The notes under the pieces are model-generated. The model worked only from the letters and a program-made list of their open reading frames with translations, searched no databases and had not been told where the DNA came from. A DNA stretch of 64,000 nucleotides from Bilabrum cf. latius. Its lineage: Eukaryota. Below are positions 1-64,000 of the stretch, piece after piece; position 1 is the stretch's first letter; every line of letters starts with the position of its first letter. A program made the translations under genes and the position numbers. The stretch spans positions 1,116,001 to 1,180,000 of the forward strand of contig OZ237743.1 of assembly GCA_965178125.1 (NCBI GenBank), given 5' to 3'.

Positions 1-33
1 AGCCAATAACCTGCTTTGTGTGCACGAAATGGC

Positions 34-507
34 ATGAATAGCTTAAACGGGCCACGAAGCTTTGCAGATGTGTTGGCTAGGTCGCAGCAGTCCGGGCGAT
101 TGAACAGCAGCCAGGTCCGAGGGCTAGCACTTGCGTTCGAGGATGCCTACGTCGAAGCTGTCGGGCACGTGGCTTCAAAGTATCGTAGCGATAGCACCCG
201 TGTACTTGTTGGCGCACCATGTCTCTTGACAGGGGGCCTTGCATCATATGAAAAGCACAATGCTGACTGGAGGCTCATAGTCCAGAATGCGCAGCTGTCT
301 CGCCGCCCCAAAGGAGCTTTAGTCGAGTTACCTGGCAGTCGAGTTGAGGTGATGCCACTCAAACAGAGTAGAAGCACTCGAGATGATACCGAACCAGTAG
401 CCGGTGCATTGAAGAAAAGCAGTGCGGTTGGGAAAGCAGATGCGGGCAAAATGGGCAAGGTAGAGGGGCTCCCTTCGGCCGCAAAGAGACGGAGAGTAGA
501 AGGGTAA
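34..507 (+). CDS. Transcription factor IIA gamma (small) subunit-like protein with a basic C-terminal tail
   Basis: SFADVLARSQQSGRLNSSQVRGLALAFEDAYVEAV...LTGGLASYEKHNADWRLIVQNAQL resembles the TFIIA-gamma pattern (two helices, then G-x-L-x-x-Y...W-x-F/L-V). Ends in TAA after NLS-like KRRR. Start uncertain: ATG 34, with an in-frame TAA at 7-9. Confidence 0.5.
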   Translation: MNSLNGPRSFADVLARSQQSGRLNSSQVRGLALAFEDAYVEAVGHVASKYRSDSTRVLVGAPCLLTGGLASYEKHNADWRLIVQNAQLSRRPKGALVELPGSRVEVMPLKQSRSTRDDTEPVAGALKKSSAVGKADAGKMGKVEGLPSAAKRRRVEG

Positions 508-775
508 CGGCTCCATAATGGGGCACCGGTATTTGTGCAGAAGTCTTCGTTCCAGACAAGGAAAGACCGATGGCTTGGATGCGGACCAAGGCAACTTGAA
601 GCGGACGGGAAGGCGCTCGACTCCCCGCACCGAATGCGCAAGGCAGCAACTTGAATGACTGGTATCGGCAGTTGTCTATTATGCTTCATCTATGCTTGCA
701 TAAAATCCCAGTGCTCGCCCGGACGCACTTGCTCCAGCGGCAATGCTCGCTCGCTCGCCAATCCATCCATCGTTA

Positions 776-1700
<925 letters not shown>

Positions 1701-1853
1701 ACTGAAACTTGTTTTATCGGCCTCAATTTTTGCTGGACCCAATTCTGTTCGTCACACCTGTGCTGCGCGGCGCCTTGCGGAACTATTTACATTCCTGGGA
1801 GATTTCGGGACGAAATTCAGTTTGGACAATAGAAGCTGACTACTAAGCGAAGC
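1701..1853. promoter_or_regulatory. Short divergent (bidirectional) promoter region between DPM1 and the Snf7 gene
   Basis: Two start codons face apart across 153 bp. Confidence 0.55.
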
Positions 1854-2906
1854 ATGAATTTCTTTGGCGCCCCCAAGCCCGCACCGAAACCTAGCGTCTC
1901 ACCAGAGAGAATAATGCAGGAGATTACAAAGCTCAACGGGCGGATCGAAGCCGGGGAGCTGCAGTGAGTTTCGCTTGTGGGCCTCTCCAGCGGCTGCGGG
2001 TATGTCATGATAGCTGCATGCCCCCGGCAATAGCAAGCTACTTGCGTATTACTTGTGTAATTAGATCCGACTCGCCAATATGGAGCTCGCTGCCCGTTCA
2101 ACTGTGTCATCGGTTTCGCCATGCTATTCTTGGCAATGCAGGGTGCAAGTCGTACAGAAGAAGGCACTGGACTCGCGAATGAAAGCACGGGCAATTGCAA
2201 CAAAGGATCGACCAGGTAAGGACATGCACTGCCAATCTACACCCGTGCACCGGACGTCGGTGTCAATAGTGGCACGAAACACTAGGAACCCCCCATCCTC
2301 TACACCGCAGGCGCGCTTAGGCACTTGAAGATGGCTAAACGATATGACGCCCAGGTAGCAACGATTCGAGGTGGGATGGACAAGCTAGAAACCCTTAAAG
2401 TAACCCTTGAATCGCAGCAGCACATGAAGGGCTTCGTCGACTCGATCGGCAGCGGTGCGAGAATGCTCAAGGCAACCAATGCACAGATGGATGCGGACGA
2501 TATCGGAGAGCTCATGGGAGACATGGAAGAAGAAATGGCCGTCGCCACGGAAGTGGGCGACGCGATCGCCCAGCCCCTCGCGGGCGACATGGCCATGGAA
2601 TCGGAGCTCGAGGACGAGCTGAACCACATGGTCGAGGAAGAGGCTCTGGCTGGAGGAGTTGGCGCTGTGGCAGCCCCGGGCGCGGCCGCAGCGGCGGCAC
2701 CGGCCCCCGCTGCGGCAGACACGGGCGGCTACATGCCGTCCATGCCGTCAGTGCCTTCGGGGGAGCCCACTGCGGCTCCCGCGGCCGCCAGCCCGGCACC
2801 CAGCGGCAGGGTGGCCATGGCTGCCGGCGGCGGTGCAGGAGGTAGCAGTGGCGGGGGCTCGGCTGCCCCATCTGGTTTCGAGGATCTGGAGGCGATGATG
2901 AGCTGA
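1854..2906 (+). CDS. Snf7/CHMP4-family ESCRT-III subunit; 3 exons (1854-1963, 2142-2215, 2311-2906)
   Basis: Spliced product reads KARAIATKDRPGALRHLKMAKRYDAQVATIRGGMDKLE...QMDADDIGELMGDMEEEMAVATEVGDAIAQP...ELEDEL...FEDLEAMMS, a Snf7 core with a C-terminal MIM-like helix. No TAG; ends TGA. Confidence 0.9.
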
Positions 2907-3132
2907 TGGGCTGGTGCATCTGCCAAGAAAAAGGGGTTGGATGGTGGATTGGGCCACGTGTCGCTTGCAAAACCGGATGCATGATGGTCCTGTGTTTTTT
3001 AGTCGAGCTCGCTTGCCTGTGATCCCGTGTGCTCCCCATTGGGGCGCGTGGTTGGCGGTGCCTTGATTCGCAAATCTGCGTTCTGTTGATGTGACCGGTG
3101 AAGCAATCCTTGTGGAGCATGTGTACTCGGCG

Positions 3133-4110
3133 TCACCTGGCGTGCTTCAGCTGCTCCTCAGCAGTGGTCAGCGGGATGTACCTGACGTGCATGAGAACCT
3201 CCTCGCTGTATGGGATAGCCGCGGTCGAGGCGGGGCCATGGTCCGCTCCATCACCGGCGCCAGTACTGGTGGCACCACCACCGTCATTTGCCGCTGCCCC
3301 TGCTCCATCACCGGCGCCAGTACTGGTGGCACCACCACCGTCATTTGCCCCTGCTCCTGTCCCTGTCCCTACGCAACCAGCACCACCAGCTGTAGCTTTC
3401 TCAGCCGCGCCTGCGTCGGCAGTCCCTTTCCCGGAGTCTTTCAGCCGCGTGATGCGCGAGAACACCTGCCCACCATCCGGCCCGTAAGGGAGCACCATGA
3501 CCCCGCCTGGCTTGAGCTGCTCTAGCAATGCCACTGGGATCTCCCTCGGGGCGGCCCCGACGTGGATGGCATCGTACGGGGCGCCAACTGGCCACCCACT
3601 GAAGCCGTCGGCTGCGTAAATCTCTACCGTTGGTGCTTCACTGTGACTAGTCTCGGGATGTAGCCTTTGTCTAGAGGCTCCGCTTGCTTCGGTCGAGACC
3701 GCAGGTTGCTTGCGGAGCAGGTGGGAATGATTTCTTGATATATTTGCCAGCGATAACTCTACCAGTTTTGGGATGTGGTCGATACCAACAATACGGCTTC
3801 GATCACCGGCAGCATATGCAAGGGCGGCGCATAGGTATCCCGAGCCGCATCCAACATCGAGAAGCCTAGCAGCTGGTTGCAGATGGCTACTAAGCGCTTG
3901 TAAAGCTATTGCATGCATGTGAGGGGCAGAGATCGTAGCACCACTTGATATGTATTGCGGTGCATCATCGTATGCGAAGCCACTCGAAAAGTCGGCTCGA
4001 TCGACCTGAGAAAGTCCGTGTGCGACCCTCTCGGAAAGTTTCCACTGCCTTTGAAGACTTCGAACCAAGCTTAAATGGCTCGATGATGCACGGTAAACTA
4101 CTTGTGACAT
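3133..4110 (-). CDS. Protein-L-isoaspartate O-methyltransferase (PIMT/PCMT family) with a Gly/Ala/Thr repeat insertion
   Basis: AYDDAPQYISSGATISAPHMHA, LLDVGCGSGYL, GIDHIPKLV, APYDAIHVGAA, LLEQLKPGG, VRYIPLT; ends TGA. Confidence 0.95.
   Translation of the reverse strand: MSQVVYRASSSHLSLVRSLQRQWKLSERVAHGLSQVDRADFSSGFAYDDAPQYISSGATISAPHMHAIALQALSSHLQPAARLLDVGCGSGYLCAALAYAAGDRSRIVGIDHIPKLVELSLANISRNHSHLLRKQPAVSTEASGASRQRLHPETSHSEAPTVEIYAADGFSGWPVGAPYDAIHVGAAPREIPVALLEQLKPGGVMVLPYGPDGGQVFSRITRLKDSGKGTADAGAAEKATAGGAGCVGTGTGAGANDGGGATSTGAGDGAGAAANDGGGATSTGAGDGADHGPASTAAIPYSEEVLMHVRYIPLTTAEEQLKHAR
3245..3349. repeat. Tandem duplication with 57-bp period inside the PIMT CDS (ANDGGGATSTGAGDGA twice)
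   Basis: gctccatcaccggcgccagtactggtggcaccaccaccgtcatttgcc occurs at 3245 and 3302. Confidence 0.9.
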
Positions 4111-4590
4111 GTTTCAGTCTCTTGCGCTGAATTATTTGACGCTAATCTTTATATTTTAGCGGTACTCTCGATAGATCTCCAAGACCACGCGATTCGCATA
4201 TTTGAATTCCGGTTTGGGGGGCTGCAAGCGATGCTCTTGCCGAGTTGTTGTTGACCATAGCGAATTTGTATCGTTTGGGTAGGTATGGGGTGTGTTCTCA
4301 CGGGAGCATGCTGCTCGCCGACTCGCTGTCGGTGCTAGTGAGACCAAGGCCGAGAGTGGGGATCGCAACGAGCGGACTCAAAATGTGGATGAGGTCTACA
4401 GTAGGCAACCCAAACCTGAAACATTTGCTGGATACCTAGCATCCGGGTCTCAATTCGTCGCCATCGCATCGTAAATTAAGGTTGCATCAGCTGAAGGAAC
4501 CTTGACCGAAGGTTCCGAGTTGATAGGCTGGATCAGTCGTGACCACATCAGAGGTACCCAAGTGAATCAAAGAGGTACAAATACATTGCC

Positions 4591-6975
4591 ATGAGCGGAA
4601 CAGCGACTGTTAATCCTGGTTTCGGAGATGGACCGGATCCGGCAGATGACAAACCGAAGGACGTCGAGAAACCGAAGGGAGAGGAGGAGGAGAGTCTTGT
4701 AACGAAGCTGACATCCTGGATGGAAAGCCCGACCGCGATCACCATCATCGCGTGCGTAACCATAGTTATGTCTATCATTTCTATCAGCACTGCTGCCTCT
4801 GCCTACGGTACCCTTGTAAGTGTTCTTCTTGTGCTTGGCGCGAGAGGGTAGCTGCCCGGATACTTTTGTCTTTCTGGAGATAAAGCTGTTTGGATCGAAT
4901 GCCGCACCAGATATGATCATTTATGAACATGTGTTGACATGTAGACATAGTTAAGTGGCGGCAGTTCCGCCAGAAAAGGACTTGCAGGCCACTACGCCAC
5001 CCGCCCGTTTGGTTTGAGCCGTTTATGGTGTATCAATCTCGCAGAATAGCCGAGCTTCTGATTTTCGAGGGCTCGTAGACAGCTGGATCCGACCACCGAT
5101 CACGAGCCTGAGCCTCCCGAGCTCGTCTACCGGCAGCTGTAGCGGAAGCGACACGGTGTTGTTCGAGCCAAGCAGACTTGCTTGGCCTGGAGCGGCCCCA
5201 GGCTACTGCGCGTGTCCAAGGAGTGCCGTCGCACGAGAAATCATATCTACAACCGATTCGTGCAATACCAACTAGACCAATGCTGGGTGCGTGACCGGTA
5301 AGTTTGGCTGCGTGATCGAGCTGAATCCAATCCTGACTTCGATACGATGTGCCGGCGGCCATGGCCAGGATTCCTTCACATTTTGAAGCATCCATTTAAT
5401 GCTGTTATAAACATCGCAGATCCCGCCATCGAGTCCATCACCATGCTCTGGAAAGGCGCCGCCACTGTGTGCGCCGGCCGCGACGCCACACCACGCCTCT
5501 ACCAAGAGAACGGCGCCGGCCCGCGCAAGGAGCGCCCCGCGCCCACTGCTGCCGGCACGTGTCCGACCGGTTGGAAGGCGTGCGGGCCCGGCCTGTACAA
5601 CGACGACGGCAGCATCTGCGTGCGGACAAGCGAGTCGTGCCCGGTGACGCGGGTGGACAGGCTGACTGCAGCCGAGTGGGCGTCTCGCAGCAGTGAGTAC
5701 GATGGGTCGGTGCAGCTGGGCGGGGGCAGCTTCGGCGATGCGTACTACTTGGCGTGGGCATCGGCCAGCGCAGGCGCATCTGCAGAGAACCTGTACCTAC
5801 CGTACATGCCCTTCTCAGAGTCCCAGCCATCTCTGTACGAGGAGCTCTGCGTGGGGGAGGGAAGGCACTGGTACAACCAGGCGAGCAGGTCAACCAATGG
5901 GGACGGTCCCACGCGGGACTCGCGCACGTGCCCAGACGCGGGCATGGATTCGCGCTGGTTCTCCGTTGATTCAACCCCCGACACGGGGACCGGCGGATTC
6001 CTTCGGGAGAATTTCGACCTGAACGAGAGGTGCACTGGGTCCAACGCCGGCAATTCCGAGGTGGGGAACATTGACTGCTCGCCGGGCGACACCATCTGCA
6101 ACGATGTCAGAAACACTGGCCGCTGCCAGAAGCTGAGGAACTTCGCGACCGGCCAGAGCGTGTCGGTGGGCTTCATGGCCCGCAAGGAGGTGTTCTGGGC
6201 CAACGGGTGCGAAGTGGACCCAGTGTTCCTGGCCGACAGGGTGGCGCCGACGGACGACGCTGTGGGATCGCTCCTGTGAGTCATCGATCATTGCACATTG
6301 CGGGGTTTGCCCAGATGGTGCACCGCATTGTGCTGCAACGAGGTACATGGCGGCGGAGACTGGAGCACCATCCCTCTGCCTCGTCCATTGAGCCGTGATC
6401 TGCCTCGTCCATTGAGCCGCGATTGTCCCGCTTGCACCGCCTGTCCTGTGGAAGATTTCCCCTGTATGTGTCTCTCGTCCCCCCCCCCCGAACCTCGCAG
6501 GATCGTGCTTGTTGTGAACATCATCTGCAACGTGATCACCATGGGATTCTGCATCTACGTCATCTCGATGGTGTGCTGCTGCACAGAGGACGAGGACGGC
6601 GACGGCAACATCGACAACGAAGTCAAGGCCAAGTACAAGAAGATCAAGTGGGGCAAGACGGTCGTACTGGGTCTCATGGGCCTGGGCAAGATCATCCCCA
6701 TGGCCGTGGTGCTGGGCGGGATCAACAGCCTTCGGACAGACTTTGACAAAGCCAAAGAAGCCGACTGCGGGGATGCAGAGGCCAGCGAGACCATCACGTT
6801 CCTGGAGACCACGCTCGACGACGCGTACACGAACGCGATCATCTCGTTCGTGTCGGATGGTTTCTCGCTCGCGTACGCTCTGTACCTGCTGGTGGCCATG
6901 CTGCTCGGGTGGGGAGAGGAAGAGCCCAGCAAGGAGGAGAGCAAGGGTGACGACGCGGCTGCGGAGGAGTCCTGA
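4591..6975 (+). CDS. Uncharacterised membrane protein, paralog A (N-terminal TM, large Cys-rich ectodomain, 3 C-terminal TMs); 4 exons (4591-4815, 5045-5297, 5420-6275, 6501-6975); TAG at 5273
   Basis: Exon-by-exon colinear with the paralog at 8617-10821 with the same intron phases. The TAG in CNTN[TAG]TNAGCVT aligns to E in the paralog (CNSTEISAGCVT). Ends TGA. Confidence 0.85.
6375..6422. repeat. 24-bp tandem repeat, two copies, in intron 3 of paralog A
   Basis: tctgcctcgtccattgagccgtga followed by tctgcctcgtccattgagccgcga. Confidence 0.85.
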
Positions 6976-7273
6976 GGTGGGCATGACCTGATCTGACGTA
7001 CCAGAGGCATGTGGGTGGGTTAGTGCTCGCGCGCTAGCTACCCTTGTACTGTACTGCTTCTACTTGTTTGCAGCAGTCATTGCAGAGTGTGACTTGCACT
7101 GACACGCGCTTTCAATGTATTTCCATCAGAGGTGCTACACAACACGGTGAACAAAGCTTGGTCTTGCGTTGCTCCTTGCGCGGCGCCTCTCATTCGTGTG
7201 GTTCCGCAACGGCCGATCCTCGACGACGCGTCGCAATGGGCAGGGTAAATCACTTAGAAGACCATACTGAATC

Positions 7274-8345
7274 ATGGGAAGTGCACTTTCGTAGTATGAC
7301 AGGGCACTTGTGCGCCATCCCTTTGTTGTGAAAAGGTAAGCTGCAATCAAACCGTACTGCATCATCTTCTGGACCGTAGTACCACTGCAACTTCTTCACT
7401 CGAACATGCACTCTCCCTGGCTTCATTGTATTTGTGACATCGTAGCATTACAAGTATGACATTGTTTGCACTCGGTGATGTGCTAGGGCAAACTATCGAA
7501 GGAAAAGACAAGTTCGACCCGAAACGAACTGGCCGGCTCGCAGCGTGTGAGATCATACCGAGCAGCACGCTGGATTTTCGATTTCCTCGAAACGTATGAC
7601 AACCAATCCGCCTGATTACTGCCTAATTGTTCTTGCAGGGGGCTTCGGATTCGGTCTCGCGGCACATCCGTGGTACCTAGCACTGAGCCGGATGGTCACT
7701 GCAACTGGCACTCGCGGCGTAGCGATGAAAGTATTTCTGGATCAAACGGTGTGGACGCTTCCAATCAATATCGCGTTTTTGTACTCGACCAGCATGATGG
7801 AGCACGGCGACCACGCCCGATCCCTGCAGAAGTGAGATGGATCTGCCTGGTCATTGCTCTGGGGTATCCTGCATTGCGATGCCTGCCAGTGACGGCTGCC
7901 CAAACCCATCCGCCACCACCAACATCGCAGCGCCAAGAATAAGCTCTGGCCGGTACTTCGCGTGAACTGGGTGGTGTGGCCCGTTCTGCAGGCCGTAAAC
8001 TTCGCATTTGTCCCGGTGCAGTTCCAGGTGCTCTTCGTGAACGTCTGCGTCATTTTCTGGTCGGCATTCCTCTCGGTGATGCAAAGCGACAGCGGTGACG
8101 ATGGGCAGGCAGAACAGACGGCCGATTCCAAGGGCGAGCAGAGTGAGGGGGGCGGCGTGCGAGCAAGTTCCCCTGTGCTCGCCTCTGGCCTGGAGGCAGC
8201 AGAGACGGGTGTCGAGTTGGGCGGGTCCACCGGAGGGAGGAGGCGGGCCCAGTTCCCTGCCCTGGAGGACGTGGGGGTGCAATGCACTGCGGTGAAAGGG
8301 GGCGCCGACGCCGCGATGGACCCCGGGGCGGAGGGCAGGCTCTGA
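7274..8345 (+). CDS. Mpv17/PMP22 family membrane protein; 4 exons (7274-7335, 7446-7546, 7639-7831, 7931-8345); TAG at 7292
   Basis: MGSALS[TAG][90 protein letters not shown]; ends TGA. Confidence 0.93.
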
Positions 8346-8616
8346 AGCGCTGGCCTGACACGGCACCTCTGGTCGTTCTCTGCGGCCTGCTTCCTGTCTC
8401 CATTGCATGGTAATTGCTAGTTCGTGCCATTCATTCAGAGGATATGCGCATAAAGCATAAAATGCAAGCTTCCTTTTAGATGTGTATCGCATACCCGGCA
8501 CACCCGGACCTGAGCGGTGTCCAATCATCACGGTGGGAAAGACTGCCTTCTTGACCGCTGCCCGTGCAGCACCCCAAACACCCCCTGTCTCGCAGCGGTC
8601 CAGCGACTACTCTAGC

Positions 8617-10821
8617 TCACGACCAGTTGTCTACCTTCTCGTCTTTCTCCTCCTTTTTCTCTCCACAACCGAGTAGCATGGCCACTAGCAGGTACAGAGC
8701 GTACAGAAGGGAAAACCCGTCCGACACGAACGAGATGATCGCGCTGCGGTACGCACCGTCGAGCGTGGTGTCCAGGAACGTGATCGTCTCGTTGGCCTCA
8801 GCGTCCCCGCAATCCGCCTGCTTGGCCTGCTCAAAGTCTCCACGCAGTCGGCTGATGCCGCCCAGGACCAGTGCCATGGGTATGATCTTGGTGGCTCCCA
8901 TGAGCCCCAGCACGACCGTCTTGCCCCACTTGATCTTCGCATACTTGGCCTTGACTTCGTTGTCGATGTTGCCGTCGCCGTCCTCGTCTTCGGTGAAGCA
9001 GCACACCATGGCGATGATGTAGGCGCAGAAACCGATCGTGATCACGTTGCAGATGATGTTGACGACCATCACGATGCTGCGAGGCATAGGAACGAAGAAA
9101 CGGAGGGAGCGAATGAAATGCACTGCAATTCAAGACACGTTGACAAGCATACATCCATCCACGTCCGCACTGGCGCCGTGGGGAAGAACGGGCAAGCGCG
9201 GTCGCCTAAAGGATCGGAAGGCAAGTTGCGCAATCGTACAGCTTGTCTCACAGGAGAGCACCCACAGCGTCGTCCGTCGGCGCCACCCGGTCGGCCAGGA
9301 ACACTGGGTCCACTTCGCACCCGTTGGCCCAGAACACCTCCTTGCGGGCCATGAAGCCCACCGACACGCTCTGGCCGCTCGCGAAGTTCCTCAGCTTCTG
9401 GCAGCGGCCAGTGTTGCTGACATCGTTGCAGATGGTATCACCGAGCATGCAGTCGATGTTCCCCGCCTCGGAACTGCCGGCGTTGGGACCGCTGCACCTC
9501 TCGTTCAGATTAAAGTTCCGCGTCAGAAATCCTGCCGCACCCGTGTCAGGGGTGGAGTCCACCTCGAACCAGCGCGAGTCACGCCCGGCCTCCCCGCACG
9601 ACGAAGACTCGCGCACGGGGCCTGACCCGTCCGTTGAGCGAGACGCTGTGACGTACCAGTGCCGGTCTGACCCAAGGCAGACCGCACTATAAAGGGATGG
9701 AAGAGACTCCGAGAAGGGCATGTACGGCAGGTACAGGTTCTGCGCCGTGGCCCCGGGGCTGGCCGATGCCCACGCCAAGTAGTACGCATCGCCGAAGCTG
9801 CCCCCGCCCAGCTGCACCGACCCGTTGTATTGCCCACTGCGCTGCGCCCACTCGGCTGCAGTCAGCCTGTCCACCCGCGTCACCGGGCACGACTCGCTCG
9901 TCCGCACGCAGATGCTGCCGTCGTCGTTGTACAGGCCGGGCCCGCACGCCTTCCAACCGGTCGGACACGTGCCGGCAGCAGTGGGCGCGGGGCGCTCCTT
10001 GCGTGGGCCGGCGCCGTTCTCTTGGTAGAGGCGTGGTGTGGCGTCGCGGCCGACACACAGGACTGACTGCCCCTGCCACAGCATGGAGATTGGGCTAATA
10101 GCAGGATCTGCGAAACAGCAGCGACGAGAATGGATCTTGAACAAGTTTTTCAACGGCAGCCTACTATGCTCGCAGGGATGGATCGTACCTATCCCTGCTT
10201 ACCTGTTACACAACCAGCACTAATTTCAGTGCTATTGCAAGGAAACGTTTTTGAAACGAAGTCTCGCGAGATAGCCCTCCGGGGGCAAGCGCAGTATCCG
10301 GCCGACGCCCCAGGCCATGTCAGCTTATCAGAGACAAACAAGGGATCCTCGTTAGCGACACATGCACCTGTTGTTGGATTTGGAAGGGTGAGGCTTGTGA
10401 TCGGTGGTCGAATCCAGCTGTCGACGAGCCCTCGAAAATCTGAAGCTCGGCTTCGCTGCGAAATGCAGAATACTGGAGGAGAATGACATGGGTCCACATA
10501 AATCAATACCTAGATATTTTATGCAATGATGTAAATGCATGAAATCATCCACGGGTCAGCCTGTCAGACATCCTGTGAACCGCATGCTACCCCACTCCTA
10601 GGTTTGCAACTTACCAGCGTAGTAAAGGCGATCACAGCAGTCACGATAGACACTAGAGACATAACAGATGTCGCGCATGCAATTATGGTGATTGCAGTCG
10701 GGCTCTCCATCCAGGAAGTCAGCTTGGAGACCAGGCTCTCCTCCTGCTTGTTGGGATTCAGCGGCGTAGACTACCGAGGGTTGTCCCCAAAGCCTGGGTT
10801 GATTACTTGCTTTTCAGACAT
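8617..10821 (-). CDS. Uncharacterised membrane protein, paralog B (inverted copy of 4591-6975); 4 exons (10821-10615, 10455-10203, 10107-9252, 9076-8617); TAG at 10773-10771
   Basis: MSEKQVINPGFGDNPR[TAG]STPLNPNKQEESLVSKLTSWMESPTAITIIAC matches exon 1 of paralog A on both sides of the TAG. Ends TGA. Confidence 0.85.
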
Positions 10822-11065
10822 TGTATGCTCAGTTCAAATCGCCGAACTGGTACTCTGGTGTGATTCGGGCGAGCAGCTGCGGGGCCGGTCCTACAGAACC
10901 AAGGAACGGAAGTCACAGGAACGTCCGGCTGGATCTTCCAGACCGCCTTCGCTGGCATTGTCAGTAGAAATCACTGGCTAGTTCGTCCGAGTCAGAGTTC
11001 AAACAGCAGCTCGATTGCTGCGAACGTGCAACATAGCTCGAATCGCGCGAACATTTCGCCTCAAA

Positions 11066-14000
11066 TCAGTCCGTGGCGCCCGTCCCGCCTGTGCCGCCGG
11101 AATCCAGAGCAACGCCAAGCGCCGGCGCCGCACCAACCGTACCGCTCTGGCGGCCCACCTACTCGCTTTCCTCAAGCGGCACAGCCGAGTGATGCCCGTA
11201 TTGCTTTACCTCGCCTTGCTCAGGAGATGGAGGAGCAGGCCATTGCCCGGTCACATGACGCCCATCACGGCCCGGTAATGGTAAACCAGCACCACTAGCA
11301 CCGTGCATGGCGCCTGGCTGCTGGCCCCACACTGCACCAGTGCCCCCACGACTTCCTGCCATTCTACCGACCACGACGGCAGCTCCCACACCGCCTTTGC
11401 CCTTGCCCTTTCCCTTGCCTGCCACCACCTTGCGCGGCCCAAGCACGGCGGCCGCCGCCCGTTCGTCCAACGACTGCGCGAATGACTGCCGGTAGCCCGC
11501 ACTCGTCACACTTCCAACACCGCGCGCCGCGCGCGCCCGCGCAGCCGCGGCGGAAAGCCCTCGTATGCCGGCAGGGGCGCCACCCGCAGGCCGCGGATCG
11601 GTCGCAACTCCCTGGGCCTGGCTCTGGCGCTGGCGACCCGAAGCCTCGTGAACAAGCCCCCCGCTGCTGCTTGCGAAACGACCGGGCGGGTACGCAGCAC
11701 CAGCACTACCACGCAGTGCACCTTGGCCGCTCGCAACTTCCTGCGACTGGACCGACCGATGCAGGCGGGCAATGTGACCGCCACCCACACCAGCTCTTTG
11801 ACCACCCGAGGTCTGCTGCATCCCTTCAACACCATGGTAAACACCCCCCTCTCCAGCTCCAGCTCCAGCCCCAGCCCCAGCCCCGTTGCCACCCTCCGCC
11901 ACAGGCACCAGCCGTATGGCCCTGGAGGATAGCCTCCTTTCAGCCGTGCGGTGCCTGCTGCCGTCGGCCCCCACAGAGGCGCGGCGCCGCTCGTCGCCAG
12001 GAGCAAACCGGAACTGCTCGTCGGAAACCGCCCCTGCACCCGCCCCTGCTCCTGCTCCTGGTCCCGCACCAGCGCCTACCCCCTGCATCTGCACCCCAGA
12101 CCCAGACCCACCCGCTTGCCGCTGTCGCACGGACACGGCTGCCGAGGATGTCGGGGATGGCGACTCGAGGCGGTTGCTGGGGCCTGTGCTTGCCCCACTA
12201 GTCACACCCCCGATCACTCCCAGCCCGACGCTCCCAGAGCCGTCCGAGGCGCCACTGGGAAAGTGCATGCCCCGTCCAGCGCCCGCCCCGAGCCCCGGCC
12301 CACCGGCTCCATGCCTGTAGCCCGCCGGACCCGCCGCACTCGTCACACCACCGGACCCGCTGCCGCCCCTGACTCTCCACGACCCCGACCCCCAGTTCCC
12401 CGAACCGTCCTCCGAGGGAACAGTGAACGGCAGCGACGCCGCCTCCCCCCCGCCGCCCTCCATCCCCACCAAACCAGAAGTGCCGTTCGCGCCGCTCTCG
12501 GCCCCTGGCCCGGACAGCCGGCGCACCTCCTGCCACGGGTGATCGACGCCCCCCGCCCCCGGCGAGGATCCCAGGCTGTGGATCGAGTGTGACGAGTGGT
12601 TATGGTGTGACGATTGCCCTGCGTGGCGGTACAAGCCTCCACCCTGTTCGAGCGATCGCACGAGGTCGCCCTCTTCTCCGCTGGCGCCATCCAACTCATC
12701 CACCTCGTCCTCGTCCTCATCATCGTCATCTTCCATCCCATACCCACCGTGCGCAGAATATACGCGATCACCAAGCCCGGAACTGTCGCCGTCCTCCCCC
12801 TCCCCTTCCAACCCCGAGCCCATGGGCAGGCCGTCGCTGTCCTCCCCGCTGTCGCTCTCAAACAGGTGGCCATCTCCACTGTTCCCCGCTGGTCCACCTG
12901 GCCCCGTTTCCATTCCGAATCCAAATCCGACGGCGGGGCCCTGCGGAAATCCAGACTCGTCCATCCGCATCTGCGCGCCCCCTATCCCCATCCCGTGAAA
13001 CCGCCCGCTGGAATGCACAGTTGGCCCCGCGCCCTCCTGCCCTGACCCATCCTAGTAGAAACCGCTGCGATGGGCCCCCGCCCCAATGCCGCCGGCATCC
13101 ATCATCATGCGAAGCCCGATGGCCCCTTCGATCGGCACCACGGAGTCTCCCACTCCCGCGCGATCGTGCGCTGCACCCTGGCCGGTGCCAGCCCTCCTAT
13201 CTAAGACGGCACCTTCCTACTACTACTCCTCTTCTTCCTCCCCACCATGTATGCTGGACATAGACAGGCGGTCGCTGAGATGCATCACCTCCTGTTCTTC
13301 CTCGCCGGGTGTCATCGGCGCCTGCGCGCTGTCGTGCCATGCACCCGGGCGTGTTGCAGACAGGAGATCCACAGCCATTTCGCCCGACAGGCCCGTGCCG
13401 CGCCGCCCGTGTCCTGCGGAACCTCCTTCGGCGCCGCGCGCCGACAGGGGTGCGATAGTCCCCTCGGGGCGCCAGCCATTTCCGGCTCCGGACTGCGACC
13501 CAGCGGACGAGTGGGAGGGCTCTAGGACTCCTCCACCCCTGCTACTAGTGCGGCGGCCCGCTCTCGCTCTGGCGCTCACCGGCCTCTGCTCGGCAGCCGC
13601 GCCAGATGCGACCATGCTGCGCACCGCGTACGCTGCACCGGCACCATTTCCTCCATGCGCCCCCTCTCGCGCGCCGATCCACCGCTGGGCCGCTGGACGG
13701 ACGGGGGCGGCTTGTTGGCCAGCCCCACGCTAGGAAGCGGACGCCCGCGCGGCCGCACTCGAGGGGGAAAGCGTGGGGGTGATGGCAGAGTCCGAAGGAC
13801 TCAAGGCGCCGGATGACTAGCGGTTCCGCAGGCGCGGCGCCGCGCCGAGCGCGTCCGAGTACCTCCTGCTTCCGCTGCCCCTGCTGCTGCTCCTGCTGCC
13901 GTCTGGGAGCTCTTCCATCCCGGCCGCATTCGGGTGCCCTTGTCCTTGTTCCCTGGACACCGAGGATCCGGTGGACATGCCACGGAGCTTGCCGGACGCC

Positions 14001-16222
14001 ACCGCAGCGGGAGTTGCCAGAGACCCTTGTTCCGCGGCGCTCTTGTGCCCCTCGGCTCCCTCTGCGGAGCTCCACGCCACGGAGCGAGCCTGCGCGGCGC
14101 CGGCTGCCCACTGCGGAACATCGAGCGGCACACTTCCGCCGTCATTCCCGGGACCTGCGCCGTCCGCCCAAGCCAGCGCTGCCTCCCCGCCCCTGCCCCT
14201 GCCCCTACCCCTACCCATGCCCCTGCTCCCGCCCTGCGACGCAGCTGCGTCTGACCCCGAAATGGCAGACACTGGGGTCTCTTCAGAGGCACCCCGCATG
14301 GGCGCCGCGCCGAGACCCGATTGGTTCCGCTCAGAACCCAAGGACGACAGGCCCGACCCCGGCCGGAACCCCCCGTTGTTCCCCGGGGTGCTACCGCTGT
14401 TCCCCAGCGACACGAGCATGGGGGACGCAGGCGAATTTGCCTGCGGAACCGCGCTATTGGCAGCGGCGGAGGGCTAAGGGCCCGGGTGATGGTGCGTGTG
14501 GTGGTGACCCGTGTGGTGGTGACCCGCGGCGATCGGGGGGGATCCGAACCCACCCCCATCCGTGTCGAGCCCGCTGGCGCTACCACCACTCGTCACACCG
14601 TAACGGGCACCACCTGCGGCCACGCGCCCGTGCGGAGCCGTCCCTGTGCCTGTGCCCGCGCCCGCACCCGCGACGCCATTTTGTCCCGAGCCCCCCACCG
14701 CTAGAGCAGCAGGTGGCGCGCCCGTCCTCCCCTTCCGTCGCAGCGACCGAGGGCTCGTCAGCTGCGGCTGCTCCTGCGGAACCGGCGCCGCGGAGGGCGT
14801 CTGGTTCCGCAGCCGCGGTCGCGTGAGGGCGCCTTCCCCGGGGGCCAAGAGGCCGGCCGGGCGAGGCCCGTGACGCCTCCGCGCCCTCGGGCCCGCGTAC
14901 CCCCTTAGGGACGGATCCTCGCCCTCGATTGTTCCCTCGATTGTTCCCTCGATTGTTCCCTCGATTGTCCCCTCCGCATCTATCATTGCCGGCCCTGCGG
15001 CACCACCGACCCTTGCCCCGGTCACGGCAGATGAGTCCCCGTGCACAGAGGCCGGTTCACGGGCGCTGGGCGCTAAAGCTCCCCTTGAGCTGCCATCTGT
15101 GCTTCCCGGTGCTAGTGCGGAACCGCGGCGGCGCCGCGCCGCCTGCTACGCCGCCCGCACCCCGCTGGCGTGCACGCACATGACGAGCGTGATGGAGGAA
15201 GCCTGGGAGAACTGCCCGTCTGCTTCCGTGCCCGCCTCGCTGGCTGTGGTGCCCCCTGAAGGGGACCGGCCTTGGCTGGGCCAGCCCATGGGGGGCTCAG
15301 ACGGGGGCGCGGCGCCGTTGGTTCCGCTAGGGAGGGCTGCACCTGGGGCTGGCTGGGCGATGCCACCACGGGCGTGTGCACCGGATGGTTCAAGCCCCTG
15401 CCCCTGCCTCTGCCCCTGTCCCTGTCCATCGGCATGGGCAGGGTCGGCGAGTCTCGGCGTGAGGCCAACGTGCCTTGCGCCAGTACCGGTGCTGCTGGCG
15501 ACCGAGCCGTGGCGCCGCTGGGGGCCCGGGCTACCGAGGGAGGAGTCCAGGCTCATCGGAGATTGCGCGGCGCCCGCGCTGATTCCGCTAGGCACGAGAC
15601 CACGCTTCCTCGCGGCCCGCAGCTGGGTCTGAGCGAACTCGCGGCGCGTTCTGCTGCGAACGAACGGGGCGGATAGCCACCGTTCTAAGTATGGCAGCGT
15701 TCCAGCGGGCAGGTGCAGTCCTGCTACTCCCAGGACGCGCGCATCCATGACGGCGCGCTTGTCTAGGGCGGCGCGCCAAGCCGAAATGCTCGCGTGCTCG
15801 GCCTCCATGTGCTCCTGCGCCCTTTCTGAGATCCGCTGATATGCACATAGGGCTTTCTAGATTGCAGCTTGCTATAGCGATGCTTGGTCACCGCGAGCCG
15901 CCATCTGCCGGGCGTGCTGAATACGTTCGCTGAATGCTGCTTCGCTTCGCAATGGCCGCCTGGGGGGATCACTCGGAACTCCAGAGCCAGAATATGTAGC
16001 AGCCTATGATTCGTTGCCTTGTTGCATTGCATTAACTCTTGCCGCGCGGGTACGCCTCGCTGCGGCGGCCTCTTTGCCAGCAACGGCAGTCTGTTGCTGC
16101 GCCCTCGCTGTCTTGTCGTATCGTCCACCTGACGCACCACTTGCAGACGAAAACACGCTCCCACGCCTTCGTATTCTTCCTCGTGGTCCAGATTCCATCC
16201 CATCGCCCTTCATCGGCTACAT
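11066..16222 (-). CDS. Large (~1718 aa) single-exon Gly/Ala/Ser-rich low-complexity protein of unknown function; 13 in-frame TAG codons
   Basis: Track ORFs 16004-16213, 15146-15808, 14474-15046, 13817-14419, 13223-13624 and 11159-13018 share one frame and each ends at TAG. The gaps contain no TAA or TGA until TGA at 11068-11066. Confidence 0.8.
14922..14974. repeat. 12-bp coding tandem repeat, about four copies (EGTI repeats on the minus strand)
   Basis: ccctcgattgtt repeated. Confidence 0.9.
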
Positions 16223-16391
16223 TTTGCCGAGAATGGGCACGGCAAGCAATCACGCGAAACCGATTTGATGTGACGAGCACATTGCACGAGCAAGTGAAGC
16301 TCGCTTCGTGGGCCGCCCGATGCTATCCTACGAGAAACATCCATCGCTGCACACTGTCGATGCAACATAACACACAATACAAGTTTCGACG

Positions 16392-18377
16392 TCAGTCGCT
16401 CAAGTCGCTCCCGAGGTCATTTTCGAAAGAGTCTTCGCCATAGTCGCCACCTTCCCCGTCCGAAGCACCTGCTCGGTGCTCGCTCATGGCCAAGTCGCCG
16501 CCACCGAGCGACATGCCCTTCCCACCCAAGCTCTGCACCGGATGACTTGCCAATGCATCGGATCCATCGTCGCTAAATTGGCCATGGGCGGCGGCAGGGC
16601 CCGGCCCAGTCGGCTCCTTAGTAGACTGGATCTAACCTTCGCCTGCAAGTGCCAGTGCCGCACCACTGGCACTGGCAGCTGCATCCGCCGGCACGTGCGG
16701 ATCGCTGCCATTGGAGTGCGCTGCACCAGTTTTGATCTCCGGTAGCTGCGATTTTGGCTTGTCTGCTGTTGACCCGGGATTGCTCTCACGTCTAGCATCA
16801 GCAACAGCATCAGCGCCAGCAACAGCATAAGCACCAGCAACAGCATAAGCACCAGCACCAGCGACACCAACAGCACCGGCACCAGCCCCAGCAACAGCAA
16901 CAGCAGTGGCGCATATGTTCCCTGGAGCCACCACAGTTGCGTCCAGGCCCGCTTCTTGAGCCAGCCGGGCGACAGCCTCTGCCCCACCCCCATAATCACT
17001 CGTCACACCAGAGGCATGCTTCCCTCGGCCCAGGGCGAGGAGACAAGCCTCTCCGATGGCAACGAGCCGCGTATCTGCTGCGATGACCTGACGAGCGAGC
17101 GCGAGCCGAGGAGGTTCCGCACCGTGCGCGGCGACAACGGCGCCGGGCGCTTCATCGTGCTCCTCCGCGTCGCTGTCTCCAAGTTTCGATTCGGGTTCGC
17201 TGCTCGGCCTAGGCCGGGCCGGCGCTCTCGTTGGTGACCCCTGCGTGCCTCTCGATTTGCCAACGGCCCACTGCAGCAGCTCGGCTGCAGCTAATACCAA
17301 TACCTTGCCGATGGGCGCCTGTCTGCTCGCAGCGCCACCCCCGACGGATTCGTCCGACGCTGCGATTCCTAATGCTCGTTTCTTATCGCCGTCTTCAGTC
17401 GGTGGACCCGCGAGCACGCACAAACCGGCCACGGCTGCCGCCGCGCTCTCTCTCGCTTCGAAGTGATAGCTCCTGCTGCTGCTTCTGAGCGCCTCCGCAC
17501 CCGTTCTGTAGTCGATCGCACTCGATGTTAAACCAATTCCACTCCTTTGGCTGGCCTGCTCCTATCTCCGTGCCTCTGCTGCTGCAAGTCCGCACGAAGC
17601 AAGTGCTCCGAGAGTGAGCACCGCAACGCTCGCCCTCGCGTCACTGCCATTGGCAGTGCCGAGCCTGCAGCCCAATGCCCAGGCGCACAGCAGAATCCGC
17701 CGTGATGAATGCTCCCAAGTGTTCGAAACGTCATGTACTGGCACGATATGCTCTTCAGTAGAAACCCCGGCGGACCGAACCGGTGCAGCTGCCATGACAT
17801 CCGACACAGAACGCTGGGTGATATGCTTCGCTAGGCGCGCAACGGCAATCGCAGCTTGGATGATCTCCTAATCAAGCCCGCATTCGTCCCGGCAAACGCG
17901 CAAGCCCTCCGAGCTGTCCGAGGCTCGCCACGAGCAAGTCGCAACATTCTCGAGGAGCGCAAAATGGACGACCAACTGATCGTGCGAGACATCCTGGTCC
18001 GTATCGTGGATCTTACGTATCTCCAACACTATCGACCTGAGTGCTGACTGGCAAGACTGCGCTAGCAAGCGCAACAGACGGCCATCTCTCTGAACCGCAC
18101 CAGTGTCACTGAGCAGGACGGCTCGTAAGGCGCGCCACGACCATGCCGTTCGCTCACCTGGCCACCGAGGACCACTCTCTACGCACTGGGCGGATTCCAT
18201 CAGTTGACGCATCACGGGCATGTTTGTGGCTATTTCTTTGCTGCACACGCTACCGCACTCGGCTCCAAGCGCAACGTATTCGATTTCCTGTTCGCCAAGC
18301 TCTTCCTCGCTCTCAACCCAAGCTGCTGTATGCTCTCGCAACCATAGTGCCACGCTGTGTCCAGTTTCAGCGTCCAT
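16392..18377 (-). CDS. Uncharacterised protein (~661 aa) with an AVAGAY/AVAGAG-type repeat; 3 in-frame TAG codons
   Basis: ORFs ending at 17868, 17562 and 16632 are in one frame and separated only by TAG. First TGA at 16394-16392. Start MDAETGHS chosen because it faces the transporter ATG across 127 bp. Confidence 0.7.
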
Positions 18378-18504
18378 ACCAGGCCGAATCGCCGAGTGTT
18401 CGTCGAGTTTGAACGCCGGCGCCGCCGTGGTCGCCGGTTCCGCAGTTCTGGCTCGGCCACCACCGCGAACTGCACTACGATCGTGGCGGCACAAGGTGCC
18501 GCAG

Positions 18505-20178
18505 ATGCTGGAATCTGACTCCAAATCTGCTGCAGTTGCTCCGTCACTAAACTTGCCGGACTCGGGAGGCAGAGCAATTCCGACTGGACACAAGCATGCA
18601 GCCTCCAGTGACCCAGCAAGCGAAACTGATGAAGGGAGCACTGTCAAGTCCATTGCGTTTGCTGTGGTACTTGCGCTCCTCATTGGGTTGTGGGTGGCCA
18701 TGAGCGAGTTGTTGCAGGGCGTCCAGAGCGAGTACCCGAACCCTTTCGCGATTACATGGGTGATTCACGTCGGCTATTCGCTTATGCTTGCACCGGCAGC
18801 CGTCATGGTGTGGATGCGGAAGAGAAATGAGCAGGCCAGGAGGGACAAATCGGGAATTAGAGATGAACCGGCCACTATCTGGTGGGCACTGGGCCAATAC
18901 AAGGTTCCATTCACTCAAATCCTGTGGTTGACCCTCGCGCTGAACTTTGTCTGTGCCGGTATTGCCTATTTTTGGTACTACAGCCTGCCCAGGACGACTG
19001 TGGCGGCAAATAATGCAATTTATTAGTCTGCGAGCGTATTCGTGTACTTCTTCTCCTTCCTACTGCTGGGCGAGGCGCTCACGCTGCAAAAGGGAGCAGC
19101 GGTTGCGGTCTCGGTCGGCGGCGTGGCTCTCGTCAGCTTCGCCAAGCAGAGCACTGACGACACCGATATCCATCCATCCACGCTGGGCTACATGATGGTG
19201 GTGGTGAGCACATGCCTGTACGCCCTGTACGAGGTCATGTACGCCAGGTATGCTGAGGGCCACGGTGGTCATGAGGAGCAGGGCGAGCACGGAGCAGGTG
19301 CTCCGGGGCCGACCAATCGGCTATCGGACGGGGACCAGAGCGAGGAGCCGCTCCTTTACGACTCGGAGCCGCAATCCGGTGCCGTGGGCAGCGCGGGTAC
19401 CGGCGCGGCCGCCCTTGGTGGTGCACTGGCTGGGGGCACCACGCAGGGCCAGCGACCCGGAGGTAGAGATGGAGGTGGGGGTGGATCCCGGTCACCCATG
19501 TCGCCGTCCCTCCAGCGCACTCCGGAGCTTCTTGCGGAGCCGGCGCCGCGCAGTGCCTGGCGCGCCTCCTCTGCGGAGGAGGTCAAGGAAGAGGAGGAGG
19601 CCGCCGAGGTCTGGCTGCAGCTGGAGCTCTCCTGCATGGTGCTGGGCCTGATCGGCGTATGGTCCGTCCTGTGCCTCTGGCCTTTCTTCTTTATCCTGAA
19701 CGTCTCCAAGGTGGAGCCCTTTCGCTTCCCCTCGGCCGGCGTGCTCGAGATCCTGCTTGGCAACGTCGTGCTCGATTGCGCGTACAACAGCCTGCTCCTG
19801 TTCGGGGTGGCGCTGGCTGGACCACTGGCCATGTCTGTCGGATGCATGCTGGTGGTGCCTGCTAGCATCTTGGCGGACTATTTTATCCACCACACGCTGC
19901 TCACGCCGATGGCCGTTGGCGGCGTGCTACTGATCGTGGCAGGGTTCGTGCTCCTGAAGACTACCCCGGGCTGCCTGAGGTGGATGGGCGCCGCAGTTGG
20001 GTGCATTGATGAAAGTGAAAGCTTGGGCGGTGCTGGGAGGATAGAGGGGCGAGGCAGTAGGGACGGCGTGGGGCGCTCCGACTCGCGCTGGGACGGCCTG
20101 TCGATGGCTGGAGTGGATGACGGCGAGGGGCAGCAGGCGAATGGGGGGACTGCAAGAGTTTTGGAGCCCGCTGTCTGA
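18505..20178 (+). CDS. EamA/DMT-superfamily (SLC35F-like) transporter; one in-frame TAG at 19024
   Basis: About ten hydrophobic helices; YPNPFAITW, YFWYYSLPRTTVAANNAIY[TAG]SASVFVYFFSFLLLGE, YALYEVMY, GPLAMSVGCMLVVPASILAD. The TAG lies inside the first EamA repeat. Ends TGA. Confidence 0.9.
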
Positions 20179-21141
20179 TTGATTGTTGTGACATTGTATC
20201 TTATGGCTACAGATTTTGCAGGTTTAGCTCGGGTTTGAGCGTTTCCCAGCGATTGAAGTCCGGCACGCGCCACTTGACCTTGGGTGACGCAGCGAGCGAG
20301 AACAAACCCAAGATTCTCCATTTTTTGTGTCTCGAAAGTCCCACAATTCTGTCTTGCGGTGAATCCCACCGTGCGTGATCATTAGAGATAAGCAAACAAT
20401 TGTCATGATTTCGTAGAGCTCGTAGGCCAGCGGACTCGCTCTTGCGCTGAACGCGAGAGAGAGTGCTGGGAAGAGGAGCCCAACCTTCAGACGAGCTAAC
20501 ATTGCGAACGATCGCTCGCTCGAAAGCATTGCTACAGAATTTGATAGAATGATCCATTTAAAACATATGTGAGTATAGCGGCTGCTTGTATGTCCCCTGT
20601 AGGGGATGAATATCTTGCACGTGCCCGGCGCATATTGGGGGAGAGAGTGACGTCTCAAATGTTTCCCCACTCAATCTCGATCAAATTCAAGTCTTGCGTT
20701 CCTCAGCGTGAAGAATAGAATTGAAATGATAACGAGATCCCAGTGTGTGTGTCGTATGCTACTGTTTGGAGCTGTGTGCGACTCTTGCTGTGATAACTGC
20801 AACCGCATGTCTAGACTCCCCGATTTTGAAACGTGATTCGCAGTTAGTAGGACAACAAGAGCCCGCAAGCAAACCCAAACAACGCTTCATCGGCGACTGC
20901 ATCGTTGAAGCCCGAAGTGCGCGCATCCTCGAGCTCAGTCTCATCCGATGACACGTGGTCAGACCAAGAGGAATGCCCACCGAGCTTAGGGGACAGCTCG
21001 CAAGGCGTGATATCCGGCCGAATAATTGAACTTGGAAATCAAAGATCAAGTAGAGCGTATCAGAATGCACGGAAAGTCTCGGATTCCACTAGAACTGCCC
21101 GAACGGCAGGTGCCGCGTCAGCAGCATCAACACGCGCCGAG

Positions 21142-23727
21142 ATGGGACCAAGCAGCTATTTCGTCTAGGTTGGCTACAAAGCGCAAGTCCAAGCCGCCCG
21201 AAGTGATCGAACCAAGAGTATGGAAACTTACGGGGTGCTCGATCATGCTGGCTAGCCACTTCAGGTTCTAACCGCTGGCCTCTGCGCCAGGAGCGACTGC
21301 AGCACAACTACTGGTGCGTCGGAGAACCGCAAAACTCAAGTTGAGCAGGGCTTGCAAGCCAGGGAAGAATCTGGCATCAGTCAGTTTAGCGGGTTAAACG
21401 TTTCGCCATCCTGCGTTCACAGCAGCGCGAAAGCGGAAGCACGCTCCGCCAGCAGGTGGGGCGATTCAGCCAACGGAAACAGTGCAGGATTGAACAGTGC
21501 TGCTAGTGGTTCGGTCGCGTCTCTCCATGACCGCAACATTAGCAGCAGCAACGGGCTGCAGCCCCAGTTACCGGTCCATCTCTCCCGCGAGCCTGCAGCC
21601 GCTGCGTTCGACCTCGGGAGCACCCAGGCAGCATCGACAGCGATCCATGCCGGTGCGGGCCCTGTGGCCGGGCATGGGCAATAGGATGAAGCGTGGGAGA
21701 ATTCTGCCGCCACAGTGTCCATCGCAGGTGCTAGCCAAGACGGTGGTATGCTGGGGAGGAGGAACATGTGGGGAGACGCCGGTGCCGATACTGCTGCATC
21801 GCCTGCACTCCACAACCGCCGCCGCCGCCGGTTCAGCAGTGGCAGCACCGACCCCCTGGAGACCGCTAGCGCCAGGGAACACATCCATGGGGAATAGCCA
21901 AGCGAAGTACAGGCCATTCCCCAGGCAGGCCTCCATACCAGCGCACCAGGGAACACTGGCAGGCAGCCGCTGCCCTCGCGGCCCGATCTCGACCTGTTCG
22001 TGGCAGAGCTCCACCGGCATGGGCAGAGCGTGAAGGAGCTGCCCGTGCCGGGGGCAGAGTAGCTTCGACAGGCCGACGATCACATGCGGATCTACCCGCG
22101 CAAGGACGATCCCGGGAGCGACTCCCACCACAACGTCCGTGCCTGGCTGCATTGGTGCAAAGACAGCCTCAAGCTGCCCTTCGCGTTCGTGGCTGCTGCC
22201 GCGCGCGTGTCCAAAGCCATGCTGTCTCAGTTCGTGAACGGCAGGCTCGGCCCCCAGTGCACGGCGGGAAAGAAGCTGCAGGCGCTTCGAGAGGATGGAC
22301 CCAAGCTGCGGCACGTGCTGGCCGGGTACATGGCCATGCGCCGGCGGGGGCCCCGCGCAAACATGTCTGCCGCGACCCTGAAGAGGAGGAGGACAAGGCC
22401 GAGCGCGGACGTGCTGGCCTCTAACGAGCGCAAGCAGCTCCGTGGCAACACGATGGATTTCATCCGGAGCCTAGTGTCGCGCGGGATCAAGCAGAAGCAC
22501 ATCGCCGAGGCGTTGGACCGCAAGCCCACGGTCGTCTCCCTCTTCCTCTCTGGTAGGCTTGGCCTGGCCTCGAACGTGATTGACGACGTCGCGGTACTCA
22601 TGCAGGACCAGAGCCGGCTGGATGCTATCCCCGGGTACACGAAGCCACGGGGTAGCGGCGGCGGTGGTGGTGCTGGCGCAGGCAACAAAGGCGCAGCGGC
22701 CGAGAAGACGAAGGGAAGGAAGAAGGCTGCCAGTGCTGAAGAAGCCAAGGGCAAAGGCAAGCGCAGGGCCACCAGCAAGCAGGCAGGGCGCAAGGACGCG
22801 AAGAGCAAATCACAAAGGAAGACCCCGTCTCGACAGCTATCCGAGAAGAGCAACAAGACAACGCAGCAGCAGCCCACGCTCGCACCCCTGGGCTCGCTGG
22901 CTGCTGCTGCCAGCATGGACTCCATCGGTGCTCCTGGCTGGGCTGATGCAGTAGTGGACCGGGCCATGGCTCGCATGCCCGCCGTCTCTTCAAGTGCTGG
23001 CGCTGGTGCTGCTCATGTACCAGGGGTCCAAATGGGAATGGCGCATATCGGGTGGATGGGGACAGGCGCGTGGGGTGGCAGGATTGACGCGCAAGTGCAG
23101 CATCTGTACGGCCCGCCCTCTCGCCCGCAGTTTGGCTCCGGTGCCAGTACCATGGCGGGGCTGGCAGAGCTGCAGAGCCTCAGGCGGGAATCGCAGCTCC
23201 TCGAGGAGTAGAACAGGCGGCTTGAGCAGGAGATCCGTCTCAAGATGCAGAGGGCAGGCTCTGGCAGCGTGGGGCACAGTGCATACCCCCTGCTGCCTGT
23301 CCCGCTCGTTGGAGGGGCAGCGTGTGCGACGAATGGTCCCATGCAGGTTGGGCCATCGTATTTCTCGTCCCCTTTTGCCACCACCGCCAGCAGCAGCAGC
23401 AGCAGCAGCAGCATTGCCGCAGCTGGTACCTACGTCCCTCACCTGGACAGCTTGCAAGCCAAGCGAAGCGTCTCCACGGACAGCGCGGAAGCGCTCTCGT
23501 CCAGTATTGGGATCGCAGCTTCCAGCGGACTAGCACCAAGCGCCACAGGCGCTCGTGTTGCTCCTTTGCATGAACAGTCGTTCGATCTGGGCGCAAAACG
23601 AAGTCGCGAGGCGCTGGAACCTCTCGCAGGTGCCGCCAGCAGCGCGCCATGGTCTGCCCAGCACGGCGAAAGGATGCTTGACGCGGAGGACGTCCCTGCC
23701 GGGAAACGCAGGCGGGCCGAGGAATGA
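21142..23727 (+). CDS. Putative DNA-binding protein (~860 aa) with two Cro/C1-like helix-turn-helix repeats, a coiled coil and a C-terminal NLS; 6 in-frame TAG codons; start uncertain
   Basis: Repeats LPFAFVAAAARVSKAMLSQFVNGRLG and GIKQKHIAEALDRKPTVVSLFLSGRLG. The coiled coil LRRESQLLEE[TAG]NRRLEQEI spans a TAG. The frame has no TAA/TGA from 20830 to TGA 23725. Confidence 0.7.
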
Positions 23728-24255
23728 GCAGTGTGAGAGGCCTGTCTGCGCATCCGGATCAGATGTAATGAGAGGTATAGCCGAAGCGTGCACGGTGCCC
23801 AGTTCGCGTTTGAGTGCGTCGGGGGGCGGCCTTCTGCGGAGCCTAGTACCGCGGTGGCAGTTCGTTACAGGTCTCGGGATTGCGTTGTGAGTCCGCTTGA
23901 TTTTGTCTGGGACGGCGTGACGCCTGCAGCAGCGACGACGTCCGCGAAGCACGCTAGCATCACCCCATGCCTGGCATAGGCGAGGGGTGTGCGAGCAGTG
24001 CGCGCGTGTGTTGCTGCCTGCACTTTTGGCGAACCACCCGTCCCTGTTGCTAGATAGAACCCGTGAATTGATCCAGTCATTCAGATAAGAATACCCAGTA
24101 CATTAGAACCAAAAGGAAGCAGATCCGCGCAGTTTATGTGGAATATCCAGTAGATCCAGATCTGATCCAGATCTAAAATTAAACTTCCACAACGACTACA
24201 CAGCCAAACGGCAACGCGGCAGCCTACGCAGTGAACTACCTGTTGAGTCCCGAGC

Positions 24256-26999
24256 TCAGCTCGCCTTAGGCTTGCCCGTCTTGCTGATGCCCGACACGTC
24301 CCACGGGTCCAGCGGCACCGTGATACCACCCATCTCGTTGTACAGCTTGAAGTACACCATCTTCTCGTCCGAAAACAGCTCCATCTCATCCGCGTCACCC
24401 GCCAGCACTGCAGCGTAGTCCGGCGTATACAGCACCGGCACGAAGGCGCGCAAAGCCAGCACCTCGGGCTTCTCATCACTCGAGAACCGCAAAGAGCCGA
24501 TTGCCTCGATTACCACGGCGAGCACAAATGCGATGCAGCAAAAGATGAGCCCGATGTACCCGCACGCGATGGACACCTCGAAGCCCTCGAACAGCTTAGT
24601 CTCCAGACCCTCCCGGATCCCAGTGTAGCTGAAGGCCCAGATGCACAGCACGGCGTCCAGAAGGGCCGAAGCAGCCGCCGAGCGCTGCAGCCACAGCACG
24701 GTCCGCAGGTGCTCCTCGAATGCATCCTTCAGGTCGTCTTCACCCCCGGCCCACGGAGGCTGCACTGTGGGCAGGGTGAGGTCAGCCAGGTAGGTCCCGC
24801 ATTTGCCCAGGCAGCCCCTGTTGAGGATCGCCTTGATCTCGAGGTAATAGGAGCGGCCCCAGAACAGCGTGAATGCAGAGACACCCGCGATGCTTGCGCC
24901 TCCGAGTCCGAGACATACGTAAAAGTACAGCAGGAAAGCACCGAAGCCGATGCCGTACACCACGTTGGATCCGAAAGACGTTTCTCTCCGGATCAGGTCC
25001 ATGGCGGGGTTCTCCACCGCCTTGCCACGTGCGTTGGTCGCCACTGGCTGATTGGGGATAGGGCCAGCAGCTGGTGCAGGTGCTGGTGCTGGAGCTGGTG
25101 CTGGTGCTGGCGTTGGTGCTGGCGTAGGCGCTGAAGCTGGAGCCGGGGCGGGGGCATCGCCAAATCCGGCGACAACGACGGTGATGCCGTCTGCGGACCT
25201 GGTCTGGTCTGGCTGCACAGACACAACAATGGCTGGATTGGAGGAGGTGGCGACAGACTTGTCAGCCGATGGTTGCGACTCTCCGGCCAGCACATCTAGG
25301 TTGGTCCTGATGTCCTTGCCGCCTTTCGCGATGCCTTTCATCCCGCAGTATCGCTCGAACTCGCGCTCGTTGAGCGGATGAGCAGTCACCCGCATGTACG
25401 GATCATCTTCGCTTGGGATGGCAGGCAGCGGTGGGAGGAGCGTCTCATCAGGAGAGTCGTCCTTGTCACAACCGCAGCTGCAGGACTCGGCTCCGATAGT
25501 CACCACCGAGATGACCACGATGGGCACCCACGCGAGGCTTGCCAGCACGGCGATCAGCCGCAGCGTCATGATGAAGACCAGCATATCGGCACTCTCGGCG
25601 TCGATGGGACCGGCGGTCGCGTTGCCTGCTCCAGGTAAAGTTGACTGCAGCAGTCTGCTGGTGCGCTAGAAAGGCGCCCACGAAAGCTCAGTGTCCTGCT
25701 CCACGATCGTGTCGTCGCTCTCATCAGAGATAGCCCCCTCTGCACCTGCGTCTGCAGATAGCACGCTCTGCCCCGTCCAAGCGGCCCTGTACCCCGGCAT
25801 GCCGAACTCAAAGAAGTCCATGGTGGCAGCATCCACGCCCACGGCTTGCACCGCGTGCACGAGCAGACCGCTGTAGGCCCCCGCTGGCAGGGCGATGGCC
25901 GCATGCACGGGGCCAGCAACGGATCCGGCCGCGCTTGTGAGGGTCTCGGCAGCTTGGAGAGCCTCGTCTACCCAGCCCAACGGCTAGTTCTCAGAGGCGC
26001 GGCCCAGCCGTCGTGACCCGGTCGCCGAGTCTGCGTTTGGGTCGCCACCGCTGCTGCCTCGCAGGAAAAAGTCGTCGTCAGCTGCTGGATCATCCGTGCT
26101 CGGGTCGTCGCCCGTTGGAATCGCCACGCTGATGTCGACAGACCGCACCACGGAATGGTACGCAGACCCGATGGCAACCGACATGATGAGTGCTCCACTC
26201 GCTGCCACACCACCCAGCAGAGGGACCAGAGAGCCGGCCGTGCCCAGCTTAAGCCTCCCCCTTGACTCGTACCGTTTCGAGGGGGGCATGCCAACCAGCC
26301 CAGTGGCCCAGTCGATCGCGTTCTCCACCATGCCCTTGTCGTTCCACCCCTGCGTCTGCTACGCCTTGACCTTGTCCACAACCTCATCCGTGGCGCGCAA
26401 GAAGCTGCCTGCCAGCTCGTTGTAGGTGGCCTGTACGAATGCCAGGACTCCCAGAGCCGACTGGGCCAGACTGATGGCGAACAGGATCGCAGAGGTTCCG
26501 ACGTAGTCCTCTGGGCTGCGGTCAGATCCCAGAGCTTGAGCTTCGCGCGCCATGCCGGCAAGCGAGCTAAGCACGATGGCCTGAATGACTACAATGGCAG
26601 ACCTGCACGACACTTTGGGTGCAACAAGGGTAAACTGAGATAACGAGATGCGAGCACGACCAAGCCATGAACGGCACCATGAATGCCTTAAACTCACTGC
26701 TTGAATGTAAAACTGACTGTCTACGAGATTGATTGGGGAGGGCGCAGCCACAGGGGTGTATACTGCCGGAACAGCTAGCAATTTAGCTTGTATTCCGCCT
26801 CTCCTACCAAAGCCTGGTAGGCTGGAGTGAGGCAATAAAACAAGCCAGAGATTCTGCTGAAGCACTCATTCGAGTAGTAACTAGCAGCGATCGAGTTGAG
26901 CGCCATGTTGACAAGGATATCGAACCAGAAGAGGACCAGCAGCGAAGATAGCGGCGCTCCGCCAACCTCCTCCACTCCGAGACCGGTAAGTTCATCCAT
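24256..26999 (-). CDS. Uncharacterised multi-pass membrane protein (~880 aa); 2 exons (26999-26698, 26602-24256); 5 in-frame TAG codons
   Basis: Co-framed ORFs joined through TAG at 26775, ~26721, 26359, 25984 and 25666. A 95-nt GTGAGT...CAG intron. Many hydrophobic segments and a (PA)n tract; ends TGA. Confidence 0.75.
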
Positions 27000-27318
27000 T
27001 TGCGCCCGCGTATTTTGGATGAAGGTAAAATCTACAGCAAGCTTCTGACTGCGTGGAATTTCGAGCCAGAGAATGCGAAAGCTAGAGCGTGCACGCATGA
27101 TGGAAAGACAAGGAGCACTTCACAGTTTGACCAAGCTTACAACATCAGAGCACCTTGAACAAGGTTGATCAAAAAGGGAATAATATGCATTTTGGTCAGA
27201 TTATCGCTACCCAGGATCCAGTTCTGCGCAGTTGGGTTCGTGCCCAGGGATCCGTTCCGTGAAACGGAACCTCTTCACTGTTCCTGCGCGGCGCCGATCC
27301 GCTGCGCGATCCGCCAAC

Positions 27319-27894
27319 ATGGCCAGCACCTGGACGGGATCCGATAGCTACATGCGTCCAGGGCAACCTACATCCGGTGAAGGTGGTGTCAGCGACTGGC
27401 AGCTTCACAACATATGGTCACATGCCGCGCCGCAGCTCCGATTGCCGTCGATTGTCGGTGCTGTATTCGGATCGGACTACCTGCAGGTGTCTGCCCGGCT
27501 TGAGAAGCAGAGCAATTGGGCATTTTCGAGCGCCCTCCTGAATGTGAGCAGGTCAACAGAGGCTTGCTCGGACACGTCAGTTGCACCCAGTCGGAGCGGC
27601 CCTGCTGTCGGCAGCGCCACTGCTATGCCTTCTGCCAGCGTCTCTGATCGTGTCTGCATTCGAGGCGAGTGGGCCCCTGTGACGCTGGGCGCCTGCCCGT
27701 CTGTGGTGGTTCTTCTTCGGGATGGAGAGCCCGCGCGCGTCTCGAGCTTTTCGATCAACGGAGTCGCCGCCAGGTGGGAGGCCCTGCCGGCATCTGGAGG
27801 TCTGCCGAACCGGATCAGGGCGGAGTGCGATGCCTGGGCAGCGGCTCCAGCGACCAGCGGGATGCAGTGGAGCGTGCAAGTTGGTGGGACATGA
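27319..27894 (+). pseudogene. Near-identical duplicate of the 3' 564 bp of the GH94-like gene (copy of 31184-31747); open from its own ATG to TGA (191 aa)
   Basis: MASTWTGSDSY...WSVQVGGT versus MAGTWTGSDSY...WSVQVN; offset 3865 bp; I saw only two substitutions. Confidence 0.8.
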
Positions 27895-28306
27895 AGTTCA
27901 GCATCGTCGGGTGATATCGCCAGCAATATATCGTGCTTGTGGCTGTCTTTGCCGCCCTACATACCCTATAGGCCTACGATCGCTTGGCTACCATGTGTCT
28001 GGGGCCCTTCGCTCGCACGGCCAACTCTGAAGGGCACTTTAAGAGCGCCGCTGTTCTCCTTACTGAGCACATTCGTGCTATCTCTCGCACTACTTCCCTT
28101 TTGTCTCGGTCGCCGTGCGCGTCTATCCGGATCCTCTGCGAGCTTTCTTCGTCGTCGTCTCTGGCACAGTGCCTTGTCTGTTCGCAGCAATTCGTGTATA
28201 GAATAACCATATCTCAGTAAGCCAATACAACTGTCACTGAACTAGCTTTTCGAGCCGCCAATGACGAAAGTTGCGCTTGTGCTCGTGCAGAACCGAACGC
28301 AGGAAA

Positions 28307-31300
28307 ATGCTCGCTGGCTCCTACGCAGCCCTCTTTGCTGTGGCTGCAACACAGAGTTTAGTGCTATTCGCTAAAGATAGTGCATCAATTGGGAGTAACG
28401 CCTGGGGCACCTGGGAGACCACACCTGATGGCTTGCTCCCGGCTGTTCGGTATCTCGGGCCTTCGAATGAGAGCTAGAGCGGATCACTGCTTCACCAGTT
28501 CGGAAACGATCGCCTTGTAGCAGTCGCTGCGGCCAATGGTCTGATTTCGATTCGGCAGGACGAAGGCGGTCCCAAGCTATTGCATGGTCTCGACGAGCAA
28601 TCGCGCCAGTTTCGAGGGGGAGCAGGTTGGATAGCGGAGGATGGCAAGATCGCAGCATCATCACGATGCCCTTCAGCAGACACGGATGGAGGAAAATGCT
28701 CGAATCTTGACATTTGGTACGGAGTCGGACTTGCAAGCAAGGCCACTGCTACAGCTAGCATGCCTGCGACGGCGGGGGATCGCCGGCTATCTCACGCTGT
28801 TCAGGCACCGTTCGGGGATTTCCCATTCGTAGTCTCGGAAGTCAATGCGACGACATCGTCAGCATCGGCTACATACACGGAAATTTGGTCGACCTTGGCT
28901 GAGGAGCTTCTCCATGGAGGTCGGGACACATACGCCAGCAGGACCTGGAAACACAACGTGACGGCAAGTTGCTTGGCAATGGCGTAGGGTGCTTCCGCGG
29001 CGGCGAGGCAAAGCTCTTCCGCTGACAGCTCCAACAGCAGCCCATCAGATCACGTTGTGCTCGAACCCGCCCGACTGCGTGACCGCGGCGGTCCCCTGTG
29101 CCCCTCTGGCTCCCTGGGTCTGCTGCTCCTTGACACCATCTCCGCTGGGGGACCGGCCGCCGCGGATGGCGGTCAAGAGCACCTTGAAGCTAATGCATCC
29201 CGAAACGATCGATCGCAGCGAATGATGGGCACAGATGACGAGTGGCCGTCACACTTCCCCAAGTCAGCGACTCGTCATGACGAGAACCCACGGCCCATCT
29301 TCCTCGTGCTCTTCTCTCGCGATCGCAATGGCTCGGACTTTGCCGGCTGCAGCCTCAGTACCAACTCTACGTCAGTGTATCCAGACACTGCTCGCCCCGA
29401 TGAGCCGGCTGTGACCGCCCCGCTCGACAATGTGGTGACAGGCGAAGAAGAAGGCCACCCCCCGGTGCTCGCGATCCAGACCCCTCTGGGTCCGTTCTAG
29501 TCGGCGCATGCTCTCAGTGACGGGTCCAGCAGCCAGCTGTACCTCGCAAGCGGGTACTTGCCCCCAGGCGCGGGCAGCAAGCCTGCAGACGTGGCGGTTG
29601 CTCTCTAGGCAGTGTTCGCAGCACAGGCCTCTCCCGGCGGGCTGCGCGGCTGGCTCTCGTCCAGCTCTCGCAAGTTCGCTGGCACCGGCATCAGGTTTCA
29701 ACCTGACCCATCGGCGGAACCCGAGGCGGCGTAGTGGGCTGCAAGGGAGCAGACGTGGCAGGCAGGGTATACACGGGGTGCGATGTCTTATGATTCGTTC
29801 TGGCAAGGCTTCTTGATCAACCAAGCCGGCGTGTATCAGTACTACCATGGCTTCCAGGGCGCGATTCGTGACCCGCTCGCACACGTGGCCCCCCTTGTTT
29901 TCAACAGTCATTTCTATCCTGGATAGATCAACCGCTCATCACAGTACTCGGGGCAACGTGGCCAGTTTCCGGAAAGCGCGCTAGGGTAGGGATCTTCGAT
30001 CGAGATGGTGCGGTTCTCCGTGTAGCAAGCTGACGCGGCCTGGACGATGCCATACGGACTGCAAGCTTTCGGGTGGGTGTTCAAAGAAAATTACACGTCG
30101 CCTGCGGGGAAATCAATGCATCCAAGTGATCTGGAGATTTGGACGCTGGGGGCGGCCGCGCGGTACGTGCTGTCTACGCGAGATGCCGCGCCCATGATCC
30201 GAGCGGTTTCAAGGAACATTTCGATTCACGGTGAGCCCGGACCGGCCGGTGCCCCCGGGGTAGGGGCTCGTGTGGCCCTCCACGAGGCATTGTGGGCCCT
30301 GTATTAGCGGCTCGTGCAGATAATCGGCACTGGTCAGAACGGGCTTCTGCACATGCTGCACATGGGTGAGTCGCTGTAGTGTCTATACGTTGCGCCTAAC
30401 TTTTTAATGATAGACAATCGATGCCTTGTAATGTCCTTACATTCCTCTTTATCATCAGTAACCATTGTTGGCTCCCTTGCAGATCACAATGACGGCATCT
30501 GCAGGTCAACGGGTCTTTCGGAGGCCCAATGCACCGCTCTCGTAACGGAAGGCGAAACAGTGATGTCGACTGCAATGGCTGGGTACATGCTGCCCCAGTT
30601 TGCAGATGCCTTAAGGCTTACTGCCGAGACTCAGAACGGCCACAGTTGCAGTGACTAGCCCGAGCAGCTGCTGTGCACGAGGGCTGCGGCAGCAGATACG
30701 TACGCCGCGAGTCTAGTGCAGGCCATGAACAAGGTGGCCGTCAACACGGATCAGAGCCAAGTCCCATTGTACTACCGACGGGCGTGGATTAGCCCGACAT
30801 ACGGCTGGATCGGCTGCAGCGTCGGCTCGTGTCCTGCTGGTGTACGCAGCAATGACTCGGCTGTCTGGCTGGAGCCAAACGCCTGGGCACTGCTTGCAGG
30901 GGGGCCTGAGCACTATTCCGACGATGACAGTGTGAAGCGGCAATTCACTCAGAGCGTTCTAGATTCCATCGAGACGGGGCTGCGTGCCGACTCGCCGATC
31001 GGCACTCATTTCGCCAACCAGAGCTATGCCACGTGGCACGGAAACGGGCACTATGCCAACGTGTGGCCTTGTGGGATCATGCCGTACGTGGAGGCTCTCG
31101 GGGCCCGCGGCCTGTCTGATACAGCGTGGGACGAGGTTAAGAAGAATGCCTTCGCCACGCATGCCCAGGTGTACCCCAACATCATGGCCGGCACCTGGAC
31201 GGGATCCGATAGCTACATGCGTCCAGGGCAACCTACATCCGGTGAAGGTGGTGTCAGCGACTGGCAGCTTCACAACATATGGTCACATGCCGCGCCGCAG

Positions 31301-31753
31301 CTCCGATTGCCGTCGATTGTCGGTGCTGTATTCGGATCGGACTACCTGCAGGTGTCTGCCCGGCTTGAGAAGCAGAGCAATTGGGCATTTTCGAGCGCCC
31401 TCCTGAATGTGAGCAGGTCAACAGAGGCTTGCTCGGACACGTCAGTTGCACCCAGTCGGAGCGGCCCTGCTGTCGGCAGCGCCACTGCTATGCCTTCTGC
31501 CAGCGTCTCTGATCGTGTCTGCATTCGAGGCGAGTGGGCCCCTGTGACGCTGGGCGCTTGCCCGTCTGTGGTGGTTCTTCTTCGGGATGGAGAGCCCGCG
31601 CGCGTCTCGAGCTTTTCGATCAACGGAGTCGCCGCCAGGTGGGAGGCCCTGCCGGCATCTGGAGGTCTGCCGAACCGGATCAGGGCGGAGTGCGATGCCT
31701 GGGCAGCGGCTCCAGCGACCAGCGGGATGCAGTGGAGCGTGCAAGTTAATTGA
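28307..31753 (+). CDS. GH94-like (cellobiose-phosphorylase-related, six-hairpin) carbohydrate-active enzyme (~1109 aa) with probable signal peptide; intron 30366-30482; 10 in-frame TAG codons
   Basis: HQFGNDRLVAVA, RQDEGGPK, YQYYHGFQGAIRDPLAH, GQNGLLHMLHMDHNDG (cf. GH94 G-x-HGL...DWND catalytic region), GETVMS (cf. GESV), YYRRAW, WLEPNAWALLAG; ends TGA. Confidence 0.75.
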
Positions 31754-31890
31754 CTGCCTGGTGGCCCCGGTTGCGTCAAGCATTACGTATCGGTGGCATG
31801 GCAGTTGCGCGTTGTTCCAGAAAGTGTACTTGGCAGGCCATGTATATCCGCTGAACTTCCGAATCGGCCATGTCCCGTCCACGGGAGCAG

Positions 31891-34800
31891 TCACTCGCCC
31901 GCCGCCTTCCCACCCACCGGCATGCCCCCGAGCGCCAGGATCGTGATCCAGCGCCTCCACAGTCTCCTCCTCCCGCGCCTCCCCCGCTCCTCCCTGGGCC
32001 CCGCCTGCCTCACGCACCCCCGTGCGCGACGGCCCGCCCACCCCTTCTCGCGCCTCCACCGTTCCACGCGCCTTCTTTCTCTCCTGCCCTCCTCCCCGCG
32101 GTGCCTCCAGCCGCCCGGCACCTCGCGAAGGACGCCCACCCCCGGTCCCAGGTACTGCTCTGCCCAGGCGCCCGCCGCCGCCGCCGCCAGCTGGAAGCAC
32201 CTGTTGATGGCCACTTGTTCCCGCTCCAGACGGTCATACCTCTCTCCCACCTCCTGCCCCGCTGCCGCCCTCTCCCTCTGGACCCTCTCTTCCAGTGCCA
32301 ATTTCCAGGCCTAATCGTTGGACAGCTTGCCGCGATCGTCGTCGTCCTCCTCGGGCGGCTTGTACTTCTTGCCCTGCTCGAGCGCCCGCGCCTCTGCTTC
32401 CTCCCTCCTCCTCTTCGCGGCCTCTTTCTGCGCCTCCATGGCTCGTTTAGTGGCGGGGTCCAGGTGCTCCCAACGGTCTAGAAGCCACCGCAGCCGGTCC
32501 GCCGCCCGCAGCAGCTCCCCCCGCACGGCGGCGTTCTTGATGGCGTCCTCCCTCAGCCGGATCTCCGCGGCGTCCCTCTCTAGTTCCCTGGCTTGTTCCC
32601 TAGCCTGCACCCAGTGTTCCCTGAGCCGACGAGCCGCCCGCTCCCTCCGCGCCTGCAGCGCATACGCCTGTCTCCTGAGTGGGACGAGTGTGCCGGCCGG
32701 CAGGCAATCCAGCGAGGCAGCCCGCTTCACGATGACGGCACCCATTTCGGCGAGCCACGCCGCCTTTGCCCATCCTGCGGCGAGGCCCTGCTTCCACTCT
32801 TGCGTGTAGGTGGCGCGCTGCAGCCGCCCGCCCGCCGTGCCTGTGAAAGCCGCTGCCTCTCGCACCACGGCCCTCCGGACCACCACCCTGTCTTGTCTGC
32901 GACGGGGCCACGACTCGGCCCCACCTCTGGCGAGTCGGGCCCTCTCCCGCGCCTCTGCCGCTGGCTTGGGCCTGGGCTTGCCTTGGCTTCCTTGCTCTCC
33001 GCCCATGCGTTCTTCATCGGAGGACGACAGGTTTGATCCGATCTGCGTGCCAAGGAGCGAGCTCCCCTGGGTGCCCTTGGAGGCCTTGCTCCGCCTTGTT
33101 CCCTGGGCGTGGGTTCCACCCGGACCCCTGGAGTTGTCGCTGCTGCTGGTGCTATCATCCGAGTCGACAGACCCGTCCTCCAGCCCCAGCCGCTGCGCCT
33201 GCAGATCGCTCTTGCGCCGCAATGCCATGAACAACGACGGACGGCGCTGCATCCCAGGCCCAGCACTCCCACCGGTGTCCTCAACCACCGCTGCGTCGCC
33301 CAGATCCTCACCCTGGGCCTCACCACCTCCAGCGCCCCCCTTCACCATATCCTCCTCCTCGCTGTCCCCCTCGTACACCGATGCGTCCTCATCCAAATCC
33401 TCCCCGCCGTCACCGTCCAGCAATTTCACCAGACCCACGCCCTCCATCATGGCCCGCAAGAGCTGGGCGGCGCACAGGCGCGGGAGCACCCGCCCTGCGG
33501 TGCCTCCCTGAAGAGCCGCGCTCTTCATGGCCTCCACCATCCCAGCCGCGCCGCTTCCGCTTCCGCTGCTACCGCCACTGCCACCGCCTCCGCCGGAACT
33601 CTCTTTCGAGGAGGCCAGCGGCGCGCCTACCGCAACCGCCTCCTGCTCCTCAGCCAGGAGCTCCGCCTGTGCCCGCAACCCATCGTTGTCGTACTTGCCC
33701 CCAGTGACAGGGTTAGGCACGGGCACGAGTTCCGAGACCCTCCGGATCAGGCGCTTCAGCGGGGGCGGCACGGGCGGCGGCGTGAGTCTTCGCCGGCGCT
33801 CGATGGTGCGCGTGAACGCGCGGCCGTCGGCTGGGAGACCCAGGATCGGGTCCACGAGATCGCCGTCGGGGCCTGTTTCTTTCGCTGCCGCCGTCTTCTT
33901 CTTGTCGTCGACACCGGTCCCGCGCGGTTTCTTGCTTTCTGATTCCGAGTCGTCGGAGCTGCTGGTGGCTGTTCCCTCCGAGGAGGGGTTGCTGCTGACT
34001 AGGTCGCCTTCGTTGCTCGGCCTCCTCCGCCTCCGCCGAGAGCCACGCAGCAGCATGCGCTTCTTCGCGGCGATCTGCGCGGCCTCCCTGCGCCGCTGCC
34101 TTCGCGCCTTCCTCTGTTCGAACGCGTCCTTCTCCTCGTCCTCGCCCTCCTCGCTGGTAGACCCGCCGCTGCCCTTGCGCCCAGCGAGCGCGGCATCCCT
34201 GTCCACGACCAGCCGCTTCTCGGCGGTCCCGTCCTCCTCGTCGTCGCTGGAGTGCTCTTCGTCGCTGCTGAAGCTGTCAGTCCCGCGGGATTGGCCAGAG
34301 GACACGCTCTCGTCGTCTTCGTCTTTGACCACCTCGCTCTCCTCGGAGGAGTCACCGCCTGCCGGAGCACCAGCTCCAGCACCCGAGGATGTCTTGCCCC
34401 CGCCCGACGATGATGATTTGGCCTTGGAAGAGACAGCCGCGGATTCCACCAGCCCGACACCTCCGTCCCCAAGAGCATAGTCCCCATGCGCCCTGACAGC
34501 TTCCCAAGCGGCCTGCCTGCGGACGGCGGCGAGCTGCTTGAGCCGGCGAATCTTCGACTTGATTGCGGCGACCGACGCGCCGCCGGCAGCGAGCTCCTGG
34601 GCTCCACGCTACCGCTCTGCCAGCTGCTTCGCTTGCTTCTCCGCCTCGTCCAGTCGGCTCTCGATCGGCCTGTGGGGCGCGGCGTCGCAGTCGCTGTCTC
34701 CGGTACCCAGCGCCCCATACTTGGCCATGCTAGCGTCCCTCAGCTACACCCCCGGCCTCCACCCGATCGAGTGCCCGAGCTTCTTGGACGCCTGGCCCCC

Positions 34801-37800
34801 GTCCGCGGCAAGGAGCGTCTCCTTCAGGTCAGACGTGGCGGTGCGCCGGGCCTCCCGCACGGCCGCAGCCACTGCCATTTCATCCCTGGCTCTGACAGCG
34901 CGGGCCACGGGTCCCTCCATGAGGAGCGGCAGCAGCGCGCCCGGGTCGTTCTCAGACCACGCCGCCCACAGGGCCAGAGAGGGGTGCGCCGCGCTGGCTA
35001 CCGACCCTGGACGGAGACGGGCAGCGTCCAACAGAGCGGCCCGGAGGGCCTTGGCTGCCCCTGACTGCGACTGCCTGCGGTTCGCGCGGCCGCGGCGAGC
35101 AGGTGAAGGCGACCCCGGGCCTTCCTCGCCCCCGCTTCCCTCACCGTCATCGCCGTCTTCGCCGTCGGTCTCGCGGTCCGCATTCCCAAACGCGGCCTGC
35201 AGAGCACCCACGGTGAGGTGCTTGGCATCCAGCCCGCCCGGCAGCTTCAGGCCCTGTTCAACGGCTGCACTTCTCGCCCAGCCAAGCACGCGGTCTCGCT
35301 GAGCGCGTCCAAAGGCGCGCGCTGCGGCCAGCTGTTCGGAATCCAAGCCCGGCATGCTCTCATACTCTAGCACGTGCAGCTGTCCCGCCATGCCGCCCGC
35401 GGACGAGGCCACCAGCGAGCCCACCTTGGCCAGCTCTGCCAAAGCCTCCGCCAGCAACTCTCCACCGGTGGATCGGCGCGCGAGTCTGGGTCCCGGCCCT
35501 GGCCCTGCATGGCTCACCTTTAAGACCTGAGTCCGATTGCTGCCCTTCGTTGCCGAGGAGCGAAGCGGCGACGAATCTAACGCGCCCTTGCGCCTTTTAT
35601 TCGCGTAGCTCCCTTTGCTGCTGCTCGTGCTTCTACCCTTGCTTTTGTCGGCACCAGATGCCCGTGCTGCGGCCTGCCCAAGCCGAGGAGCGGGACCTGC
35701 GGCCCGCACTGTGGCCAAGTCGGGCCAGGCCCGCAGCTCCCGTCCGCTCCTCTGCCTGGCAACGGCGAGCGCAGCCCCGCGAAGCTTGGCTCGGCTGCTG
35801 CGCTCTACCTGGGCACCTCCAGCACCACCGTGCAGTGCGCCCGGACCCCGCCGCAGGACCGCTCCGCCCGCTTCGCGCAGGAACTGATGCGGTCTAGTCT
35901 CCCCAGCCCCGCCGCTTTGCCCACCCCCGACCAGAGCCCGGCCGGCCACCGCTTCAAAACCAGGATCGAACCAGCCAAAACCCTCTTTGCCCGACTGGAT
36001 GGAATCCTTGCACACGGAGCCGGCTACCTGGTAGCGCAGCCCATCCGCTACAACGGCACTGTATGCCACCGGCCCGCCGATCGCGGCCGCGGCCGCTGCT
36101 GCCGAGAGGATCTCGCTGCGGCTCTGCGCCACAGCGACCAGAGACTGTCTCCGGGACGGGCCCGGGCGGCTCCTTCTCCTCGCCCTTGTGCCCTGGCCCT
36201 GGCCCAGGCTCGGCCGGCTGGACCGGCCAGTGTATGCCCCGTCCCTCGTCTCCTAGCCGGCCTCCCGGCGGCCCATGGCATCCGTGCCGCCGCGCCGGGC
36301 CCCCATGATCCCCTCTGCTGTCTCTGTCCTCGCCAGCTGAGCCTCGAATGCGGATGCGTCCGAATCCGGCTGCCCTGCCCGTCGCGATGGAGGGACAGGG
36401 GCGCGTGCTGCTCTGGGGCCTGCAGGGGGTCGCAATCCGGGCCCCTGAGGGGGTACTGCTGCTTTGGAGGAGCTGCTCGCGCCCTAACGTGACGCGTCCC
36501 GACTGGCAGTCCCTTCAGACGTGGCTGTGCCATCATCTGTGCCCGCCTGGGTATTTGCCTACATGGCCGTGCCAGTCTACTGCTGCTGCTGTTGTTGTGC
36601 CCAGGCAGCCAGCGGTCCAGACGCTATGGGTCGCCTCGCGCCGCCGCCCGCCCCGATGGACGCCGTTGATCCGTGGGGTACTGTGCCTGTGGCAAGTTTG
36701 CCCATGGGCACTGGCGATGAGCCGCGGGTCATGCCGCCACCAGACTCCGACTGCAGTTGCGGTGCCGACGCTGCACTGCCATCAACATCACCGGCCCCAG
36801 ATGTCACGACAGGAGATTCAACCTCCTGAAGCGGCGAAGGGGATGCAGAAGCGGCTCCAGATGCCCGCCCCCTGCCCTGCGACCCACGGCCGCGGCTGCC
36901 ACGAGATGACGAGCGGCGGGTGGTGCCCAGTGCCGGTGGCCTGCCAGCAGCCCGACCGCCCCGCCGTTTGCCAATGCTCCTCGACCTTCGGCTCGACCTG
37001 GAGGCCTGCGAGCCCCTGGACCAGGGACGTCCCGTGCTCCTGCCACCCCCCCTGCTGGCACCCATGCGTTCCTCCTCCTCCTCCTCCTTTTGCTCCTCGA
37101 TGGCGGCCTGTATGTCTCGCTCGATGGATACGTCACCCGCGGCCAAGTACCCGCCCCCCCGCGGCAGCATCAGTCCAAAGGGCGGGTGCTCCGAGGTTCG
37201 TGTAAACGCCGCCCTCGCCATCTCGAGCCCCGAGCCGTCGTCGAAGGCCAGGGACCGGCCGATCCTCTGCGCCTCCCCCTGCCGCATGGAGGCCACGGGC
37301 ATGAGTCTCTGCAGCAGCTGCCTGCCAATCTCGTCCTCCACGGCCTCGATCGAGGCGATCCCACGGGCGACGCCCTCCTGACGGTAGCCCTCCACGGTCG
37401 TCCAGCGGCCCGACTCGGCCACGCGAACCTTCGTCTCGAGTTCGCTCCGGGGAGGACCCTGGGGTGGCACCAGCCCCCTGCCCCACCAACCGAGCACGCT
37501 GGACGAGGCCCGGGACCCGCCTCCTCCGAACCATCCCGTGCTGTAGGCGCGCGAAGACGCCATCGAGTGCGTCGCGGCGGCGCCTGCACCCAGGCCGCCG
37601 AGCCCCGTGGCCTCCACGCACGCGGTCTCGCTCGCCTTTTGCAACAGCTGCAGCGGGCCGCTCACTGCAGACGGCGCGTGCGAGCGCAGACCGGAAGTGG
37701 CCCACGGTAGACCACTCGTCACACCGTAGGCCTCCAGAGACCGCCGAAGCGTGCTGGCACAGGACCTGCAGACGTCTGGCGGCAGTCGCAGCGCGGCAGC

Positions 37801-40621
37801 AGCTGCGGCTCCCAGCGCGGCCCTGGGCTTGGCCAGCTCGGGGTCGTCGCCTGCCAGCGCGCCCAAGGCCGATTCCACGGCTGCCTTGGCTGCTGCAGCG
37901 GCGGCCTCGCATGGAGGCAGTTCCGCAGCGCGCGGCGCCTCCGGGGCCGTGGGCAGCTCATCGCCTCCAGAACCTCGAGCTGTGCCACCCTTGCCGGCGT
38001 CCGTGCCCCTGCGCGGGCTTGTTCCCTAGGGAACAACGGGAAGCCTCGCGGCGCTGGCCCAGTGCCTCACTGCGAGGAGAGCCGAGACCCTAGCCTCGTC
38101 CGCTGCCGACTCTGCGACGGAGCTCTGGGCATGCAAGTTGTGCCTGTGTCCCTGGCCCAGCCCGGCGACCGCAACTTGCTGGTGCTGCTGGTCTATCTTC
38201 GAGCTCTTGCTCCCATCACCACCCAGGCCGGGCGGTACGACGTACTGCCTCTGCGCAGAGGCGGGGTACAGCGCCCTTGCCAGAGCGGCCGCACGGGCGC
38301 TTCGCACGCCGGCCATGGCTGCCACCAGGCACCGCGCGGCCAGGGCAGCGAGCGAGTCGCCGGACACCGCGGCCAGGGCACACAGCTGCTGGGCCGTGGG
38401 TGGGAGCGGGCCGGATGGCGGCACTTGGGCGCTCGCTGCCTTCGGGTCTCTTGCCGCAGCATCTGTGGCTGTGCGAACGGCCTGCCTCCCAGCTAGCAGC
38501 GGTGCCAGCAGCAGTGGGTGCTGTGCCCCGGCGCGCAGAAGCGCTCTTGCAGACACGCGGAGGGACAGGCCCTTAGGCCCGAGCAGCGCGGTGGCGGCAG
38601 CCGCGGGGGCGGAGAGCGCAACGCTCCCATCGGGGTACGGCAGCACAAGAAGAGTCCCGACTGCCGCGACGCCGCCACCAGCTCCTCCCATGCTTGCCTA
38701 CATATTCCCCTCTTCCTCCTCGCCGTCCTTGCCCCCGCCGTGCCTGTTCCCGTCAAACGTAAATTGCCTCGACGCCCACCCGGAATCGAAATGGAACCCG
38801 CTCCCGTGACGCCGTTGCCGCTCCAAGTCTCTCAGTGCCTGCCGAATGGACTGCATGCCAAGCCCCGACGCAAGCAAAAAGGCTACTTCTTCCGACCGAT
38901 TGGCCGGCCAAGATGCACCGCTGTCGGCATCGCCGCCACTACTAGACTACTGGCGACTATCTCGTCCGCCCACACCGCCAGAGCCCCCGCTGCGCCCGTG
39001 TCCGTGCCTGCCACGCAGCGATGATGCGAGGGCCTCTCTAGATGCCTCGGCTGCCACCCTCAGGATCGCAGCGCCCATTCCCGGCAGGAGCAGCACGAGC
39101 GTCCCGTGCGCCAGGCCGAGAGCCGACCCCAGAATGCCCAGCAGTTCCCCAACAGTTACCCACCCCGCGTCCCTCGTCACCGTGTCCCGCTGCCCCATCG
39201 CGCCCCGCACCACAGAATCCTGAGATGCGCTCCCAAGCGCCCACACGGCTCCAATGAAGCCCGTCAGGTCTCCCCGCAGCCGCTCTGACCACCCCTCCCG
39301 CTCCACCTCCCCCGGTGCTCCGGTGGTCTCACTCGTCACACCTCCCGCGACCTGTGTGCCAGGCATCGTGGCCGATTGCACCGGGCGTCCGAGGGCAGGT
39401 CCCGCCGCCGCGGCCACCGACTTGGAGGCGTCGCCCCATCGCGGCGCCGACTGCTTGAGAGCCGCCCGCAGCGACGGGTCACCGACCCTCCCACCACCAC
39501 CGCTCGCACTCGTCACGCCGCCGGACGCGGACGATAGAGCCGACAGGGCGGACCCGGGCTCCACCACGGTCGTCGTCACACCCGCCGGTACCACTCGGCG
39601 GGAATTCCTCGACGCCACCGTGACACCCGCCCGATGCGCGGCGCCGTCGGTTCCGCTGCTGCCCCCCACGCTCCGCATGGAAGCGGCCCAGGCGCTCAGG
39701 CTCCCGCTCCGGGCCCTCGTCAGCTGTCTCGCGCGTTCCTCCCCAGCGCGCCGGCCCGCTTCTGCGGCGGCCATGGCCCCTGCCGCAGCGCCGCGCGCCA
39801 GGAGGTTCCGCTGCTCTGCACGTAGGGCCGTGATGGCTGCCTGTCCTGCTGGGCCCGGGACTGCACCAGCGGCCGACAGCAGCTGCTGTCGGGCGATCAG
39901 GTTCCGCGGGGGCAGCCCCAGCACCGCCATGACGTCGTCCACACGGACCGGGGTCCTCCCGGCGCCAGCGATTCCGGATGAAGGGCCCCACCGCCGGTGC
40001 CCGATGGCCTCGTCAGCTGCGTCCCCTCCTCCGGTGGAGCGTCCCGTCGCAGTGCCCTCCCTCTTGGCGGGGTCTCGCGCGGCGGCAGCTGCCCTTGCGG
40101 CTGGGGATATCGCGCCCGCTGTCCCCATGAGTGCGGCAGCGGCGCGGAGCCTTGTCGCAGATCGATTGGAGTCGCCGAGGGTTGCGCTGTCGAATGTCTG
40201 CGATCGCTTTCTCGCCGTTAGGTACAAACTCGCCAGGCCCAGAAAGGCGTGATCATCAACTGCGCAGTTTGAGCATGAAATTATTGCAGTGGCATGAGCC
40301 GTGCGCTTGCGCTAACTATGAGCGACCAGAACCAATACGACAGGGTCGCAATTGCAGCAGTCGCGCTCGAAGCCTCTCACATCCCAGCTGCCGCGACAGC
40401 CACAAAGCTGGTATGAGTTCCTCATCGGGAATGTCGCTCTGCCGAGGTAGCCGCCGAAAGAAGTGCAAGCCTCCCGCATGCAAGAATCGGCGCTACGCCT
40501 TCCGCCGCCTAAACTGAGCTTCAGTGGGAGGCTCGACTTGAAACCGGATGGGTATCGTCTCTTCTTCATCCCTATCAATTCCTGCAATCTCAGCCGCGGT
40601 GACACTATTTCCTGCCCCCAT
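31891..40621 (-). CDS. Giant (~2870 aa) low-complexity/coiled-coil protein with N-terminal myristoylation-like MGAGNS; 2 exons (40621-40381, 40259-31891); 11 in-frame TAG codons
   Basis: Seven track ORFs in one frame are separated only by TAG, with no TAA/TGA over 8.37 kb. A 121-nt GTGAGA...CAG intron joins exon 1 in phase. A poly-Q run QQQQQQ continues into TAG at 36579-36577. Confidence 0.8.
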
Positions 40622-40736
40622 TGGGAGACAAATTGCCTTCAGCGACGAACGGATCGGGCTTCGCTCGTCACATCACGTCGAGACGACTCCGAGTCGGAAC
40701 GCCGCGATTTGCACTTGAAAGCCCCCAGTTCAAGCC

Positions 40737-43700
40737 ATGCTAACCATTTCGACACAATTTGTCGGGATTTGCTTTATTGGCGTTGCAGTTGGCTCACAAA
40801 TCAATCGAGAAGCTGTGATACAAAGGAACAATCCCGTTATCTCGGATCCAGCTGATATCGGAGGCTCGGTTGGAGTCGGAAATGGCTTCTTTGCTGCGCA
40901 CATTGGCTGCACTGGAACCCAAGCGATGAACAACTCTCTGCATCGTTACTTTGGGGCCAACACGATGGCTGAGTGGGCCTTTCACGCAATTCCATTTCAA
41001 GGCAAGGGTATCCGCCCAATGCAGGCAACGAATGTCTGGGAGGTAAGGGGTGCCGGCAACAGATTCCGCATGGAGATAGCTATACGATCACGTGCTCTTT
41101 TCGTTGGTCGCGCAACACGTTCTGCTCTGCCCGCAGGCAGACAAGGACCACTTCGATGGTCGTACGATCCCGTCCTTCACCAATCAATCAACCCCCCCGC
41201 AACTCTGGCTATATGATAACCCCACGAGGTATGACCTTGGGCAATTCTCTGTCGCTGAGATGCAAATTGACCCAGATGGACAAAATGGTGGCATGCCGCC
41301 CCCGCGTGCCGTGGCAACCGCAACCACCCCGTTGCAGGCCAATCGGGTGTCCGGCTGCGACTCGAAGCTAGACCTGTTCCAGGGCGTCATGCAGGCGAGA
41401 TACAACGTATCGGCTGCATCACCTACTAGCCAAGTCTCCGGTTTCGAGGTGCAGGCGTGGACGGCGGCTCACCCTGCAGGCGACATTCTGTCGCACCGCA
41501 TGCAGGTGCAGGCTCAGGCTCAGGCTCAGGCTCTGGCTCAGGCCTAGTGGGGCACGACCACGACCAGCCTGCTGGTGCCTCGGCTAGCCTTCGCCTACCC
41601 CGCAGGATCGGACCATCCGCGCGACTGGAGTCCAGGGGCCGGCAAGGAGCACTCCACGGCAGTGGTGGCCAATCACACCACCGGTGGATTTGCGACCATC
41701 CTGCTGCACCGCACAATCGACAACTACACGTCATACCGCGTCAGATGCAACGCCACGTGGGGCCGGGACGCCGGTGGCGCAGGTGCTGGCAATGCCGATG
41801 GACAGTCTGCTTGCTCATCGTGGCGGTGGGTGCAGGACACTGCAGTGGACCACACGTTCCTACTGGCCCCATCCCCTCCCGGCTGCAGCCCTGAGCGTGG
41901 GTACGGCGTAGAGTACGCGTGCGCCTTTGCGCCGGTGGACAGGCTGACCGGGCGAGTTGACTACCTGACTTACCCCCCGCAGCTGCGAGACATCGATGTG
42001 GTCCAGGAGCGCAAGGCCTTCATGGCCAGCGTGATGGCAGCAGTCGAACAGGACGGTGCTGGTTCAAACTCTGCTGCTCACGGTGGGGTGCGAGGCAAGG
42101 GAGCAACAAATAACGGCAATCGTGGAGTGATCGGTGGTGTGCCCACCGCTCGGGAGGTGGAGGGGGCTGCCGCTGCTGCCTGGAAGAGCTTCTGGATGGG
42201 CGGTGCTGCGGTGGATCTGCAGCCGCAGCTGACGGCATGGGACTAGGACAGAGACGAGATGCAGAGCGAGGGGGAAACCATCCCAGGCAACACCGAGCGC
42301 AATCACCAGCATGAACACGAACACGAGCACGAGCACCGCGGATCGCACCTCACAGCGCCCCGTTCCAATGCAGTCGCCGCAGAGCTAGAGAGGAGGGTCG
42401 TGCTGTCGTAGTATGCAAGCCGCGCCCTGGAAACAGGTGCCTTTCCGCCATGCGAGTCGGGGCTGGTTCGAAACTCCGCGTGGCACGGCAAGTCTCACCT
42501 GGAGATGCGCTGGTTCCATCAGGGACATCTGCCCGCCTGGGGCCGCGCGCACCTGATCTAGGACAGGTCTGACCTGTGGTACCACGCCATCATGCGGAAC
42601 GCATCGTCGTACGCTAGGTACCAGGGGTACAACGGCTCATCGATTGAGCCCGCCGACCCACTGCCGCAGACTGCCACCCGCTGGCCCAAGCAGGTCGCCC
42701 TCATCGGGCCCACTGGGGACGAGAACGACCCGCTGAACGGGGTCTCCTGGGCGGGTGAGCCCATTCCACCGTGGGTCGACCGATCCACCAGCATCGTTGA
42801 GTTCACGGCACCCACGCACACCGGCCCGCGGCTCATCTGGCAGCAGCCGCACGTGTTTTGGTACGCGGAGCAGGAGCGAATCGCATGCGGCGGGAACCGA
42901 ACGTGCGAGCAGCAGGTGTGCGACGAGTGGAAGGAACCCCTCCTGCAGACGGCTTCCTTTCTGGTGCAGCTGCTCGTAGAGAGGGACGGTGTCCTGCACC
43001 TGGACCCCCCTCTCATCGGAGGAGAAGAGCAGGTGAGCTCTGAGCTGCGCCGCCGTGGTGTTTGGCTATCGGATCAACTGACGCATGGTTCGCTCTTGAA
43101 TGACCGTGCAGTGCTTGCTCAATGCGTGGATGGCAAAGGCAGGCCCAGCGGGATGTAGTACCGACGTCATCCCGTGCCCATGCTCTCTTTTCATGCCCTC
43201 TTGCCATACCCACGCCCTCGCTCATCCTGTATCCTGATCTCCAATTCCCCGATTTGCCGCAGTACAACAACTACTCTCTCACATTCGACCCCACCTTTGA
43301 GCTGGCCTACACGCGCTGGGCACTGGCACTGACGCAGTCCTGGATGCAGACCAGGTGGGGCTTGGGACCCTCGGCTGCGATCGCTGGGGCGCTGCAGTCG
43401 CTCGCTCCGCTCCCCTGGTCTCCCCTCGGGCGGTCTGCGGCGGACGTGCAGCGGGCTCTGGACGAATGGATGACGGCTGCGGCGCCCACGGCGGCTAGGG
43501 GCGTGGCGGAGCAGCTCCTCCACTCGTCACACCCGTACACGTCGACGATCCCCGTGTACCGGTTCAACGCTGCGTGCAACTGCACCTTTCAAGCCTCAGC
43601 CGGGCCACTGGACTCTTGCCCACCGTCCTCGTCACACCCCATGTTTGTGGGTGCCTACGGAATCGTGGAGGGGCAGGTGGGCCCGTTGGGCGCTGCTGGG

Positions 43701-44123
43701 GCTGTGCTGGACATGGATGTCATGAACGCGACGGTGGCGGCGACCGCGGCGCTGTGGGACTGGAACTGCACACGGGCCAACGTGTGGGGCTGGGACGCCG
43801 CCTGGCTCGCAAACGCGATGGCGAGGCTGGGCTGGGACCCGGTTGCAACCGCAGAAGTAGTGATGCTCCCGGCGAGACACAACGGGTTTGCGGAATACAA
43901 CGGGTACAACACGGGCGGCCACGGGGCTCTGGCGGCCTACCTGCCCGGGAACGGCGGACTGCTGCACTCGATTGCGCTGATGGCCAGTGGGAGTGGTGGA
44001 TTGCCCTGGGGCGGGGTGAGCGAGGGATTTCCTGGGTACGTGGGACGAGCGGAGGGGGATGGGGATGGGGATGGGGACAGCGAGATGGCTGCCTCCTGGG
44101 TGGGGGCGGGTGCTGCGCGGTGA
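40737..44123 (+). CDS. Secreted six-hairpin glycosidase (family often labelled GH65-like in bacteria and fungi); exons 40737-41042, 41137-43032, 43263-44123; 4 in-frame TAG codons
   Basis: Signal peptide; INREAVIQRNNP, VGNG, NPTRYDLG, ELERRVVLS[TAG]Y (family consensus VLSQY), WHGKSHLEM, LIWQQPH, DPTFELAY, WGWD, YLPGNGGLL. The 3' end could include a further exon. Confidence 0.85.
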
Positions 44124-44326
44124 TGTGCAGCCCGGGGGCCACTCGTCTGGCAAGGAAACATGGTTCTCATTGTTGCACTCGTTGTCTGAAGCCTCTCGAT
44201 CACCCCGCAGTGCCGTGCAGAACGTCGTGCGTGTGCAGTGCGCGGCGGGCATGTATGGTCCCCAAATCTCGTCACACACACCGAGTTGGCTGTTCGGGAT
44301 CTTTGCACTTTTCGCACGCATCCAGC

Positions 44327-45871
44327 ATGCGTCAAACTACACCACGGGCATTCTTTATCCTTGCGTCGCTAGTTTATGCTGTATACTCGTAGACAGTGTG
44401 CAACATAGAACAATTCGGCGCTAAACCTGCCCCTTACAACTCGACTGCATCCATTGCGAAAGCCATTGGTTCCTGCTGCGCGAGCCAGACCTCCGGAGCC
44501 ACAATCCTTGTTCCAAGCAATGTTTACCTGAGCGGTCCATAGCAGATCTAGAGATGCCCAGGTATCACGCTACAGCTGGACGGGCAGATCCAGGCACCGG
44601 AAGCTATCGGTGATTGGCCTTCTATTGACATCAAGCAGTTCCTCCTCATCGATGATTCTCCGGGAGCGACGATCCGTGGCAGCGGCTCCATCAACGGAAG
44701 CGGTTTTGCGTGGTGGTAGATCCGCCGCAAGACGCCCTCGCACCCCGCGCCGTACCTGGTGCTCGTCGAGCACAGCGACGGCGCGTCTGTGCGGGATGTG
44801 CGCTTCATCGACAGCCCAAAGTTCCACCTTGTGGTTGAAAAGAGCAGCAACATCACAATCGACGGCATCTCCGTGTCTGCGCCCTTCGACTCCCCGAACA
44901 CGGATGCCATCGACCTGGGCGAGGTGACCGGCGCTGTGGTGCAGAACGCCGTTATCGCCAACGGAGACGACGGAGTGGCCATCAAGGCGTTCACTACGAA
45001 CGTGCTGGTGCAGAACTGTACGTTCTACGGGGGCCACGGCACCAGCATCGGTTCCCTCGGAGAGACATCTGACGGAGACCACGTCAGCGACATCACCTTC
45101 CGCAACCTGACCTTCCACCAGTCCTGGATCGGCACCAGGATCAAGACGTGGCAGGGGCGCACGGGGTACGTCACCAACATCACGTTCCAAGACGTGGTGA
45201 TGCACGACGTCCAGGTGTCCATCCGGATCAACCAGTACTACTGCCCGCACTCGCAGCACCCGGGCCAGTGCAAGAACTCCACCACGAAGGGACTCAACGT
45301 GACGGGCGTGCTGTTCAAGGGGCTCTCTGGGACGCAGACGTCGGGGCACGCCGGGGAGCTGTTGTGCTCGGACCCGGCCCCCTGCCACGGCATCACTCTC
45401 GAGGACGTGCACATCGAACCGGTGAGAGAGGGATAGGCCAGGTGCTGGCTTTGAATTTTTATTTCTCTTCTTAATTCCAGCGGCAGCGGCCCAGCGGCCC
45501 AGTGGCGCATACCAACACGTGAGGCAGGGAGCGTGGTGTGCCTCATGTGTTGGTATGCGCCACTGGGCCGCTGCCTAAACTGCCTGTGCAGCACTCAACG
45601 CTGCCAGTGGTGCTTGGGGTAGCAACCGCAGCGTATCTCCACACTGTTGCGCGTCCAAGATTCCTTCCCTTCTCCTACATCGCAGTCCAAGTCAGGTGGT
45701 GAGAATGAGTTTGAGTGCTGGGAGGTACACGGCGAGGAGTCTGATGTGTTCCCTGACGCTTCCGGTTGCATGTGGGAGGGCGCTACCACGGCCGAGCAAA
45801 GGGAAAGAGGGAGGGAGGGGCCCCGCTGGCAGGAGTTCGACTTGGAGTCTGTGGATCAAGGATCCGATTGA
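44327..45871 (+). CDS. Secreted GH28 polygalacturonase; exons 44327-45421 and 45686-45871; 4 in-frame TAG codons, all in the 5' part
   Basis: Signal peptide MRQTTPRAFFILASLVYAVYS then [TAG]TVCNIEQFGA. All four GH28 motifs NTD, GDD, GHG, RIKT are present. The last exon supplies FECWEVHG...VFP; ends TGA. Confidence 0.95.
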
Positions 45872-46433
45872 AGAGGGTCCGTCGGGGCACGTCGGGGCAT
45901 GATGTACCTCTTTTTCAACGTTGATGGGGTGTTGAGTCACACCATTGGCTCACCGTGGCACTGCTGATGGGGGGCACTAGTTCCGGTTTACTGGGTTGAG
46001 TTTGCCAATCAGTGACAAGGTGTGCGTTACCTTAGTGACAGTCCTCAGATGATCTCTGGCGTGCAAAAACTCTGCAGGCGGCCCGACAGTGGGGAGATGA
46101 CGAGTGTGTAAAGATAGGCCTACTACAGAACGCGCTAGGCAGAAGTGAACCACGTTCGGAGCGCTTGAAACCGCGTGGCAGCGCAAAACACGACTTTGTG
46201 TGTACCAAAGTTTTGATTACAATCATCATGACACTAACACTATAGACACATCATCTGGATGGCATAAGTAGATCTTGTTGGCCCCATTTAGATCAACAAA
46301 GATATGCCGGCACGAACGGCAGTGGCGAGTCGCCTCTGCCGACTCTTAGGGGTACCGCCCATGGCCTGCCCGCATGGCCATTACCCTTGATCCGCAAAAC
46401 CGAATAAATCCAGGTACAGACAGTAGTGCAGAT

Positions 46434-49400
46434 TCAGTACCCGCCACCAGAAGCAGCACCCCCATGGCCAGCAGTAGATCGGTTAGCACCCTCGCCAGCG
46501 GCGGGACCACCAGCCCTGCCGATACCACTGCCAGCACCGCCGGCCTGCCGCGGCAATGCGGGTGGTACCACACCCACGGCTGCAGGCGGACCACGCTGCC
46601 CTAGCAGGTCGCACGGCTACAGTGGGGGTAGCGAATTGAATTCCAGAATTTGCGACGCATATGCCCTCTGAGTTTGCAACATGTCAAGAGTGAGCCGGTG
46701 CCAGGCCAGTCCTGAGCAAACGTGCAAGCTCACCGCCTCTGGACGCATGCCCAGTCCCCAAGGAAATCCGCACTGGGTGCAGAAGTTTGCGTCGCAGTCT
46801 TTGCACGTCGCGCAGCGGGCAAAAGCATGCATTGCAACGATCCTGGCACAGTCAGGGTTGGCGCAGACGACACATCTGCCGCTCTGTAGTATCCCTGAGC
46901 TGTCCACACTGTCAGCGAGAGACTTCAGCTGGCTGCGCAGCTTTAGCGGTGAGCACGACTAGGTGTGAAGCTTATCTTTACACCGCAGGCACCAGGGCTC
47001 CTGGTCGCATTCTGTTCTCATGCATCGCCCCTCCGTCGGGAGCAGCTGCCCATGGCCAGTGCCGCACTGCGCCAGGGGCGGAAGCACGGTGATGCGGCCG
47101 CACTGTTCACTGGGACACCGCACCACGCGCTGCAGGTGTGGCTTTAAAGACATTTGCCTCTGACTAGCTACAAATTGTTGCGAAAGCCCAGGCAAGTCTC
47201 TAGACCCAAGGTCCCACACCAACCCGGCTGGGAGATGCAGAGTGCCCTGCCCACTGTGCCTCAACAGCGTGTCATACACGAGATTGACAAGTCGCTCCTG
47301 CCCCATGCAGCCACGAAGCACATCGAGAGGAACTAGCGAATTGCCAAGAATTGGCACCGGGATGGCGACGCAAGCGTCTGTTTCAACATTCCTGGCTCTA
47401 GCTCGGAGCCACGAGGAGATGCATGTCATCCGGCTGGGCTAGGGCATGCTGCTGTCGCTTCTCCTCAGTGAGCCGATCGGTTCCGGCCCGTCTGGCTCCA
47501 CGAGCGATACAACCGGTAGATCGCTGTTGGCCAGAACTAGCAGGTCCCGTCTCAAAGCTGGCACATGTTCCCCCGATAGCTCGCACTGCACCATGCCGTG
47601 CCCCTCATCCGGTTCAGACTCGCGGTCATGCCCGCCACCGTTTGCTTTCGACTCGGCCATGGCCTTGAGCACCTCCTGCATCCTAGCCTTGGCATCAGCG
47701 CAGGTGTCCGGATCTAAGCCAAGGAATGCAAGGGTAAGATGTGGGCGATACCGAATATCCACTGCTAGGGACTTGCGTGGATCAGCTGGCAGCGGTTTGG
47801 GAGAAGAAGCAACACCATCGTCATCGTCATCGTCATTGTCATCGTCATCGTCGCCGTCGTCGTCACCAAAGGCATCATCTCTAACCTGGAAATCCATCTC
47901 AGATTCCGTCGGATCTGCTCCGCTGGCAGAGCCACTGCCGCTACTCGGCGGCGGGCTGGCATCTGCTGTTCTAGACGGATACACCAGATCAATGATCTGC
48001 TGCGGCTTCAGCCGGCACACTCTTTCGAGGCAGCTGCGCGCCGTCCAGCTCTCAAAGTCAGTGGCAGAGATCGTTTGTTGGTGCGGCGGGTCGTGCCGTC
48101 GCAGAAAATCAACCAGATCCTACACAAGCTTGTCCACTTTGCTGCTGTCTCCCACAACTCTCACATGGGTCGTGGGATCGTCGGTCAGCACGGATGCACC
48201 GCTGGCCTGGTCCGTGTGGGATCGGGCCGCTCGTGGAAACAAGATACCAAGTCCATGCGTGCTCGCGTACTACAGCAGTTCTTTCCGAATGAATGGCGAG
48301 AGCAGTTTTGCGCGGGCCAGGCCAGGCGTCAGGCTCGTGTCCCCGCGCGACACAAGGCTAGCCAAGTTGGCGCCTCCGAGGCACTAACGAACCAGTTTGG
48401 CGATTCGATTGCACTTCACAGCGTCGCCAGTGTGAATTGGGTAGCGCAGCGAATCGTGGTACCCGTTATCAGGCAGCTTGCAATGGAAGTAGTGCCATAC
48501 TTGTCCGTTAGAACCGTTCCTCTGCAAGGCTTCAGCAAGTCGGTCCGAATAAAGGAGAAATGGAAAACTTTCTCCGCTCAACATGCTCCGAAAGGCCTTT
48601 CTCTCCTGCTTCGGCACTTCAAACGTCTGCGTGTGTCGTACGTGCACGCCAACGCCAGATCCCGCTAGCTTGGTGCAAAATGTGAGGTCCTAGGCTAAGA
48701 GAGAGTCGCGAAGGCGATCTGCCATCTCGGGGGAAGGAGCTTCGATGCACATGGTGACTACCCCGGTGTCTGCGTGGGGAGGTGTCCACGATATGCCAGC
48801 GCACGTGCCCCACTAGCCTTCCACGTGGTGCGCAAGTTGCTTCGTGTCCTCTGCTACTAACCTTGCCGCGTCATGATCTTCGCGCCATGCCTTTCTTGCA
48901 GGAGGCACCAGTGGCTCCGCTGTTTTGGCAGGGCGAGATGGTTGTGGCTCGGTCGCTTTTGAAGATCTCAGAGCCGAATTCCTCCACTTTCCTGGATGAG
49001 ATGGCTTTTTGGTTGGTTTCGGGGATCTCCGATACATAGCTATACTCCGTTCGATGAAATGCCGAACCGTGCCTTCACTGATCACATCGAGCTGCTTCCT
49101 GGGGTCTGGTATGTGTGTTACGACGATCGCATTGGCGATGTTCCCGTGCCTCCGTACCATGTACTTACCGTACTCCTTCGCAGCCCAAATGCTAATTGTA
49201 AACGGTGTCTCGTGACTCTGAATGTACTCTGCCAAGTCCCAATCATCCGAATCGTGACAGAGCACTTCGAATTCAAATCTATTTGGAGAGCTCGAGCCTG
49301 ACCCACCCGCGCTGCTGCCTTGAAGAGATAGTAGGGTAGCTGGATACGGAGTTCCGATGTACCCCCTTAGGTGGATTCCTGGACTCCCCAAAATAATGCA

Positions 49401-52400
49401 ACTGACAAGGTGCTCGATTGCGTCGCCCGGTGGTAGCAGCTAGCGGAGCACTTGCTCAATCGCGAGCTTCATCTCGTCAGGGTGCATGTTGCGAGGGAAC
49501 CCGGAAACTTGGAGGCCATTCCAAAACCTAACGAATACCAACCGCTCGCTGATTCCTTCCACGTTGTGCCCTTCCTTTCTTGTTAGCTCCCGCATGATTG
49601 GGTAGCACGAGATTGCAGGAAAACATGCGCACTATCCGTCGTGCTCCTTGCCAAGCCACGAGACGACCACCTCGGATCGAATGCCTGCAGCTGGCCCTTC
49701 ATCGCTGTCACTCCCAGCCAAATGAACCAGCTGGGACTGAAGATCATTGCCTGGAAGCAGGGCATCACTCCGTTCTGTAACGTACTCGTGGAATGCCCGC
49801 GCTCCCTCCGCACTGGTGGCGGTGAACACTGCCCTGCAAGTGGGCTGAAATGGGCTGTCCAGCTCGCGGTAGCACGGCACAGTAGCCGCCATGGTACGAT
49901 CAGCCGCTGCCAGCTCTGAGGATACTCCCGGGTGTGAGGAACCCACGTGAAGTTGGAAGGCATTCAGGAGCTGCATCCATGGCACCGGCGCCGGCCTGGC
50001 CTGCTGTACGCTACCGGCTACAGGGCCAGCGGCCCTGGGGGCATCCCCTCCTTCCAATTCAGCAGGAATACTGGCATCTACTTGTTTCAATGCAGCGGTT
50101 GCTGCTGTCACAATTACCTGCAGGCAGCTTGAGGTAGGTCGATCAACCGCTGCTTCTGCTGCTACGGGACTAGCCCGTTCAGCTGGATCCGGCAGACTGC
50201 GAGGCACCAGCTGCAGAGGCCTCGCCCCTGACCCGACCAGCACCAGAGCAACAGACCGCATGCGAGAGCGAACAGGCAGCTCAACGACGTCAATGGCCTG
50301 CTGGACCATATTGAAGTGACTCTGAACAATTGCCGTCAGCGTGGAGACAGCAGTGAGGCGACAGACCTCAGGCACCCAGATCCGAAGCGTGCCCAGTGGC
50401 ACCACGTCCTAGCTGCTGCAGTTCCACGGCGTTTGCACGATCATCTTGTGCATTTCGCCCTCGATCTATGAATGCTTGGTCAATCTTGCAGTCTCTGAGT
50501 AGTCTTGACCCAACAGGCTCTGGTAAGTGGCTGTATCGAGTCCAGTCACCTGCACCTGGATCATTGAGACCCCCGGCGGGATCGAATCCTCTGGCATTGA
50601 CCGGATTCTTGCCAAGTCCGCCTTGCTGACGACAGTGGCATTGCACAGCATGTAGCCGCTGTTGTCTTGCACAGACTCGAACACCACCAGGTCGGGTCTG
50701 GCTGCGTCCTCCTTCAGAGCAACACACGACTTGGGGTGGATCTAGGCCATCCCGATCCACTTGCCGGCCCGTGTGAGGCTGTAGCCCGCACTGGCCTCGT
50801 TATTCGCGGCGGCAAGGTTCTCTGCCAGCGCCCATCCGATGAAACAGGCAACGGCGCGCTCCAGGTCATAGCCAGTCTTCGCTTCAAACGCAAACCCTAG
50901 GTTGAACGAGAACCCTGGCACTGCTGTGGCGCTCACTGCGTCCCGTACAGCATCCGGGATGTGGCTGGACTCTGCATCGCCAGCTCCACCCGCAGCCACA
51001 TCACTGTGTTCCACATTGGGCGTGAATGTTGGTGAAGATGCAGGCGTCAGACTTGCCAAACAAGCATCGAAGCGAGCTATTTCCGCAGCGCCCATGGCTC
51101 GCAGACTGACAGCGTCATTGCCGGCCCACTCCAGACCGTGCTCTGCTAGGCGAAGCACGGTGTTCTCGCAAACAGTCCTAGTCTGACTAAAGAGCCTGTG
51201 TATATCCGAGGCATGCTCATTCCCGAATACAGTGCTGAGCAGCAGACGCTGCCGCTCCATGCCAGCAGCCTCGTCCAGGCCCACCCGCTGCCACGCCACA
51301 AACACTCGCAGCAGGGTCACGAGATCTCCGCGGCTGGATGCAAGCACGGCCATGCACGGCCTCCGAATGTATTGGATGTGTCGACCTGCACCTTGCCGAA
51401 GAAGAGCCACCAGCCACAGGACTGGGCCACTCGCCACGCCCAGCTCGTCGTCGGTCTGCATCGCCTTCGCTGCCAAAGCGCCTACCCACGGCTCGACGTC
51501 CAGCATCCGGACCACGCGGCCATTGGCTGTGATCTTGCCCACCAGCGGCGCGACTTCGCCTCCAGTCATCGTGCGCCTCAGAGATTCACCCTATTCATTG
51601 TCATCCTCAGCCAGACCGAGGGCTTTCAGCGTGGTCACGGCGGCTCGCATGTCGTCTCCACGCGGCCGATCCACCCATTGGAACTGGTTCAGCGAGATGT
51701 TGGCCGCCATCACGTCAAGCGCCATGCGAGCCATGTTGCACCGCATCACTCCGGGAGGTCGCTGGGCCTGCATCACGTTGAATGTGTCCGTTGAGTAGAG
51801 CCGGATGCACTTGCCCGGGCAGGTCCTCCCGGTCCTGCCCTCCCGCTGGATGGCAGCTGCCTGGGAGATGCGCTCGAGGCGGCGCTGCGAGATGCGCAGG
51901 TCAGGATCATAGGCGTCTTGCCAGTCGTACCCGCAATCAATCACGCATGCGAGTCGCTGAATGGTCACACTGGACTCTGCATCTCGTGTTGAGAAGTAGA
52001 CAGCAAGTCCGTTGAGCTGGCCCCGCATGACAAGGTCATTGAGATCAGCGAGATCTTCGGCTTGAATGAGCTCCTTGCTTTCCACGCCACTTCTTTGTCC
52101 GTGCTGCTGCTCTATCATTGCATCGAACAGCCGCCGAGTACGACCCACTTCTGCCGTTCCCGGCAGGAACACCAGCACGCACGAGTGCTTCTTGGCGCGC
52201 AGTAGCCCACTGGCCTCCCTGAAAGCCACGAGGGCTGCTGCATGCACCAGCCTCGTAGACAAGTCGCTGCTGTCTGGCCGCAGCCGGTGCTTCAACGAAT
52301 TCAGAGCGCGCGGCTTCGCCCTCCAGCCCAGAATGGAGAACTGCTGCGAGCCTGCTTTGCACTCGGTTGAGAACGCCCGCACCAGTCGCGTGACAGAATT

Positions 52401-54832
52401 CAGGCTCTCGTACTGCGTGGTTGTCGCGAAACTACGACCGTTCACAGAGATAGTCAGGTCGCTTCCAAAGAAGCTCTGCAATTTGTCCGTATCTAGCGTG
52501 GCTGATGCCACCAACACGGCAGGCCTGTAGCGCATTGCCGCATCAGCCGCACCAGCGGCCGTGGCAGCGGCCTCGTCTACTGGCCGGACTTTCAGGGCCT
52601 CCTTGAGCATGCCCAGGAGTGCATCGCACTGCACTCCCCGCTCGTGCACCTCATCCACCATGATCAAGCCGAAGTCAGACATAGGCGGCAGGTCCCCATC
52701 GACGCCACCCTCCTCTCCTCCGCTGGCTAGCAGCTTGCCTGCCATGTGCAGGGCAGTGCCCTCCGTGGTAAACACGATGACGGTCTCCTCAGACACGCTG
52801 ACTGTAGTCTGACCCTTGCTCTCCAGCACCAGCCCCACCCTGCCACCGACCTTGCCCTCGCCCATCTCCCTTGCCACACGGTCTGCGAGCATGCGGGCGG
52901 CACTGGCGCTCGGCTCCGTGACCAGCATGCGATTGCCCCTGTGCCTCGACACGATGCCGTACTGCTGCAGGATCTGGGGGATCTGGGTGGACTTGCCACT
53001 GCCGGTGCGGCCCGTGACCATGGCCACTGGATTGATCTATCCACCGCTCGTCCTTGCGCACATGATCTTGGAGCACGCATCAACGACCTCAGCCTCCTGG
53101 TCGAAGATGCGGAGGCTTCGCACGAAAGACCGAATCCTCTCCTGCAGTCGTCGCACGAGAGCTGCGACCAGGTGTACCCGCGCGTCTCGCGTGGGCACAG
53201 GAGGAGATACTCCGGCCCTGAGTGCCGTTTGCCTCGCCCTGATTTGCTTCTCGGAGAGCCCGACCGGCACACGCGCCACGTAATCCCAGGCAATGGCAGC
53301 ATCGTGGACGTCAGCAACCATCCGCTCGAACAACAAGATGGAACGGTACTTGGACTCATCCAGGAGCGCATCGACGTTGCGCCGCATCTGGTCGGCGAAC
53401 ATAACTGCGTCGCTGGACAGATCCTCGCCGTTTGCAGACACTTCCAGCGCGCATCTTGCCTCTTGGGACTGCCTCTAAATTCGGCCCAGAACGTTGGTCT
53501 TGGCTGCGTCGATCTCTCTGGAGACCATCTGATTGACCAGCTCGACCGATCGCAAAGCCAATACGGCGCGCGACCCACCAATAGCGCTCTATGCGCCCTG
53601 TCCGTCAGCCTCAAGTGCTAGTTCATCAGCGCCTGCACCTGACGCTGGTGATCTAAACACGCGGGCACTAGCAGGCGACTCTACTGCGTCAGCATCGGGC
53701 TCCTCCCTTTCGCAGTCGCAGGCCCAAGCACCATCCACGTCCCCGCCCTCGTCAGCTGCAAGGATCTCAGCACGGATCGAGTCGATCTTCGATTCCATCA
53801 ATTCCAAGATTCGTTCGTATTGTTCAGCGTCTGCTGGCTTCTGGTCAGCCGAACGAGCCGCGTCCTCACACCAGGCAGAGACGCCAATCTCGCCGTAGCC
53901 AATAGCGCTGCCCTTAACTTGCCTGTCCCGACTAGCGACCGCTGCGGCCAAAAACTCAGACACATCACAAGTCGGAAGCAGCAGTGATTCCTTCAGACCG
54001 TTGCGTTCAGCCAGCGATAGATATCGGCTTCCCAAGCTGCCACGCGTAAGGTGAGCAAGCTCGATGTTGTGAGGAGGGGCGAGGTTCGGCTCTCCGATCA
54101 GTCGAATTTCCAGCCTACGGCCAAACTCATGAGTCCGCTTGATCATATCGAACCGATGATGGATAGAGTTCTTGTTGGCCACGACTTCGACGTACAGACC
54201 GCGGTGTAGAGCGTCCTCGACCACATTCGGAAAGGTTTGCTTGGTGTCTCGCAGGTATCCGTGTCTATTTCCATCGCCTGCGCGGTGAATATGCCTCATC
54301 ATAGTCCAAACGTATGGGATGATCACGAAGGATGCATTCTAATCGTGAAAATACCAGCGCTCTTACCTGTGCAAAGGATGAGAGTGTATCGAGTCATGGA
54401 CCTCGGATCTCGAGCTTTTCCTTGCTACACTTGCTCTCGTGCATGTGATATAGCTTGCTCTAGCATTCCACTCATTTTCTCGGCTTTAGTTCTTGCGTCG
54501 GCATCGACTCGGACCTCGTGCCTCGTAGATTGCCTGGTCTCGACCTCAACAGAAGGACAACAGGGTAGTTGCTCCAATTGGCGTTTCAGAATCGCTGCCC
54601 TTTCATCATTGGATTCTGAGCACTAAAAATGAAAGCACTTGCCGCCATCGCTTTCGAATATCTCTCTCCCACGGAGGACTTCGTCGACGAAGCGGCTGGG
54701 ATCCAACTGATAGCCTGCTTGTTGCACACCAATCGAGATGTTGGACCAATCCACGACCACTGCGACCCTCTACTTGGTCACATCATCATAATCTCCTACA
54801 GAAATTTGTCTTCCGAGCTTGCTGAACGACAT
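46434..54832 (-). CDS. NYN(PIN-like) nuclease - DEAH/RHA RNA helicase - RBR-type Cys-rich (IBR/RING) fusion protein (~2770 aa); 2 exons (54832-54367, 54277-46434); 20 in-frame TAG codons
   Basis: NYN: VAVVVDWSNISIG, TLILCTGDGN (across the intron), ALHRGLYVEVVA. Helicase: GRTGSGKST, DEVH, SAT, FLPG, QREGRTGR, [TAG]IHPKS. C-terminus: RCPSEQC...C..WCLRCKDKLH..SC and CANPDC...CATCKDCDANFCTQC. Eleven track ORFs share one frame; ends TGA. Confidence 0.88.
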
Positions 54833-54878
54833 ACTCGGACTACGTAATGAGTCTCTTGCCACGAGAAAGGTGGCAAAT

Positions 54879-54952
54879 ATACCAGAATATTTTGTACTAG
54901 TAGGGTAAACTTTTTGAATTTCAAAAGTTTACCCTACAAAATATTCTGGTAT
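54879..54952. repeat. AT-rich imperfect palindrome (arms of about 33 bp) in the divergent intergenic gap
   Basis: Left arm ATACCAGAATATTTTGTA(CTAGTA)GGGTAAACTTTTTGAA. Reverse complement of the right arm is ATACCAGAATATTTTGTAGGGTAAACTTTTGAA. Confidence 0.9.
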
Positions 54953-54999
54953 CGGCGTGTTCCCCTACTCCAGAGCTAACTGACAAGGTGGCTGTGGAG

Positions 55000-55593
55000 A
55001 TGACTCGCCGAGAGTCATCGCTGCAGTCACGTGGTCTTCAGGCAGAGTGGGTCTCCGGTGACTGGGCCAGTCGAACTTCAGAGGAGAAGGGCAAGATAAG
55101 GAAGGCATGGGCGGACCATGGCCTACGTCTTGAACCTCACCCACAACCTCTGGAGCAGGACAGGCGTGGAGTCGCTGCTGCTGAGCGAACCATTCCCAAG
55201 ATGCGCTTAGCAATTGCCCGCTCTAGCGCCTCTGTTGGATTGGTACGGCTTGCGACACTGGTGGTTGATGAGCTGAGTGTAAAGGTCAGAACGTTTCCGT
55301 CCTGGACTGCCTGCAGGTGGTGGACTGGGGCCTCGGTGCGAGGCTGGACTGCGAGCTCATCGGATGACCTGTATGCTGCAATGCGAGCTCAGGATCGGAG
55401 GGGACATCGTGTGGCTCGCCCTAGAGGGCTCATGCACACTCTTGAGAGGATCTGGGCGCGTGAGATGGCGACTTCGCTTCGCTGTGTCTTGCGTGAAAGG
55501 GAGTAGCTACGTTGTACATGGACGTCCCGCTGGTGGCGGATGGCATGTGTCGACGGTCCGGCTGTCCTTCCCCCCCGCTACGGTAATAAATAA
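55000..55593 (+). pseudogene. Probable 5' part of a host gene truncated by the viral insertion
   Basis: GC-rich ORF head-to-head with the helicase gene (167-bp gap, like other host pairs). It reads through TAG 55504 and stops at TAA about 20 nt after the GC-to-AT shift. No recognisable domain. Confidence 0.4.
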
Positions 55594-55776
55594 ATTTATT
55601 CCCTTCGGTTAAGGAAACAAGTTTCAATAATTACGTTCAGTCAGAGCTAAAGCTCTTCCCTCTCTCCATTCCTTTTCTCGCTAGTCGCTCCAAAAGTCAA
55701 GGTGAGCCTCTTCATACTGCTACTTCATATAACTGCTTTATCCTTCTAATTATAGAAAATCAATTATATATAAAAC

Positions 55777-55903
55777 TCTATACGATGACCATATCCACAA
55801 ATTGCGTATTAGTATATGTATTATTTAGCAAAACGTGGATGTAGCCCTCTTGTGAAGGTGTTATGGGACTCTAGCCATTTTCTAGCCAAAAGTTCCATCA
55901 CTT
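55777..55903 (+). repeat. ~125-bp diverged direct repeat, copy 1 (non-coding)
   Basis: Shared blocks ctatacgatg..atatccacaaattgcgtat, tagcaaaacgtggatgtag, cctcttgtgaaggtg.tatgggac and agttccatcacttta recur at 58602-58730. Confidence 0.9.
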
Positions 55904-56104
55904 TATGGGACTCCATTATTCAACCTTCTAAACTACCTTCATTATACCCCCTTATCCTCGCTTATACCTTCACAAATGGAACAAACGCGCTACAGCAACT
56001 TGCTACACTCGTCATCGCAATACCACAAGCGCCACAGTTCAATACACCCCGGAACGATGACGCTGTAGGCCAGCTGATCACTTCACCAGCCTAAAACAAT
56101 AGAT

Positions 56105-56798
56105 ATGGACCGCAAGATTGAGGTAAGAATCCACAGGATAGATAATCAACATATGGAAATTGCTTTGCTGACCGTATCTGTATCTATCGCACCGGTTTTG
56201 CTCGCCAACGCAGCTCTTCAAGCCCGACCAACGCAAGAAAACGGGAACGGAAGCGCTACTCACCTTCCAGGACACCGTACAAACCGAGAAGAACCCCAAG
56301 AAGCTTTTGAAAGCGCATTCAAGGCTACTAGGGGACATGCACCTCGTTGAGCAAACCGGGAAGTCGCTGGAGAAGGCAATTCGGGAGGCGGTCGGAGCAT
56401 TGGAACCGACAGGCGTCAACTCAAAGGCTCTACTCGCTGTTATCGCTTCAATATTCCCCAAGGGGAGTCTTGACGATACCGATGCTGACTTTGACCGGAT
56501 TAATGGCGTGCTGAAGATTCTACATCACGGCAGAGATTACGCGGAGACGAGGCAGACACAGGCGTTCTTGGCACAGAAAATGGCTATCCTCAAGCCATTT
56601 CTTCCAGCATATGACATCCCATCGCTCGTTGGTGATGTTTTGGAGAAGAACCAGAAGAGGAAGCGCCGCCAAGACTTCAACAAGTAGCTTCTTCTGGAAT
56701 CTGGCATCGCCGCACCAGCCAAGCGGTTTCGCGGCAATGAGAATCTCATCCAGGACTATCCCCGGACGGCGGGTTCTTAGCCCAAGATGGAGAAGTGA
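56105..56798 (+). CDS. Uncharacterised ~200-aa protein in the element's left arm, with a predicted 91-nt spliceosomal intron (56123-56213) and 2 TAG codons
   Basis: ATG GAC CGC AAG ATT GAG|GTAAGA...CTGAC...ACGCAG|CTC TTC AAG joins in frame to track ORF 56307-56687; ends TGA at 56796. Confidence 0.6.
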
Positions 56799-56981
56799 GA
56801 AGGTTGAACAACCTTTTTTATTATAAATTGTCGTGTTTGTTATTGGTAGGGACACGGCTATATTGGAGTGGCCACGCTGTCGTGTGTAGCAGGGTACGAA
56901 CCGTGCTTCCAGCATTGACACGGGTGGAATCCCGCATTGAAGAGCATTTCAATGTTTCATTTGTGGTCTCAGTCAATCCAA

Positions 56982-57449
56982 TCAATCCACACGCATCACC
57001 ACGTATCCATTTTGCTCGCTCGTGCTCCCGTCGTAGCTGTTTAGAAAATGTCCCAGCCCGTCCTCATCTTTACAGGCCTGAATGAGGTCGTCCCAGCGCC
57101 CCTAAGCCACTATAAATGACTTAAGAAGGGCGCTTAAAGCCTCGCTGTGGTTCGCGTCAGCGGTAGCGGTGCTTATGATATCGGCATCGCAAGGCAGGAA
57201 GCGCGAGAGGAACGCAGGAACGAAGGAAGCAAGCGTCTCTGTAGCGTGGTCGTCCAAACGTTTGTCTGCTTCTTCTTCGGTGATAATCTCATAGGTCTGG
57301 ATTTCCTCGCCTAGCTTCACCGTGGCAGTCTCGCCGTCAAAAGATTGAAGAACCCTGTCCCACTCCTCGCCCACTGCTCCAATGTCTTCAATACCAGCAA
57401 TAAGCGCCTTCATTACTTCATCATTAACATCTGTAGAAACCCCGGCCAT
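56982..57449 (-). CDS. Acidic ~155-aa phage-like hypothetical protein; one TAG at 57104-57102
   Basis: YEIITEEEAD...FVPAFL...[TAG]GRWDDLIQACKDEDGLGHFLNSYDG resembles, from memory, an uncharacterised viral family with a DG-x-GHFL-x-x-YDG motif. That motif lies downstream of the TAG. Ends TGA. Confidence 0.7.
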
Positions 57450-57761
57450 TGTTTTATGTGTTTTATGTGTGGTCCAGATAAATTTTGGCGTAGCACAGGT
57501 TCCGAAGATGAAGATGAGAAGGTGGTAGACGATAGCCGATTCCAGTGGTAGCAGTGAGAAGTTCCAGCACGAGGAAGTGATGAAAATGTAGGGCAGGAGG
57601 GTATAAACTGACGGATGGAACCGCAAAGGAAGGAGAATTGGATTGAATAATTGAAGCCAGACCCATAACCCTAGCCTAAAGGCTAGGGATAACCCCCACA
57701 TAACCCCCCCACCTCTAAGCGTTTTTTTAAAACTCAAAAATTATAACTTAGTATTATAGAT

Positions 57762-58532
57762 ATGAACTTTAATAATTATGTCATTGAAAATCCCGTCCTA
57801 ATGAAGCAGATTTATAAGGCTACAGACCATATTACAGATAGTACGCAAAAAATTTTAGAGACCATTACTACGTATGTAGATTTAGGTGGAAGGTTTTCCA
57901 CGTCTAAATTAATTAATAAAAATATAGTTAGTGATATTAAAGAGAAAAAAGCCGTCAAAAAACCCAAGAAAGAAGAGAAACAGAAGATACAACACGATAA
58001 TAACGACCAGCTTGAAATTAACCAAACATACATTCTAGATAAATTTAATGACTATAAACCACAGAATAATAAAATTTATAATGATGTAGATGATTTACAA
58101 CCGCCAGAATTAATTAGATAGACCGCAATAGATGAAAAATTTACCGGTATGGAGCCTGACAGTGAAAGTGAAATAAACAGCGTTAGTACCGAACAAGACT
58201 AGATAGAAGCAGAAACTGATGATGAAATGATACCTGAGGAAGAGAAAAAAATAATAGGTGATTTAATTAAATTAGAGAATCAGGATTATAGGTATAAAGT
58301 GTCCGTAAATGGAAATGATGTATTTTTTGGTGAAATTAATTTACCCGATGTAGAGGCTCTTAAGAAATAGTTTAGCCCTCGTAAATTACAAATTATGATT
58401 TGTAAAATTAAAAGAAATTTTAATATTAATAATAGCGATGATATAAACAGCCCTGAGTTTTGGAATAGCCGTGTATATTTGACCCTTGATGTGAAGGCCG
58501 AACACGAAAAACTACAAGATATCTATAATTAA
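57762..58532 (+). CDS. Viral hypothetical protein (256 aa) with acidic central region; 3 TAG codons
   Basis: No TAA/TGA from ATG 57762 to TAA 58530 despite very AT-rich DNA. Confidence 0.75.
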
Positions 58533-58574
58533 AAGCCCCTACAACTTAATAAACGGGCTAGAATTTAATAAAAT

Positions 58575-58601
58575 ATTTTAATATAACCGCTATATTAAAA
58601 T
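58575..58601. terminator. Perfect 11-bp AT-rich hairpin downstream of the 57762-58532 gene (candidate 3'-end signal)
   Basis: ATTTTAATATA-ACCGC-TATATTAAAAT. Confidence 0.45.
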
Positions 58602-58730
58602 CTATACGATGGCTATATCCACAAATTGCGTATAATTATATAGTATTTCTAGCAAAACGTGGATGTAGGGCCTCTTGTGAAGGTGGTATGGGACCTTTAG
58701 ATAATTTTTAAAAATAGTTCCATCACTTTA
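58602..58730 (+). repeat. ~125-bp diverged direct repeat, copy 2 (upstream of the primase-helicase)
   Basis: Matches the blocks at 55777-55903. Confidence 0.9.
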
Positions 58731-58895
58731 GAAGGTGTTAAAATACACCATTCATATCACAATCTATTTTTTAGGGCTAAATGGCAAAAATCACCTTTTA
58801 CCTTCATTAATTATTATAGCCCCTTTAAGCCCTCTATAATTAAATATGGCGTTTAAAATAGTTTAAAAATATATTTCTAATAATATATATAGAAA

Positions 58896-61673
58896 ATGAA
58901 TAATAAAAACCTCGTTAGTTTCCCCATCAAGCACAATCAAAAAATACCTGATGTTAAAAGCTGGCGATATCTCACCAAACCCGAGCCTAAACGATTTAAT
59001 AATCAGAATATGGCTATTATCACCGGAGAAATTAATAATATAACCGTGTTTGATATTGATTCATATAAATGGAGCGATAAGAAGGAGCATTTATTCATCA
59101 AGAAATTTTCAGATGACTTTGTGAAGCGGTTCAACACATTCACGGTTAAAACAGCGGGTGGAGGGTATCATCTATATTTTAAATATGATTAGAATATATT
59201 AACTACCACCAATAGAGATATTGACGTTGATATTAGGAATGATGGGGCTTATGTAGTGGCACCACCAAGTGGCATAAATGGGTCAAAATACGAAGTTATT
59301 AATAATGTAGAAATAAAAAAATGTCCTAAGGAGCTTTATAAATTTTATGAAAAGTATATTATTAAATCCTCTAAGAAATCCAACGTAAAAGGGGCGAGTA
59401 AAAGGATATCAAAAATTGATAATCAAGATGTGAATAACTGTATGATGAAATTCATTTTAAATGGTAAAGACTGGTCAATTATATTAAATAGACTAGATAA
59501 GAAATATTTAAATAATTATAGTGATTGGTATAAAGCAACCCTAGCGAGTAAATATTTAGGATTTAAGAAGGAGTGGTAGGAGTGGAGCAAGAAGGGCAAT
59601 AAATACGACTACCACAAAAATAACAAGGTGTGGAACTCTATCCATTATTTTGATAAGTTAAAAACCTTTAATTTAGTTAATTCAATAATTTAGAATGATA
59701 AAAGTTTAAAGGCATTTGTGAAAGATAAGTATATTTCAAAGTGTTATTATCGTCCTTATGACGAGAATATTAACGGGTATACAGAAATTAATAAACCTAA
59801 ATTAGATGATATAGAGAAGCCCGAACGATTTTTTAAATATGAATATAATTATGTGGTAAAAAGTGATACAGGAACAGGTAAAACAACAGCATTTAAGAAA
59901 TACATTAAACAGGTTCAAACGCCGTTCTTATCCATTGTATCCCGTGTATGTTTAGGCACAGAGCAATACGAGAGCTTTTTAAATGAAGATATTAAATGTG
60001 AGTTCTACCAGAATAAAACTTTTGATTTTGGATAGTCTCTTATTATTACGCCGGAAAGTATCCCCCAAATTGTGAATTATGATTTTTCTAAATACATCGT
60101 ATTTTTGGATGAATTCAATAGCATTATAGAGCATATATTAAGTTCTACCACGATGAATAATAATAGGGTTCTTGTATTATTTATTATTTTAAAAATGATA
60201 AGGACGTGTAAATAGTTTATTGCTGTAGATGCTGACATATCCCAGATAGCGATGAAATTTTTAAAATGTGCTGGAGTAGAATTTAGCTTCATTAAGAATA
60301 AATATAAGCATTTTAAGGACGTAAAAGTATATTTTGAAAAAGACCAATAGAAATTTTACGATAAATTAAAAAGTGAAGATAAATTTATACTGGCGTGTGA
60401 TAGCAAGAAGAACGCAGATACATTTTATAAAATGTTATGTAAAGATGGTATAGAGGACGTTAAATTAATTACTAGTGATTTATTACCTGATGAGGATGTG
60501 AGCTTAGATAAATATGATAAAATTATATTTAGTCCTAAAGTCATTTACGGATTAGATAGTGTAATGGAGCGCCCAGTGTATGGATTATATAAAGGAAAAA
60601 CGATTCTACCGCCGTAGATGATGTAGCAACTGGCAAGATGTAGAAATCCCGAATATATGAATATATATTTTGAAGATGTAAAATCCATTTATCCAAGATA
60701 TGAGAATTTAAAGGAGGTATAGACGACCTTAAATATGGAAATTAACGCATAGACAGATTTATATACTAAATTAGAAAAATACGAAAAAAGGATAATGTAG
60801 GAGAATGATATTGACATTGATATTTTTGAGGGAGAAGATGATGAAGAGATAGCCCATAAAGCAATGATAGAGGCATCATATAAGGTTTATTTACCACTCA
60901 AGAAATTATATAATTTCAAATGTGATACATACGAAACAAATAAATATATTCATTTATAGCTTATTCTTAAAAACAGGGGTGCCGATGTATAGGTGGATAA
61001 GGAATTACCACAACGAATGAATAAATAGCAGATGAAAGAGGCGACAATGGAGATACTACAAGAAAAGATTGATTCATTTGATGTAGAGAACGACCATATA
61101 AAAAGAAGAATTGAAATTTTAGGGCTACCAGAGACAGCCATAACGGAGGATATTAAAATGTTATTAATTGATAATTACAAATTAATGAATTATTTTAATT
61201 ATGCTAATTTCAAGAGAAAAGATAAATATAAACTAATGACAGAATTAAAGGATAGAAAGGATTTTAAGGATGAGAAAGCAAAAAGTACAAAGAATAAAAT
61301 AATCATATTGTAGGAGATGTTATAGACGCTTAAATTGAATAAATTTGATTTAAGTTATACACGTAAAAATGAGAAATCCATTAAATATATAGAAATGGGT
61401 AAAAGATATGTAGAAGTAAGCGGGGCGAGATTATAGAAGCCAATAGAAACCGATAGTGAATTACACGGGGCAATAGTAAAATTATATAAGTAGTTATTTG
61501 GAAATATTAAAACCTCTTGGAGTATGGGAAATAAAAAGGATAAAAAGGATAGAGAATTAAGAATTAAATTCACCAAGGAGAAAGAATTATTTGATGAAGT
61601 TTATAAATATTAGTATCCCGAAATGAAGGACGTATACAAGGAATCCAACGAACGATTAGATTAGAATATTTAA
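58896..61673 (+). CDS. Viral primase-helicase (925 aa): Prim-Pol (AEP) + PriCT-2 + origin-binding-protein(UL9)-like SF2 helicase; 20 in-frame TAG codons
   Basis: ITGEINNITVFDID, TVKTAGGGYHLYFKY, DIRNDGAYVVAPPS; YSDWYKA...W[TAG]EWSK; KSDTGTGKT, LDEFNS, VDADIS, PP[TAG]MM[TAG]QLARCR. No TAA/TGA until TAA 61671. Confidence 0.93.
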
Positions 61674-61731
61674 TACCTTTTTTATGTGTTTAAAATAACT
61701 TAAACATTATATATTTATATAATATATAGTG

Positions 61732-62034
61732 ATGAGCGATATTTAGAGTTCAAGCAATACATAGGAACAACCAAAAATTAATTATATGTAGGAATATTAC
61801 AAAACAAACAAAGACAAATGGAATAAAAAATATTTAGCTAGAGGAAATGAAAAAGTTAAATGCGATGTGTGTGATTGTTATTATAGAAGGAAGGACAGAA
61901 CGAGACACGAACGAACGAAGAAACACCAAAAAAATCTCAAAGAACCAAAAAAGGATATACTAGAGGAATATATCAAGAAACTTAATCAAACCCTGCTTAA
62001 TAGCGGGATTAAACCACCGGAGATATCAATTTAA
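61732..62034 (+). CDS. Small viral C2H2-type zinc-finger protein (100 aa); 3 TAG codons; absent from the ORF track
   Basis: YM[TAG]EYYKTNKDK...EKVKCDVCDCYYRRKDRTRHERTKKH; ends TAA. Confidence 0.85.
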
Positions 62035-62038
62035 ATTT

Positions 62039-62073
62039 ATCTATTTATTTATTTTTTTTATAAATAAAAAGAT
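62039..62073. terminator. 14-bp hairpin (1 mismatch) filling the gap between convergent viral genes
   Basis: ATCTATTTATTTAT-T7-ATAAATAAAAAGAT between the stops at 62034 and 62077. Confidence 0.55.
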
Positions 62074-62076
62074 TTT

Positions 62077-62598
62077 TCAACCTTTAATAACCATCCAATT
62101 AGCCGACCAATCATTAGAGGAATTACCACCCGTTAAATGAATCGTAAATCCATCGGTTCCTGCTACTACGTGGGAAAATTCAACCGGCTCACTGGCGGGG
62201 GTGATTGTAGTAATAAAAACCAAATCACTAGAAGTCATACCCGGAACACTAGCAAATTCAGTAGCACCTCCACCACTCCAATTTACCCTTCCTTTATGCG
62301 CTACGGTGTTATTTGCTACTACTTCACCTTTTACGGTTAAATCACATTCGTGACCGTCTTCATCAAAACTCATAACTAAACCAGCAGATGCGGTATTGGC
62401 ACCGAATCGTAAAGCTTGACCCGAAGTGATGTAAGAAATACCCTTACTGTCAAGATGTAATCCTGCGTTGCTAACAACTACATCACTACTATTCACAACA
62501 GCATTTACATATAGACCACTACTATCTAATCTACCAGTTGCGACATTCTTACATTGAATAGATATATCATTAGGTTGCGATAATCTTGCTAAGCTCAT
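62077..62598 (-). CDS. Beta-rich, Gly/Ser/Thr-rich fibre-like/minor virion protein (173 aa); no TAG
   Basis: Intact ORF. The C-terminus SVPGMTSSDLVFIT...GTDGFTIHLT...ANWMVIKG resembles tail-fibre tip modules. Function inferred. Confidence 0.6.
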   Translation of the reverse strand: MSLARLSQPNDISIQCKNVATGRLDSSGLYVNAVVNSSDVVVSNAGLHLDSKGISYITSGQALRFGANTASAGLVMSFDEDGHECDLTVKGEVVANNTVAHKGRVNWSGGGATEFASVPGMTSSDLVFITTITPASEPVEFSHVVAGTDGFTIHLTGGNSSNDWSANWMVIKG

Positions 62599-62651
62599 TT
62601 TTTGTATATATAAATAAGAGAAAAACTAAAACTTATATCAAACCTATAATA

Positions 62652-63359
62652 TTAAACTTTCATTAATTTTTTAGCTCTATCTACGGCGTCCATAAAGCTA
62701 TCTTTTAATGTTGGTTCATTCCATAATACAAACCTAGACCAAAAAGCGGGGGATTTATAGTCTTTAAAGTCTTCATTTATTGAATGTCTTTTAATATAAT
62801 TTTTCTTTTTACGGTTTGCTTCCTTCTCTCCATCTTTATTATAATATTGTATAAAGTCCATATAAGGGGTACCATCATTCTTAATTCCACCAAAATGAAC
62901 AGTAAACAGAATATTATTACCTTGAACTACTTTAATCATATATTTTTTATTTGATTTAGTTGATTTATATAAATTAAAAACTGGTTTAGGTCTAAATGAT
63001 TTCACGTGTCCGTTATTAAATTTTTCCTTCATTGCTTCCTCTATTTCTTCCGTGTCTAATTCTCCAAAGGTTAAAGGGGTCTCTTTATTTATTCTTTTAG
63101 TGGGTCTATATATATCTCCTTTTTCCTAATATCCCTTTTCTCCCTTCTAATTCTTCCAATCCTCTAATTTCCACCTTCTTAAATTTTTCTATGCTTCATT
63201 TAATTTAATTTTATCATATGTCCCCCCTAGTTTTTTATAACGAGCAAAATATGCTAATGAACGATAAGCTGAAGGCTTTTTATACGTTCTATTTACTTTC
63301 TCAACTGCCTGACGCCATAATTTAGGACTATTAACATAATTAGGTATATTATCATTCAT
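62652..63359 (-). CDS. Two-domain viral protein (235 aa): conserved giant-virus/PLV-type basic domain fused to a Tlr6F-like domain; 3 TAG codons
   Basis: N-half YKKPSAYRS...YKKLGGTY, LRRWKLEDWKN[TAG]KGEKGY, YRPTKRINKETPLTFGEL. C-half KKYM...VHFG...YMDF...YIKRH...SPAFWSRFVLW (Tlr6F pattern). Ends TAA. Confidence 0.85.
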
Positions 63360-63367
63360 CTATATAA

Positions 63368-63526
63368 TTAATAAAATGATAATTTTTTAATTGCGTGAGC
63401 CGTTTTCTTTCTATATTCTTCATAGAGTCTTTTATTATTTGGATTCTTCATTAATTTATTTTTTACCTTCTTTAATGCCTTCTTAATAGCATACTAAACA
63501 AAGATATTACTAATAATATTAATCAT
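63368..63526 (-). CDS. Small basic viral ORF (52 aa); one TAG
   Basis: MINIISNIFV[TAG]YAIKKALKKVKNK...KKLSFY-TAA. Fills the gap between neighbours and has TATATA just upstream of the ATG. Confidence 0.45.
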
Positions 63527-63553
63527 ATATTATATAATTAATAAATATTTAAT

Positions 63554-64000
63554 TCAAAGCATTAAACCGCCTTTTTTTCCTTTCCTTGATATAATTTCTT
63601 CTTTTTCATTTACGACCATTAAATCATTCTATCCGTGGATAATTAATTTCTATCCTTCTTCATTAATCTATTCTTTTTTATATTCACCTAATTCTTTACC
63701 TACTTTAAAATTTAATCTTTTGTTAAATGTGATACTGTCGGTGTGAATTCGTATAATATGTTTAGCGTTGTTCTTATTCACTTTCTTCATCAATCGTTGT
63801 CTTCCATATGCCAGAATAAAAGGTTTCAATTTTCCCCAGCTATATTTAAAGGGTACTTTATGTTTCAAATGATAAATAAATTCTCCGTCATTATCCATTT
63901 CTACACGGTCAATATCAAATTTATCTATATTTATTTTTTTATCGTCTTTTGATGTAATTGTCTTTTTAGAGGAACTACATAATTTACCCCATAATGAATT
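63554..64000 (-). CDS. C-terminal part of a family-B (probably protein-primed-type) DNA polymerase; 5' part outside the window; 3 TAG codons
   Basis: NSLWGKL (motif B, NSxYG-like), KPFILAYGR, IRIHTDS (motif C variant), GKELGEYKKE; ends TGA. Confidence 0.8.

Follow-up and report, generated by a model that had tools for sequence, protein, structure and literature searches.

Within the 64,000-nt stretch of Bilabrum cf. latius contig OZ237743.1 analyzed here (the window), a large minus-strand gene, copy A, lies next to a host repeat that contains an endogenous virophage (Table 1). With TAG read as glutamine and TGA as stop, the spliced product is 2769 amino acids long. TAG was found opposite Gln in 14.9% of 397 paralog comparisons; the rate was 19.6% with CAA/CAG and 3.6% with the remaining codons.

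One contig from run X1 omits exactly the 89 nucleotides of the copy A intron, whereas contigs from X2 and X5 run through them. Because GT-AG introns are skipped in X1 but kept in X2 and X5, X1 was treated as RNA. An X1 contig starts at position 54831, at exon 1 of copy A, and an intron is predicted at the equal position in paralogs B (116 nt), C (90 nt) and D (122 nt). Individual contigs each cover part of the gene; a single transcript is proposed because the frame is unbroken. Copies A and B are both represented in X1, and all 12 X1 variants placed on A match B. The original prediction described one frame of about 2770 amino acids. That size was accurate, but the frame is not continuous in the genome and is joined only by removal of the intron. 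Similarly, its N-terminal motif VVDWSNI is present as read, whereas TGDGN forms only after splicing. Splicing of the intron also excludes two separate genes. Copy A is a real, spliced protist gene.

Table 1. Features of copy A and its upstream flank (positions in the window)
Feature	Position	Strand	Details
Copy A gene	54832..46434	minus	Frame open only if TAG encodes an amino acid
Exon 1	54367..54832	minus	aa 1-155; N-terminal two-thirds of NYN with D28, N31, E106, D110
Phase-1 GT-AG intron, 89 nt	54278..54366	minus	Interrupts TGD motif; absent from X1, kept in X2/X5
Exon 2	46434..54277	minus	aa 156-2769, TGA stop
Remaining NYN part	54090..54277	minus	aa 156-218: D157, N159, final helix and strand; motif kept in A-D; assigned by sequence
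Variable linker	53034..54089	minus	aa 219-570, probably helical; no Pfam match
DEAH/RHA-type RecA1-RecA2 core	51774..53033	minus	About aa 571-990; motifs I, II, III, VI intact
OB_NTP_bind-like domain	50607..50840	minus	aa 1302-1379, behind WH/HA2-position region; PF07717 E=4e-4, below cut-off
Middle region	47604..50588	minus	aa 1386-2380; conserved blocks in 5 paralogs
RRM-like segment	about 49514-49470	minus	Inside middle region
Weak KH_DEAH11_2nd match	48212-48096	minus	PF24641 E=0.037, below cut-off
Degenerate RING1-position segment	47336..47585	minus	Keeps first Cys only
IBR (BRcat)	46944..47120	minus	165 bp match paralog B at 98% identity
Rcat-fold domain	46689..46883	minus	8 zinc ligands
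Ala2642 at catalytic Cys position	codon 46820-46818	minus	Cys2644 at His position
Host repeat, left 612 bp	54958..55569	.	Begins 126 bp upstream of ATG
Endogenous virophage, left part	55570..64000	.	Whole element 27.2 kb, G000:C9:1171570-1198782

Copy A belongs to a family of five paralogs

Five paralogs (A-E) of about 2700-3200 amino acids form the family, and they differ in which modules have been lost. The Rcat cysteine is kept in B, D and E, C is without an RBR, and the NYN domain of E is apparently degenerate. The only genes combining helicase and IBR domains seen in the host genome belong to this family. Arabidopsis DEAH11 and DEAH12 are examples of the helicase ("Plant I") subfamily of RBR proteins. 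In a tree that contained no DEAH11/12 subfamily members (none were among the homologs listed), the five genes formed one group on a long branch with 100/100 support.

Copies A and B share 15 runs of at least 12 identical codons, against a third-position identity near 0.4 elsewhere; such near-identical tracts resemble those left by gene conversion. Orthologs of A (P0123), B (P0121) and D (P0124/P0125) were found in other isolates, with 73-88% identity between isolates; P0123 is open across 263 amino acids at 79% identity. Expansion, fast divergence, the A/B mosaic and module loss make a surveillance or antiviral role plausible from sequence, but fast divergence is also compatible with relaxed selection.

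The N terminus is predicted to adopt an NYN fold

A model of copy A exon 1, which covers two-thirds of the NYN domain, was predicted with a pLDDT of 79. Against 48,161 chains, the two best structural matches were both NYN domains, 2qip (Z 8.9, rmsd 3.5, 106 residues aligned) and MARF1 NYN, 5yaa (Z 6.8, rmsd 3.1, 96 aligned), although the noise range of this search is Z 7-8 and the top score barely exceeds it. Foldseek with the same model gave no match at E<=0.001. The original prediction held that absence of a PIN/NYN fold here would count against it; the modeled fold of copy A is supported by these two matches. Sequence profiles gave less: a PF01936 scan of the separate exon pieces returned no match for A and E=0.13 for B exon 1, the same profile found one unrelated locus in the genome, and neither the two parts of the NYN domain nor the copy A RBR had a significant sequence match in the PDB.

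Residues D28, N31, D110, T155 and D157 are invariant across A-D. The available text on MARF1 names D178, N181, D215, S270 and D272 (PMC6217404); judged from the ends of the aligned ranges only, D28/N31 pair with D178/N181 and T155/D157 with S270/D272. The candidate metal ligands are three clear aspartates and the invariant E106, with N159 and S72 at positions where relatives have acids. An Asn follows the GD motif, and a Ser stands at the end of strand 2 in place of MARF1 D215, leaving the fourth acid ambiguous. The predicted activity of the copy A NYN domain is probably cleavage of single-stranded RNA.

The helicase core lacks motifs associated with translocation

The linker that follows is poorly conserved between A and B (113 of 336 positions identical). 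In the core, Walker A, DExH, SAT and motif VI are all present, but motif Ia has lost its basic pair, the hook-turn RF is missing and motif V reads TR instead of TN, within the atypical STRDAESSVTI correctly pointed out in the original prediction. These changes are shared by the family. The two basic residues of motif Ia occur in 0 of 5 paralogs, compared with 5 of 5 other host DEAH proteins and 117 of 118 database matches in which the motif was located; the hook-turn RF occurs in 0 of 5, compared with 4 of 5 host DEAH controls; and motif V Asn is replaced by Arg in all five. In Prp43 (PMC5262380), loss of RF abolishes unwinding but leaves ATPase activity and RNA binding unaffected, and two RNA-binding threonines named in that study are conserved in A. 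According to the same text, the motif Ia and hook-turn arginines of Prp43 contact RNA via main-chain amides; therefore, their loss need not stop binding, nor need it prevent movement in this family. The copy A core probably clamps RNA in an ATP-driven manner instead of unwinding it.

Behind the core, no Pfam match to HA2 was found in A. The middle region is likely to be an RRM/KH array. The RRM-like segment noted previously (LQVSGFPRNMHPDEM) is present and is similar across all five paralogs, but it has no Pfam RRM match. For KH, the sub-threshold PF24641 match in A has no counterpart in the four paralogs, and genome searches with PF24471 and PF24641 returned nothing at the five family loci.

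The ligase-derived C terminus of copy A is predicted to be inactive

The C-terminal cysteine clusters are present, as first described. At the RING1 position, one Cys remains in A and D and two in B and E, compared with the full pattern in three host control RBRs; hhalign of this segment to the three host RING1s gave P=0.02 over 17 columns. The segment was modeled in A with pLDDT <50, which has no bearing on a U-box-like fold. The IBR Cys/His pattern is present in A, B, D and E (pLDDT 60-80 over part of the domain in A).

The Rcat scored above the Pfam IBR cut-off in the genome search. A profile of the family could be aligned with ARIH1 (1wd2) as well as with 2m9y, in which Ser occupies the catalytic Cys position; superposition on the parkin IBR gave an rmsd of 1.4-1.6 over 45 residues at low Z. 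Only 26 of 61 Rcat positions are identical between A and B, yet all eight zinc ligands are kept in A, which argues that the fold has been maintained. The catalytic codon, by comparison, is GCC in A and TGC in B, D and E. No alternative letters were found at this codon in X1, X2 or X5 contigs, and the agreement of the three runs excludes a frameshift or assembly error. Because the catalytic Cys is missing from its usual place, the ligase module of A is predicted to be inactive.

The NYN, DEAH and RBR-derived architecture of the original prediction is borne out. Its description of copy A as an RBR ligase fails, and the idea that a single chain senses, cleaves and ubiquitylates is not supported for this copy, given the alanine at the catalytic position and the degenerate RING1. 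Copy A likely acts solely as an RNA-destroying protein. A chain with three activities is possible in B and D, where the NYN motifs and the Rcat Cys-x-His are both retained.

A model for the family and its alternatives

Our main reading, to which we give a probability of roughly 0.4, is that copy A combines an NYN RNase for single-stranded RNA with a DEAH clamp and an inactive ligase, and that it acts with its four paralogs in RNA defense against viruses or mobile elements. The RRM/KH array of the middle region would select the RNA, and the core would close on it upon ATP binding. The NYN domain would then cleave the RNA with metal ions held at D28, D110, D157 and perhaps E106. The IBR-Rcat of B, D and E may still transfer ubiquitin, marking the complex or directing effector turnover; that of A would serve as a zinc-bound scaffold. 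The targets would be foreign or selfish RNAs.

A more ambitious form of this model is doubtful. It supposes a protist immune-receptor family derived from the ancient helicase-RBR gene, in which the DEAH motor has turned into a non-unwinding, ATP-gated RNA clamp that controls NYN RNase and RING1-independent IBR-Rcat ligase outputs (RNase only in A and C, ligase only in E, both in B and D). In a single polypeptide, the family would then do what ZAP-KHNYN-TRIM25 does, acting against giant viruses or virophages that have themselves knocked out one copy.

The family could instead handle the turnover or quality control of host RNA, in the way that MARF1 acts on oocyte mRNA, with no special antiviral role. 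The NYN domain of MARF1 degrades host transcripts (PMC6217404), A and B are present in X1 with no infection recorded, and A, B and D have orthologs in other isolates. We consider this unlikely, since a five-fold expansion, module loss, the divergence between isolates and a tolerated knock-out of D are ill-suited to core housekeeping, and the accessible part of a survey describes helicase RBRs as often dispensable (PMC2904391).

An abortive-infection switch is an improbable account. Here, the ATPase core would sense a nucleotide or viral protein and free the NYN domain for unselective RNA destruction, ending in cell death or arrest, with self-ubiquitylation restraining B and D. All five paralogs keep ATPase motifs while losing translocation motifs; in the text available for each, RNF213 is activated by ATP binding (PMC12075652) and the turnover of ZNFX1 is governed by ubiquitin chains of its own (bioRxiv 10.1101/2025.09.05.674436). 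However, the likely RRM/KH array and conserved RNA-binding threonines suggest RNA selection, and copy A is transcribed despite having no predicted brake.

It is distinctly improbable that copy A is still an E3 with Cys2644 as its nucleophile, shifted two residues beyond the usual site, which would leave the three-activity model standing. This free Cys does lie in the catalytic loop, parkin BRcat-Rcat is reported to be active without RING1 (PMC3940038), and host RBR L034 has Arg for His, so the His is not universal. Nevertheless, Gly-Cys is fixed in all six other aligned Rcat loops (B, D, E, L033, L034 and L038), whereas A has Phe-Ala and the entire loop is replaced. We regard with the same skepticism the idea that A duplicates B and, being redundant, is decaying under relaxed selection. 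Its catalytic Cys and RING1 are lost, it tolerates both a repeat and a virophage close upstream, and D is broken in the assembly; against this, 2769 codons remain without a stop although third positions relative to B look saturated, the zinc ligands and NYN acids are retained, the transcript is spliced and P0123 is open.

Virophages near two family members

The virophage beside A has 424-bp TIRs, the nearer of which starts at 55570, and a 5-bp target duplication; the element is not part of the gene. It lies 738 bp upstream of the ATG, inside a repeat with 22 matches in the genome (15 near full length), the next 336 bp of which follow beyond the element. Virophage origin of copy A itself is excluded by its host-like GC content (~59%), its intron and its paralogs at other loci.

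Paralog D is split by a different virophage; D was one gene, later split, because P0124 and P0125 continue across the insertion site. X1 gave no cover of its own on the 3' half of D, and no empty-site end appeared among the matches listed at the D junction; neither is taken as evidence. The two virophage types share no blastn match of at least 40 bp, and the genome holds at least 55 virophage capsid loci. Virophages that target family loci, or selection for a knock-out because the family restricts virophages, are very unlikely, for although two of five loci have an insertion inside or <1 kb from the gene, from two element types, the probability of a second family hit given the first is 0.045 genome-wide (0.08 at the density of contig C22), no sequence specificity was found for the insertions in Cafeteria, where 15 sites were in genes (PMC8547959), and the element near A inserted in a repeat outside the gene. 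Chance and tolerance most likely explain both insertions, in keeping with the initial caution that adjacency may be coincidence, even though D was split by an unrelated virophage.

Comparison with known systems

Outside subscription journals, no paper combining NYN, RBR and helicase was found. The best 120 of 516 helicase-region homologs were mostly HrpA, without NYN or IBR Pfam marks or DEAH11/12 among them; the RBR region of D retrieved 0 of 44 candidates; and two metagenome scans gave no match. The NYN exon-1 profile, run against 1.84 billion representatives, matched a fragment of a B ortholog and a repeat artefact; the exon-2 profile matched two orthologs from other isolates. These blanks do not show absence, since gene calling in such collections is disrupted by TAG-encoded Gln and by introns.

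Little is known of protein-based antiviral defense in free-living flagellates, and paralogs of the putative "RNase only," "ligase only" and "both" types allow testing of which output matters. The family can show whether a DEAH core switches without unwinding and whether an IBR-Rcat accepts ubiquitin when RING1 is not zinc-bound. Should it have no role in defense, it still provides a poorly understood subfamily with an architecture that is new and with a naturally occurring pseudo-RBR.

Several systems resemble parts of the family. With MARF1 (5yaa; PMC6217404) and the LabA-type VPA0982 (2qip), it shares the NYN fold, D-x-x-N after strand 1, an Asp opening the long helix, a T-G-D that follows strand 4 and likely RNA-binding modules in the same chain; A departs from them in placing Asn behind GD, in having no clear counterpart of D215 and in being fused to an ATPase and RBR remnant. 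The helicase of A finds its best PDB sequence match in the Prp43/Prp16/Prp2/DHX15 group (E=1e-39), with which it shares motifs I, II, III and VI and the two threonines, and from which it differs at motif Ia, the hook-turn and motif V. ZAP-KHNYN-TRIM25 is a functional analogy, bringing RNA recognition, an NYN-class nuclease and an E3 to bear on viral RNA (PMC10747524, available text); it consists of three proteins with other RNA-binding and E3 folds, and its link to the present family is through the PIN/NYN superfamily. ZNFX1 likewise joins a helicase and an RNA-gated E3 in a single chain, but it is an SF1 helicase with another E3 module and no nuclease domain in the part of its description available (bioRxiv 10.1101/2025.09.05.674436).

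The closest relationship is with RBR ligases of the helicase ("Plant I") subfamily (Marin 2010, PMC2904391), from which descent is inferred because of architecture: a DEAH core precedes an RBR-type, though degenerate, C terminus, with a weak DEAH11-type KH match between them in A. Unlike that subfamily, the present proteins add an N-terminal NYN domain, have a RING1 without zinc ligands and no translocation motifs, reach about 2700-3200 amino acids in five paralogs and, in A, have lost the catalytic Cys. On the best reading of the sequences, the family branched off from the known helicase-RBR subfamily in one lineage, gained an NYN RNase and probably serves in RNA defense.

Gene structure and genetic code of A

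The window is eukaryotic DNA of ~60% GC in which TAG must be read as an amino acid for long frames to open. Under table 15, the gene under study (A) comprises two minus-strand ORFs in different frames, joined by an 89-nt GT-AG intron. The original prediction of a single ~2770-aa frame therefore held for the spliced protein (2769 aa) but not for the genomic sequence, and the predicted N-terminal TGDGN motif is present but arises only at the joint. Precisely these 89 nt are missing from one contig of sequencing run X1, and a second X1 contig jumps the GT-AG intron of the neighboring GH28 gene (264 nt, also spliced in run X6); contigs from runs X2 and X5 retain both introns. We infer from these joints that X1 is RNA-like. 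X1 depth was present in 29 of 30 bins across window positions 44000-58000, with no contig covering A from end to end.

Two observations support the assignment of TAG to Gln. In the paralog alignment, Gln stood opposite TAG in 14.9% of 397 cases (background, 3.6%), and P0123, an ortholog fragment of A from another isolate, stops exactly at the position of a TAG in A. In the window and the host genome, the nuclear code appears to use TAG for Gln and TGA and TAA as stops. The GC content and elements of the host suggest a Cafeteria-type flagellate. No tRNA genes were found in the window, and the literature found on UAG reassignment does not mention bicosoecids.

Positions of A, its paralogs, and nearby features (C9, C22, and C23 are host contigs; the window lies on C9)
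Feature	Position	Strand	Remarks
A, first ORF	window 54832..54323	-	
A, intron	window 54366..54278	-	
A, second ORF	window 54302..46434	-	
GH28 gene	window 43466-45795	+	polygalacturonase-like, Pfam E=1.5e-68; convergent with A
Inverted repeat	window 54875-54952		AT-rich, near-perfect; between A's ATG and host repeat
Host repeat	window 54958-55569		full-length copies reach 2 kb or more
B	C9:1208431-1218248	+	3233 aa
Duplication in B	C9:1214895-1215549		292 bp, 98% identity
C	C9:1230109-1238211	-	2670 aa, without IBR/Rcat
D	C22		split gene
Ngaro-like element in D's virophage	C22:356155-364713 (L024, L025)		GC-rich; 630-bp and 87-bp direct repeats
E	C23, about 431500-440284	+	NYN apparently degenerate; predicted exon structure
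2255-codon frame	C9:1199416-1206183 (L012/L013)	-	between virophage and B

A belongs to a divergent, mosaic family

Five loci resemble the helicase core of A far more than other DEAH proteins do, and they formed one long-branched group (support 100/100) in a 22-row tree of 5 family members, 5 host proteins, and 12 proteins hand-picked among the best 120 database matches listed, with no DEAH11/12 among them. None of the other host DEAH matches lay beside any of the 18 IBR matches in the genome. Between A and B, 15 stretches of 12-47 codons are identical; they fall in the helicase motifs, the OB region, the middle region, and the IBR, and third positions are ~40% identical outside them, a pattern that looks like patchy gene conversion. 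The Rcat of A falls outside the tracts. B is also represented in X1: all 12 variants listed for A agree with B. Ortholog fragments from other isolates were 79% (A), 94% (B), and 73-88% (D) identical. The middle region of B carries a recent internal duplication. X2 depth at L018:6376-8096 was ~76, compared with 43 in the remainder of D's 3' half, so a second partial copy of the junction may exist. The long frame next to B encodes 3'-5' exonuclease and YbaK/tRNA-editing domains and, by eye, a Mut7-C-like end.

An NYN fold and a modified DEAH core

The NYN domain was analyzed as unspliced pieces, exon 1 of A being folded together with its counterparts from three paralogs (pLDDT 79). Among 48,161 chains, the NYN structure 2qip (Z 8.9, rmsd 3.5, 106 aligned) and the MARF1 NYN 5yaa (Z 6.8, rmsd 3.1, 96 aligned) ranked first and second, followed by a designed protein (Z 6.0); Foldseek gave no significant match, and the best Pfam NYN score among the exon pieces was E=0.13, on exon 1 of B. 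The model supports the NYN fold originally proposed. By the ends of the structural alignment, D28/N31 and T155/D157 of A fall at MARF1 D178/N181 and S270/D272, named as catalytic or conserved in an excerpt of PMC6217404. D110, like MARF1 D246, lies close to where the long helix begins. A fourth acid is less certain: E106 does not vary among A-D, but S72 and N159 occupy places where relatives carry Asp. RNase activity is predicted as likely.

The core of A is of DEAH/RHA type (best PDB sequence match, E=1.2e-39), with motifs I, II, III, and VI unbroken, in line with the full DExH core originally noted, together with the atypical motif V, in which Arg replaces Asn in all five members. All five also lack the RF hook-turn and the motif Ia basic pair, which is kept in the five other host DEAHs examined (of about 10 such loci) and in 117 of the 118 database matches where the motif was located (set of 125 proteins). 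As excerpted from PMC5262380, a Prp43 hook-turn mutant does not unwind but retains ATPase activity and RNA binding, and the motif Ia/hook-turn arginines touch RNA through the main chain. The two threonines with side-chain RNA contacts in Prp43 are also present in A. Taken together, the core is probably an RNA-binding ATPase with poor translocation. The ~1000-aa middle region contains blocks common to all paralogs, among them the RRM-like segment noted originally. KH_DEAH11_2nd (E=0.037, below cut-off) was its sole relevant Pfam signal in A, and the four paralogs yielded no such signal; two DEAH11 KH models searched against the genome gave no match at family loci. The region may be an RRM/KH array.

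The RBR module of A lacks the catalytic cysteine at its usual place

IBR and Rcat domains form the C-terminus of A, B, D, and E. The family profile could be aligned with Rcat structures of ARIH1, among them 2m9y, where Ser replaces the cysteine in question. Ubiquitin transfer needs a conserved Rcat Cys (PMC3940038, excerpt). The catalytic site reads Gly-Cys-Asn-His in B, D, and E versus Phe-Ala-Arg-Cys in A, with no alternative letter in three runs, and the RING1 position has one Cys in A and D and two in B and E; the three further host RBRs compared retain the complete RING1 pattern. The IBR/RING-like Cys clusters noted originally are present in A, with all eight Rcat zinc ligands, but with Ala at the catalytic position and a degenerate RING1 position A is not classed among the RBR ligases. 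The same excerpt reports activity for a fragment of parkin that has BRcat-Rcat but lacks RING1, so B, D, and E may be active.

Virophages at the A and D loci

An endogenous virophage of 27.2 kb lies beside A. It carries genes for a capsid, a minor capsid, an rve integrase, and a primase-helicase, has 424-bp TIRs and a 5-bp target duplication, and is inserted in a host repeat 738 bp from the ATG of A. In each of the three further copies of the repeat that were checked, the two halves adjoin. Copies of this repeat, 95-99% identical, occur in X1 and X6 contigs, and the one directly upstream of A is shortened to about 950 bp. Short motifs like the inverted repeat recur at repeat-copy ends and past the virophage. 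The D coding sequence is broken by a different, 25.7-kb virophage bearing an Ngaro-like retroelement (RT and RNase H matches below cut-off); D ortholog fragments P0124 and P0125 continue across the insertion site.

Two capsid searches found at least 55 distinct virophage capsid loci of several types in the genome, with apparent nesting on C4 near 1.25 Mb and C12 near 0.30 Mb. The two common types follow the host code, judging by their 8-14 in-frame TAG codons, and five loci without stops in the match (C1, C21, C36, C40, and C9:385442) may derive from standard-code hosts. Given the neighbor of A, the probability that one of the remaining four loci is also hit is 0.045, or 0.08 at C22 density. 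Cafeteria virophage elements show no sequence preference and frequently lie within exons (PMC8547959, excerpt). Chance, combined with tolerance of insertions by a dispensable family, is a sufficient explanation, in keeping with the earlier caution that adjacency may be coincidence.

Proposed function and comparison with known systems

We consider one mechanism most likely (probability about 0.4): the middle region would select RNA, the ATPase core would clamp it, and the NYN domain would cut it; ubiquitin transfer would mark or remove the complex in B, D, and E, and the zinc module would act as a scaffold in A. Service in host RNA turnover is a less probable role for the family, and an abortive switch is unlikely. 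That A is still an E3, acting through Cys2644, is improbable with Ala at the catalytic site, and it is equally improbable that A is a decaying duplicate.

Helicase-RBR fusions, whose existence the original prediction noted, are ancient, occur in unikonts and bikonts, and are frequently lost (PMC2904391, excerpt); our literature search found no paper combining NYN, RBR, and helicase. For the proposed RNA-cutting mechanism, a defense role is suggested by the expansion, mosaicism, and module loss of the family in a virus-rich genome, and by analogy to ZAP-KHNYN-TRIM25 (PMC10747524), ZNFX1 (bioRxiv 10.1101/2025.09.05.674436), and MARF1 in retrotransposon control (PMC6217404).

What the first reader, a model, noticed from the sequence alone, without database searches (positions are those of the whole stretch)
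55570..64000. Endogenous Polinton-like virus/virophage-type element written in the host's recoded genetic code
Seen: an AT-rich island whose genes are intact only if TAG is sense. The 925-codon primase-helicase has 20 TAG and zero internal TAA/TGA. Random decay in AT-rich DNA would give mostly TAA. TAGs sit in motifs (PP*MM*QLARCR, W*EWSK, WKN*KG). Known: PolB, primase-helicase and Tlr6F are typical of PLVs, virophages and Polintons, which integrate as AT-rich islands in GC-rich protists. Inference: an intact eukaryotic DNA virus adapted to a UAG=Gln host. It could not be translated in standard-code hosts and would be invisible to standard gene calling.
Basis: partly seen in the sequence, partly recalled or inferred. 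Interest (0 to 1): 0.93.

Follow-up and report, generated by a model that had tools for sequence, protein, structure and literature searches.

The report
Virophage-like element written with TAG as glutamine
A small DNA virus of the virophage kind sits in the GC-rich genome of a protist and, like its host, reads the stop codon TAG as glutamine, so its genes look broken to standard software although they appear intact.

Summary
From 57.7 kb to the window end the DNA is about 29% GC. It carries six tightly packed ORFs that together hold 32 in-frame TAG, no TAA and no TGA. They end in TAA (4) or TGA (2). TAG columns of the 925-codon primase-helicase score for glutamine only (+13.5 bits), and one column is Q in 120 of 120 homologues. 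Host ORFs also read through TAG.

The primase-helicase and a phi29-type protein-primed polymerase have their closest context-bearing relatives on 15-25 kb contigs. Those contigs encode Sputnik-type capsid and penton genes and, in one case, an rve-chromodomain integrase. None of 151 relatives is TAG-recoded.

The left breakpoint at 55,569/55,570 recurs in three read sets. Viral contigs have 7-17 times the depth of the host flank.

A 1.7-kb host-like segment of about 50% GC, with an intron-like 91-nt piece, lies inside the element.

Capsid genes, integrase and the right end lie beyond the window and could not be checked.

Verdict: a recoded virophage-like element. It is a new variant of a known kind; endogenous viruses using a host's variant code are already reported.

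The parts
54958..55569 (.). Fragment of a GC-rich host repeat that abuts the element. In other copies it continues with different GC-rich sequence.
   Evidence: contig depth is 460.5 against 38.6 for the neighbouring host contig in X3. There are loose ends before 54958 and behind 55569 in X3 and X7 (and behind 55569 in X9). An X7 contig of 3,261 nt runs on at both sides.
55570..55991 (.). Left terminal non-coding region of the element (37-40% GC). It includes copy A (55767-55905) of a roughly 140-nt direct repeat.
   Evidence: Composition. Repeat families D1, D9 and D18, (85-96% identity to 58591-58730). Two X3 contigs enter at 55568 from other, unlike flanks. One X3 contig leaves at 55991 into different AT-rich sequence.
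55992..57663 (.). Insertion or cargo of about 50% GC, present in only part of the element copies. Gene A is 56105-56798 (+), with a 91-nt GT..AG intron-like piece at 56123-56213, two TAG codons and a TGA stop. Gene B is 56985-57449 (-), 155 aa. Neither has a known family.
   Evidence: separate contigs 55962-57693 (X5) and 55863-57693 (X3) at depth 177.9 against 564 for the viral core. Joint 56120>56212 (GT..AG, cut +2) in an X7 contig. Pfam and PHROGs gave nothing above threshold.
57762..58532 (+). ORF of 256 codons. 3 TAG, TAA stop, no known family.
   Evidence: The start lies in TATAGATATG.
58591..58730 (.). Copy B of the roughly 140-nt direct repeat, 166 nt upstream of the primase-helicase start.
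   Evidence: D1, D9, D18.
58896..61673 (+). Primase-helicase of 925 aa: PrimPol, PriCT-2 and an SF2-type helicase. 20 TAG read as Gln, TAA stop.
   Evidence: Pfam PF09250 7.2e-16, PF08707 3.2e-06, ResIII 0.012. 313 homologues; the best is 49% identical over 99% of the query. TAG columns score for Gln.
61732..62034 (+). ORF of 100 codons. 3 TAG, TAA stop. Cys/His-rich, with a weak U1 zinc-finger match.
   Evidence: (zf-U1 0.018, below cut-off). Weak relatives in related loci.
62077..62598 (-). ORF of 173 codons. 40% GC, no TAG, TGA stop. Predicted all-beta, function unknown.
   Evidence: The single-sequence model is useless (pLDDT 38.6).
62652..63359 (-). ORF of 235 codons. DUF5872 family, shared with giant viruses. 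3 TAG, TAA stop.
   Evidence: Pfam PF19197 8e-21, PF19058 0.0011. Relatives in 8 of 71 related viral loci by tblastn.
63554..64000 (-). C-terminal 148 codons of a protein-primed family B DNA polymerase, cut by the window end. 3 TAG, TGA stop.
   Evidence: 100% identical to the end of the 499-aa protein P0123. A family profile hits phi29 polymerase at 7.2e-08 with motifs A, B and C aligned. The P0123 model (pLDDT 82) has phi29 polymerase as its top 9 hits, E about 5e-14. Homologue P0130 hits PF03175 at 4.6e-15.

Best explanation
Window 55570-64000 is the left 8.4 kb of a virophage-type DNA virus element (mavirus-like in gene content: primase-helicase plus protein-primed PolB). It lies in the nuclear DNA of a GC-rich eukaryote whose code reads UAG as a sense codon.

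Shown:
- The viral genes are open only if TAG is sense.
- TAG stands where relatives have glutamine. TAA and TGA are the viral stops.
- Host ORFs also carry in-frame TAG but no TAA or TGA.
- The closest relatives of both replication genes that can be seen in context sit on virophage contigs, and those relatives use the standard code.

Inferred:
- The element is translated by the host's ribosomes with the host's UAG decoding (a Gln tRNA reading UAG and a release factor that ignores UAG).
- It integrated into a host repeat and multiplied to several near-identical copies.
- Like mavirus in Cafeteria, it stays silent until a giant virus infects the cell. It is then transcribed from its own short AT-rich promoters, copies its genome with the primase-helicase and protein-primed polymerase, and is packaged.
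- Because 47% of its Gln codons are TAG, it could not be expressed in a standard-code cell. Any helper giant virus must likewise tolerate UAG = Gln.
For: Code.
- 32 TAG, 0 TAA and 0 TGA in 1,838 viral codons. Stops are TAA x4 and TGA x2. TAG is 32 of 68 Gln codons.
- Over 17 usable TAG columns of a 121-sequence alignment, Gln is the only residue with a positive log-odds score (+13.5 bits; next is Lys at -10.2; still +9.4 without the three closest homologues). Control codons returned their own residues.
- Column 577 is Q in 120 of 120 homologues.

Host.
- Eight long ORFs (11,384 codons) hold 66 TAG in frame. Their two off-frames hold 159 TAG, 54 TAA and 363 TGA. All of them end in TGA.
- DEAD, Helicase_C and IBR domains lie in one 2,630-codon frame that has 17 TAG.
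- A single alignment to plant polygalacturonases (6e-48) runs through three TAG positions.

Identity.
- Pfam finds PrimPol and PriCT-2.
- The polymerase has the phi29 fold and motifs.
- The closest IMG/VR relative, L001, encodes a Sputnik MCP (7.8e-34) and penton.
- The closest metagenome relative with context, L083 (45% identity), encodes penton, Sputnik MCP, a P-loop ATPase, an rve-chromodomain integrase and GIY-YIG.
- The best relative of the polymerase, L073, carries the same MCP family.

Copies.
- Viral contigs of X3 have depth 448-651 against 38.6 for the host flank. In X5 the figures are 13.5-16.9 against 2.
- The main X3 contig differs from the window at 7 of 2,976 bases.
- 4 of the 5 listed differences are synonymous.
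Against: - No capsid, penton, packaging ATPase, protease or integrase gene lies in the window, so the virophage label rests on replication genes, which are known to be exchanged among virophages, PLVs and Polintons (Yutin 2015, passages read).
- The 71 viral loci found with the primase-helicase do not carry this polymerase, so the gene combination is unlike that of the nearest relatives.
- In L083 the capsid genes lie upstream of the primase-helicase, where the window has only a terminus, cargo and one unknown ORF.
- No listed contig bridges 55,569/55,570.
- The tool warns that contig depth is not a copy number.
- TAG positions in host proteins did not settle the residue. Against P0121 they aligned with Q, L, E, S, E, A, L and gaps.
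- Dependence on a giant virus is wholly inferred.
Confidence: 0.75

Rival explanations
1. It is a Polinton-like virus or a Polinton/Maverick rather than a virophage. The unseen capsid module would be of the PgVV/PLV or polintovirus type, and replication may not need a giant virus.
For: - A protein-primed PolB is the Polinton signature.
- Most of the more distant primase-helicase relatives (for example L008) showed no Sputnik-type MCP by Pfam. The MCP search found that family in only 6 of 71 loci at first and in 20 loci after widening.
- Replication genes move between these groups.
Against: The nearest relatives of both genes that can be seen in context (L001-L005, L007, L083, L142 for the primase-helicase; L073 for PolB) carry the Sputnik-type MCP and penton.
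Confidence: 0.15
2. The viral DNA is not integrated here. The window joins a host contig to DNA of a free or episomal virus from the same culture (assembly chimera).
For: - Both sides of the junction are repeats, and no bridging contig was listed.
- Viral depth is 7-17 times the host depth, and the ratio differs between X3 and X5.
- Identical polymerase protein occurs on 12.8-kb contigs of other assemblies.
Against: - The same breakpoint (55569) is seen in contigs of three runs. Two X3 contigs enter the element's end from other flanks, as expected of several insertions.
- A host-like segment with an intron-like piece, in-frame TAG and a TGA stop lies inside the element.
- Close relatives encode an rve-chromodomain integrase.
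- Even if this rival is true, the recoding result stands.
Confidence: 0.08
3. The TAGs are nonsense mutations in a decaying endogenous viral fossil.
For: Endogenous viral elements often look interrupted by stops (Bellas 2023, passages read).
Against: - 32 TAG against 0 TAA/TGA, where off-frames show TAA well above TAG.
- TAG sits at an invariant Gln column.
- The protein aligns full-length to 933-aa relatives.
- Differences between copies are mostly synonymous.
Confidence: 0.01
4. The virus uses a code of its own, through a suppressor tRNA that it or its helper virus supplies, as TAG-recoded phages do, and not the host's code.
For: - Recoded crAss-like phages use TAG = Gln in standard-code hosts (PMC9523058, abstract in listing).
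- One virophage clade carries an ochre-reading tRNA (PMC6905037, passage read).
Against: - No tRNA gene in the window.
- Host ORFs themselves contain 66 in-frame TAG.
Confidence: 0.02

Closest known systems
Mavirus and the endogenous mavirus-like elements (EMALEs) of Cafeteria burkhardae
   Same: A small dsDNA element in a protist nuclear genome, AT-rich against a GC-rich host, in several near-identical copies and lying next to host repeats. It has a helicase-type replication protein plus a protein-primed PolB. Close relatives carry an rve integrase. The comparison with mavirus gene content is recalled; of the Hackl et al. paper only the listing abstract was seen.
   Different: Uses TAG as Gln. 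Capsid module, integrase and TIRs were not seen. The helicase is fused to PrimPol/PriCT-2 and is SF2-like. It carries a host-like cargo segment of about 50% GC.
Metagenomic virophages with Sputnik-type capsid (L001, L083, L142; lake and other metagenomes)
   Same: Primase-helicase 37-50% identical and of the same length and domain order.
   Different: They use the standard code. Their primase-helicase frames hold no in-frame TAG, and in L083 a TAG ends the penton gene. They lack this PolB.
Endogenous Maverick-Polinton-like elements of Streblomastix strix, and Tlr elements of Tetrahymena
   Same: Endogenous viruses of this realm written in the host's variant code. Bellas et al. 2023 state that S. 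strix EVEs use the host table (passage read). For Tlr this is recalled.
   Different: Those hosts read both TAA and TAG as Gln. Here only TAG is sense, and TAA ends 4 of 6 viral ORFs. Those elements are of other capsid lineages.
TAG-recoded (code 15) crAss-like phages
   Same: The same codon change, TAG to Gln, in a virus.
   Different: Those are bacterial viruses whose code differs from the host's. Here host and virus agree.

Membership tests
Virophages (Sputnik/mavirus group) | Virophage-type double jelly-roll major capsid protein | not testable with these tools
   None in 55570-64000. The rest of the element is outside the window and no genome is held. An exact 39-mer of the element is absent from IMG/VR.
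Virophages (Sputnik/mavirus group) | Penton protein, FtsK/HerA-type packaging ATPase and cysteine protease | not testable with these tools
   Not in the window. Relatives L001 and L083 have the penton, and L083 has a P-loop ATPase.
Virophages (Sputnik/mavirus group) | Replication genes nearest to those of capsid-defined virophages (supportive, not defining) | tested here: met
   L001-L005 and L007 (six of the seven best IMG/VR loci), L083 and L142 for the primase-helicase, and L073 for PolB, all carry the Sputnik-type MCP.
Virophages (Sputnik/mavirus group) | Replication depends on a co-infecting giant virus | not testable with these tools
   Needs infection experiments.
Polintons/Mavericks | Protein-primed family B DNA polymerase | tested here: met
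   Profile against PDB hits phi29 polymerase at 7.2e-08 with motifs A, B and C aligned. Fold search gives phi29 as the top 9 hits, E about 5e-14. 1 of 10 homologues tested hits PF03175. Only the last 148 aa are in the window.
Polintons/Mavericks | rve-type integrase and terminal inverted repeats | not testable with these tools
   No integrase in the window. The right end is outside it.
Polinton-like viruses (PgVV/TVS groups) | PgVV-like MCP; Tlr6F-like small protein | not tested
MCP not in the window. No Tlr6F sequence or profile was available to compare.
Genetic code with UAG = Gln only (NCBI table 15 pattern) | TAG sense and read as Gln | tested here: met
   for the viral gene. For host genes TAG is sense, but the residue was not settled.
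Genetic code with UAG = Gln only (NCBI table 15 pattern) | TAA and TGA remain stops | tested here: met
   Virus: 0 in-frame TAA/TGA in 1,838 AT-rich codons, and ORFs end in TAA x4 and TGA x2. The primase-helicase ends where its relatives end. Host: 66 TAG but 0 TAA in frame, although CAA:CAG is 118:321.

The most novel reading that the evidence does not exclude
This is a currently active virophage lineage that has crossed a genetic-code barrier. Its standard-code relatives are 45-50% identical in the primase-helicase. It now depends on UAG = Gln for almost half of its glutamines and exists as many near-identical copies under purifying selection. It has picked up host-like, intron-bearing genes. 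That would imply an undiscovered giant virus that also works under UAG = Gln, and a virus-virophage-host triad sealed off from standard-code hosts.
Probability: 0.35. Interest if true: 0.8.

Novelty: new variant of a known kind. Interest (0 to 1): 0.62.

Why it matters
Code changes are thought to shield cells from viruses. Here a virus of the virophage world has followed its host into a rare code in which only UAG is reassigned, while 151 relatives examined have not. This gives three things:
1. A dated natural experiment on how a DNA virus adapts to a stop-codon reassignment. TAG is already its commonest Gln codon.
2. A marker for finding the host's giant virus.
3. A practical warning that standard gene calling misses such elements.

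It also adds a GC-rich, intron-bearing eukaryote to the few lineages where UAG and UAA have different meanings.

Tried and rejected
- Earlier findings and whole genome. No whole genome is held, so the downstream capsid genes, right terminus, host tRNAs and eRF1 could not be examined.
- Single-protein IMG/VR scan. It found nothing; an alignment was needed.
- Host residue at TAG. A search with a 1,148-aa host protein gave only 2 homologues, and its TAG positions aligned with mixed residues. The GH28 and DEAH alignments put TAG at unconserved columns.
- Host lineage. A PCMT query gave no useful taxon. The lineage is left open.
- ORF counts under different stop sets. Dropped as evidence, because opening TGA lengthens ORFs even more in GC-rich DNA.
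- One row (GH28) was out of frame and was dropped.
- orf173 model. pLDDT 38.6, not searched.
- Pfam and PHROGs gave nothing for orf256, orf173 or the two cargo proteins.
- Rfam and tRNA scans of the window were empty.
- Mimivirus-type AAAATTGA promoter. Only 2 sites, neither at a gene start.
- PolB alignment A2 was too diverse for a scan. The smaller A3 found only distant relatives.
- Exact 39-mer of the element is not in IMG/VR.
- Expression. No RNA holder was listed.
- Run X7 (kind uncertain) had no contig laid on 57601-64000 although it covers the flank, the left terminal region and the cargo.
- Supplements of the papers were closed. Bellas 2023, Paez-Espino 2019 and the cryptophyte PLV paper may list codes or elements in supplements that I could not see.


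Full report
**What is there.**
The window is about 55-72% GC up to 54 kb. GC falls to 37-40% at 55600-56000, rises to 45-57% at 56200-57400, and from about 57.7 kb to the end is 21-41%, mostly near 29%. With TAG read as sense, the AT-rich part holds six closely packed ORFs:

| ORF | Strand | Size | Call |
|---|---|---|---|
| 57762-58532 | + | 256 aa | unknown |
| 58896-61673 | + | 925 aa | primase-helicase |
| 61732-62034 | + | 100 aa | Cys/His-rich |
| 62077-62598 | - | 173 aa | unknown |
| 62652-63359 | - | 235 aa | DUF5872 |
| 63554-64000 | - | last 148 aa | polymerase, cut by the window end |

**The observation.**
The primase-helicase frame has 20 TAG, no TAA and no TGA, and ends in TAA. 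All six ORFs together hold 32 TAG, 0 TAA and 0 TGA in 1,838 codons. They end in TAA four times and TGA twice. The two off-frames of the primase-helicase gene hold 42 TAG, 126 TAA and 69 TGA.

**What TAG means.**
I aligned the protein, with X at TAG, to the 120 listed homologues of 313 found.
- Column 577 (PPxMMxQLARCR) is Q in 120 of 120.
- Column 440 is Q in 65 of 120.
- Summed over the 17 TAG columns with enough residues, Gln is the only amino acid with a positive log-odds score: +13.5 bits, next Lys at -10.2. It is still +9.4 after removing the three closest homologues, which might themselves be recoded.
- The same scoring returned the right residue for CAA, CAG, GAA, AAA, TTA and TAT columns.
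- TAG is the commonest Gln codon of the element (32, against 25 CAA and 11 CAG).
- TAA is not sense. It is absent in frame in this AT-rich DNA, and it ends the primase-helicase where its 933-aa relative ends (99% query cover).

**The host's code.**
- Eight long host ORFs (11,384 codons) hold 66 in-frame TAG. Their off-frames hold 159 TAG, 54 TAA and 363 TGA. All of them end in TGA. Zero in-frame TAA/TGA is by construction of these ORFs. The point is their length against an off-frame TGA density of about 2.5% per codon.
- One 2,630-codon frame with 17 TAG carries DEAD, Helicase_C and IBR domains.
- A single alignment of the GH28 region to plant polygalacturonases (6e-48) runs through three TAG positions.
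- With CAA:CAG at 118:321, 66 TAG and no TAA argues that TAA is not a Gln codon in the host either.
- Which residue the host inserts at TAG could not be settled from the few conserved host genes. Gln is inferred from the viral gene, which must use the host's ribosomes. No tRNA gene lies in the window.

**What the element is.**
- The 925-aa protein has PrimPol (7.2e-16) and PriCT-2 (3.2e-06) domains and an SF2-like helicase. ResIII/DEAD matches are weak here and are recorded for homologues.
- The cut ORF at the window end is 100% identical to the end of a 499-aa protein, P0123. That protein occurs on 12.8-kb contigs of other assemblies.
- P0123 has 880 relatives, mostly about 600 aa. One of ten relatives tested hits Pfam DNA_pol_B_2.
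- A profile of 30 members hits phi29 polymerase (7.2e-08) with motifs A, B and C aligned.
- An AlphaFold model (pLDDT 82) has phi29 polymerase as its nine best PDB matches, at about 5e-14.
- DUF5872 and DUF5754 are families also annotated in a giant virus of a haptophyte (table passage read).

**Relatives in context.**
- An alignment-based scan of IMG/VR found 71 loci with the primase-helicase, on contigs of 5-26 kb. The closest, L001, encodes a Sputnik-type MCP (PF21915 7.8e-34, PF22031 5.8e-17) and penton.
- That MCP family is present in L001-L005 and L007, and after widening in 20 loci. More distant loci such as L008 gave no Pfam capsid hit.
- The metagenome scan kept 80 loci of 177. L083 is 45% identical in the primase-helicase. 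It encodes penton, Sputnik-type MCP, a P-loop ATPase, an rve integrase with chromodomain, and a GIY-YIG protein. It is therefore an integrating virophage.
- The best IMG/VR relative of the polymerase, L073, carries the same MCP family and two pentons.
- The loci found with the primase-helicase lack this polymerase, so the window's combination is its own.

**Codes of the relatives.**
In 151 loci I extended the homologous frame to the next TAA or TGA. 115 held no TAG, 29 held one and 7 held two or three, counting bounding stops. The window's frame holds 21. In L083 the 1,017-codon frame has no TAG, and a TAG ends the penton gene just before the MCP. The free relatives therefore use the standard code.

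**Boundaries and copies.**
- Contigs of four runs were laid on 52001-64000. Those holding 0.8 or more of the words come from two studies, one of which may be the window's own source.
- The 612 bases before the element (54958-55569) belong to a host repeat (contig depth 460 against 38.6 for the host contig in X3). In X3, X7 and X9 contigs this repeat continues behind 55569 with different GC-rich sequence.
- Two X3 contigs reach 55568 from other flanks.
- No listed contig bridges the junction. Both sides are repeats, so short-read contigs would break there anyway.
- Viral contigs have depth 448-651 in X3 and 13.5-16.9 in X5, where the host is at 2. The tool warns that depth is not a copy number. 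I read these figures as several copies or extrachromosomal DNA.
- The main X3 contig differs from the window at 7 of 2,976 bases. 4 of the 5 listed differences are synonymous.

**The GC-richer segment.**
- 55992-57663 forms its own contig (55962-57693 in X5) at about a third of the viral depth. An X3 contig leaves at 55991 into other AT-rich sequence. The segment therefore seems present in only part of the copies.
- It lies between two copies of a roughly 140-nt repeat (55767-55905 and 58591-58730, 85-96% identity).
- It holds two ORFs of no known family.
- Gene A starts at 56105 and has a 91-nt GT..AG piece (56123-56213) that an X7 contig lacks. It continues in frame to a TGA at 56796-56798 and contains two TAG. 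The kind of run X7 is uncertain, so the joined form may be RNA or an intron-less DNA copy.
- These are host-like features inside a viral element.

**How it most likely works.**
Shown: the code, the gene identities, and the kinship with virophages.

Inferred: integration by an integrase encoded beyond the window, as in L083. Silence in the nucleus. Activation by a giant virus. Transcription from short AT-rich promoters. Four of five complete viral ORFs start at TATAG(N0-4)ATG; the pattern gives 10 matches in the window against 3.8 expected. A 42-nt motif is shared upstream of two genes (D4). Replication would then use the primase-helicase and protein-primed polymerase.

**Comparison with what is known.**
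- Bellas et al. 2023 report that endogenous viruses of Streblomastix strix use that host's TAA/TAG = Gln table (passage read).
- Paez-Espino et al. 2019 saw an ochre-reading tRNA in one virophage clade and suggested recoded hosts (passage read).
- A 2026 catalogue reports giant-virus bins that annotate better under variant codes (passages read).
- UAG-only reassignments are described for a fornicate, a rhizarian and some ciliates (titles and abstract beginnings only).
- My searches for virophage with 'stop codon reassignment', 'alternative genetic code', and Polinton-like with 'genetic code' found no virophage written with TAG = Gln. Supplements were closed.
- The principle is therefore known. 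This case is a new variant: a virophage-type element, UAG only, in a GC-rich host.

**Limits.**
The capsid module, integrase, right end and host translation genes are outside the window. Integration is not proven by a bridging read. The host lineage was not determined. The Tlr6F label was not tested.

Noticed in passing
window 1-55569 (e.g. 46437-54326 -, 31894-40638 -, 43301-45451 +): The host itself seems to use a rare code. TAG is sense (66 in frame in eight long ORFs) and TAA is never in frame. All eight long ORFs scored, and the GH28 ORF (43301-45451), end in TGA. The GH28 is closest to plant polygalacturonases. The host lineage is not determined.
   Followed up: partly
window 55992-57663: A 1.7-kb segment of about 50% GC inside the viral element, present in only part of the copies. 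It holds two ORFs of unknown family. One has a 91-nt GT..AG piece that is missing in a contig of run X7. It could be host genes captured by the virus or a nested mobile element.
   Followed up: partly
window 54958-55569: The host flank next to the element is itself a fragment of a repeat (contig depth about 12 times the neighbouring host contig). It is part of a unit of at least 3.3 kb in run X7. No Pfam family was found for the ORF across it.
   Followed up: partly
window 57755-57764, 58888-58898, 61725-61734, 63357-63364: Four of five complete viral ORFs start within TATAG(N0-4)ATG, and cargo gene A starts at AATAGATATG. A 42-nt motif (58851-58892 and 61688-61729) precedes two genes. These are possible promoter or initiator signals.
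   Followed up: partly
window 62029-62072: An AT-rich palindrome lies between the convergent ORFs 61732-62034 (+) and 62077-62598 (-). It looks like a hairpin terminator. The read tool also skipped this stretch as a repeat.
   Followed up: no
window 62416-62514 and 55703-55849: Variant copies in the runs lack 99 nt inside the 173-codon ORF (X5; the length is a multiple of three) and about 147 nt of the left terminal region (X3, X5).
   Followed up: no
protein P0123 and alignment A2: The polymerase is short (499 aa against about 600 in relatives). The family has a conserved N-terminal region (consensus NDCLY ... NGHY) in which this protein keeps the Cys but not the His-Tyr. No function is assigned.
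   Followed up: no
L083 6076-7896: The closest relative seen in context encodes an rve integrase fused to a chromodomain, which suggests chromatin-targeted integration in that virophage group.
   Followed up: no
window 54879-54952: A perfect 18-nt inverted repeat with a 38-nt spacer lies in the host flank just before the repeat fragment.
   Followed up: no
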